A stretch of DNA of 64,000 bases. Origin: Bugula neritina. Lineage: Eukaryota; Animalia; Bryozoa. The DNA lies in contig OZ037767.1 of assembly GCA_964035545.1 (NCBI GenBank), forward strand, positions 29,838,628-29,902,627, given 5' to 3'. Of the stretch, positions 1-64,000 are shown one piece after another (the stretch's first letter is position 1; the number at the start of each line of letters is the position of its first letter). The translations under genes and the position numbers were made by a program. The notes under the pieces are model-generated. The model ran no database searches. It was given only the letters and a program-made list of their open reading frames with translations, and was not told the DNA's origin.

Positions 1-3000
1 TTGTGGATGTGTTCTTCAATTGATCTCTCTACATCTTCGTGTATCAGAGAATTGAACATAAACTCTAAGTCTAAACCAACTTCTTGTAGCTGCAAAAACA
101 TTTAAAAGTTTCAAATGCGATCATAGACACAACATTCAATTTTACGTATTACTAGTTTGCTTGGGTTGTTTCATTAGTGATTTACAAAAGTACTTTGAAT
201 AAGTAAAAGCTTGAAAAAAATCATACTTTTCCAGGGAAGGTACAATTGATGAAACCAACACATGCATAGTTATGGACTTACAATAACCAGAATAAAGGAA
301 ATGGGTTGATAACTACTGATACACCTATAACTCTGAAGCATCAGTGAATTCTAATGAGTGAAATTAGAGCAGCGAGTCTATTTACTAAATGCTAGAGTTG
401 CATTGGAATCATAGCATTTGGTTGAACATCATAACTGATACTCCAACACATTCTTATGATACCATCACTGATACTTCAACACATACTGATGACATCATCA
501 CTGATACTCCAACACATACTGATGACATCATCACTGATACTCCAACACATTCTTATGACATCATCAAAGTCCAAACCGATGATGTCATAAAGATTAATCA
601 AGAAAATCAAATTAACATTTGAAACGCATCTGGTATCACCATACTCATTACAATTGACCTCTCCAGTTGATCTGAACACACTTGAAGACATAAACCTGAC
701 GCTCACCTTTGTACACGAGGTTCTGGCTATATACACACAGTCAGCTATAGCAGATATTCCTGACTTACTACCAAATACTTGTCTCTTGTACACCTCTACA
801 AAGCTTTCTAGCTCCTCTCTAGCCCACACAATCACACCTGCAGCATATAAACCCAGGCTATTGTATGTGTCACCTACACTAAAAGGCCTGTGGTATATTG
901 TGTTTAGCTCTTAATCTGTCCTGTAGCCACTCTTTACAGCTCAGAGATATCAAAACAAATCATCAATACAAACTCTCAGCTAATATATTAAAACATCAAA
1001 TCACACAGAAAAAGAAATAATATAAAGAAGATATAGAAATATAAGAATCTCTGTCCAGGAATGGATAAGAAAATATTGAATTTTGCAAATTTGTCAAAAT
1101 AAATTTCATCAGGTTAGGACTGAACTCTCCACACTGGATGGTGATACGATTTATAGAGTACATCTACCACAGTGTTTATACGATGCTGCTGTAATAAAAA
1201 TTTTCCATATAAATAGACGGAGTTGACTATTTCGTAGTTTCACCTGAAAAACAGCCATAGAACTGCTGAGGAAAAGCCTTGTAGAACTCCTTGCATGTCT
1301 CTTTGAGTGTATCGAAAAATACTTCACAAAGTCGTCTGATATATAGGCTGGTGGCGCCCTCTATCTTCAACTGTCTCATGTTATATCTAATCACTATGTC
1401 TCTATTCTTCAGGAAGAGTCTACATGCCTGTGGGTAAGTAAAAATTCATAAGAAATGTCAGCTGGCCAGATGTCTGGACTTGTATTAATAAAACTAGAAC
1501 CACAGCCAAGTAGTAAGTTGTGATCTTGAAACACTTCCAGCTCTTTGAGTAATTATTCTGGACATTAACATCCTTGGAAACTAATCTGAAGACATGCAGC
1601 TATAGCTTTAAATCTCCTCCATCAGACACCTTTCAATATTCCAGCAAAAAACTAGAGTACGTAAAGTCCAATACTGGAACTATTGAACATTTACTTTCTA
1701 GTAACAACCTGAGGTACTGAGTCTTAAGAGTTGCATTGCGGTTTCAAGCCTCCTTATATGGTATTTTGTCATATATCATATATTATATCATCTCATTTGT
1801 AAAGATTTAATCAGACATACTAGGTAACTAAACTGACACTAACCTGTGCTGACTTGCCGAGACGTATGAGCTGAGTGACAGCTGTGCGGGCACTGTTTGT
1901 CCCTGACCTCATTGTTCTCTCGGGAGGAGCGAGCAACTCCTGCATCAGAATATCCGTGAGCTGCTTGACTCGGTGATCTACTCTTGCACTGTGGGTAAAT
2001 AGAGAGAATTGTGGGTAAATAGAGAGAATTGTGGGTAAATAGAGAGAGCATTGTGGGTAAATAGAGAGAATTGTGGGTAACTAGAGAGAGCATTGTGGGT
2101 AAATAGAGAGAATTGTGGGTAAATAGAGAGAATTGTGGGTAAATAGAGAGAATTGTGGGTAAATAGAGAGATAATTGTGGGTAAATAGAGAGAATTGTGG
2201 GTAAATAGAGAGAATTGTGGGTAAATAGAGATAATTGTGGGTAAATAGAGAGAATTGTGGGTAATACAGAGAGAGAATTGTGGGTAAATAGAGAGAATTG
2301 TGGGCAATACAGAGAGAGAATTGTGGGTAAATAGAGAGAATTGTGGGTAAATAGAGAGAATTGTGGGTAAACGGAGAGAGAATTGTGGGTAAATAGAGAG
2401 AGAATTGTGAGTAAATCTGCAGCATCAATAGATCATTCACTACATTGACCTCTACTCACCTGTACTCATGCAGCACTGGAGACTTCACCATGACCTCACT
2501 GAGTCTAGCATTGACCTCTTCAATCTGGTCAACAGCTCCTTCAAAGTCCCGCTGAGCAATGAGCACATCCAAGTCTTCGGGGACCTCCTTCAACCCCTCC
2601 ATAGAGAACAACTCTCCCTCGGCAGTCGCCTCGGAATCAAAGGCTAAACATGAAAGTCAAGGTCAAATACAAATCAAAAGCAAACAGAATGAATATCATA
2701 AAATCTACATTACAAAATATGCTGTGAAATAAATTCAATAGAGCAATATTAAAACAAACAGGTATTAAAATAACTAAGCAGGTGCAAAAACTATAAAACA
2801 AACACACGACGTGAGGTGAACTTCTTGACACATGAAGCACATGAACACATCACGTATAATTAGCTTACGGTTGTAGCTCGGGTTTTTGCCTTCCGGACTA
2901 GCGAGTTCCTTTCTCTCAGTAGCTGCCAAAGCTTCTCTCCGTGCTTTATCTTTAGCAGCTTTCTTCTTTTTAACTTCTTCCAAATATTCCAGCCACTGAC

Positions 3001-5205
3001 GCTATTAATCATCATAGACCAGTCATACAATATGTAGAACACCTCGGAGTAAAGTACATGCTTGATGATAGATTCTACGTGAAACTCCACCGGTTTAAAG
3101 TGTATACCGTTACCCAGGGAAAAATAATTATATTTGAATAGTTATGAAAAATGCTTACCTTAGCCTTAGGATTTTCAGCCTGGTACATCCTGGTGTCGGG
3201 AAACATGAGTACTTTGAAAGCATTCTTCACGGGGCCAGCATCCCTGACGTTGACCACGGCTAGGCTATCCAACTCGTATAGAGCCTGGAACTTGTATTTT
3301 ATTGGCCCTCGTCTACCAAACAGGTACATAGTATACAGTCTACAGTGTACATAGTATACAGTCTACAGTGTACATACAGTCTACATTGTACATCGTAATA
3401 CATCACAAGAAATCAAGCATACTTGTTGGCGTTGGGTTGCCATGTGGCCAGCATTAAACTGTCGTTGAGGAGAAACATGTGACATTTCTGAAGTAGAGAA
3501 AACGACTCCGGTTCTATTTCCACAACATCCCCATCGTGTACAAGATACCTTCCGGATACTTCCATTACATGCTGTCGGATTGTTAACATAAAATATAATA
3601 TTTAATAATGCAACATAAATAACATATATCACATAGTATATAATACATAATAATATAGCATAAAATAATATTATGTTACATAGAATATAATATTTATTAA
3701 TATATAAAAAGTATATAACACATATCATATAACATAAAGCAATATTATATATTAAAGCATATAATAATATAATAATGCATAGGATAAAACATTTAATACA
3801 TAGGGTATAACATAAAATAATATAATTTTAGATAATAGATAGCATTTAATGTATGAAATAGCCTTATAACACAAAACAGTTTATGGCTGTAAAATCATTT
3901 TATAATATCGTATATAAATAAATATCTGAAGTACAAGTTTACAGAACTTTAGTATTTCCAAAAGAAACCAGTTTATAAACACAGTTACCAGAATGCTTCA
4001 TAATATAGCTTGGATAACAAACTAAACTCTTGCTATTCAACTCGGAGCTTCCAACAAACACAATTAATATGATGATCACATGACAGGAAATTGTTGCAAG
4101 CCTATAGTTTTTGCTAGAGGAAACTTTTAATTCTCAACTCACATGCATGTCGAGTATAAATAAAGGAAACAGTGACTTACAGAGCAACCTTCAACTTTTT
4201 CCATCAGAAAAGCTAAGTTTTTCCTTGAGTCTTGTTCATCTGTGGGGTCCACTTCAACTACAAGTAAGTTAGTTACCAGTTCTCAGGCTAAACATTACCA
4301 TACAATATGAATGAAACTTACGAAACCAAACAGAGTTTCTTACAATATATCTCTATAAGAACACAGATATTATTTGACATTTTACTAGGACAGTAGAACA
4401 ATATTGAAGAAATAAACAAATTAGGAGCAAAATATTCAACTTTAGGTATTGCTTCACATACTCTTGTCAGATGCGATTGAATTCTCCATTATGTTTTCCA
4501 TTACATTCTTCTGCTCTGTCAGCATGTGGTTAAGCTGATACATTTCTCCCTCCAGAACTAAAGAATATTTTATTATTAATTTTAAAAACTCTGTTTAATC
4601 AGGATTACTTTATTAATACACAAAAAATGAAAAAAAAAATTTCTAAGGACCTACAAACTAAATGAAACTACTTCTATTTAAAAAAATGTAAAGCTTTGCC
4701 TTGGCAAAACTTTATAAACGAAGATAAAATACATAAAAGCTATACCAGGAAAAAAGTTGAAAAAAGGATTAATCACAAAAAACAAAACTTTAAGAGAAAT
4801 TACAGGCATGCAATATCAACCATAAGTAGGAAACATACTGTATATTGCAACATCAACCATAAGTAAGAGACATACTGTATATTTCTTTAGCAGCTTCAAT
4901 AAACTTGAGATAATTCTCATAGACATTCTTCTTCAGCGCCCGTCTGGTCTCGTCCCCTAAAGCCTGAAGTTTTTGTCTTCCTTCTAGCAACCCATCATCC
5001 CCTTCTACTGTTAGGGTGTTCACATCTGTAATTATAAATGCACATAGCAGCTTAGGTTCCTTTGGGCTAATGAGCAGGAAATTACAATATTCTAGAAATA
5101 TCCATGTGGCAACATAAAAACATAACTTATTTCATTGAAATACTTACACTTCTCTAAATCAAAATTTTCACTTGTCAGTGCCTCTAGTAAACTACTACCT
5201 TCCAT
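1..5205 (-). CDS. EXOC8: Exocyst complex component 8 (Exo84); 3' end lies beyond the window
   Basis: Phase-consistent GT-AG exons: 5148-5205, 4876-5025, 4462-4557, 4181-4257, 3423-3571, 3159-3312, 2869-3001, 2460-2643, 1844-1988, 1244-1427, 707-837, <1-89. The translation has Exo84 hallmarks: LKKNVYENYLKFIEAAKEI, EMYQLNHMLTEQK, LMEKVEGC, the PH-domain segments FLLNDSLMLATW and AVVNVRDAGPVKNAFKVLMFP, PEDLDVLIAQRDFEGAVD, LKIEGATSLYI and EVGLDLEF. Confidence 0.95.
428..565. repeat. 33-bp minisatellite (~4 copies) in an EXOC8 intron
   Basis: Repeated unit ATCATCACTGATACTCCAACACATACTGATGAC; accounts for ORF 389..622. Confidence 0.85.
1989..2416. repeat. ~20-bp minisatellite (~21 copies) abutting the EXOC8 exon 9 acceptor
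   Basis: Unit TTGTGGGTAAATAGAGAGAA (minus strand TTCTCTCTATTTACCCACAA). Confidence 0.95.
4810..4883. repeat. 37-bp tandem duplication spanning the EXOC8 exon 2 donor
   Basis: GCAATATCAACCATAAGTAGGAAACATACTGTATATT followed by GCAACATCAACCATAAGTAAGAGACATACTGTATATT. Confidence 0.85.
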
Positions 5206-8200
5206 TGTAGTGCGATATAATAGTTAGAGCTACAACAATACAAATAGTTAGTTAGTTACTAAATCCAAATCGATGCAAGTTTACAGTTTCTAAAAATTCA
5301 AAGGCATGAACTTTTTGAAAAACCAGTCCCTTAGAAGAATTAGTGCACTTAAGTGCGGACAAAAATAGCCATAGTGCTAAGTAAAGTTGAGTCCATTTCT
5401 TCTTAAAAATAGAGATATTTTCACATTGTGAATTCAAATGTGCAAGTTAAGCATGAGTATGATGTAATGTAATGTTATAATTATTATAGTTATTACTTAT
5501 TAACTTCAAGTAGCAGCGTTACTTATTAGTTATTAGGCTTAGAAAAAAGTTTACTATTATTAGTTATTACTATTATTACCATTGTGATTACATAAATTTA
5601 TTATCATTTACATCATGATTGTCAGCATGATTATTATTATTTATCATGATTTAGATTATGATAAATTAAAATAACTATAAGTTTTAGCTAATAGCTACGC
5701 CTACTGTTAGTGTTATTAACAGCAGCCAAAGCTTAAACACGTAGTTTACCATTAACTTAGAATCATAGTTATAATTATTTAAATATTAACTTTAAGATAA
5801 TCAATATCATAAGAGTAAGACTAAGTCATAACACTAACAACAGCACTAACAAAAAAGTGCCATAGTTTAAGCCTTAAAGTTAAACTTAGAGTTACACTTA
5901 CTGTTTGTTAATCTTATTTTTATAGTTATGATTTCAGATACTCATATTCTGTATTCACTTATAGTTATTGCCTATGGGCTATGGCTATTGATCATCTTGG
6001 TTAATATTTTAGTTTTTCATGATATTCCTAGTAATACTATAACTAGTAAGTAGCCTACTATTATCAATTTTACAATTATTTATTGTTAAATTACTTTAGC
6101 TTTAGTTTACTGACTTACCGATAGTGATACTGATAGTGATGGATTGAAAATCAAAATACAGAATCAAAATGATTTAGATTAGTAATAGTTATAGTATTAG
6201 TAATAGTATTAGCATACTAATAGTTACTTTCATGAACTATAAGTCATATTGCCACAATAATTATCATTATAAATAAAACGATAATAATACGTGTGCTAAT
6301 TATTGTATTTATAATTTTAACATAATATTGCATTTGATATTCATATTCACTTTCAGTTCCACAACTTTCAATTCATTACAATTTATTACAATAACAGTGT
6401 CAATGGCTGAGATTATCGTTATTTTGGGTATTAAAGCATGGCGTTGATCAGACTAAAATTTTCGCAAAGTGTACAAATATATGAGGAAAGACAACTCAAT
6501 AGTAAACAGTATAAACAGTGAAGCTATAACTAAGTCAAAAATCAAACGATGGTGTTTTTATTTATCTGATGATATTTCCATATTCAACCCGATATTTTTT
6601 ACTACCACAACTCTGCAAGGCCTAACTACTATAATTCATTACTTGCTTGCTACAACACACTTCTAAAACTAATAACTATTTGCTGCTGCTCCAGATTAAG
6701 GCCCTAACAAGTAATGCCTGCAGTTATATGGAGAAAAACCTTAGGTTGTAGATGAACAAATTTTTGCATTCTCATCAAGATTTTTGGTAATTTTATTTAG
6801 CTAGCAATTTTTTTCACAGTACATGGCTTATATTAAGGGGTGCAATGGATAGATCATGAGATGAGGTAGTTCACATTGGCTTTCGTCTAGACTCTAGATC
6901 AACATAATATAACTCCTCGCTTCAAGTTTATTCTTAGAATGATAATATGGTTGGTAATGCAAATATATATAGAAAAATGAATATATGTTCTAAAATTAAA
7001 ATTTAGTTGAACTGGTATGTAGTGCATTACAATATGATTATGTAATAAAATCTAGAGCCATGAAAAACGTCTCTTTAGCACCCAATAATTTTGATCTGAA
7101 TAAAGAAATAGTCACTAAACGTCATATTAGTTATATTTCCTGATGATAAGGGTCATCATCTAGAATCTTTATAAGGTGTAGCCTATCAAATAGTGGCACA
7201 GTACTTTATGGAAGTCTTATTAATTCTAGTAAAACTTTTTATGCACAATTTTGTCTATAGCCTATATAATTTGAGTTAATAATCAAATGTTATGATTTAA
7301 ATAAGGTAGAAATAATATTCTAGAACAGTGAATATATAAGATAGTGAATGTGCTAGAACAGTGAATATATAAGATAGTAAATTCGCTATAGGTATAGTAG
7401 ATGCGCTAGAACAGTGAATTCTGTTGTAATCTCGCTACATCATTACATCTCATGAATTATGTAATCAGCTGTCTAGTTGTTGCCAAACAACAGTCAATCT
7501 ACAGCATGTCAAGTTAAAATTAGTTGTGACTCAGCCAATTTCTTTCTAGTAAAGGAAGCAGTAAGCTGTGCAGTAGCACACCTCGTACACATAAACTGGT
7601 GCATATATTATGTTAGACATCACTTTATCTCGTGCAGGAACAAAGCGCTTCTAGTAGCAATGCCAGCTCATTTTAATTTAAATTCAATATCTTTGCCAAA
7701 CTAAACTTATTTTTAACAATTTTAGGCAATCTAGAATAAAAATTTCAAACATGAATGCTTGTTTCAAAACTATATAGGTATTATATGCAAATACTCGGAA
7801 ATTTTGCCCTATCTTTACATTAATTGCATGTTTTACATATATATTTTAAACCTTAAATGCTGAAAATACTTTCATATGAAATATGTTCTGGAAACAGTAC
7901 AATTTCATTATATTATACTTAGTATCTGAAATGACAGTTCATTGCCATTAACTGTATGTATATGCAAATTAGGTTAGTTATATGTAACACAAAGCCAGTT
8001 GCTGACTATAAAGACTGTTTTTAGAAATCCATTCTGGCTGGGATTATCTGTTCACTCATTGCACACTCCCAGGTCTCACGTGTTAGCTGTTATATGAGCA
8101 CCTGCACAGCCTGTCAGGCACTTATAGCATAGCCTGACACATAATAACCTGATTTCACCTAAACTATTCTAACTATATTTGCCGGATTAATGCATAACCG

Positions 8201-9642
8201 AAAACCTAAATGAGCTACAACAAACTGTAACACGATATTGTGGATATAGAAGTAACTGACTAGTTTAACATTGCTATTGGATATACAGTTATCCAAGACA
8301 ACTTTTCATTGCTTTGAATAATTATTTCTTTCTAAACTGAGGTTTCAAGACTGTCAACTAGGAACATATTAATTAGCACTAATACTATGTCTAAACATTG
8401 CTATTTGTGTATATGAAATTTAGCATTAGGTAATATAATATCATAAACTGAATAGAATAAATGCATATAGTTGGTGCAGATCTTCATTAAATTTGGTAAA
8501 TTAAGAAACCTACATCATAAAATATGGTGTTTCTGTATATTATGTAATATACACTAGTTATAGTTTTAGTTGTCATTCTATTCTAAAAGCATTTCAGATA
8601 TTTAACCAATTCTTCCCATCAATGGTGTTTTTTAAATACTAATGAAACTATAACTTTTAGAGAAAAACTATATTATGCATGCTGTAAAACAATGGTTAAT
8701 AGAGCAAGATAAAGCTTCAGTATGTCCAGTGTCATTATACCATTGAAGAGGTATAAATTGAGATGAACAATATAAGATACATATAAGATGGAAGAATTTT
8801 GCCCATTGCAACTATTTTATAGTGACTATTTAAAAAGCTGCAATAGAAAGCACATGTTTAGTGGTTTTAAATGTTTTAGCCGGCTGAAAAAGAATTCTGG
8901 ATAATAATTCTAATCGATGAAACTACCCATTGACTTAGAAAAAAAAGTTGCATCATAAACTCAACATTTAAACCAACAACTACATTTCTAAACTTCACAA
9001 AAATAGCATCTTTTTTAAATGAGTTATTCTTTGGCAAAATGCATAAGCATTATTATATTGTTTTAAAGCAAAAGCTCAAAATAGTTATGTAATATATTAT
9101 ATATAGTGTAGCGCAATTTAGATAAAAAGTAGCATGTTAAAAATATTAAAGTTTATAACAGCTACAAATATTTTTTCCTTTAGCCGTAATGCATAAAAAC
9201 ATGAAACCAATATTCAATGATAATAGACTTAAATATGATGCCAGTTAACATAGTTATACTAGTAACTAGAAGCCAGTAGATGTAGCTAATGAATGTCACT
9301 AGTGACCAGTAACTGTAACTAGTAGCCACTAACTATACGTAATAACTATAGTAAAACAGCAAGCTATAGTTGTATATCTATAATGCTAGGCTAATAATGT
9401 TGTCTTTTTTACATTTCGACGAAGTTAGGTATTTAAAGTGTTTATTAGTAAATAATATCGATTTTAAAATCTTCAATGCTGAGGTATAATAAATTATCGA
9501 AATTTACAGATTTGGATGCAGGCTATTTTCTCATATGTGCATGCAATGTAAAGTTTGCTAGCACTCAGTTCAACGCAGCAATATATTGTTATTAATATAT
9601 TGTTAACAATACTGTTGGTGGTTGCTTTCAACTCAATATGTT

Positions 9643-12600
9643 TCATACATCACTACTTCCGTTCTCATTTTCATTAATGTGGACTTTGTTATGATAACTG
9701 TGGTTGTTTTCTTCTAGCTCAGGTTCATGAGTTTTCTTTAGGCTCAATTCTCGCTTTCGTTTTGCAGTTTTACAATGTCCCAATGTGCTCATGATAATGC
9801 ACTCTAGAAACTCTACAGCTGTGAGAACTGAGCATCCAATGAATAATCCAAGATGGCCGCCAATACTTCCTAGAAAACAAAGGCCCTTTCTTAGTAAGTC
9901 ATATTATGATGTAAAAAAATATAAAAATATGAATAATGAAATGCTGTTACTAACTGTTACCAAGTACATCCACTTTTGTAGTTGAAAATCTCAAAGCTAG
10001 ACAGAATGTGGGTATGATAGGAAGTATATTGTCTAACAGAAATAGCTTGGAAAAAGAAGACAGCCTATAACGGCCCTAATCTTTTGCTATTTTTATTGTG
10101 TTTTAATCTTGACTGATTTTGTGCAATAATTTTACTTTATCCTTGTCAATCTGACCACATCAATCACATCAAACTAGGATATTGATTGCAAACTCATTTA
10201 TATAAAACTGTATATTAAAATTTCAGTTCTGTAAGTTGGGAAACATTCATTTTCATCAGCCAACGAAAGTTGGTAAAAGAGTTTTATTAGCTTATTATTG
10301 CTGGCTCACTATAAATGAATAGTTATGAAATTTATTAAGTTGTGTGTTCAACAAGTGACTTTTTCCAATAGTTTAATAACTAATAACTATAATTCTTACC
10401 TAGTAGCGCTGTGCTGTCCATTGCCTTGTTCTGCACAGTCTCAGTTTCTGACATAGACTCATAATAAAGATCTAAACTCACCACGTTACCTCTAAAAATA
10501 CAAATAAAACATATTGGTACCACGAACCTAAGAGCTAAAACATAGCAGTGTCACAGCATGGGTTGTGAGTTTGGAATTGTTTATATTGTAGTACCAAGTA
10601 TGGCGGGAGTTCGTCAGCATGTAAAGTTATATAAAAAGTCACATTGAGTATGATCTCACCTGATATATTGAACTTGTGTGCCGTATTCTGGAACACCTGG
10701 TTGTACTTCTGGTAAAGTTATTTTAAACTTCTTTCCAAGATCTCCGCCGTAAGGGATATTAGGAAAGCTTGCATACGACAACTTGACGTCAAATTCTTCA
10801 TTCTTGCAGGCTATTGGACAGTCACATTCTTCGCCAAAGTTAGCATTGATTTTAGCTGAAGCATAAATATTGCAACAGTATGATAAGACATTTGTTTTCA
10901 ATTATATATTTATATTGCTTGGGTTTTTATACTGGTTGCCTAAGTCCAAATCTAAAACAATGTGAGTGAGTTTAAAAAGTTATCCATAGAAAATAATGTA
11001 TTTAAGTTATAAAGTAGTTTATATGTAGTAATGGTAATTGACCTTTAAAATTATTTCAGCAATATTAGTTTGGTTAATAACTACGTGATCAAATTTATAT
11101 AAATTTGAGCTAATTTAAAATCTATGCTAACTTGTTTAAATTTTCTATACAACCACTTACACAAACTTGTAATAAAGAGATTTCTGAGCTGCAGTAAATA
11201 AAAAAGATAAACTTGCTTATGACAGTTTGTTTACCTATTTCAATGAAAGCACATTGGCCGAGCTGCTCATAGCTGCAATCATCAAAGTCGCCGGGAAAGT
11301 AGTAGGGTTTGCATTGGCACTGTGCCACAACTCTGCTTAGTTTGCACTCTATTGCACAGGCTTCTACAGTGTAATGGTCTGCATATGTCAGCTTTCTCTT
11401 TGGGTTACATTTACCCCACGGTGGATAAAGATTGGATACCTAGTGCATGTAAAACATTGGGATTAGGAATAAAGAAAATACAAGCTCTATTTGACTATGT
11501 CAACGAAATGCAACAGCATTTAAAATGGCAGTTCTGATAGAAAACTACAATCAACAGAATCTGCACTAAAATATATTCAATAAAAAACTGTAGCTACTAA
11601 ACTATGCTGAAAATAATAAATAAATTTTAATTTCTAGTGGATTTCTAACCAAGTTTAATGACTCAAATCTGTTAGCTGCTGAATTATATTATATTGCAGC
11701 AGGCGATCTTACTCTGTTTTTGTTGAACCCAACGAAAGCCTTTTGTCCAGGTCCAGTTGAGTAGCCCATAGCATTTATCACTGGGGTTTGGTAGGGAGTG
11801 TGAACTATGAACTTTAACCCCAACTCACTGTTTCCTAACAGCTCCATAGCCTCAGCGTATTCCCACTACAATTGTTCACCAAATAATTAATACTTGTATA
11901 GCTCAACAATATGCAATATTTGTATGTTCAGCATATGATGAGCATTTCGACAGCGTGTTCTAAACAACAAAATACTTTTAGAGAATATATAAACATGCTT
12001 TAGTAGATATAACATTTTAAATATTATCTAATATTGCTTTTTATTTTATTGATAACTTGAATAAGAAAAAAAGATACTAGATTATTATTCTCTTTTTGCA
12101 TAACATTGTTTTCGAGTTTTTTTTATAGAATTTATAATTTATTTACCACTCATGTGTTAATCAACATTTTATTTGAAAGATACTACTTTTAGATATATAA
12201 TCATATTTTGTAGATTGTTTAGCTACACACTCTACTGTCTGTGCATGTTCATTTCTCTGTATGATATGACAACTCCACTTACTGTCTGAATGTCCAGCAT
12301 GATCTCTAACCCTCCAATTGGCCCAGCACTGTCTTGAATGAGAGGTAGGTTTACACCTTCTTCCTTGGCTAATGATTCAGGGATTTTATGGTTGAATGTG
12401 TAACAGTTTCCATAAGCTCCAAATTTATGGTCAAACCACTAAATAATATAACGTAAACATTCACAGATATATTGGTGTGCGTCACAATTACAGTTGGGCT
12501 ACATCTTTAAGCTAAAGGAACAGCCGATATCTAGGGATTGGAACATTAACCTAGTAAACATGGAGTCATGAGTTTAAACTCCAGTAAAGGCCATTGGTGA

Positions 12601-15600
12601 TGTTAGGAAGAGCATTCAGTCATAATAAACATTGCTGTTTTTCTTTTTGCTATTTGCATATTCACAGCATTCACACTAATTGCTTTTGCTAAATTATGGG
12701 GCTGTCGCCTTCCAAAGAGACCAGAAGATAAAATTACTTTACTGAAACTACTATATAAATATTATTTAAATGAAATGAATCAAGATTATCAATGTTGCAA
12801 AAAGCTGTTTTCATCTATAATTCAACATAAGAGACAGGAAGTTTGAAACCGAGTGAGTGAGAGTGAGAGAAATTTTGTAGGGACCACATAAACAACTGAA
12901 AAAGCACAAAATAGTTTAAAAACTCTGACAGGATTGTACAAACATAACTGACTAAATTATTGACTAATAAGGAGAAATTCAATATATTAAGTAAAAATTT
13001 ACTGAGTTGCATGCAACACAAAATCCTTTTTAGAATTTCTGTTGCGTTTCAAGTAGTTTAATAGTTTTTTACTAATTACCCGAGAGTCGCATTTCTTTCC
13101 TCGATATTTACAGTGTAGTAAAGTCTTAGGCTCTTCTGGGCCGTGGGATGAGTACTTATCAACCAGTTGCCAACCAGCCCTGCGTGTGAACTCAGCAAAG
13201 TTGAAGGTCTCGTTCCCACTTGCTGTGTTGTTTAAATTATTTGTGAAATTCTCTGCTGTAGTGTTGGACAAGGGTTCTACTGTTGCTGTGTCGATGACAG
13301 CTTGTCTTTTCACTCTCAAGTTAGAATGGTCTGAAATTATATTTCAAATTAAGCTGACTAAATTTGAACTAAAACGGCTACTATCTATATAACTACTATG
13401 ATTACTAAAACTACAGTTACTGCTACTAACATGCATTACTGTTACTAAATCTACTAACAATACTGCTACTGCCACAGCTGTTACCAGTATCATTACTATA
13501 ACTGCTAATATAAATAATAACTAATACCACCATAAGTAATACTAACACTACTACTACTAGTATGACATGACTATTACTACTACTGCTGGTGCTGGTGCTA
13601 CTGCTGTTACTATTATTGTTACTACTACTATTACTACTGTAACCCACTACCATTACTATTTATAGCAAGCTTGGTTCATTGATGTATAGAGATTTTTACT
13701 TTTCAATTACAAATGCTTTAAAAACTCACCATTTGAATCGTATTCAATGTCTTTGCCAGTCACCGAGCCACTCAAAGAAATGAGGTTGTTTTTCTCCATA
13801 CTGTACACATTTCCATTCCACAGCATTCTGTTCATAACATCGATCGAGAGCACACGATCCCACATATTGACGTTGGCAATTTCTGAGCCAGAAGATGCTG
13901 GGAGGGTTAAGTTGCCTGCTGTAAAATCAAATTAAAATTGTTTTGTGAACCACTTCTATTTTGAGCTATATATGAGTTGGCATAGCTCCTATTTCATAAC
14001 AAGTTTTAAAAAATTGACATTTATATTAAATACTGTTTTATAAACAAGACATTGGCATAATTATAATTATATTCATGAATGTTTACTAATGTTTGCCACA
14101 TTAGATTAATATGGCATTGGTTTCATCAGAATTCCTTTGAACTGTATTACCTAATCAGTTTTAATGTATTTTCAAAACTTCTACGATTAAGTAATTCTAA
14201 GAAAGGTTTTAAGGAATTCTACTAAGCTTCTTGCTAGAGACATTTATAAGCATAGACAGTTAGTAAAGGACTACTACTTCTTCAGGTAGGGTAGAGTTAT
14301 CTAGTGAGTGAAACTCATTTATCTCCATTGATTCTTTAGACTACCTATTAGAACAGTTACCATAGTAACAACAGACTTGTTGCACGCATCACACGTGCTT
14401 ACTTCTCACGTTGTTATCTGATAATTATTACCTTTTTATATAGCTCATCAAACAAGCCATGGAACTTTTTCAAACTATATTACCATTACAAGAGAACAAT
14501 ATTTATGATATCTTCTCAAAACTATCTTCAAATAAAATAATAATGGGCTAAGAGGCCCCTAACCCCTCTCATTTCAAATTCTATCTCAACCAAAGAACTT
14601 TTCATGTCATTCATAGAGCGATTTTTTCTAAAATCTAGTAAGCACTTTGGGACAACAGGCTTTATTCGGTAGAGCTAGGTAATGCATATTCACATTACAA
14701 TACTTGAGTGTGAAACTTTTAATCTAGTTCCAACATTTTTCAAATATTATCTAAAGTAAAAGTATAATATAAAAATTGTTTTTTACCTTGTAAATTCAAA
14801 TAACTTTCATATTCATTGAAAAACACCATTTTTCCAGTAAACGAGAATTCTTTGATATCAGCGATGGTGTCGTCTCCATATATCTCAAACGTATCTTTAT
14901 ATCCAATTAGGTACTTGTAAAGCTGAAAGTTAATAGCATGTAAATTACATAGGTAAGTGCACTTAGTTTATTATCTGTAATGGTATGTGAAAGATTTTGC
15001 TTAGTCTGTGATAAGAAATAGAAGGCTAGTAAGTGTGTTACTTGCAGTAGAAAGGCTGTTGGTGTAGCAAGCATAAATTCCATATTTAATGAGCTAGTTA
15101 GTCTGGGTTCAGCATTAATATTTCAGCATCTTCAATATTGGTTTTGGCTTTGTGGAAATCAATGCATTTGTAAAGTTTCATGATTTTCTTCTCAATTATT
15201 AATATTATAACCTTCCTTGGTCATTCAATAAATACTTTCAATACTCCATAAGTTGTATTTGAAATATGTTACACTAAAAATGCCAACAATACCAGCAATA
15301 GGATAGAATAGCAAAAATGTTAAGTTTAGTACTTGCAGTATTCCCAATACCAGCTCAGCACTAATATGATTGGTTTAGCATTAACATTTACACAATGGTT
15401 AGCTCAGCACTAATATATGTATGCAATGCCTTGCATCTAGAACTCCCAACTAGTATATGAATATTATGTAAGCTAATTTCTCACCTTCATTCTGTGATGC
15501 TATAAAAAAATAAAGCAGTAAAAATAAAATACTTATAATATATAATATATTTAACTTTTTACTAACTATAAACTCTCAGAAACTTTCATCATACTTAGTC

Positions 15601-18600
15601 TATTTATTGAATACAACAACTTAGGGGGTTGTATTCAATGCCAGTTTAATAATAAAAAGGTTACTCAACTATGTCTATGGTGGTCATAGTAAATAAGTGC
15701 TAAGGTTTCTTTCATTTTAAATTTATGCAGTCCTACAATACCATCATATATGGGTTAAAATTCTCGTGAGAGCATAACTTCTTATGCTGCATTTCTAATC
15801 TAGAAAACAGGCTTTTCTTAATTTCTCTATTACTGCACCTACCTCGAGGGGCTGCCTAGTTAAATTTACATGGTATTAAACAATCCAGAACAGTCCTAGT
15901 TATTCAACTGTGACTGAGGTGAGTGAATAGTACTAAAGTTAAAACAGTGAATAGTGTTGAAATTGGAAAAGTGAATAGTGATGGAGAAGTAAACTATACA
16001 TACATGGGAGCCTGTGTTGGTAGTGTAGTACTGGAGACAGACTGGATACCAGCTGTTGAAACTGTTGAGCAACACAGTACCTCCCTCAGAGCCAAAGAGT
16101 GTATACTTGATACCATAAATGTCAGGGGTGTCTTCTTGCTCTACTTGCTGTACTGAGAGTATTGTCTCATCTGGAACACAACAGAACATGTGGAATACAA
16201 CATAACTGCTGGAACACAACATAACATGCTGGTGGAATATAACAGAACTGATGGAACACAACAGAACTGGTGGAATATAACAGAACTGGTGGAATACAAC
16301 AGAACTTCTGGAATACAACAGAACTTCTGGAATATAACAGAACTGGTGGAATACAGCAGAACTGGTGGAATATAACAGAACTTCTGGCATACAACGATAA
16401 AAGTTTTGAGAAAGCAATAACCAACTCTGTGGCATTAATTATTATTCTGTTTCAGTCGAGCGGGCTTGGAGTTGAGCCTTTTGGAGAATATTTCCAAAAC
16501 CATAACAGCTTTTATATTGTTACTAATGACTGATTTATGATGATCATGGCAGAAAGCTTTCGTGACAGCCTATGCAGTCATACCATGTCAGAACTGTGGC
16601 TCAGGTGAAGCTAACAAAAAGTGTTTAGTTCCAGCTGCTCAATCAGTAATGTTAGAATTAAATTTCAATCAATCATACGTGCTCAGGTATGGTGAAAAGG
16701 GGTTAAGCATTTTAGCATGCACAGGCAAAAATATGCATGGTATTGGTTGAATGTAGTGTATAGTATAGTACTGTTTTTCGTCTTGCCTGTAAATTCTTAA
16801 ATCTTTGCATTATGTTGGCTGCAATACCAATCATTTATAAATATATTTTATTGCTGGTTAAAATTGGTTATCACCTCCGGGCTTCTAAACCACTGGCAAT
16901 AGTGAAAGCATGTGCTTGCTGGCAAAATAGTTAGCAATTTTCAAACATTATTTCTATAGCAACTCAGTAAAATAGCAGAGTGTTCAAAGCAAATTAATTG
17001 CTATCGAGACCCATTTGGTCAAGAATTTATATATTCGCTTGATTAATCCACAACTGATAGCCCATAAATTAATGTGTTGCTAAAAAATGAAGATGTCATA
17101 GAATTTAGTTGGCTTCCATCAAAGTGATTGGCGGTCAATGGTTGACAGTAGATAATGAACAATTTCAATTGTAAAAGTTATTTATATGCTAGAATTTAAA
17201 TTTGAAAGCAAATGATTAATTGGTAAAGCAAACCTAAATTTTCAATAAACACTTTAAATAGCTGAAAGAATTATTTACTTGTTGATCCCTTGTTCAAATA
17301 ATGCAATTTGTATTGCTCCATCAATAGATAGGTAACAAATTAAATTTCCTGAATTAAAAAATGACCGTAAGTTATACTGAATAAAGTTTACATATTCTTT
17401 GTTAAGCAGCCTACTTTGAATTATCATAACTTTTCATAATTTCTTTGGAGTTTGGAACAATTTTTAGTTTTTTAATTGATTTATTGCCCACTTTAATTTG
17501 ATTTATAATATTCCACAACTAAAATAAGCTGGCATATTTTCCAATCAAAAAATATGAATGAATGCAAATGAAAACACTTCAAAAAATATCTTTGTTGATA
17601 TTGGCTATGTCAACGCCCAGCTCACATAATTTACTAATCATCAAATTAAGTTTTTAATTCTGGCACAGATATTATTTCAGTGTAACAGATATTTCTGCCT
17701 ATAAAACATTTTTTCCTTCTTGCATGCACTTTAAGCATTCCCACAATATGTAAGGATAGGTTTTGAAGTGATGCAGCCTCATTGAATAATAATCGAGGCC
17801 AAGAGTTACTACTGCTAGAGGTACAGCTAGATTCACTGCTAGATTCACTGCTAGAATCCATGGCTCCATAACAGCTGACCTACTGAGCACTTGACTTATA
17901 TACTGTTTGACCTATATAGCACCTGACCTACCTAGCACTCTACCTACATAGTACCTTGTTAGTTAGTAATCATAACAACTGAAGATATTCATATTATAAT
18001 ATTATTTTAAGTCTGTAACTGTAACCTAGACTGCAGTTAGCAATTGCATTCAGAATGTTACCAATCAAATGTTTTTAACCATATATAGTTCCAAAGATCA
18101 TTTCACCTCTATATAACTACAGATCGGCTTGCAAATGAATTTAATTATATTATTTATGTACTCGGGCAGTAACTAAAATCTTACGTCAAGCAACACAAGT
18201 TAATCACATCCTAATCTTTTAACCTGTAATATATGAGCCCGATACCAACTTAACACCCATATAGTATAGGCTATCAAGCCCTAAACACTTATACAAGATG
18301 CTTAAACTCTCAGTTTTCTAATGACATCATTGCACTGTTCACGTTGACATGCGAACCTCTGGTGGTAAAGTTATATATATCTGGGATATAAACTCCGCCT
18401 CCAGCCATGCTGGTAGCTTGACCTAAGAGCTTTTAAAGTAAATCATAAGCTCTTCTTGACATCGGCAATGACCATGATAGAATTTGATTCACCCATGCAG
18501 CTATAGTTGAGCTATAGTTGCACTGCAGTTTAAACCTCTGTCTATACCGTGTCATAGCTGCTCTCCGATATCATTTTAAATGAACATATCTTGGCACGTA

Positions 18601-21600
18601 TTATGTGCTCTATGTTTGACAACTTATAATTCATTGTTGATCCTGGAATCCCATGTATATCCTGAATATAACGGTTTTCAGGTTCTTACTAGTTCAAACT
18701 GATCATTATTCGAGTATGTATGTGTTTCAGGATGTAGAATTCATTCCTTTTTGTCAGTCATAAAACTCATAATGATAATTTATGAACCTAATTTAGTCAT
18801 TCTGTCTAGCAATCTTAAAACTTGGCGTTTAACTTCTTGGCAAAATACAAACGGTATATAAACTACTCTTTTATTAATGTCTGGTTGAAATACCGTTATG
18901 TAATAATTAAGTTTCACTGCCTTTTATGTTGAGGAGATATATTTTATGTCTGTGACCACGATGGTAGTCACGTGTATGCACTAGACCACGTTACTTCGAA
19001 ACAAACAGCTAATTGCAATACGATAAACAGTCTCTTCAATTTAAGTAAGGCTAAACTCTTAAACTCTATCAAATGTGAATACGTGAACATTTAGCTGCTT
19101 GAGCATGTGCTGGAGCCAATCAACTCACTTTAGGCTATTCTTTTCATTGGTAATGGCTATCATCCTTACAAATTTTAATTGCATAATTGAGGAGACTCTA
19201 AGTTACAGAAATTCAAAATTTAAAATTTGATCAAGTTTTTGATGTCAACGCAAAAGCTGAAAAAGTAATATAGTGTTATAAAAGTTGGTCAACTATTGGA
19301 TTATAAATTAACACAGGAAAAAAATTTAAACTAAAAGTAAAAAATCGCAGCAACAGTCATGATAACAAAGTATTAGAACGCAAGACTACACAAATCTTTT
19401 GGTAGCACCCAACTTTGCTGCAAAAAGTGCTTAAATTTATTATAAATAAAAGACCAGGTAATCATATCTTTTCAACAACGTTTTACATAAATAAAGTTAG
19501 GTACCAAAACGTTTCACTTGAAACTTTTGCATACTGTTTTTATTACCAGTTTTAGGCTGCATTTTCTCTACATGATTGTTTGTAAATCAACACAGTTCTA
19601 AGTTGCATTTAATCCGAATATAATTTGTACTAAGTTACATACACTTCAATATCAAAAACTTCACACTTTCACTTTCAAAGGAGGATAATGCTAAGTGTCA
19701 CTATTATAGGAATTTCCATCGTACTTCTTAGCAAGTTTCACTATAGTTTCAGTTTTCACTCACCTCCAGACCCGTAAGATAGGACAGTTCCCAGTTGACT
19801 CCGTCTCAAAGTTTTCACCCAAAAACAAAGCGTCATCCCATTGCTTACTGACGAAGAGTTGACGTACCGAAAGTTACTGGATATGGCCATAGGTGTCAAA
19901 GATTGTTCATGGCTCACAGAGTATATTAATCCGGTTTGGGCCACTACAAACCATCAATGAAAATCAGCTACCAATATTATTAGATAGAATTGAGCACAGC
20001 AGTAATTGACTGACCGTGTAACAACTGAATTTTAAACTAAGCTTCAATAGTAAAACTGTAAAAGCTTCAAAAGTTTAACTTGCAAGCTACTCATTGCACT
20101 ATAGGGGCTCAACTCAACCTATATTCTCTGGCACATTTACATAGTATAGCGTCAGTTTTTAAGTTAGAGTTCAGCTGAAGCAAGTTGGATTTGAGTAGAA
20201 AATCTGTGCTCTTATATATAATCTTCACTGAAATCTACATCCATAACCTATGTATATAGCATAAGCTTTCTACTTGATGCTATTATATTGAAGGTTGGTA
20301 GAGTTCAGGGCAAGGTTTATTACTGCACACTTTTCCAGACAAAGTTAGTTGCAAAAAACTGCTTAGTGACTGGAAGTGGTTTGCAATAATATCAACCTGT
20401 ACTTGGCAAGTGATAGATAATCAGCATTTATCTCCAGGTTTGTTCATACTAAGAATAGCATATTAATTTAATTCTTGCTGTAAAATCATCCGTATAACTT
20501 TATACCAGCCAAACAGGAATTATTTGACCGTAGATATACGGTTGGGCAAGCTAGCTGGAAAAATCTATCTGCCTTATGAGTAGTAAGTAATTAATTTTTT
20601 GTAGAAGCAAATTATTATAATGCGGCTCAGTAAAGATCAGAGTGTATTATAATACACAGGTTTAGGTGATTTAACAGCCAAAGTGCTTGTCTAATATTAG
20701 TTTCATTCTCAGCCTTTGTATGTGTGAACTACATTTTTATGCACAAGAAAAGATGCGGTTAGCTTTTTAGTTATTGGTTTTGTAAGATAAATTGGTACCA
20801 ATTTTCTCAAGAGTAAATTTACATACAATCAAAAACCGTATTATGATATTGAAAATGTACCACCTGTTTTATGCTATTTATAACAAGATTAGAAAATGAA
20901 GATGCATACACAAATCATCATAACTTTTAGAAGATGTGGTGGAAGTAGAATGTGTCTTCTCAGTCTATGACTGAAAACAATCATTCAATAATTATAAAAA
21001 AACTTATTTTTAAAAAATGGATAAACAATTGTTTACTAGGGTTTCAACATAGACCACATTTGATTTATTGACATTATTAGAATAAAATTTACATGACAAA
21101 TTTCTTGCATAGTTTCGTAATATATTATTGACCAAGCAAAATAATTAACCAATTTGCTTTAATAGCCTGCCAGGCATAAATGTGTTCCTGGAGCAGAAAT
21201 GTGATTGTGCTGAGTGGGTAGGCAATTCATGCTGGGTGGAGGCTCACCTACATGTTCCAGTTAGCCAATCACCAGATATATATTGAGCAATGCTGTAATG
21301 TTTCAAACGTTATCAGTGAAAGAGCTCCATGATTACAGCTATATACTCAAGCTGTGCGCGATCTTGCATTTACATTATATACAAAAACTTGTTTGGTAAA
21401 AACTGAAACTTTTTTTACGCAAAGTTATAGTGTAGTCCTACTCTGTTATTCTAAGTAAGGTTGAGTTATATATATGCAGATCTTACCTAAACTTACAATG
21501 GATTGACGCAATAAATTCTATAAACACTAAACATCGAGGTTAAAAAAGGCAGTCAAATGTGTGTTAACTGCACAGGGTGTCACCTTCACAGTATTTCATC

Positions 21601-24600
21601 TGCAAAGGGTGTCAGCCTGCATGTGTGTCACCTGCATATAGTGTGTCACCTTCACGGTGTGTCACCTTTACAGTATTTCACCTGCAAAGGGAGTCAGCCT
21701 GCATATGTGTGTCACCTTCACAGGGTTTCACCTTCATAGTGTCTATTTAAAAAAACTGCAGTAGATAACCATTTTGTTCTGAGTAATATTTTCCAACTCA
21801 CTGTTTACACAAAGTGGTGGTTGATCACTAAAAGTTCCATTTTCGGTACAAGTCTGTTCTAAGGCCCCATCCATGGGTACAAAGTTGTTCCCCTCGCAAT
21901 AAAAAGTTATGTTGGATCCTTCACTGGTTGCGGTACGTTCCACGTTTGAGTAATCACCATTCAGGTGAAAGTTCAAACCATTGAAAGCCAACGGAAGCAT
22001 GCAGATTGACTTAGTTGCCAGTGTAGTAGTTGTAACTATGGGTGCAGCTGTTGTCTCTTCTTGATCTGTAAAGCAAAGATTAAAAAAAATGTATATGCAA
22101 TAATGATAAAAATAAAACTAAGTAACAGACGGTTGCTGCATTCAGTCTGTTTTTGTTATTCTCTACTAATTTCAGTTTTGCTAAAAGCATTGTTTCTGAG
22201 AGCAGTATTTGCGTTTGATGAATACAAAGTTAGGCATTAAAAGCTGCCATTTAAACTAGCATGTATCTACTGCATGTAATGTAAATGCTGGAAGCTGTAA
22301 GTGTCAAATGTTCATTCAAATGATGCACGCAGGTAAAAATGTTTCACAAGTCAAGCTCTTTATTTTATCAAAGTTTACATAAAATAAATTGAATCATCTG
22401 TCAAATAGTCATTGTATTTTCTAACATAACTGCAGCAGTATATGTGCATTTGAAGCAAAGCAAAGTTACTTTAGCTGCCCAGGTAAGCTAACCAAAAACT
22501 GTCAAATCTATCATAGAAATATGTTGGTTTTTTGTTGATTATTTTCAAGTTAATTGTCATATAAGTTTATAGCCGCCATGCAGTGAGCTTATTCATCAGT
22601 TTATTGACACATGTCTTGCTAGTTTCTATTTTCAAGTAGAATTGGGTTTAATTATAAAATGAAGTATGATTGATTTATTTAGTTCTTTTGATTAGCAACT
22701 CTCTATTAGTTGTAAATATACAGATGTAAGGGGCCGGTGCTGTAACTTTCTGATGTTTCTTGAATCAAATGCCATCGCTCAGTTGTGAGAGGAAATATAA
22801 AGTGCTTTAATAAATTTCCTTACATGAGAATAACATATTAGCTAATCTTGGGACTGCACTATTATAATACACTAGTTTGCTTATAACCAAGTCAGTTCGA
22901 TCTATCCAAACAATTAAAATGTGCATGACTAGGGCCAAAGCTGCTGTAAATCTTTCCCATGATACTTTTCACTTATTTAAAACAAATTTTGTGTTTCAAT
23001 ATATGAAGCACATCAATGTAAAATAATTACAGTAAATTAACTAAAAGATTCTGCTATCTTTAAATTGTTGGTTACCTTATTATTTATTGACCAGTTTATT
23101 GATTACGGAAGAGGTCATTGATAATCAACTCAAATTATTGATTCAAGCTCAAAACAGTGTACTTACTCAATGCTTATATATGCAAAACTCTAGAGTTGTC
23201 TAACAATTAACAAACTTCATAATGATCTAAAGTTTGTATGTTAGTCCTTCATTTGCAGTTAGTTTGTATACTTATGATCATGATACATCTGATAAGTCCT
23301 TTAAATGACATGCATGTACATAAATCATTGGCATCATGCATGCACTACCATTCCTAAAATCCTGTTAAATTGATTACTATAATTTGCCAACAGTTCCTAA
23401 CATCACTTACCCACTTTATACTCAATTTTATATCCTGTCTATTTATAACCCAGACTTCGGTCACTACTTGTTAAGCTGTCTAGAGAGCATTAGTTTGTTG
23501 AATGCCAAGACACGAGACTGCCAATGCCAGTTTGAGCTGTCAAATACCGGAGCCTCTCTTTGACTTACCGAGTAGAGAAGCCAGATTGGAGACCTTCACC
23601 TGGTCAGATGAGTCACTCAACTCCGGGATCACGTAATCATAACTGTACACAGACAGTACTTTCCGCAGATTTGCCAACGCCTCTTCTGTTAAATGTGATT
23701 TTCTCCACCTGCAGAAATATATTGGCACTAAAATTGGTAGCTCATTTGCTTTCAATCATTACTGAGTACTAGGTCATGCTCACTTTGCTTGTGGTGACAG
23801 CTAACCGACATAAATCTGGAGTGATTAGGTCACATTAATTGTGGCTTACAGAAGATGACGCTTATATATTGAAGATGTAAGAGCACCGATCTGGTTATCA
23901 CTTTTGCTGTTATTTATTCTACTTAGAGAAATTCTGAGTCATCCAAGACTTTTCACTTTAAAGCCAATCAAGGCAAATGTTTTGTGAGCAGATTAATTTA
24001 GTAACAACTACGTATGTTAATTCTTATAGTGTGCTAAAACAACTTTTGCTGAAGATTCGATCTAAAATGTATAGCTACTGATAAATTGAAAGTCTATAAT
24101 TGCTTACTTGTACAAACTATGGTATGCAAAGCTGATTGCTTGCCAAACTAGCAACATCTTTAAGGTTACGTCACTTGTAACAGTCAGGGCTGTTTTTCTA
24201 CCCCCAATGTAATGTCACCTTTTAGCTCAAATATGTGACTCAAAAGGACAATTCGCTGTTTGAATATAAGTGCAATACTTGTTTGGTGTAACTGTGACAG
24301 TGCTATTTTCAGAGTTATTGCCAATAAAGTATTGCCTAACTTTATTTGAAAATAGTTCGTTTTAGTCGCCTTAGTTAAAACTCTATCTTAGGATTTTAGC
24401 AAAGCCAGGCGCAAATGTAAGATCTCTAAAACTTTTACTTAGAATTATATAAACTTCTATAAAGTCTAAGAGATAGAAAACCTAAAAGAATTAATTTTGT
24501 TCTGAATAAAACTTTATTGGAAGCCAATTATAAAATATCTTTCGATACAATTTACAACACGATTATAAAAGATAAAAATTGCAGTCGGAAGTTATAAACA

Positions 24601-27600
24601 TCAGAAGTATGACATGTAATAAGCATTTAAGAACCAAGATCTGACGTATGGTGTTGCAACATCAGAAGAATTATAATCAGACTGCAGAAGATTATTTATA
24701 CAGTTACCATGACGACCTGTCTGGAGCAGTGTATCTCCAGCAGCTGATGTTATTCAATGCAATCTTCAGTGTATAAATTTGCATGCGAGAAGATTTTAAT
24801 GACTATTAGGTGACCGCTGCATAAATTTTTTACTTTTTTAAATAAAAGTATGGAAATCAAACTTCCTCTAGCTTTGCCATAGCAATCTTACTTCCTTTGT
24901 TCTTTTTCACACCACAATATTGTTTTATTTTTCCAGTTTTTACTCTCCAGTGAATTTTGTAAGGAAGTAGACATTTATCATTTCGCTTTGCCTATTCTTT
25001 CATCCACACTAAAGCCATTTATCTTTTAATTTTAAAATATAAAGACAAAAGAGATAGATTTTGAGCATCATAAATTTATTATCAGTATCTTTCCAAGTGG
25101 ATGCCTAAATTTATCTAGTTAAAAACCTCGTCTTTTTGCTCACCAGTTTGGAAATACTTAGAGAAAATAGCAAAACTTTTCACATTTTGTTATATTTATA
25201 GCTTTTGTTTTTAAAATCTATAGAGAAGCTTTTTTGCAATACGATAACCGAAGCCTAAAGCATTTATTACTTTAATGCGTAGGAGGCCCACCCATATAAT
25301 GACCATATTAATATTTCTTAAACTCATTGATGGCAGATGTATACAGTTAACGTTTCTTTCAAGTTCAAGATTTATAACAACTTTCGAGGTTTAAATAATG
25401 TTTGATAGTAAAACATCAAATTATTAAAAATCATCCAGAAATTAGTAAAGTTGATTTATAATAATTATATCATCTTTTATATCCATATTCTCAATTTACA
25501 AAAATTACGTAGGTAGTATAAAAATTATAATTATTAAATAGTGACTTATGAACATTAATTAGTTCAATAGTTTTCTAAAAGCTTAGATTGTTAATATAAA
25601 TTGGATTATTTAAAACTTTTTCAATAACTGTAACTATACATCATTTAATAATTAGATAGAAATAATACAGCAAAATGAAGATAGTTTTGTTGTAAATTTA
25701 TAGCTTCAATTAGTTTTGAAAAACAATTCGAATGTCAAGTTTATTGACGTCTTAAGCTGTATTTGATTCATACAGGCCATTATGGTGATTATGCAATACA
25801 TGCACAGTAGAGAATATATTTTGCAGTCAATTCAGATAAATTGATTTAGCTTTGGAAATAAATCGATTGCAAAACTTTAAATTGCTTACTCTCAAGTTTG
25901 CAATCTAAAAGTGGGTAAAATAAGTAGATGCGTGGTATGTGGGTGGTCAAACAGCATTTTATAGTTTAAAATGACCAGTTTTGTAACAATATACGTCTTT
26001 TGAAACGAAATTAAAAGCTTTTCAATGTCATATTAACATATTATAACAAGACAACTGAATTTTTATTTAATTTCAAAATTTAGGTATTTCTATAACCTAA
26101 ATTTTGAAATTAAATAAAAATTCAGTTGTATCGTTATCAATTTTTTTAACCTAAAAGTTTTAGTTTTAGTTATACTTTTACTAACATAAAATCATATTAA
26201 TAACAATTTGCAAAAATAAAAAAAAAACAAAATTTGTTTACCCAAATGTATGGTGAATTTACCAAACAAAAAGTATTTTACTGAATACTTTGTGGTTCAA
26301 CTCTTAATCTCACTACTTTACTCGCACTTCTAATAGTGGTCAGGAAAATATTTGTATGTAAACAATATGTTTAGTGCTAGCTATATAAAAGACATTTGAA
26401 ATTCTACTTATAGCAAATTAAGGTGAAACTTGGGCACATTGAACAATAATGAGTCGAAGAAATATTAGAACATTAAAATACAAGCACAGAAAGGGATAGC
26501 TACTACATGTAAAAACATTTGCCTTCATCAAGGATTGAATTTTGAGACCTTCAACTTGCAAGCCCATATGATACCCATTGTACATATTATAGATACTATA
26601 GGGGAATATTTATTTAATTCTACTACCACACTACCAACACATGTGCAACATTTTCCAATTAAATCAGTGCAATCATAAAAATGAAACCTGTAAGGTTTGA
26701 TTTATAGTTTTTGTGTCTTTCAGTCTGTCTTCAATGACTGATTACTTATGGGAGGTGATTACAGAGAGCATGTGGGCTTAATAGCCTATGATCTTATTAG
26801 AATGTTGGACACTACTGTCAAAGCCTGGTGATGGATTACTGAATAATTGAGTCAGATTATAATAAATAACTCGACTTAATTCAGCTTAACTGATAAAAAA
26901 GTTGTTTGTCATCTGAATAGATTCACTGGTTTTTTGCAGTGTATAGTTATCTAAAAATTGTACAGTTCACTCTAAGAGGGAAAAATGTTTTGAAACTGTT
27001 GATATTTGAATTAACTCACCTGTTGAAATTGCAGAATGTCACAGCTGGGAACTCAATTTTTTCCTTGTTGATTTTAGATATTTCTGTGGTGGTGAGAAAT
27101 TGATGGTACGTGTGAATGCTCTGATATATTTCATAAGTAACGTACACAAAGCAAGCTGAAACAAGAATAAAACCAAGGATACAAAACTGACCAAAAAAGA
27201 GTTAATGATTGCCACAGAACATTGCATAATAATTTTAATAAATATTGATATCATAAACATATTAGTAAGAATGTTAATTTCTCAAACTAAGTTGAAGGCA
27301 AGAACTTTGAAAATTTGTTTATTAGAAACAACTTTAAGGAAACAAAAACTGGTTTCCCATGTTTGAGGTGCAACCAGATGTTATAAGCATATCAAAGATA
27401 CAGATTGTGCTAGTTTTAACATAATTTTAGTTTGCATACATTTTAGAGTGATAGTAATTTTTGAATCTAGTTTTTAGTTGCCTGATTTGTGCAGCTTTTA
27501 CTTGCAAATGCTGTAAAAATTTACTATTTTCGGAGCATAAATGAATTTGTGCTGCTACTAACTTTTGTTTGACTTTCAAATGTTATGGTATTTTATAGCT

Positions 27601-27882
27601 TAATGATTGTCTAGATCAGTATTTAAAAAGCATGCAACGGAAATTTTTATTGATGTTTTCACCAAATTTTTTTTGTGTTCTGTTTGCAGAACATTTGATT
27701 TGATTTGTGACTGAAAATAAAGAGTTGATCATACCAGCTAGAACTACAATCCACACAGCTCTTTGTACTTTAGCAGTTGATATAATTCTTGCTACTCCAT
27801 GAGCTGATGTATTCTGTGCCCAATATAACTCATATATTTCTTCTTCTTCTGCAGTTTTCACCTCTTCTTCTTCTCGAGACAT
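9643..27882 (-). CDS. DEG/ENaC (ASIC-like) amiloride-sensitive channel subunit with inserted Sushi and pentraxin domains, ~884 aa
   Basis: Exons 27735-27882, 27020-27155, 23569-23708, 21802-22065, 19764-19943, 16004-16170, 15485-15499, 14787-14922, 13730-13918, 13080-13330, 12283-12438, 11713-11865, 11235-11439, 10660-10855, 10400-10491, 9643-9869. All phases match and the total is 2655 nt. Family motifs: NTSAHG, TM1, EFPAVTFCNFNR, LLHCKYRGKKC, YGNCYTFN, GLEIMLDIQ, PPWGKC, Cys-rich thumb (CQCKPYYFPG; CDCPIAC) and TM2 LLGSIGGHLGLFIGCSVLTAVEFLE. Confidence 0.93.
12517..12625 (+). mobile_element. Degenerate copy of the tRNA-derived SINE at 40009-40245
   Basis: Shares TCTAGGG..., CCTAGTAAACA.G.AGTCATG and AAAGGCCATTGGTGATGTT.GGAAGAGCAT.CAGTCATAAT with the reverse complement of ~40133-40244. 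Confidence 0.75.
13390..13660. repeat. Degenerate (ACT)n/(ATT)n simple repeat, intronic
   Basis: Runs of actactact/attactact; accounts for ORF 13426..13653. Confidence 0.7.
13730..19943 (-). other. Pentraxin (CRP/SAP-like, LamG fold) domain encoded by five exons inside the channel gene
   Basis: In order: MTLCFWVK...GTVLSYG, NSWYPVCLQY (cf. the WHHIC pentraxin signature), MKLYKY, and SEIANVNMWDRVLS...GNVYS (cf. CRP GDIGNVNMWDFVLS). Both canonical Cys are present. Confidence 0.85.
16171..16400. repeat. 20-bp minisatellite abutting the acceptor of a pentraxin exon
   Basis: Unit GGAATA(C/T)AACAGAACTGGT / GGAATACAACAGAACTTCT, ~11 copies. Confidence 0.9.
21570..21742. repeat. Degenerate minisatellite (GTGTCACCTTCACA-like), intronic
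   Basis: Repeated gtgtcacct(t/g)ca units. Confidence 0.7.
21802..22065 (-). other. Thr-rich linker plus Sushi/CCP domain exon (phase 1-1) of the channel gene
   Basis: ETTAAPIVTTTT-CMLP...EGSNITFYCEGNNFVPMDGALEQTCTENGTFSDQPPLC: four-Cys CCP spacing, with F in place of the usual W. Confidence 0.88.
26051..26129. repeat. Perfect 35-bp inverted repeat with a 9-nt spacer
   Basis: ACAACTGAATTTTTATTTAATTTCAAAATTTAGGT at 26051-26085 and its exact reverse complement at 26095-26129. Confidence 0.9.
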
Positions 27883-29271
27883 CTTCTCTCGCAACTAATT
27901 GTCAATCTTATGCTCACTAAAGTAGTTGCTAAAAGTTTACAGTTACTTAAAATCACACTTATGCGAGTTGATTGATCTATATATAACTTACAGCGTATTA
28001 GTTTGAAGATAGCCTGACTTGCTAACACGACCTCACTAGTCCAAGTGCTCTGGTGAAGGTAACAAATTACCTTTTTGAACTGCATCAGTGAATAATTGTG
28101 ATTAATTTATTTCTGCGATGCGATTAGCTTGTAAAATATGGGCATATATGTGCTACACATGACTAGCTTAAGTATGGAAGATAAAACACTGAACAAGACA
28201 CTAAGATTTGGCTATAGGAGCATGTTATATAAGAAAGTAGTTATATAAACAAGGATAGTAGCTGTAGTCTAGTAGAAAGAAGCTTAGTGTGACGCACTTG
28301 TACTAGCCTGGTGGTCCAACTCCTTTAGCAAGAGTTACTGGTGGTGGTGTGGAGATAGCACCCAGTAAAACAGCTGCTGCTATACTTAGAAGCTCTGTTT
28401 AAGAATAACTTTAAGCGAAACAAGTCTACGGCTTTGGAATAACTTACCAATCGACTCCCACAAAGAGTCTGTGTTATTTTAAGCAAGAAAACAAATTATC
28501 TATTAGACTATAGATATATATTCCACCATTTTATATAAAGTATATAATATACCTCAATCTGTTTACAGCAACTGTTTTAGGGTTTGTCCCATTGTCAGCA
28601 CAAAGTTCAGTGCCCCCATCTATGTGCAATGAAATAAACTTATGTTTTTACCAAAGCATATTAAAAAGGTGTGTCAATTGAAGCCAAAAAGCTCAAGTAA
28701 CTCTTAAAAATAGTAGCTTTGCACAATGCCCAGCAGCCTCAGTTCATAGCTATGGTTTGAGAGCAGAATTTTACTGCTAAGCATAAAATGAAAAGCCTTA
28801 TAAATCAATCAAGGTTATAGTGTATCACTAAAGAGTGCTCAAGTGTAAAGCTACATTGTAATGCAAAGCTAAAGTTTTGCTATTACCGTAATACATAAAA
28901 ATAGAAGTTACAAGATTTGTGTAAAACTAATCTTGAATGCATGCAATATTTCGAGTTTAGTATTTATTATATTAATATAAATGGCAGTTTGAAGATTATA
29001 AATTGAAATTGTATAAAATAACGTTGTTGTTGCACAAATATATAAAAAATCAAGCTATAATACTATTATATTAAAGCTTGTCTAAAAATAAAAATTTTGA
29101 ACTTGAATTTTCAAAGCAAAGCTTAATAGATCTTTTTGTAAGCTGCCTTACAATCACAGTGTGTAAAATTAAGGCTACTGTGATTGTGTCAAATGAGTAA
29201 TACAATATCAGATGATAATAAACAGCTTGAAAGTATTTATTTATAAATTTTCTGTTCCTAACAGCTATTTC

Positions 29272-32200
29272 TTAAAAATTCATCTTTGCTGAAGGTGCCA
29301 GCAATGTTACTGTTTCATAGCTGGGTAATGCATCATCTATGTTAGCAGGTGCTCTGTCTACTGGACTGGAAGGATAGAGAGAGCTATTGGCCATCACCTA
29401 CATGCAAAGTGAAACATAATTCAGTGTCATACAATCTTTGGGCTTCGTGACTGTATTATAGAACCTATGGCCGGGGATAAGCTAATAGGCCGTTAAACAG
29501 TAAACAAGGGAAACCAACTCCTAAACATATCAGAGTATACAATTGAGGAAGATAATTTAATGAATTTGGAGGCTTTCCTGGTAAAATTGATTAGAAAGTC
29601 AATAGCAAATAATAAATGTGTAGACAAATCTTACAACAAGATTTTATTAATAGCCGACATTATTGAACTTCTTACCTTTACAATTCATAAAAGGTAAATG
29701 TTGAATTGGTGCCAATAAACTAAAAGTTTTTAACCTGGCTTTTGAGAAACAAGGCTAAAACTATAGTCAAATCTTTGAGTACCATTCATAGCTGTTAACT
29801 CTTTTATTGCTAAAAGCTGTAAATCTACCAACCCTGTTATAAGCATGACAGTAAGCACTCTAAACATATGGAGTCCGAAAGCACCCATTAATACATCAAA
29901 TGTTTATACATACATCACTATACTGAGGTGGTAGAAAGGCAACTTCAGAGGGAATCTCCAGCACTGTTTCCTCTGGTGCAGAAGGTTGGCTCTCATTGGT
30001 TGAAGGAAGTAATGCTGGCATCGTGAGTGAATAGGAAGATGTATTGTCTCCATGAAGAGACTCAACGCTGTTGTAGCTGCGCTGACTAGATCGGGCATGG
30101 AATCGTAACTCCTCTATAGATTCATGCCGAGAAATGTTGTGCAATTCTCTTTCATCTAAGAATATTTTTAAATAATACTTTGGAATATTCGATATGCAAT
30201 TATTGGTCATTTTAATGTGATTCACAGCACATGGCCACTTACACGATGACTACTGATAACCAGTCTCTCTAGTTTTAACAACAAATCTCTAAGGCTATGT
30301 TAGAATGTGGACTAAAGTAGCACATACTATAGTTGTGTATATGCTATTCCTAAGTTTTATCACTTTAGTACTTAAACTTATGTGCTTTCCTCAAAATCGG
30401 TTTATCAATTTACCCAACAGTTACCCTTAATTATACGAAATTATGTACAATAACAATAATCAGCTTTGTATGCAATGTCTGCCATTTTATAGTTCTGCTC
30501 ATATTATTTATAATAATTAATTATAGACTTATGAGTTATTCTTAATACAATATAGTGAATATGTTATAAATAGGATTTTCTAATCAATACTTATTTTTAG
30601 GATTTAAAAAAAATAAGATTTTTTGCAAAAAGCTAATTAATTGCATTGCAAGACTAGTACAGCTACTGCCAATACAAATGTCAAAAATCATTGTAATATT
30701 TCAGATTCTTATAAACTCATTTCAATACAAAATTACAAAGTACTCTTCAAATATTTCTTTTTAAATTGTATGCCATTTCGCAAGTCTTCAATATTTTTCA
30801 ATTCTAGAGTTGGTTTGCTTACAGAGTATGCAATAAGTATAGACTTAAATCAACAGCCACAAGAAAGAGGGGCCCTTACCAGCAACGTTGTTGATTTCAT
30901 GATCAATCCTCTCAGAGCTCTTGCAATCCCAGCAGTGGTCAAAAGAGGAAGCGTTAGCGCTGATAACACAGGCTAATATTACTAACACAACCAGAATGAA
31001 GGCTCCTGCAATACCAATGGTTGGCAGAATTGATTCAACCTTTGACTCAGCCTTAGTGCTCTCAATCCTACAAATGTACAACCAGTATATATACATGTAA
31101 AATCAGTGTATATATATGTAAAATCAGTGTATATATATGTGCAATCAGTGTATATATATGTACGACAAGCGTAAAAATATATGCATGTGCAATCATTTTG
31201 TATATACATGTACAGTTAGTGAATGCACAAGTACAATTAGTGTATATATACATGTTAAATTAGTGTATATACATGCATGTACAATTATTGAACTATTGTA
31301 TACACATGTACACCTGGTGCATATACATGTACAACCAGTGTGTATTAATGTAAAACTATAATATGTGTACATACATACATGCTAAATTAGTGTATATATA
31401 TCTACGAATGCAAACTTGTAAAATTGTGTGATAACCACAGGCATACCATGTGTATGTTCCTGTAGTGACCTCAGCAGATGTAGATGGTGCTGCCGATGTT
31501 GACTCACAGCTCACTCCACAATTCAGCACTGATGTCCTGTAATCAAAACAGCAGTCGTCTCTCTCTTCAGCCACAGACCAGCAGTAAGACGTATATTTAC
31601 AGTAGAATCTCTCAATAGTAGCTGCATTTACTATAAGGTAATCAAATATGCTCTTGGACAATTCTAAATATCTAAATATCTTTTGCCAAGTCAATTGGCT
31701 TTAGCAAATAGCAGCACAAGGTCACACAACTTCTGTAAGAGTTATTTAGTTTAGCCTGAACTACTAATCAACTTATCAATAAGTTCAGCTGTGCTCGCAT
31801 AGATGAAAGTAGTTGAGGTTTCTTAGTATTAATCATGAATCACAGTCTTTCTAGTTGTGTGTGTGTGTTTCCTATATTAATAAGAGGTCAAGGCTAACAG
31901 CTCTATCTGTTAGTAAGAGATACATAGAACATGTAGCCTAATGCACGAGTATGGCAGAAGTTACATCGGCCTAAATTCACACACATCTATCAATATGATA
32001 TCTGTAGATAGTAAAGTACTCCAGGTAAAGGTTTTATTTACAGGTACAAACAATAAACAGGTTATTTCTAAAACAACTTGCCTAATAAAAATGTAAGTGT
32101 AAAATTAGCATGAATCTAGTTAAATAAAGATTCTTCAAGTTTTTCATGTTAGCTGAATGTACTCTTGCAGTTACTGGTAGCCATATTTAAAATCAGTAAG

Positions 32201-32347
32201 TTCAACTTGGTCAAGTAAATGAAACACAAAACCATCATTTTTTGTTTTCTAACAACCACAAGTTTAGAAAAGAGTTCTACTTTAGCTTGTTATGCCATGC
32301 CTACCTGCCAATAACAATATGGTGATGACGATAAGTCGTATGACCAT
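29272..32347 (-). CDS. Type-I membrane protein with a small 6-Cys ectodomain and a PY-motif tail (WBP1/VOPP1/Shisa-like architecture), ~260 aa
   Basis: Exons 32305-32347 (signal peptide MVIRLIVITILLLA), 31447-31630 (CKYTSYCWSVAEERDDCCFDYRTSVLNCGVSC plus S/T stalk), 30880-31067 (TM IGIAGAFILVVLVILACVI), 29914-30155 (LPPQY), 29272-29397 (LPSY, stop). 783 nt, phases consistent. Confidence 0.82.
31075..31400. repeat. AT-rich degenerate tandem repeat, intronic
   Basis: Units such as AATCAGTGTATATATATGT; source of several spurious ORFs. Confidence 0.7.
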
Positions 32348-33699
32348 GCTACTAAAACACTGCTTTGTAATAGACAGCACTGAGTCCAGTGGTAGCAGTT
32401 ATAACTAATGAATAGTCAAACTTAGTTTATCTTATAGCATAGTATTGATTATTGGAAAAGAGGTTATTGCGTAATTGTCAGAATGCTAGTCCCATAGTGC
32501 CCAGAAGTGTATTTCAATATAGACATCTTTTACTGTCAATAGCTACACTAGTTAAGCACTATAGCCACTATAAAAATAGAAGTTGTTTGAAACAAAATAA
32601 ACATGCTATAAATAGAAACTTATAATAGAATACATTATAGAATAATGTTGCAATAACAACTAAAGTTTATGTCTTGAAGTAAATTGAAATATTTTATTTA
32701 GAATATTATTATATAATTGAATGTTGGTGTATGTTCATATATTGCATTATAGCTTTGTTGTTATACAGGCTTTAAAAGAAAAAACTATGTATAGCTTGGA
32801 GATCAGAAAGCTGATGTTTTTTGCACATGTTGTTATATGCACTCTTTTTCTATGACTCAGTAACATGTTAAACGATCAATAAAACATATTCTCATAATAC
32901 TAGAGTACTTGTATATAATTAATTAGATTGCATACCAGTTGTAACACAGATGCAGTAGCTTTTTAGAAATGTTTAATTGTTATGCTCGTTTATAATTCTA
33001 GCTTTGAACACACAAAAATTGATATCTAATAATCACATTCATAGAAATTCAAGTATTTCATATATTTTGCTTAAATTGATATCTATAAATAATCATATTT
33101 ATAGAAATTCAAGTATTTGATATTTGCTATATGTAGAATTTAGGCTAGAATTATTAGGAGTCTGTTTTCAATTGAGTCTTTACATGCTTTGTGCTTCAAA
33201 TTAGTTTATTTTTCTACAGTTTATTGCAGATTAGAAGTGCTTCAACCAAGTGTTGAATAATTTACTATAATTAAATACATTTGAGCAATTAACTGAGACT
33301 ATATTTTTGGTAGCACATCAATAGACCAATTATTTCACTATACTTTTTATTGATAGAAAAGGCATTGCACATAGAAAACCAAAACAATATTTTAAATTGA
33401 AAACAAATATATAAAGTTGGGGCGCGTACACTAAAAAACAAATTACAGAATAATATTATAAAGTTTAAGATATATTGAACTTATAATTAGCTGATAACTA
33501 ATACCTCTGTTAGTTCATTAATACAAATTCTATGTGTAACAAACCACAAACAGCCTAAACCTTGTCAACTATACTACAGTTTGTAATAAACTGGCACAAC
33601 AGTGAACACTACTACTAAACATACAATATATCTAATTTGTTACGAGAGCCATGCACCCTACGCAGACAAGCTCAGTTTCATGCTTTCAAACATAACCTG

Positions 33700-36600
33700 T
33701 TAGCAGCTATTACTTGGGGCTTCCACCTTCATATAACATCTCTCAAACTTATCATTTTTCATGAGTTTTCCCTTGTTTCTGGTACTGTAGAACAGAATAC
33801 AGCCACCATCAGCAGTATAGCCAAAGCCAGAGCAATCATGTGGGTAGTCAGTACATAGAATACCACATTCACTAGCCATATTCTTAGCAGGGACGCGCAG
33901 GGCTTTCCTTAAAAGCCGACCAAACCTCAAGCCTGTTTGAGGGTTAAAGTGGCACCTTTCAATGGTCATGAATCTGTATCTTATCATATTTAAATGGTTG
34001 ACTTCACTTCCAGCTGGGTTGTTGGGTGGACTGGGAGCAGTTGAAGATACTGTAGGCAAAACATCAGTTCCAGGAGGAGGAGGGGTTAAAATGGGTTCTT
34101 CCATTTGTTCTTCTGCTTTTTCTTCCTTGATTGTTATGTCATTAGCGTCTAAACAAAACAGAGATGGTGGCTAACTGTAACTTTCTATTAAGTGTAATCT
34201 TATAGTAATGGCAAGTAGCATATATTCAAAGCGGTGTTACTTAAATTAGATGAAACAAAAGGAAACTTATTCAGTTTTTTAATCAGGCTATAGGAATGAA
34301 TTTCATTTACCAAATAATTGGACACATTGGCCATCTGTTACAGCAATAGCTCCAGCCCCAGCGACAGCTTCTAAAGCTGCTTCAGGGTCTATCTCACATT
34401 CTTTGACGCCACACGAGTCTTGTTCAATCAAGTGCATGTCACAATAAATTACATCGTCAACAAACAAAATGCAGAGTTGAGATTGGATTGAAGCTGTTTT
34501 TCCAACAAAAATTACACCCTTCTCGGTCACAGTGCAGCTTTTCAACTCCAAATATCTATACTTTGTAGGGTCTAAAATTAGCAGACACAGCAAATTACTA
34601 CATTTGTTTTGTAAAGTTAAAACTTTTCAAGAATTTTGAGTAAATGCAGAGATTGCTTGAAATTGATAAGTTAAAAATTAGTTATCTAAAAGCCATTCAC
34701 TGCCACTTTTGTTTCAAAGAAACAAAGTCTCTAACTTTCTAGTAACCGTCTTGTGATAAAGCATAAAAAAGATCAGTTACAAGAGAGAGTCAAGGTTTTA
34801 TACTGCATGTTAATAGTTTAAAGGAAAGTTGCTAGAAATTTTAGCGGATCATTGTACAGTGGTCAAATTGTAGCTAGCTAGCACGTACTTTTGGGTTGTA
34901 ATGAAAAAGTTAATTGTCAACCATTTATAGAATAATCCGTGCCAGACTATATATACTTATAGGTAATAACAATTTCTAGTCTAATGCTTTAAAAAGCAAA
35001 AATAAAATTATTTGAAAAATAGCTTGAATACCACAAAGTAGCCTAGGTTAAGAGAGTTGAACTGTTTAACTCCTTTGCTGTTAATAACTGTTATGAATTA
35101 TTATGAGCTTTTAAATTCTATTTATAGGCTTTACATATTTTAGTTGTTAAAATTTCACCTTGATACTTGAAAATACGGGTATCCCCCATGCTCAGTCTCG
35201 TATTTCCATTGGAATGAGGAGTCAGGTGACCATAAATGAACTTGATATAATCAGACTCCAGCTTAGCTCCAATGATATCTCCAGTGTTTGTTGCCAACAA
35301 ACAGACATCATTGGGAAAGTCTGACTTGACTTCAAGCTTCTCTGAGTTTCTCAAGTCGTAAAACATAAGCAGTAAAGTATTCTCTGCTCCTTCAGCGGTC
35401 AACACCATGTGACTAGAATTGTAGTTGATTAGCTAAAATTGTCAATGGTTCAGTGAATATAATAATGGTTAATAGGATTATAAATGTTATCTTAATATAA
35501 ACCAAGCAATATGCTAGCTCTATCACTATTTGTTTGCCTCATAGAACATATGAAGTAGCTGCCTAGAGATTTCAACCTGAATCCATCAAGTGAACGAGAA
35601 ACTAGATAATGGAAAGTCTGTTCAATCCGGGGTTAAATTTAAGCAATCATATCTGCTACAGGCACGCTTGTTTTATTATTGTTTTAAAGCTGTGGTGCAA
35701 TATTCTTGTCTTTTGGAAATGTTTAAATGTGTTAAAAGATTAGCCTTCAGTCAGCTTTAACCATTATGACTACCAATTTTGATTTTGTATCATTTAATTT
35801 TGGCTAGCACTGCATCTTTTTTTAAAAAATGCTATAATTAAACAAAGAAGATGAACTTATCTGTTACCCAATTTTAGTTCAAACTATCAATGTCAGCTGC
35901 TATGTTAGCACTGACAGCTACTTTACTTTATTTAACATTCTTGTGTTTTTTAAGTCTATGGCAGTCATGACTTGAAAGCGTCCAGCTAAATCTACTGGTT
36001 TCATCCTTTTTTTTATTTTGCGTGGTACCATATATAGTAATATACCTATATATCCCTATATTACTGCGGTATTGATTGCTAAATAGCTAATATGCTAATA
36101 GCTATGATAGCTAATATAAATTATCTGGAATAATATTCCAATGTTCACAAAGTTGTGCGAGACAAAAAAGCCAGTAATACAATTATAATAGACCTTATAT
36201 TTAATGAATACTTATTAACAAAATATTTTTTCAAGCAACAAGAAGTATAGAAGATGCAAGATTAATAAGTTAATGCAGATCAAAGAAATGTAGTTATGTG
36301 CTAAATAACAAGCAATTGATCCAAGTTTATTTAAAAATGCATATATTTCAATAATATTCAAATAAATTGCACATAAAATATGTATTGTACCAAAATAAAT
36401 AAATAGCTTTTAATAGAAATTTTGATGTGAGTTTATTTAACTTACTTGGGAAATTTCTTTCACAGAGAATTTGTCCATAACAGTAGCTGATACACCATCC
36501 ACACCTTGAATATTCACCAGTATTAGTTGGCCACGGTTATCCAATAAGGTAACTGCTGTAGAGTTTATCATTGCCAGTTTTCTATAACCTTAAAAGTAGT

Positions 36601-37593
36601 ATTAACTTTGTTTTTAAGAAAATTCAAATTCTGTTAACAAGTAAAAACATAATAGACACAATATAAAATTTGAGTCATTCAGCCATATTTGAAAAAGTTC
36701 AAAATGAATATTCTAACAAATTAAAGACAAGCTATATGCACATACCACAGTCTAAGAACTGGCATAAATTATTGCCAAGTATAATGTGACAGCTTTTATC
36801 ATCTTTTTCTCTCTTAAAGCAACTCCAGAGTTTTTCTTTGGACACTAACAGAGTCATGTCCTCAAGCAGAGCTAGGTCATCCACTTCTTTAGCAAAGTTG
36901 AAGGAGGAGAGTGCAGCACAAGTATTACTCACAGCATCCGAGGAAAGCCCAGCATGTCCAGGTTCACCATCTGAATTTCTTTGTTGAAGGGGTGGTATCC
37001 CAACTTAAAAATAAATCACAGCATCTTTGAGCAGTTTAGGGAAACACAAACTTTATCTATTTATTTAAGATATACAATAGAAACTGCTTTATTTATACCT
37101 CCCAACGTAGCTTGAAGACGTAATGTACTTAATATATTTTCATTTTGCATTACATCATTGATTTGAAACATTGTTTTATTGCCGTTGCAAAGAATGGAAG
37201 GCAGTTAAATTGAAACAATTCACACATTGTTGAAACTAAGTTGATCATCTTCACTTATATTAAAAATTGGCAGTTCTTTTGTTCGAATAGTACTTAATAG
37301 TTAATGTTCTAGGTTTTATATATTAGTACATATAGTTTCAAAAAAGACTTTCAGTCCATGGTATATTTATAGTTGACTGTTAATTAAATGAGTATATTAC
37401 AAACTTATTTCTTAATAACGCTTTTAGTGCTACCTGATGTATTACACACATTTCAAAAAATTATGTAAATAAAACTTTATTATTTTATGTTTTTCTATTT
37501 CATTCTCAAGTATTTTAACTCACCTGCCCTGCAAGTCAGAAAGGATGTCACCTCTATAACAAGAAAAACATTTATTAGTTTAGTTAGCTTCAT
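33700..37593 (-). CDS. Secreted protein with a beta-propeller (NHL-like) region, Pro/Thr linker and C-terminal PAN/Apple domain, ~473 aa
   Basis: Exons 37524-37593 (signal peptide), 36746-36970, 36446-36588, 35159-35432, 34311-34571, 33700-34148; 1422 nt in phase. PAN motif ECGILCTDYPHDCSGFGYTADGGCILF; NHL-like terminal strands GAIAVTDGQCVQLF. The propeller call is inference. Confidence 0.78.
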
Positions 37594-38104
37594 GGTAGAC
37601 GTCTGTGGCAGCTCGACATCATCTTCTACTTATATACTTAATGACAACCGTTTACTCATTACTTTGTAAAGTTCAAGTGGCAAATGCAATCTAATATTTG
37701 TTTTTGAAAGTTCTATGACAAGGTTATAGAACGAGAAGTCTATTAACCATTGCTATATTATTATATCATAGTTTTGCATGAAATAGTGTCATCAACTTCT
37801 ATCTTTATATGAAAGTTTTATTTCTAACGACTTAATTTAAATTTATATCACAAAGTTTAGTTTTAAAAAGCACTTATCATGTTAAATATTCTCATCATTT
37901 TCTTGAAATTAAAAGCAATATTTAAATAGAAAATCTTGGTTTTAATGAGAAAGGCACGATGCTGATAGTATAAACTGGTATCTTATAAAGATACACAAAT
38001 ATTTTATATAACAGTCTGCTTTGATGAAAGAACATTGCCTGCAAGCAAGCAATCTTGCTTTTGTAAATCAATATACTGGCTGTTGTAGTATACAGTGTAT
38101 AGAT

Positions 38105-38224
38105 ACACACACACAGACACACGCACACACGCACACATGCACACACGCACACACGAGCACACACGAGCACACACGAGCACACACGAGCACACACGAGCAC
38201 ACACGAGCACACACGAGCACACGC
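38105..38224. repeat. CA-rich microsatellite plus 10-mer ACACGAGCAC x7
   Basis: Directly visible tandem units. Confidence 0.9.
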
Positions 38225-38328
38225 ATGTTTATTCCTTTACATTATATTATATATGCATGTGTAGGCTACTTTATTAATATAAAAATACAAACTATAAGCT
38301 TTCAATTTTCAGTTATAGTTTATTGGTG

Positions 38329-39972
38329 CTACAACTCAGTTGAAAAATGAGACTGAACAACGCTGTCATAGGTAGGAAGGTCATCTAATGCTGCCGCTCC
38401 AGAATGACCATCAACTCGTTGCTGACTTATAACCTAGACAAACAAAGTAACATTATAGATTGTTAGCATATTATTACTACAGAAATTATTTAGGTGCTGT
38501 TGCTATATAATATTTATATGACTTTGAAACTCTGACAAAATTATTTTCTGGTTATTTGTTTTATTTAGTTTAGGCTCAGAGCATAATGTTTAAACTACTA
38601 GTTGAGTTGGGTATGCAAAACGCAGCAAAGACTTAAACAGATATGGTGAGAAACAGTGATAATTTTTAAACGAAAAATTTCCAAAGTTCAGATTTAGAGA
38701 ATTCAGCTAAAGCCGACACCTGGCCAAAGTACTGTTCAGATTTGCTGCTGACCCAGTTGCATCAATCGCTGCCACAATTATATCAAATTCAAAGCAGCTT
38801 GCAGAAAATAAATTCAAAAGTGTAATTGATTAATACAATTTGAACTAATAGTTAAAATTATTAGTCTAGTTCAACTGGAGTTTCAAGTATGATGAAATAC
38901 TGCTGCTAAAACTAAATTTAATGTCATCGGTTGAAATCAGCCACAAATAACAAAACCAATCAAAGTAAACAACAAAAAGTCAAAGAAAAAACTTGACTTT
39001 ATGATGGCATATAAAAGTTTTCTAGTTTTTCAACTGGGTTTAGAGTTATATAGTTTAACTTAAATGAAATAGTTGTATGGTAAGTCATGTTAACATCAGT
39101 GTGGTGCACCCACTTGATTATATCCAGGAGGCGGAGCATTAGGAGTTATTTGTCTAGTGGAGGCGGGGCTATATGCATCAATCACAGCGTTATACTCATT
39201 CTCGAGCTGGGAAGGGTTAGCAGCCGTAGAAGAGTCTAAGGGGAAGTCCGGTGAAAGTCGGCGGTCTGTAGGAGATTCCGCATAGTTTACTATTGTGAAG
39301 GAATTGTTTGATAGACTAAGTTCCCTGCGCCTATGAGGTGAGACTGGGAAGTGTACAGGTCTTAGTCTTGTATCTGCTGAAATTAAAAGAAAACATTACA
39401 ATATACTTAACTAGCAAGTTATTTCTGTCCTTTACTTTCAGTGTAACTGAGTCTATAGTGAATTAAATATATTATATATAACATATTTTATATATATAGT
39501 ATTGATAGTATATGTACAGTATGATAGTATGCATATAATATATATAATATGTAATATAGTATAGATATTATATTATATAGCATATATATAACACATATAG
39601 CGAATATGGTATAGGTAGTATAATTATATAGTAGTCTACCTATATAAAACATATATTATAGTAGCCTATATACGATATAGATAGTATATATAGCATATAT
39701 ACTAGATTTAAGATTGATAGCTGTGTTGGTATTCTTTTACTATATATTATGTATTACTATTATGTTAGCTAAAAAGTTGTAATTCAGTGACTAAAAGCTT
39801 TTCACCTAGGTTACCTGATTGTTCACTGGAGTTGTCCCCCTCATTCTGAGGAAACTGCCGAGACTGACGTCTAGTGTTGGGATGGGTTTTTTCTTTAACT
39901 ATGCGATAACAGACACAACCCAGTAGCAAAATACCCACGAGAATACCAGTTGGCACCAAAATCTGTACATAC
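38329..39972 (-). CDS. Single-pass membrane protein with a PY-motif tail, paralog of the 29272-32347 gene; 5' end unresolved
   Basis: Exons 39815-39972 (phase 2-1; TM ILVPTGILVGILLLGCVCY), 39114-39376 (phase 1-0; ends APPPGYNQ) and 38329-38433 (DDLPTYDSV, stop). Same exon phases and PY placement as the 29-32 kb gene. Confidence 0.75.
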
Positions 39973-40008
39973 CTGTTGTATATAAAACGACTCATCAACT
40001 AAACTAAA

Positions 40009-40245
40009 CTCTCACGCAAATTTATAGTCACTATCCCTGTGAGAAACCCCTGATAGAAAGGGTTTTTGTTAAAGCGGGCTAAGGACTTATTTAAATGAGC
40101 AATTATTTAAATGAGCAATTATTTAAAGGAGCAATTATGACTGGATGCTCTTCCGAACATCACCAATGGCCTTTGTCAGGGCTCAAACCCATGACTTCGT
40201 GTTTACTAGGCAAACGCTCTAACCCCTAGACCACGTCTGCTCCCT
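40009..40245 (-). mobile_element. tRNA-derived SINE with a 17-bp target-site duplication
   Basis: Minus strand begins GGGAGCAGACGTGGTCTAGGGGTTAGAGCG (A-box-like), then GGGTTTGAGCCC (B-box-like), and ends in a TTTAG-type tail. It is flanked by TCATCAACTAAACTAAA at 39992-40008 and 40246-40262. A second copy lies at 12517-12625. Confidence 0.85.
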
Positions 40246-41147
40246 TCATCAACTAAACTAAAAAGATATGAATTGCAACATTTATGGTCATTTTTTGCAT
40301 GCAATAAAAAAGTTATTGAAACCGATTATTTGAATTTAAAAGTTAAAAAAGGAAATAAAAATATTTTTTCAAAGGTATAATAGATTTTTTGCTGTGAATA
40401 GCAATTAGGTTATCCATTTGTCTTTAATTCTGTTATTCACTACTTAAAATTGGATGTAAATAGTTCAAACAGATTGAGCAAATTGTAGATTCAGTATTAT
40501 TGTAAAAAAGAAACTGCAAATATCTACATTTATATAAGATTCTACTATAAATATTATATGAATTAAGTAAAAAACTGTGCTAAGCTGGTAAAAAAATTTT
40601 TTCCTCAAATTGATTGGAGACAACCATTAACAAATTTTTACAGCCTGCATAGACATAAAACTTTAATTTTTTTTAACCTAGGCATAAAAGTTTATTAAAA
40701 AGTAAGTCCCCTAGCCAGTGCTGTTTAAGTCAAAGTGAAAGCACCTAAAAGGCACTTGGCACTCAAGTAAAGATTGAAATAGTAAAATTATTCCTTTTGA
40801 ATCTGTAACTTTTTATATAATGAAATTGTCAATAAAGTGTGTATCTTGCATAATATGATTATAAAATAGCAATTTTAAAATCTTACATTACAGTAGCGTT
40901 TTAAAATGGAATGGAAATATCAGCTCTTTGGCCATAGTCACCTCAACAAGTGATAGTGAACTGGGCTTACATATCCTCACAAAAGATAACGCTACTGGTA
41001 TAAGTTATAGGCAGATTCTACAAAAATTAAAAAGTAGATGAAGGTTTCATGTTGTTCAATTCTAAAGCTTAACAGTGCAGTCTATATTGTAATCTATATA
41101 TAATCTATACCGTTATCTTTTCAGCACTAACAGATCAGATATTTGCG

Positions 41148-42010
<863 letters not shown>

Positions 42011-44120
42011 ATAAATATTCGTAGCTGCATGCAACTGTTTTTAAAATGAAAAGCAATTTAGCCGGACTTGAATTTTCAAAAATAGGTCTGCAGTCAATCA
42101 TTGCAGTAGTTAAATTGTTTATAGGGAAAGTAACTACCATATAAAACTAAAAGAAACTTACTTATTAGAGTTGTTTTTGGCTGGCTGCTGAATGTAACTT
42201 TACTCGATAATGCTGTGATATATAACTATGCAATGCAGTTGATTTGAATACACTGAATGACTGAGTTGAACTAAGTTGCTAGTTATCACACGGTTTACTA
42301 TCACTACTACGCAGCTAAAACAAACAATGCGATAATAGCAAGCCTGCTCTTGCATAAGAATATCGTAATAATGGAACCTTGAATAAGCATCGATTTTCTT
42401 AATGCATTCAATATAGCCTTGCAATTATCAGTATGAAACACGTTATTGAAAGAATATTTGATGTAATCAAGCATGTAGCATGAGCGCAACCAATATTATA
42501 CTAGTAGAATAAGGATATGTCAGCGTAGCATCGCTGCATCGTTGTAAATAGATTAACTCTGGAAAAGAAGTCGAGCTGCGTGCTACCATAACAAAACAGG
42601 ACACATACAGGTTTACTTTACTAACATTTGAATTTTTCAGCTATTTTAAAGGAAATTTTAATAATAATTTAGCTCCCTTAGCTATTTTATAGCTTGGAAA
42701 ACTACTTTCCAACCTAGAGCTCAAGCTTCAAACCTGTACTTAAATAGTTTAGTTAAATTCTATATTAGTGAAGAGCTTACCCTCCTTTTCTCTTCACACA
42801 TACAGAACTGTACTATACATTATTTATTTCATACAAAGTTTTATTTCTTATCTCTGCAAAGCTTCTAGAATCTAGAAAGTGTGTTATAATGTAAAAATTC
42901 AAATCGTGGTAGTGCCAACTAGTCTGCTAATGTTTCTTTTTATTTTGCAAATTTATAATTATTCTATTCTTAATCAGCTGGCCAAGATTTGAAAACAATG
43001 AAACATTACAGATAATTTTTGTAAACTGGGAATTATATAATATAATATAATTTATGTTTAAACTATTATATAAATAATATAATGAACATATATTACACAA
43101 AATATAACATATTACAAAAAGATTTACTGAATTATTATAATTATAGAAATACATTTTTATTGCCTGCTTTTGTCTAATATAATTTTGCAAGAATGTTTAA
43201 TTTTCAGCCCACCTTGCAAAATAAATACAATTAAAGTTTGTATAGAAAAGTATTTTACTGCTACACAAAAACAACATTAAGATTAGAACACAAATACTTA
43301 CAGAAATATTAGTATTTTGATATAGTGTAGGAAATCGGATGTAGTTGAATGCTGATGCAATCTATTCGTATTTCCGTAACAAGTTTGATATTACATTGTT
43401 CTACCAGCATTAAGCAACACCAATTTATGCATTTTTGCTACAGAGGCACTATCACAGGTGGCTTTAAATGGTTATAGAGAGCTCAATGCATTGTAATATG
43501 TCAGGTTGTAATATTATTTATAAAAGCTATGGAAATGCCAGAGGTTTGACGGTATATGATATTGTAAGACACCACTGCACGCATGCATATTATACACTTG
43601 TATATGCAATCAGGATATTTCAGTACAAAAAATCATCATAAAGCAGTAAATTTATTTTTTAGAAAAATAAAATTCATAGAAATTATATTCCACTATCAAT
43701 ATAAAAAATAGTTACAACTGGAAAAATCAATAAGTTAGAGTCACGCATGCAGTTGGAAATGCTCTATTAAGCACTTATAGATTCACTGGTTAATGAAAAC
43801 ACACCAAATGATAAAATTTTAGGTTCTACTACTTCTAATAGTAAGTCTTTTCAGCATATTATAATTGAAACTATTTATAAAAAAGTTAAATTTTATGTTT
43901 TAAAAAAGACTTAAATCGATTGCAACATTAAATAAATTAGTATAAAACTAGAATTTGTAAGACATAATATACTTTGTAGCCGATGCCGTCAACATATAGC
44001 CTTGTCTACTGAGTTTATAAAAAAAATTCTAAACTATTTACAATAACAAAAATATACAACGATTTTCTAAGTATTCACTGCAGCAGTGATGGACTTGATA
44101 AAACTACACGGTTATTCTAC

Positions 44121-44431
44121 TTATATCATATGAAACCAGAAGTGTTTATCTCCCCTTGCACAGCTGCCCGTCAGATGGAGAAACCTGGAGTTTCTGTGAC
44201 ATACATATCTAGAATCTAAATAAATTCAATTTATATTTAACAAAATGTCTGCTGCAAGTAGTATAACTTGTAACTTTCAAGAAATTCTATTAATTATATT
44301 GACATTTGTTTTATACACACCCATGCACTCTCATGCACACTCACTCACACACACACACACACGCACACACACACATCCACACACATCCACACACATCCAC
44401 ACACATCCACACACATCCACACACTTACACA

Positions 44432-44514
<83 letters not shown>

Positions 44515-46065
44515 GCACACACACACTCACACACCCACACACCCACACACCCACACACCCACACACCCACACACCCACACATCTACACCTCACAAACTCT
44601 TCTGCACACACACTCACACACTCACACACTCGCTCTAAACTGTAAACTCTTGTGTAATGGTAAACTAGGTGAAAATGAACATATACTCTTTTCTTACCTG
44701 CGTGATGTCTCAGAGACACTACTGCATTAGCTACAGAGCCAGTTAGTTTATCACAAGCTCTGTTATATGGATACACGTCTATACATTCAAACACTCTTTT
44801 GTCACAGGTGTTTTGGGGAAATAAGCTGTGCTGTAACATAGATGAATAAATTTCTCACATCTCAGGCTTGTAAATACAACCATCTTCATCAATGTTTATG
44901 TCAAGAAAGTTGAGCAAGTATTTAGAGTGACTCAGATTTAAACTTACCCCAACCATTAGGTCTAGAGAATTCTGGTTATTCATCATCATATAATTTCCAT
45001 CAGCTGATTGGATCGTCAGAAAGTTTTTATTAAGTGCTTGCACATACCAATAGTGTACTATATACTTAACTAAAACAAAAGAACACCATTGCATACATTT
45101 AGAGTTTAGCTTTAGTTATGCAGAGCTTGACAAGAAGTAAGGTTTTAGCTAGCAGTTCTTTGAGTTAACATATAGTTTCCTAATTTAGAGGATGATGGGC
45201 TTAGCTTGGTGTAGAACCAGAAGCTAAGTAAGCAGCAATACTCACAGCTATTTATATTGTTGAGATCTAGGTGTGTCTTTTCTGCTAAGTTTCCAGCAGG
45301 ACGTATGTACTGGTCGTTACAGCCTGGGCAGTCAGCAGCCATTACCAGAGGCCTACTTCTGGCATAGATAGCACCCAGTTGATGACAAGATTCTGCCAAG
45401 CCTTGAAATGGATAAATAACCATACTTCAATAATGTTTAAATAATCTAAGTCACAAAGGCTATTTATTTCCTTTATAGTTTGTTTCTATCATAAGAGAGC
45501 TCATAGAGAGCTTAGAGTTAATTATAATGTTATAAAAACAAAATGCTATCTCATTGCATTATCTCTAGCTGAATGATACTTAAATACTTTTCTTGCACAT
45601 TTATGTATGCTTACAAAGTAGAATTCACTCTTGCAGTGGACAAGATAACAAAAATATGATCTAAGTTTTCTAATGATGTCATATGTGCTTAGAAATAGAG
45701 GCAGGAGAAGAATGAAAATCAGTTGAATTCAAACTTCAGCTCTATTCCAAAATGGCTGATCGTTTAATTATTAAAACAATGGCTGATATATGTTTAATTA
45801 TTAAAAGCAACCAATTATGTGATTAGTATCTACCTAGCAGGTACACCAGTATATAGAGAGCGAGTATTACTTTAACAATTCCTGATAATAGGGTGAGTGT
45901 TGGAATATTTATTCAAAAGTATGTTGAGCTGTGGAACAGTTTATATAATAAGAAAATTGATGTCTTTAAAGTTGAAAAATACTAATTATAATATGAAAAA
46001 TAGTAGTTGTAAAACTTACCAACACATGATAAAATGAGTGTCAACAAAGTATGAAGTGTGTTCAT
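44121..46065 (-). CDS. Secreted ~179-aa protein, divergent FGF-like (beta-trefoil)
   Basis: Exons 46020-46065 (signal peptide), 45246-45401, 44948-45057, 44698-44830, 44121-44215; 540 nt in phase. WYVQALNKNFLTIQSADGNYMMMNNQNSL resembles FGF LQAEERGVVSIKGV...YLAMKEDGRL, and the C-terminus GDKHFWFHM resembles GQKAILFLPM. The gene model is solid; the family call is tentative. Confidence 0.72.
44335..44630. repeat. CA-rich compound microsatellite, intronic
   Basis: (CA)n with ACACATCCAC and CACACACC units. Confidence 0.92.
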
Positions 46066-49000
46066 ACTTAGATCTTTCACTGTCTAAAGACAGGAATAAC
46101 TAAAACTTTGCGAATTCTCCCTTAATATAGTTTTGCCATGATCTTCTGGCCAGGAGAGTTCGACAAAGACTAATTAGTGAGTGTAATCCGTACAAACGCT
46201 ATTGTGGAACCTCTTTCTAAGCAAATTACAGAGCAACTGCATCAAGTGATTAATTGCTCTGCTACTCATATTCATATTCCTCTGTCTGCGCACAGATTGT
46301 TACAAAAATTTACATAATCTAGCAAAAAGATCGTTGCTTACTTTTACAGCTGTTAATTTGTTCCTCAACTATTTTAAGGAAATGCAAAGCTTCTAATAGA
46401 TTGCATGCTTACGTTGTCTGTTGAGATTTCTTAAAAATCTGGAAATTTTAACATGTAAATACATATCATATAATGCCTTTGTTAGATGTTACTAAGCTTT
46501 GTGTAATTTGTTAACCAACAATATATAGCCTATATTTAAGGCAAACAAAAATGTTAATGCAAAAACTAGTTTTAAAGATTTCAATTTCAAAAAATATTGC
46601 TTTATTACAGCCCTTTGTACACTTAACCTTAAACTTTACAGTCTCTAGCTCATGCTGTATAAAATTCTTTTTTTATTTTTTTTATTACTTTCCCCAATTT
46701 TTCTCAATAATAAAGTTGGATTTAAATTTATAATTTTTGATTGAGAAAATTTTTGACCTAATGAATGGAAATTATAGTTTTTTAATGAACATTTATTGCT
46801 GTACAAACAAGTTTGGCATATTTTATTATCTAGCGCTGGCTGGCAGAAAATATCAACTATGTATTATAAAGAGGATAAATCCAATAACAGGAGAAAATGA
46901 CTGGTAGAAGAATAAGTGAATGACTGAAGCATTCAGTGTTTGATGATACTATGACATTGCATACTGGCTGGTTAATTAGATGATGGCACTTGCATATATT
47001 ATTAAGATTAATGTTAAATTGTAATGTAATCCTAACTAGTAATTCTGGTGTACGGAATCTAATTTAGGACTCGAGGCATTGCAAAATTTATTAGCCTAAA
47101 TACCTTCACCAGTATTTCAGGATAGGGTGCATTGGTTTCAGCTATCAATCACCTTTTAAATATAATCGAAACTCTGGCAATATCATAGCTTAGAAGCAGT
47201 GAAAAGGTATTAATTACATTCTTAGTTTATAGCTATTAACTTGCATGATATTATATTATTTAATAATTATTTCGTTGATAACCTATTGGGTAGCAACATG
47301 TTGCGGTTTGAACTTTAGTAAGTGTTACAGACTAATTTATCTTGTCTAATGAGCTTGCAGTGTGTTGCTACATAAATTCATATAAAGAGAAAAGGTTGAT
47401 CTAGTCTTGGAATTATTAGAGTATAAATAATAAGTAATGAGTTTAACCTATGATCTTATAAAATTCCAAGAGACTTATAAACCACGTTGAGATTAAAGGT
47501 AAAAGTATTAAACTTTATATATACCAGTAGTGCGGTTTAATAGCAGAATGTAAATGAAAGTAGGGGCGTAGCTACACACTGCCTCATCTTGTCTGAAAAA
47601 GCTAAACCAAGTTTTAGTAAGCAAATAAAGCAAATGATATTAAACTCAAAATTTTTTCATCGAGAATCGTCTTGTCATGAAAAAAATTAGTTAGCATGTA
47701 TCATGCAAGGCAGATGCTCATGAAAAATGAAGCAACAAAAGTGTTAGGTAAATAATTATCATTTGAAGTAAGCTTGCTCTACATTATATACATCTACAAT
47801 ATATTAATATGTTACAAATCATCTACAATATACGCTATATATGAGGTGTATACATATTTTATGTTATATACATCCAAAATATATTTTATAATATGTATAA
47901 CTGTATATTCTATTATTTCAACATGTGAGTCATATTATGCTACTAAGTTTATTTTCTTCTTTTATAATTGAATTGAAGTTATTGCACAATAGGCATGATG
48001 CATCCCTTACCTTTTGCAATAGGCCTACAGTAACTTGAACTTTAATAAAAATGCACATAATAGTTATTCTTTTCTTAATAAATACATTTCTAACTTATGG
48101 AATGCTGGCTGTATCAACTTTGAACAGCTTAGAGTTTAGACATATGAAAAGCTAGCAACCAGTATTGTAGCTATCTCCATCAATGACTATACAACAGAGT
48201 TATAGCTGAATATATTGTTCAATAAGCGAATTGTTTCCAGACAGATTATTTTTAATTATTAATGAGTATTATATGTGGCAAATAAAAAATCTTTCTTGTT
48301 TATCAACTCAAGAAGTAGGTTGTAAAAAGCAATTATGAAACATAATACTCAAAAAAACTATATTTTTGCACATTATATATGTCCCAATTACATGCTCTCC
48401 CAGAAGTAATTTGTCTTTACAATGAAGAACACGTGTGCCTCAATTAAACTCAGCAGGTCATACACAGTTAACCTACTCCTTTCCTTCACAGTAAAAAAAA
48501 CGGGTTTCTGAAAAATTGGCGTGTACTGGTACGATATTTACCACCAAAGATGGTGGTGATGCAGAATTATTAATTAATTTTGACAGGCTCAGTCTCATAT
48601 AAGATGAATGTGTGTTAACTAGGTGTAGGGTCATAAATTAAAATGCAATTTTCATTGATGCAAGCTCGAGTACAACAAGTGCATATGTTGAAAATGTAGA
48701 ATTATAAATCTGTTGAGATTCAAATTAATTATAATAAATATACATTGAACTATTATTAAGGATAAGCATAATACTGAATGTATATATAACATATACATTT
48801 CAGAAGCTAACATATAAATGCTAACAATACTTTTGCTTATTGAAAATGTATAGCTTGCTCATAAAAATAGTAGACTAATATAAGAATGATAAATTGTGCA
48901 TGATGCATGTGGTATACTAAGGCATTTTACTATAAATAACTAATAGTGGATCATATGAGAAAATAAAATATTGTGCCAGATTTGTCTCTTACAACACTAC

Positions 49001-50570
49001 ATGTACATTATATTTATCAGTATAATTATTGTAGCATATTACTATCATTCTAATTTCTATAGCACTATAAACACTGGTATACTCAATCTGTCTAACATAC
49101 ATTTACCTTTTTTAGCTATAAGCGTATAAAGTAGCAACAATTATAATGTAATTGTTTGTGCATAAATTAAACCCTTATAAGAACACATATTCAGCTAATT
49201 AGAATAAATAATTTCTATGTCCTTTAAGAGTGTTATAAGGCATGCATATGATGCGATGTAATGTGTCTGCACCGCATGATTATAAATATAGCTGCTTGTT
49301 GCAGTCTTACATGCTGCTAAAACTATTTCTTCTACAATTTAATTCTAATTGTAAATGCAATTGACTCGGTATGATAATTATTATGAGCATTTAATTAGCA
49401 GCTGATAGGCTGAATCTATTGTCTATTGCTTAAGTTGCTATGTTTTAACATCATTTTATCAAGAAGGAGTGATCTTAGAATAAAATAAGAAATTATGTTA
49501 CCATTATTCTTCCAGATTCAGTGGTCCATATATACTATATATATTATATATATACATTTATTCACTTATAATGTAAAAATGTTTTCACTTTTGCTGATTA
49601 TAGAACAAAAATTTTCTGTTTTCAATATTCTTCAAGTGTCTAGTTTTTTTTAATATTACTAAGCTTTTTCAGGTACTAAAAACAAAATTGAAACCAGCTA
49701 TCAATAAACCTACCATAAAGACAAGTGGTTATTTCATTCAATTATTCTTTTAGCTGTTAGGTTTGTTTTTTACACAAAGGATAGATACATCAATTTATGA
49801 AGTTTAGATCTTGCAGTAGTAATTGTTGTAAAGGTCGAGTGACATGGAAATAAACTAAATAATAGTATGATGAAGAAATATAATCTTGTAATACAATCAT
49901 ATAATTTGTATTGTGGAGTAATTAAAGGCTCTACCAAGCGTTTTTGCTTAGTTTAAATAAATTTTATGTTTAAACCACCTGATAATCCCATGATTTCACA
50001 TAAAAATAATTAGTCTCGGGTGATTTACCTGTTGAAACTACCTGTTATAATTAGTAAACTGCTAAAACAATGGTGTCCAGCAGGCATTTGACTATGTCTT
50101 AATATTAACTGCAAAAAATGAAATGCAAGTTTAAAAAGCAATTAAATTTAAAGTCTTACACTTATTAACCTTGTGTGAAAGTGACTGCAGAAATAGAGTT
50201 CCTTATACATTGAATCACGGTTTAATCCTTGGTCATTTTTATGCAAAAACTTGCACTTAAATGTGTAAGAGTAATTACCTATTAGTATTTATATTTTATT
50301 CCATTGACATAATCGAATAATTACTAACCTCCATAACCTTGAAAATTTTGAGCATTTTTTGCTTGCATAACAATTAATATTCATGAGCCTAGGCGGGCAT
50401 AGCGTAACACTGTGGACCAATAATTTTACACACGGAGAACAATACAGAGAGGCTACGCACATGTGTCCTGCATAAGTATTGTTACTCCAAAATTAGTGTC
50501 ACAGCAGAAGTATACAAGAAACATTGTGGTTTTATTACTTTATTAGGCAAAGTAATTACCTAATATTTCG

Positions 50571-50574
<4 letters not shown>

Positions 50575-50617
<43 letters not shown>
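50575..50617. repeat. (TA)n microsatellite
   Basis: About 21 TA units. Confidence 0.95.
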
Positions 50618-50621
<4 letters not shown>

Positions 50622-51582
50622 CATGAAGTACTTTATAAGCATCAAGAATAAAGATGTCCTATAAAAATTGGATTGCATACAGAATATAACATGCTGTCTT
50701 CCTTTAAATAGATGCCTATAGAAGTGAGAGTTTGCAGCACCTTGCGTATATTTGCCATTATGTTAAAAAACTTACAGTCAATACAAATAAAGAAGGTTGT
50801 CAGCTATTGTAAGTCAAGTTGACACCTGCAACTCATACCTACACACCCTCTAGTTGTTCACTGTACAGCAGGGAAAAAAATTTAACCGTGAAACAGCAGT
50901 CTAATGAAGATTATATAAATTATATTAGTGAAGGGATTTACAATCAAGTTACAGTATTTATTGCATATAAGCAGTTGGTCATTAAAGTATATATAAGTAA
51001 AAACAGTTGAAATATACAGTTGATAAGCATTTTACAATATGGTCATCATTTACGTCTCAATATGTAGCATCATTGGAGATCAAATAAGAAATTAAATTAA
51101 AGTTCTTAGAAAAGTTCAGCATACAATAAAAAATTGCAATAAAGATACATAAATACAAACAAAAAGCATCTAATAGCAAATTACTCTAAATTTTAAAAGT
51201 AGTCAATAAAACTTGAAATAGTCATTACAAATATATATTATGACGGCCAACAGCAAAAGAGATGTAAGATGAGAAACTCATGATATGACGTACATAGTAC
51301 CGTACTAGAGTCACATGGGCTACACTAAAGTAAGCTGTATTGGAAACAAATTGGACTGACTACGTACAAGTACAGACTGGACCGATGACAATACAGACCG
51401 GACCGGTCCTAGTGTAAGGGGATACTCAAATGACATCTCAACCGCTCAGTGTCTACCGTTAACTGCATTTAATAGGAACGTTATTTCAATGGAGCACAAG
51501 TCATCAGACCCATCATCGTCAGGCCATGTGGTGAATGCAATTCGCTAGATGTTTAGTCTGTGTGAATAGACCTTAAGAGAGA

Positions 51583-53600
51583 TTACTTCGGCTTCACACA
51601 AGCCAGCACACAACCAATACATATCCCGGAGCAGGTGCAGCACCCACAGGTAATGTAGGTACCAGTGATAATCCAGAAAGCAGTCAGCAAGAGAGTCGGG
51701 TCGCAAAATGTGTCCTCCACAGTGCAAGCAGCTGATGTCAAGGTCACGCAGGTAGGTCGCTGCATCCAAGCAGTGTACACGATATAGTTACCTGCGAAAT
51801 AGATTACAAGAGTAACACATACCTACGACTGAAGGGAACCAAACACCATGGCTAGTTTAGATTTATAGGAAACTGTCAAATAAAAAGTGGAATAAACTTG
51901 AAACTAATAATATGTTGTTCATGTAGCCAATTCTGGTTAAGCATCGAGTGTCCAAAAACAATCAGCAGTGAGAAATAGATTACCAGTATTTAAGAGTTTG
52001 TGTAGTCTTGTTTGGCTAGGTGCCCATTCAAGATTTGAAACTTTAGGTATTTGTGTATATCACATTATATAAACATACATTATCTGCCTGGTTATATTTA
52101 AAGATATCTGTTACATAGTAGAGAGATTATCTTTACCTGCTATAAACCAGCCAATAATAAAAAGGTTAACAACTCCATCGAATGCTCTCCATAGTGGGTG
52201 GGTAGGAACAGGCTTAGCCTCATTATCAGCTTCATTGTTGTCATTGTTGCTAGGCAACTTCCGCCTGCAGTAAGTCACAATTTTCCTGATGATAATGACT
52301 ATGAAGTAGACGCCCACTGTAGACCCAGCTACTACCATGTATATTGGCACCAGTCTAGCCGTTGGACACTGGTTTATGTTTATAGCACCTGCAAGCACAT
52401 GCATGTATGATCGCATGGTGATAATATGGTATGATATCAACCCTGCCCCTGTCTGAGTACCCTATGATACCCCAAACCCCTAATAACTGTATCATTCACT
52501 TCATTTTGAAATCTTCTGACCACTTTTCCTATCATTAGAAAGCTGGACAGATTCCAACCAACACCATATTGTCTAAGGCCCAGGAATATTTTCTCCTATA
52601 GAAGGAAATCTATTCATCTAGTGCACATTTCTTTATTTAAAGTTAACTGAGCTAATGAATGGTACTAAAGAGTAACAGCAGACCAGCTAGCAAAGCTTTG
52701 TGCTATGAGGTAAGAATCTCAAGATCTTGTGATATACTCACCAACTACTAGCATGGCTAATGGAACACCCATAAACAATAGGAAAGTCACTGTCCTCATA
52801 ACTGTAATAGATGACAGCAAAGTTTATAAGCACTTTATAAAACATGACATTAAGAGAAATAGTTACTTGAACACATCTGAATGTTTCAAACTTATATAGA
52901 CAACATAACATTTTTATATGCGACATTTTCTATAAATTCAAATTTGCAAGAAAAATACTTCGCAGGTAGCACATTATCAATAGAAGTGAGAGTTAGACTA
53001 CTACCTATCCTAGCAGCAAGACTAGATCTCAGCCTATCAGCACACTTGATGTGTCCCATAGACTTGTTCTGTATGCTCTTTATTTTACCAAACAGTGACT
53101 CATAGGAAGGAGGCTCCTCTATATAGAAACAGCAGGAGAAGATAACTTACAGCTTATGTCGGGGTTATGTTACATAGACAATTATATATTATTATATATA
53201 TTATTGACATTATTAAAAACATTTTGCAGACTTTACTCACATTTTTTAATGTTTTAAACTAAATATATGTATATTTGCTAAATATTATCACTTATATTAT
53301 ATTATATATATCCTAATATTGTATTTTATTCCAATTGAAAAAACATGACCGGTAGCTGTATAGTTTATGTGCATGTACTGAAGAATATGCAGTCATAATT
53401 TTTTATATTTGTTTGAAAATATGCATCAAATTTCTGTACTGTAAATATGCACCTTCTTTGGAGCCAATATAGCCTGGGGGAACATCATTTCTACCTTCTC
53501 CAGCAGTGCGCACAGAAAGCATAGGGGTTGCTGCAGATAGGTCCCCTTGAGGAGTGTTGCTATTGTCATTATTATTCTGGAAATCTTCAAAAATTGACAT
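51583..53600 (-). CDS. TMEM272-like four-transmembrane protein with N-terminal PY motifs, ~260 aa
   Basis: Exons 53453-53600, 53005-53118, 52742-52801, 52137-52388, 51583-51791; 783 nt in phase. Family pattern PLAMLVVGAININQCPTARLVPIYMVVAG...LFIIGWFIAGNYIVY...FCDPTLLLTAFWIIT, a Cys-rich C-terminus, and PPGY and PPSY motifs. Confidence 0.85.
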
Positions 53601-54843
53601 ACAAAGAATCCTATTTGTTTGTTAAATAGATGAACCTTTAACATATGGCTATGCTACCTTCTGAGACACTCTATTTAATCTGATATCCATTAGGTTAAAA
53701 AAGCGCAGGAAAGACCATGCAAAGTATAAATACAAAAGTGTTACTAACTAGAAGTTTGGGGAGTTGGTGCACCAGAGGCTGCGGACATCTTGGCCAGAGA
53801 CTAGGACCACAGTCTATCTATCTATATTCATCTAAAGAACAGTCAGCTAATCAGTTGATAAACAATACTGAAGGTGAAGATTCCTAAGGACTCTGTGCCT
53901 CAGACCATGCTGAAAACATGCTTTGAGAGCTTTAAAATAGTACAGACACTTCAAGACTTGCTTCTTGACATTGCTATTACATAATGTTTTAATCCAATCA
54001 TGTGGTGTGTGCTAACACCTGCTCATATCAGAGAAGTTCTTTACTGGGGTTTGCCTAGTGCATGTGCTTCCAACTACTAGACCACAGCTGCTCCTTATTT
54101 AGCAATGATACAAATATAATTATTTAAACAAACATAATTATCTAAACTAGTTCTAATACTAACTAAAAGAATATTAATATAAACTGTAGCGAATGTTTTA
54201 TATACTCCTATAAGAGGTCTAAAAGTTGCACATTAAAAACTTTTGATTAGTAAATTTATTAATTACAGCATGTATTGTACAACTATTGAGCAAGGTCTCC
54301 TCACAAAAACTGTTTTAGTATAGATTTAGAAGAATTGATAAAAGTGAGAGATTTATTGAACCATCTTCTGAGTCCGTACTAATGCTAAGAAGCTGATTAA
54401 CCCTATTTTACTTAAGCGCAGCAATAAATGTTGACCTCTACATTAAAATTTGAGAATTTTTTTTAGAAATTTCAAACTAATTAAAAAATCAGTTTGATGG
54501 TGGGTATTTTACTTCTATTATAAAAATATTAGCAGCTGAAGGTTAGCTATTCTATATCAAATCTTATATGATTAATATAAAACTACTCAAATACTCAACT
54601 ACTCACTGGTGTTTATAGTTAGTCAACTACTTCTAGATTAAAGGATTGCTCTACCTTGTCTAATAAATGGCCATTTAGGTCAAACACACATAATATTGTG
54701 TTTTTCTAAGCGTGCATTGACAAAAAGCATTTGACCAAAGGTAGAAAAAGTTAGTTGAAGTTGAGGGTGTAGATTGGTAACAGCCAAAACGCCGATTTTG
54801 AAATGAGCTGGGAAATGCGACGTAACAGCGCCAGCATTCCTGC

Positions 54844-54857
54844 TGGTCACGTGACCA
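54844..54857. promoter_or_regulatory. Palindromic extended E-box (CLEAR/USF-type GTCACGTGAC) upstream of the TMEM272-like gene
   Basis: TGGTCACGTGACCA, a 14-bp palindrome, in a locally CpG-richer patch with a nearby ATTGG (CCAAT) box, in the divergent region between the TMEM272-like gene and MSH4. Confidence 0.45.
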
Positions 54858-57777
54858 TACAAATGAATAACTATAGAAATATGACTGTGAGATGTGATCT
54901 TTCAGCTCGTAATTTGTATATTTATAGAAGTGCAAATGTGAATTATCTCAATCTATAGTTTTTTGACATTTTAAATAACATGTATGTGATAACATTAGGC
55001 CATATTTTGCTTGTAAACATAAAAAAAAGCATTGCAAAAACATGCATTCTTTAGGATGAATGCCTGCGATCGATCTAAACTAAGTCAGATTGTGCAATGT
55101 TACGGGCACACCAAAGCTGACCTATATAACGCACTGTAACTGCTTGAGCGTTATTGGTTGATGTTGTGCTCAGCAACCTTGAATACGGTACTAGCGTTAT
55201 AGTTAGCACGTGCAGCATAGTTACTGGCGTTCACACGTCACGTATTAGGCTATTCTTTTTCATGGCTGAAAATTTTACCTCCCTCAAAATTGGAATTTTG
55301 AAAAGCTGTTTTCTAGGCACATATTCCTTTGCAAAGTCACAATTGTTTGCATACACATTAGATTATAGTTCATAATTATAATGTGATTGTAATAAACTAA
55401 GATTGAGCAATCCTTTAAGAAGGCAAAAACAGGTTTAACTCTTATTCATAGCCTGTAGAATGCTAAATAATGAACTATAACTAAATTTGATTTTATTGAT
55501 GCAGACTGTTGAAAAGAAACTGAAAGCATAATAAAAATAATATAAGTATAAAGTAATTTCTAACCATTGAACTATAATAGGAAGTTTTAGTTCATTGTTT
55601 TCAACTTTGGTAACAGGATTATATTTATGGCATTATTTTTTAAGCCAGCATGTAGTATGTGTATACATTGTGTAAACTAGTAACATTATGCAATGCTTTA
55701 GTGCTGGTACAGTTAAGTAGTATGTGTATACATTGTGTAGGTTGTAACATTATGTAATATTTTAATCCAATCATGTGATGTATGTCAACACCTGCTCATA
55801 TTGAAGCAGTTCTTGCAATGCACTCATTTGAGTAAGTTGTATGCAATGTCTCTAAAAGTACAAGGTGAGTTACAAATATCATCAGCATTGCCATACTCAT
55901 ACTGATACTGTATGACTATCACTATGAGTATGACTATCAGTAACGATGAATATTTTAGTTTTTGCGTGCATTCAGCTTTGGTAACTGTAAGTATTATAAT
56001 TCTCAAAGCATTACAAACTTTAACTATCAGTATGAGTATCACTATGATCTGATTATCAGTATGAGTATAAGTATCATTAGCAGTCGTACACTATCCCAAT
56101 TGATATTGTTTTAAATAATAATATTATTATACTGATAATTTAGGTTTATCTCAATATGAACTTTAAATTTATTGAATATCAATGACAATATCAATATTCA
56201 ATATGGTGTTTAATATCACTACAACATAAAATATTGAATTGAAAATGCCTTTAAGTTTATCTTTGGGCTTTGACTCTTCGAGCCTTGAATCTAAATGCTG
56301 AGTCTAAGGCATTACTGATTACATTTTTATTTACTCATAAGTCACAGTGAATGCGATAGTGATACTGAAACTATTACTAATAATTATAGCCAAACTCAAA
56401 GTGAATATGAATATCCATATGAAATTGAATGTGAGTATCAATCTCAATGTGAATATGGATGCTATTATTAATACTAATACTAATGATAATAGTAGTAATC
56501 TTAGAGTAAGAGTTTCTGTTAGTGTTAGGTCAGTGTTACTGCTACGTCTACTGTTAGTGTGAAATTTACTTTTACTTTTAGTGCTAACTTTTATTCTTAG
56601 TTCTTACAGTAACAGTTAAACTTGCAGTCTGAGTCATGATTCATTAGACTTAGTTTAGTAACTCAATTAGAATTAGTAAATTCAATTTCAAAATCTAAAG
56701 ACGAACACTCACATTCAGTCTCACATTAAAGTTAGTGTTACTCTAAAAAGTAAGTAATACTAATTATTATATTTATTCATTTTTTAACCACATAGTGATA
56801 GTATTTACTTTTAGATTTAGGATATGGAATAAAAAGAGGCGTAATGCAACTCGTGAGAGTGCTCGTGGAATTTAATTTGTATAAAGAGAGGGGTAATAAA
56901 AACCCTTTGCATTTGCCTAATATTCAAAATTGTCGAAGATTATAAGGCTATTGTAGCGATTGCGTCAATGGTCAGTTGTCAACAAAAGTTCTTGCAGACG
57001 CTTACTTGAGCAACGCACTGACACTAACTAAATGGATCAATATCATGTAATACTAATAAGCATAAGTATTATGAACTTTTAATGACTTTGTATTAAATTG
57101 TCAAACGCAATAAACAATACTACAGTTTGTCATAAAATATTTATCGTTATAAAAAAACATTTACATCTATATTCTATAAAAAAATCTTATTATATACTTA
57201 TAATTATAGTTATACTTTAACTTATAGTTATACTAATATTTATAATGCTAGTTTATACTTTATAGTATTATAAGTACTAATTATTAGACTTATAACTATA
57301 AAAAATATTGATTTTTTTTTTGTAAAACTTCTGACATGACTTTATTGAAAGATTGGTTATTTATTTTTGAATCTACATAAACGTTTGCACTCAATAAAAA
57401 ATAAAATCAATAATCATGCATATTGTAATTGTAGACCCTCATTGCTGATGCCTGAAAGCTTGAATATTTGATCTCTTAGTGCGTTTACCTGGTTTTGCTT
57501 TGTTTTTATGCTAGCTTTGAACAGTATATTTAGTTTGAGTTTTACTTTTGCAACATTTTGTGTTTGCTTTAAATGACGCTAAAAATTGGTGTACTAACAT
57601 TGTTTTTAAACTAGTTTTGTTTTACTTGTTAAAATGCCATTGTTGTATTTGCATTTTTAAGCATTGAACATTCATGGTCTGACATTTTTATTAAATTCAG
57701 CTTTAATTTTTCAATGTCATTACTTTAGTTATGTTAGTGTATGTAAATCTAATCACTGCTATCTACTGTTTTAGAAC

Positions 57778-60700
57778 ATGAGTTTCTTCAAACCCCCAAG
57801 TCGTCTGTTTGGTGGTACAACCACTGCAACATCCTCGTGTTTGAACAGCTCTCTCAAAACCCAGTTTACTGGGCGAGCTGGTTCATTGTTCAACATGAGT
57901 ATTTGTAGCAATACAACTGCAGCTACAGATACTGCCCGATCTTCAACTGTAATGTGTAAGTAATGTACACAAATATAGCCATTTTATCATTGTATGAAAA
58001 TTCATCTGTTTTTATACAATGATCCCAACTCATAATTATAGGTCATGTAACTCTACAAAAATTATATTTTGTTGATAAATTAATAAATTTGTTTAATCTA
58101 TATTTTAGGTATTGTAAAGGGCAGAGGTAAAGCCATAACAGAAACAGGATTGGCCAGTATGGACTTGCGGAGAAACATGATTAAAATGAGTCAGTTTTGT
58201 GATGATCAGCTGTTCAGTCAACTATTAACCCAAGTTCACATGGCAGACCCAGTAGAGGTTAATGTTGCACTTAGACATTATAGCATGTATCTATATATTG
58301 TAAGATACATTTCTAATTTGGTGGGATCAAATGCATCAGCTTTGTTTTTGGGAAGAATAACTGTAGATTGTTGACTATATTGTGAAATTTATTTTGATAC
58401 ATAGAGTGCCTTATATGTAAAACAGAGGAGATGAATTTTATTGAACTTTAAATAAACTATAAAGCTTCAGCAATTAGTGTTTTGTATAATTAATTAATTT
58501 TATTTAAAGCTCATTTTATTAAAATATTATGTTTCATTTATAAAATTGCGCTGAGCACACAACTTTCATTTTCCAACTTGTATGTATTTAGATTATAGTG
58601 GCGCAGACGTTGAGAGAAAGCTCTGCCTTGGATCATATGTTTGAGAAACTGAGTAGAAATATTGCTGAGGCGAAAGTAGTTGGTGTACCCAGACGGTACA
58701 TGAATGAGATTAAGGGGCGAGACTTCATTAAGAGACTGTGTAGTAGAGACTCCACTGGCATTGAAGTGGCTCTGGAATCAAAGTAAGTTATTTTACTAAG
58801 TAACTCCCTGTGGTTAAATCATTTGTATGGTTGTTTTTATATATCTGAACTGTTATGAACTTATTTGAGTAGCTTGGCAGATACAGCGTATGCCAACCTA
58901 AATAGAATAATTATGTTACGGAGATAATACATTATAAGTGCTAGTGTCACTGTAGTACAAGTGACACCGTGGTACAACTGACACTGTGGTACAAGTGACG
59001 CTGTGGTACAAGTGACACCGTGGTACAAGTGACACTGTGGTGCAAGTGACACTGTGGTGCTAGGGACACTGTGGTGCTAGTGACACTGTGGTGCTAGTGA
59101 CACTGTGGTGCTAGTGACACTGTGGTACAAGTGACACCGTGGTACAAGTGACACCGTGGTACAAGTGACACTGTGGTACAAGTGACACCGTGGTACAAGT
59201 GACACTGTGGTACAAGTGACACTGTGGTACAATTGACACTGTGGTGCAAGTGACACTGTGATGATAGTGACACTGTGATACAATTGACACTGTGGTACAA
59301 GTGATACTGTGGTGATAGTGACACTGTGGTGCAAGTGACACTGTGGTGATAGTGACACTGTGATGCTAGTGACACTGTGGTGCTAGTGATACTGTGGTGC
59401 TAGTGATACTGTGGTGATAGTGACACTGTGGTGCTAGTGATACTGTGGTGATAGTGACACTGTGGTGCTAGTGATACTGTGGTGATAGTGATACTGTAGT
59501 GCAAGTGACATTGTGGTGGTAGTGACATTGTGGTGGTAGTGATACTGTAGTGCTATGACTATGCAGGGTGTATGCACTATTGGCAGTCTCAGGTCTTCTC
59601 CAGTACATAGAAGAGTCACTCAGCGTTTACCTGGCTCCCCATACTCTCCGAATGATCTATCACACCGGGGCTAACTGTATGCTAATAGGTTTGTTCCAAT
59701 ACAGATACTGACTTTCACTGCATACTAGTTGCTATATAGTATGTTGAATACTGCACTCCTAGTGTTTAGTCAGAAATTCAGGGAACTGTCTAATACACAC
59801 ATCAGTTTAGATGTAAGTAACATCAACAGCTGTTTAAACAAAAACATACTTTGCTCACAAACCTCATTCTTAGGTGGTGTACAACTCCATAAATATAACT
59901 AAGTAAATGTAAATAAAAACTTTCACTGACACTCAAAGTGTTATATTTAATATTTATAATATCTTCAGATTTACCATTGCATTATCATACAAACGTACAT
60001 ATTATAATATATTATTATATTATACTGTGCATATTATTACATCACACTAGAATTGTATATATTATATACAGTCTATGCTACAGTTGTGTATATTATGTAC
60101 AGATCATGGTACAGCTGTAAATCTAGAGCTGTTGCGATCCACCAGCTGCCACACGACAGGCAAGCAATCCGCCCCATCTTTATACACTGTCATCAACCAC
60201 ACCAACACACTAACTGGTGCCATCACTCTCAGGGCCAACCTGTTACAACCTCCAACAGGTAGTATTACTCAGAAAGATCATATAGTAATATATTAGTATA
60301 ATGTCAAAGCAACATTTTACAGCTTTTTCTAACCAATAAATAGTATTAGTTCAGAAGTTGTCTTCTCATTAAGAGTTGTTGGTCATTTTCTTTATCTCTA
60401 TTTACTTATTTTATAAAGCTAAGCTGTTGTGTTAACTTAGCTATCAGTTTTACAGAATTAAGATGTCGTTGTTTGATTTGCTTCAAGTAGGTAAACTCTG
60501 CATACAGTAAATACATTATCTGACTATGTTGATAAATGTGTAATGTGTGGGATCTGAATATACAGATAGAAGTCTTATAGAAGCTCGTTATGAAGCTGTA
60601 GAGGAGTTTGTAGACAACATTGAGATGTTCACGTCACTGACAAGTGCTTTTGTAAAGTTCCCTAATATTGAGAAAGTCATCTCGCTCTGTATACAAATTC

Positions 60701-63700
60701 CGAGGTAGTTTTCTCCATAAGAATAAATACATCATTGTAATTTGTATCAACATCATGCTAGTGTAAGTATATGACATGGTGTTACATAGCCTTTTGGGTA
60801 TAAGCAAGTTTTGCTTCTTTTCTTCCTCACAGGCAAGAGAATCGTGGGACTGCTGAATCAAAGATCAGGAATGCCTTGTGTTTAAAAACAGCTTTAGACT
60901 TAGTGCCTTGCATTGCTGAAGTTTTACGACCAGCCAAGTCTACACTCGTGAAAAACCTGAGACAAGTATACTGTTTACATTGATAGAATTTGCAGGTTTT
61001 GTTTTAGGTTATACAAATCTTTCTATACATGTTGATTGACTAAATAATAAGAGTACCACAGACTTACTAAGAAATATCTCCACAGGAGAATTACTATAAC
61101 AGAGCAGCTGTGGAAATATTCTGTTCTTGTCTTTCAAAATATTTTAACATGTATTTTAAATTTTTTAAAAAAATATTTGAAATGTATTTAGTTTATGAAG
61201 TTTTAGCATCTCAGAAAGTGATTATGTTGTTGATATATTACTTGTGCATGTAATAATGGCTGTAGAGGTTATTGGACGGCGGTTTAGAGCGTCTTTCTCA
61301 GCTGATAGTGGATAAATTAAACTCTAATGCTACCTTCACTTCTAATGCTAGCAGTCTTCGAGGGCAGATTGTGTTTGCAGTCAAACAAGGGATAGATGGT
61401 GGGTATTGCACAGTGTTGAACTGTTGTCTAAATTATAACCGTGGGTGTTTAAATGACTCAATGCATATCAAAATATTATAGACAAAATATTATTAGATGT
61501 AAGTATATTATATGCAAATAAACTGCCAATAGTTTCTTGGTCACCAATCTTCAGGTGTGAGCATATGCTAAGGAATTCCTGGGATGAAAGAAAAGGCTCT
61601 TTTTTAATTCTAAATTAGTTAGATGCTGGCTTATAATTGGAAGTTGCACTATAATAGGTTCACAATGTGACGCGCATGATGATCTTTCATCACGCGTTAA
61701 AGAGCACATACGGTACACAATAGTAAATAATGCGCAAACCATAAGATTTAGCGCAAAACACGTCATAGACCAAGATTAGCATCAGACATAGTTTTGTGTT
61801 AAATAAAGTATTTTCCTGTTGCAGAATAAATACAATTAAAATTTTAGTGACACCATTTTTTAAATTTCAATCCTTAAAATTACTCAAAAGTGGTTATAAT
61901 TTCTAAATATTGAATATATTTTTTTTTCACACTTTGCGATTTTACTTTTTCTAGCAATATTGCTTTTTAAGTAAGTTTAAGATAGTATCGCTTCTCGGCC
62001 TATTGGCTAAGATCAAAGTGTAGTATCTGTTCTAATCAGTTTAATATCTGATTCGTGGCACATTGTGTCACTATGATATTAATCTGATTTTTGTAACTGG
62101 ATGGAGCGCAGAAGCTTGCTTCGGCTCTGTCACGGGTTGTCTTGGTATTGCAGTACCTCCAAGTACGGCCCACCTCCCCACAGTGGGGAGAATAATTTAA
62201 AACAATAATATAATAAAGTAATAACCGTTCTGCGATCATTGTCCCTCTAATAATGAGTCAAATCTCGACCTGTGGCTTACATGCTATCCGAGAGAATAAC
62301 TCTCTGTATTCTCGCTTGTTACAAAAAGCTTTCTTTATTAGGTAAACTGGATGCCATGAGAGATGTTTACAATAGCCTAATTGATCAAACGGGTGGTAAG
62401 CTGTAATTATTTTCTATAATTATTAGATGGTATTTAAAAAGGAAACGTTTCTCCCTGCTCTATAGTGGTAAACTTACAATACTTTCTTAAATTTGCATTT
62501 AGATACTCAACCTGAAATGATTTTCTCACCATGCACAGGTGATGGCTCGCACCTGAGACTACCTACCATACTTGCTGCATATTTTAGAGACTATACAGTT
62601 CCTCTCAGAGACTTACCAAATGGCGCTAAAGTTGAGTTTCTCAACGCAGAGGGGGTTTCACTGCACTGTCAAGATTCCAAAGAACTGTGATATATCTGAT
62701 CTACCATCAGAGTTTATAAAAGTCAGCAAAGGAAAGGGGGTCTATACTATGACTACAGACAAACTGGTGTGTTGGAAGCCAATATTTCGATTGGGCTACA
62801 AATAATATTGAGTAAAATACGGGTTTTCTGTCACATAGCAGCAACTGAAAGTTTTAACATAATTCAGCTATCATGTGCAAGTTTGGCACTATACTTGTAT
62901 ACATCGCTTTATCGTTTATGTGATATATCTCTTGGTTTGGGGTTAAGATCGATTAAGTTTTTTTTCCCTAAGCTAGATATTAATGTTGAAGAGGCACTAA
63001 TAAATCAACATTAAATATACATTGTGTCAGACACTATAAGGTTATAGTGTCAATAAATGTAATTTATATTTTGAAATTTTTGAGCTATATTCGTTCTATG
63101 ATTGGCCCAAGCCAGTGCTGAAATACTGATAGTTGTGTATGTTTAAGAATATAATATAAGTCCTGCCTTTGTTTGGAATTTGACTAAACATATGTGTGCA
63201 TTTTCAGGTTATTCTGAACGGTAAGGAAAGTTTGGTTAATATTTACTTCTTGTTTGGATATTTCAAGTTTGTTGTTTTAGCACTCAAACCAAGCTATTAA
63301 ATCAAATACCCTGTTCTAAATTTATTGGGTAGAAACCTTTCTTATGCAACTGCCATAGACTACTTTTTATAATTCAACACCGATCTATGGTATGTATTAT
63401 TGTACATAATATTTTGTAATTTACCTTTGAGCTTTTTCAAAAAAGTTTAAAATTTGAAGAAGTTGAGCTGTCGGATATTAGCCACTTACAGGCTTGGTAT
63501 AAGTTTATTCCATTATTAATTATTGATTTCTATATTTATTTTAGCAAGAATATCAGAGTGCCTGGACTCCATCTATAATTTATCCAACAGGTAATATCAG
63601 TAGCTTTTCAATTTAATAATACAGAATCTGCAATAATAGTATTTATATATGATATAAAGTGGCTGTATTGATTTTCAAGTAGGCTAAAGTTTACAATACT

Positions 63701-63950
63701 TTATTGAATGCATATTCATATAAATTACATGCACAAAAGACACACATATAATGTACATATGTATTACATATGATACCTATATTACTTATATGTTGTGTAA
63801 ATATATATTATATAATATGTTACAGAATTGTGGCCCTACTGCTGTCAGAGGTTCACCAAGAAATACCGTGTCTCAACAGTTTAGTCTATGCTATTGGCTA
63901 TCTGGATATGTTAGTATCTTTAGCTTCAGTGTCCAGACAAACTGATTATG
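57778..63950 (+). CDS. MSH4: MutS homolog 4 (meiotic crossover protein); continues beyond the window; exon 4 appears disrupted
   Basis: Exons 57778-57955, 58109-58257, 58592-58782, [59705-59812 damaged], 60103-60258, 60566-60704, 60833-60965, 61266-61398, 62342-62395, 62588-62766, 63208-63220, 63545-63590, 63826-63950. MSH4-type motifs: KGRGKAITETGLASMDL...MSQFCD, RRYMNEIKG, TAVNLELL, LRANLLQP, AESKI, FSTQRGF, LPSEFIKVSK and LDMLVSLA. Confidence 0.9.
58938..59553. repeat. 17-bp minisatellite (~36 copies) in MSH4 intron 3
   Basis: Unit GTGACACTGTGGT(A/G)C(A/T)A. Confidence 0.95.
61927..61948 (+). promoter_or_regulatory. Putative snRNA proximal sequence element (PSE) for U2
   Basis: TCACACTTTGCG... 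lies about 60 nt upstream of the U2 start, the position of metazoan PSEs; the sequence match is loose. Confidence 0.35.
61987..62175 (+). ncRNA. RNU2: U2 spliceosomal snRNA, full length, in MSH4 intron 8
   Basis: ATCGCTTCTCGGCCTATTGGCTAAGATCAAAGTGTAGTATCTGTTCT (5' end with branch-point recognition GTAGTA), Sm site GATTTTTG, SLIII GCTTGCT loop, SLIV loop ATTGCAGTACC and 3' end GGCCCAC. Confidence 0.96.
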
Positions 63951-64000
63951 GTAAGTATATATACACATATAATAATATTAAAGCTACAGTAATTTAGATA

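What the first reader, a model, noticed from the sequence alone, without database searches (positions are those of the whole stretch)
9643..27882. DEG/ENaC ion channel with Sushi (CCP) and pentraxin domains built into its extracellular finger region
Seen: between FPAVTFCNFNR plus the first finger helix (exon 3) and the resumption of the channel (exon 10, FNFAEFTRRAGWQL...LLHCKYRG), six same-strand exons splice in phase. They add ~317 aa: a Thr-rich linker, a Sushi domain and a full pentraxin domain. These exons have no signal-peptide exon or stop codon of their own, so they read as part of the channel and not as a nested gene. Established: the finger is the hypervariable stimulus-sensing region of DEG/ENaCs (ENaC protease gating, FaNaC peptide binding, degenerin tethering), and pentraxin and CCP modules are pattern-recognition, complement and matrix-binding domains. 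Inference: a trimeric channel showing three pentraxin heads could be gated by glycans, microbial patterns or matrix tethers, i.e. an innate-immune, chemosensory or mechanosensory channel. I am not aware of this architecture being characterised, but I cannot search to confirm novelty.
Basis: partly seen in the sequence, partly recalled or inferred. Interest (0 to 1): 0.92.

Follow-up and report, generated by a model that had tools for sequence, protein, structure and literature searches.

The report
Sodium channel with built-in pentraxin head
A bryozoan sodium-channel gene (DEG/ENaC family) splices a Sushi domain and a diverged pentraxin-like domain into the outer sensing part of the channel, followed by a furin cut site; RNA supports it, a second copy in the genome has the same layout, and similar inserts lie unnoticed in annelid genomes.

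Summary
Confirmed. A 16-exon minus-strand gene reads openly as an 884-aa DEG/ENaC subunit. Six exons (951 nt, 317 aa: Thr linker, Sushi, pentraxin-like domain) sit in the finger. RNA contigs from four runs splice the pentraxin exons onto the channel's 3' half (13730>13330 in all four); three of them reveal the 15-nt sixth exon. The 5' join (23569>22065) is supported only indirectly. The organism is Bugula neritina or a close sibling. An old paralog (C3:17.19 Mb) has the same insert and intron phases. The insert exons are under purifying selection. An R-x-K/R-R furin site follows the module in both paralogs and in another bryozoan's ortholog. The channel groups with BASIC/ASIC5-like channels and lacks ASIC His73. 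The pentraxin call rests on weak, collinear hits, and its classical signature is altered. Annelid channels of another clade carry other modules at the same place (Owenia 4xLamG; Capitella PAN/MAM/Kringle); database models split all these genes. No paper describing this was found. Best guess: a tethered binding head that modulates gating; immune sensing is less likely. The scan earlier noted a mucin-plus-furin finger insert elsewhere in this genome, not this architecture.

The parts
27735..27882 (-). Exon 1: start codon, cytoplasmic N-terminus with the HG motif, start of TM1
   Evidence: 47% identical to paralog exon 1
27020..27155 (-). Exon 2: end of TM1, beta1, FPAVTFCN motif; Thr where ASICs have His73
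   Evidence: Pfam ASC E 4e-08; comparison
23569..23708 (-). Exon 3: first finger helix; phase-1 donor where the insert begins
   Evidence: 6 silent and 0 replacement codon changes against another B. neritina sample
21802..22065 (-). Insert exon 1 (exon 4): Thr-rich linker and Sushi/CCP domain with 4 Cys
   Evidence: Pfam Sushi 22.1 bits, above cut-off; paralog exon 24.7 bits
19764..19943 (-). Insert exon 2 (exon 5): start of pentraxin-like domain, first Cys (LCFW)
   Evidence: only PDB hits are neuronal pentraxin-1 and -2, E 0.086 and 0.12; RNA loose end joins it to the next exon
16004..16170 (-). Insert exon 3 (exon 6): pentraxin-like core with second Cys; signature altered
   Evidence: RNA contigs in 4 runs; three beta strands in a single-exon model; same intron phases as the matching exon of nearby pentraxin-PAN genes
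15485..15499 (-). Insert exon 4: 15-nt micro-exon, five residues
   Evidence: letters between joint sides in 3 RNA runs; strong acceptor and GT donor; present in NCBI assembly
14787..14922 (-). Insert exon 5: pentraxin-like domain, acidic NEYE motif kept in the paralog
   Evidence: RNA joints in 4 runs; 49% identity to paralog
13730..13918 (-). Insert exon 6: end of pentraxin-like domain (NVNMWD strand)
   Evidence: Pfam Pentaxin E 0.015, below cut-off; CRP best PDB hit; joint 13730>13330 in 4 RNA runs
13305..13316 (-). Furin consensus site RVKR, residues 464-467
   Evidence: RVRR at the same place in the paralog; RVRR and RHKR in another bryozoan; none in the finger of 15 insert-less invertebrate or ASIC-type channels
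13080..13330 (-). Exon 10: furin site, variable Asn/Thr-rich stalk, then the channel resumes (last finger helix, first palm Cys)
   Evidence: best matches are plain DEG/ENaCs; 10 of 11 replacement changes against the NCBI assembly fall in the stalk
11235..12438 (-). Exons 11-13 (12438-12283, 11865-11713, 11439-11235): palm, beta-ball, Cys-rich thumb
   Evidence: Pfam ASC; RNA joints; top hit KAF6040558.1 B. neritina
9643..10855 (-). Exons 14-16 (10855-10660, 10491-10400, 9869-9643): thumb end, knuckle, TM2 with G-C-S filter, C-terminus, stop

Best explanation
It is one transmembrane protein: a BASIC/ASIC5-like DEG/ENaC subunit whose finger carries, by exon shuffling of phase-1 modules, a stalk-Sushi-pentraxin-like head. 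Shown: the gene structure, the 3' splicing, the paralog, purifying selection and a conserved furin motif. Inferred: furin cuts after the head in the Golgi, so each subunit keeps the head through TM1 and the first finger helix only, and a trimer shows up to three flexible heads. The heads bind a large extracellular partner (matrix, cuticle or cell-surface glycoprotein). That tether holds the channel in place and, through the first finger helix, biases gating, so the channel works as a contact or stretch sensor, much as the CUB-pentraxin-furin ectodomain of the adhesion receptor GPR126 does.
For: Open 884-aa frame. RNA joints of insert to channel in 4 runs. Paralog with the same insert exons and phases, 33-49% identical in the insert and 58-75% in the channel's 3' core. 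22 silent against 4 replacement codons in the pentraxin exons between two B. neritina assemblies. Furin motif kept in three genes although the flanking stalk varies. The finger is the gating-stimulus corner across the superfamily (PMC11026163) and holds the furin sites of ENaC (PMC9540061). Independent annelid inserts at the same place are all adhesion or matrix-type modules: LamG x4; PAN, MAM, Kringle. GPR126 has pentraxin followed by a furin site, with force-dependent shedding proposed (PMC6954182).
Against: No ligand, cell type, current or cleavage was observed; all mechanism is inference. A long flexible Thr-rich linker transmits force or binding signals poorly. The exon 3 to exon 4 joint was not read directly. 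An in-frame skip of the whole insert is possible and was not excluded. The pentraxin fold is not confirmed by a model of the whole domain.
Confidence: 0.4

Rival explanations
1. Address label only: the head clusters or anchors the channel at a site (synapse, cilium base, epithelium), as neuronal pentraxins cluster glutamate receptors, and the gate answers to something else (peptide, pH, a small molecule, or it is constitutively open).
For: Long low-complexity linkers on both sides of the head would uncouple it from the gate. The only PDB hits of the first pentraxin exon are neuronal pentraxins (weak). BASIC-clade channels are constitutive or activated by small molecules (PMC9949801).
Against: The insert sits exactly in the gating corner, not on a terminus; a conserved furin site is not needed for simple anchoring.
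Confidence: 0.22
2. Protease-released cap: the module keeps the channel shut; furin makes the first cut and an outside protease makes a second cut in the Thr linker, which opens the channel and sheds a soluble Sushi-pentraxin protein (like the two-step activation of gamma-ENaC).
For: One conserved furin site (two in another bryozoan) at the module's C-terminal edge. Gamma-ENaC is cut once by furin and needs a second protease (PMC9540061). The scan noted another channel in this genome with a long finger insert ending in a furin site (s1-445917, not checked).
Against: No conserved second site on the N-terminal side (only one R-x-K/R-R in the protein). A folded, conserved two-domain head is more than an inhibitory peptide needs.
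Confidence: 0.18
3. Pattern-recognition channel: microbial glycans or phosphocholine bind the pentraxin heads and open the channel, for immune, symbiont or larval-settlement sensing.
For: Pentraxin-like domain plus a complement-control module. Acidic residues kept near the positions that hold calcium in CRP (NEYE in both paralogs; CRP positions from my own knowledge). The genome has expanded secreted pentraxin-PAN families.
Against: Signature H-x-C-x-[ST]-W and the GQEQD motif are altered in both paralogs. The head is conserved, not diversifying, and present in two copies only. CRP-type binding relies on pentamer avidity (own knowledge).
Confidence: 0.13
4. Not one protein: the Sushi-pentraxin exons start a separate transcript joined only to the channel's 3' half, or the main isoform skips them.
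For: Exon 3 to exon 10 is in frame. The 5' joint was not read. NCBI lists three separate genes here.
Against: The pentraxin-to-channel joint is in all four RNA runs, and no skip joint or loose end at 13330 was listed (177 minor ones not shown). The 1548-nt contig fits exons 1-10 with about 128 nt of leader. The NCBI 297-aa model joins exons 1-5. No signal-peptide exon. Same layout in the paralog.
Confidence: 0.07

Closest known systems
BASIC/ASIC5-like DEG/ENaC channels of spiralians and deuterostomes (e.g. Lingula XP_013402272.1, Owenia CAH1783640.1, Glandiceps XP_077984573.1)
   Same: Two TM helices, HG motif, FPAVTxCN, Cys-rich thumb, TM2; 35-38% identity in the C-terminal half; grouped together with support 94
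   Different: Their finger stretch is 67-83 aa with no folded module and no furin motif; here it is 439 aa. The TM2 Asp of GDIGG is Ser here.
Vertebrate ENaC alpha and gamma
   Same: Furin consensus site in the finger (PMC9540061; RHKR, RVRR seen in fetched ENaC-alpha proteins)
   Different: ENaC releases a short inhibitory tract; it has no Sushi or pentraxin domain and lies in another clade.
C. elegans EGAS-1 to -4 (EGF plus ASC domain channels)
   Same: DEG/ENaC fused to extracellular protein-interaction modules; function unresolved, no currents in oocytes (PMC10424705)
   Different: EGF, not Sushi-pentraxin; their domain layout was not examined here.
Uncharacterised annelid DEG/ENaCs found here: Owenia fusiformis locus of CAH1775106/7 (4 LamG) and Capitella teleta CAPTEDRAFT_191217 locus (PAN, MAM, Kringle, MAM)
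   Same: Folded extracellular modules encoded between the FPxVTxCN exon and the channel's second half; Owenia's are of the same concanavalin-like superfamily as pentraxins and end in a Thr linker with a dibasic site
   Different: Different modules and a different channel clade (long-knuckle group, support 90), so probably independent insertions; one-transcript status not tested.
Adhesion GPCR GPR126/ADGRG6 ectodomain (CUB-pentraxin-SEA with furin site)
   Same: A monomeric pentraxin domain next to a complement-type module, followed by a furin site, on a membrane signalling protein (PMC6954182)
   Different: A GPCR with an N-terminal ectodomain, not a loop in a two-TM channel; no homology beyond the pentraxin fold. 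A works-like analogy only.
Bryozoan secreted pentraxin-PAN genes (tandem array 30-80 kb from the window)
   Same: Weak similarity to the first and last pentraxin exons, and the same intron positions and phases around the core and last exons
   Different: Secreted, with PAN instead of Sushi, canonical W-H-x-H-C-F-T-W and HEQD motifs; only distantly related, so a family-level donor at most.

Membership tests
DEG/ENaC (Pfam ASC) | Pfam ASC match above cut-off | tested here: met
   exons 2 and 13 at 33.2 and 35.6 bits, cut-off 23.6
DEG/ENaC (Pfam ASC) | Two TM helices, N-terminal HG, post-TM1 FPAVTxCN, Cys-rich thumb, G-x-S filter in TM2 | tested here: met
   filter reads G-C-S
DEG/ENaC (Pfam ASC) | Trimeric, amiloride-sensitive sodium current | not testable with these tools
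   needs expression
ASIC proper | His73 and Asp78 in beta1 (PMC9949801) | tested here: not met
   Thr and Ser at these positions in the ungapped comparison
ASIC proper | Falls in the ASIC clade | tested here: not met
   outside the clade of ASIC-type sequences, support 100
BASIC/ASIC5-like group | Phylogenetic grouping | tested here: inconclusive
   groups at support 94 with proteins that databases name ASIC5-like or BASIC-like, but on 216 columns and without a vertebrate BASIC
Sushi/CCP | Pfam PF00084 above cut-off, four cysteines | tested here: met
   22.1 and 24.7 bits in the two paralogs; Cys 163, 198, 214, 227
Pentraxin domain | Pfam PF00354 above cut-off | tested here: inconclusive
   15.5 bits on one exon, cut-off 25; only single exons were scored
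Pentraxin domain | Collinear similarity to solved pentraxins and the conserved Cys pair | tested here: met
   first exon hits NPTX1/2 residues 28-51, last exon hits CRP 151-187; Cys269 and Cys334 kept in both paralogs
Pentraxin domain | Signature H-x-C-x-[ST]-W-x-[ST] | tested here: not met
   reads PVCLQY here and PFCLHY in the paralog
Pentraxin domain | Concanavalin-like beta sandwich fold | tested here: inconclusive
   single-exon model gives three strands, pLDDT 63, no fold match; the joined domain was not folded
Short pentraxins (CRP/SAP) | Secreted pentamer with calcium-dependent phosphocholine binding | not testable with these tools
   membrane-tethered here; binding needs experiment
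EGAS channels | EGF repeats fused to ASC | tested here: not met
   no EGF hit in the insert exons

The most novel reading that the evidence does not exclude
Spiralian animals have repeatedly turned the DEG/ENaC finger into a docking site for whole recognition modules (Sushi-pentraxin in bryozoans, LamG arrays in Owenia, PAN/MAM/Kringle in Capitella). This makes an unrecognised class of ion channels gated directly by binding to large extracellular partners (matrix, glycans or microbes), armed by furin, and hidden so far because annotation splits these genes.
Probability: 0.3. Interest if true: 0.9.

Novelty: new variant of a known kind. Interest (0 to 1): 0.74.

Why it matters
How DEG/ENaC channels couple to extracellular tethers or large ligands is a long-standing open point, because the tether partners are separate proteins that are hard to rebuild in cells. 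Here the binding module is part of the channel chain, sits on its own exons in frame, and ends at a conserved furin site. It can be deleted, swapped or left uncut in a simple oocyte test. The same design appears independently in annelids, so it looks like a recurring solution and not a one-off. Public gene models break these genes into pieces, which explains why domain-architecture searches miss them.

Tried and rejected
Five-exon insert (my first model, 879 aa): rejected when RNA showed the 15-nt exon. Nested gene with its own signal peptide: no good candidate exon in intron 3, and RNA joins the insert to the channel. Assembly chimera with the nearby pentraxin array: rejected, since the array is only distantly similar and an older independent assembly has the same order. 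Word-index protein searches with the Sushi exon and the pentraxin core exon found only one B. neritina genomic fragment and nothing. Two JGI metagenome scans found nothing. Atlas search of one exon gave only low-score LamG-type leads. Single-exon fold search was uninformative. Profile searches of the two middle pentraxin exons against PDB gave no pentraxin. Ten literature searches found no description of the architecture; the library lacks many subscription papers. About a dozen other DEG/ENaC genes sampled in this genome show no such insert.
Full report
Observation. On the minus strand, 16 exons from 27882 to 9643, all with GT-AG introns, read as one open frame of 884 aa. It has the DEG/ENaC landmarks: HG motif, TM1, FPAVTFCN, Cys-rich thumb, TM2 with a G-C-S filter, and Pfam ASC hits above cut-off on exons 2 and 13. 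Between exon 3 and exon 10 lie six exons of 951 nt (317 aa). The stretch between FPAVTFCN and the first palm cysteine motif is 439 aa, against 64-92 aa in insert-less relatives. My first model missed the 15-nt exon at 15499-15485, which RNA revealed.

Organism. The best database hit of the thumb exon is KAF6040558.1, 'ASIC5' of Bugula neritina, 97% identical. The NCBI assembly of that species is about 86% identical to the window over the gene, introns included. The genome is therefore B. neritina or a close sibling; it has 216 Mb.

RNA evidence. One stretch could be laid (10380-16250; four runs, kept as contigs, recorded as probable RNA). Contigs lie on exons and, apart from a few repeat fragments, skip the introns. 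Joint 13730>13330, from the last pentraxin exon into the channel, is in all four runs, as is 14787>13918. Three runs show the micro-exon letters. One 1548-nt contig covers part of exon 10 and three full insert exons with the micro-exon, then runs on for 994 nt; its loose end is the 3' end of exon 5. Exons 5 to 1 need 866 nt, leaving about 128 nt of leader, which fits a full-length message. This is arithmetic, not a read joint: 23569>22065 was not seen directly. The NCBI annotation of the other assembly joins exons 1-5 into a 297-aa ASC-positive protein and splits the rest into two more genes of 281 and 284 aa. A skip from exon 3 to exon 10 would be in frame. No such joint or loose end was listed, but 177 minor loose ends were not shown, so a skip isoform is not excluded.

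What the insert is. Exon 4 is a Thr-rich linker and a Sushi domain (Pfam above cut-off in both paralogs). The next five exons are a diverged pentraxin-like domain. The evidence is weak per exon but consistent. The only PDB hits of the first exon's two-sequence profile are neuronal pentraxins 1 and 2 (residues 28-51, E about 0.1). The best hits of the last exon are CRP (residues 151-187, E 0.045) and Pfam Pentaxin (E 0.015). The two cysteines are kept, and intron positions match those of nearby secreted pentraxin-PAN genes. The classical signature and the GQEQD motif are altered in both paralogs, so this is not a CRP-like lectin by sequence. The whole domain was not folded, because the joined step was left out at the operators' request.

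It is old and maintained. Three insert exons each find exactly one other place in the genome, all in a second DEG/ENaC at C3:17,191,061-17,203,480; a fourth confirms it. That paralog has every intron in the same phase, 33-49% identity in the insert and 58-75% in the channel's 3' core; its micro-exon was not located. Between the two B. neritina assemblies the four larger pentraxin exons show 22 silent and 4 replacement codon changes, similar to the channel core. About a dozen other DEG/ENaC genes sampled in the genome are plain.

Exon 10 begins with RVKR (residues 464-467), the only furin consensus in the protein. The paralog has RVRR there. An ortholog from another species, on a 3.9-kb contig that starts at this exon, has RVRR and RHKR; its insert exons are off the contig, and that it is a bryozoan is my inference from 47-78% identity. 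The stalk after the site varies strongly in length and sequence. None of 15 insert-less invertebrate or ASIC-type channels has such a site in the finger, while both ENaC-alpha sequences do. Cleavage itself is inferred.

Which channel. A tree of 48 fetched proteins on 216 columns of the C-terminal half, using the database fragment of this gene, places it among channels named ASIC5-like or BASIC-like (support 94) and outside the ASIC-type clade. It has Thr where ASICs have His73 (PMC9949801). Non-mammalian members of the BASIC clade are uncharacterised according to that paper.

Not a one-off. The exon search also returned an Owenia fusiformis protein that starts with a LamG domain. Its locus has a TM1 exon, four LamG exons, a Thr linker with a dibasic site, then the second half of the channel, annotated as two genes. 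A Capitella teleta locus has a TM1 exon, then PAN, MAM, Kringle and further MAM exons before the second half, with a retroelement fragment in between; its database model lacks TM1. Both belong to a different clade with a long knuckle insert (support 90), so the insertions look independent. That these annelid exons form single transcripts is inferred from order and strand only.

How it most likely works. The finger is the corner of the trimer where peptides, proteases and ions act across the family (PMC11026163), and ENaC is cut there by furin (PMC9540061). After a furin cut at 467 the Sushi-pentraxin head would stay attached through the first finger helix and TM1. All modules seen in such inserts are adhesion or matrix types, and a pentraxin followed by a furin site is also the layout of the GPR126 ectodomain (PMC6954182). 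I therefore favour a tethered binding head that anchors the channel to a large extracellular partner and biases its gate (0.40). Rivals: anchoring without gating (0.22), a protease-released cap with a shed head (0.18), microbial pattern gating (0.13), not one protein (0.07). None of these steps was shown.

Novelty. Ten full-text searches found no description of a DEG/ENaC with pentraxin, Sushi, LamG or MAM domains in the finger; the library is incomplete. The known precedent for extra modules is nematode EGAS (EGF plus ASC; PMC10424705). It is a member of DEG/ENaC, not an ASIC, with an undescribed architecture: a new variant of a known kind. Interest 0.74: real, RNA-backed, conserved, recurrent and directly testable, but with no functional data and one joint still unread.

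Noticed in passing
G000:C3:17191061-17203480 (L011-L013): Intact paralog with the same Sushi-pentraxin insert, a longer stalk, and two copies of the thumb exon (L013:3162-3362 and 3641-3844), probably mutually exclusive.
   Followed up: yes
L017:2189-3429: Ortholog from another species (Logan SRR25569789) has three tandem copies of the thumb exon, each with good splice sites; the window's gene has one.
   Followed up: partly
L024:4798-19374: Owenia fusiformis DEG/ENaC with four LamG domains in the finger position, split into two NCBI genes.
   Followed up: partly
L025:732-14951: Capitella teleta DEG/ENaC with PAN, MAM, Kringle and further MAM domains in the finger position; a retroelement gag-like frame lies between them on the other strand.
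   Followed up: partly
P0033, P0085, P0131, P0160-P0168: A clade of 900-1000-aa spiralian DEG/ENaCs with a 450-550-aa insert between thumb end and TM2 that has no Pfam match.
   Followed up: no
G000:C3:29755000-29808000 (L001-L007): Tandem array of about nine secreted pentraxin-PAN genes 30-80 kb before the window start; intron positions match the insert's pentraxin exons.
   Followed up: partly
window 13235-13295: The stalk right after the furin site has ten replacement changes in 20 codons against the NCBI assembly, while the rest of the gene is conserved.
   Followed up: partly
window 12586-12626: Short intronic repeat fragment matched by very many RNA contigs whose loose ends carry a Pol III B-box-like motif; probably part of a tRNA-derived SINE.
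   Followed up: no
window 29899-40000: Minus-strand exons upstream look like a single-pass membrane protein with Cys-rich, PAN-like pieces and a proline-rich tail.
   Followed up: no
window 41150-42008: Unusually long, nearly pure AC microsatellite (about 430 units).
   Followed up: no
window 1-5200, 51500-53150, 58000-64000: Neighbouring genes: Exo84 (Pfam on the NCBI neighbour), and by eye a TMEM272-like gene and a MutS-family gene.
   Followed up: no
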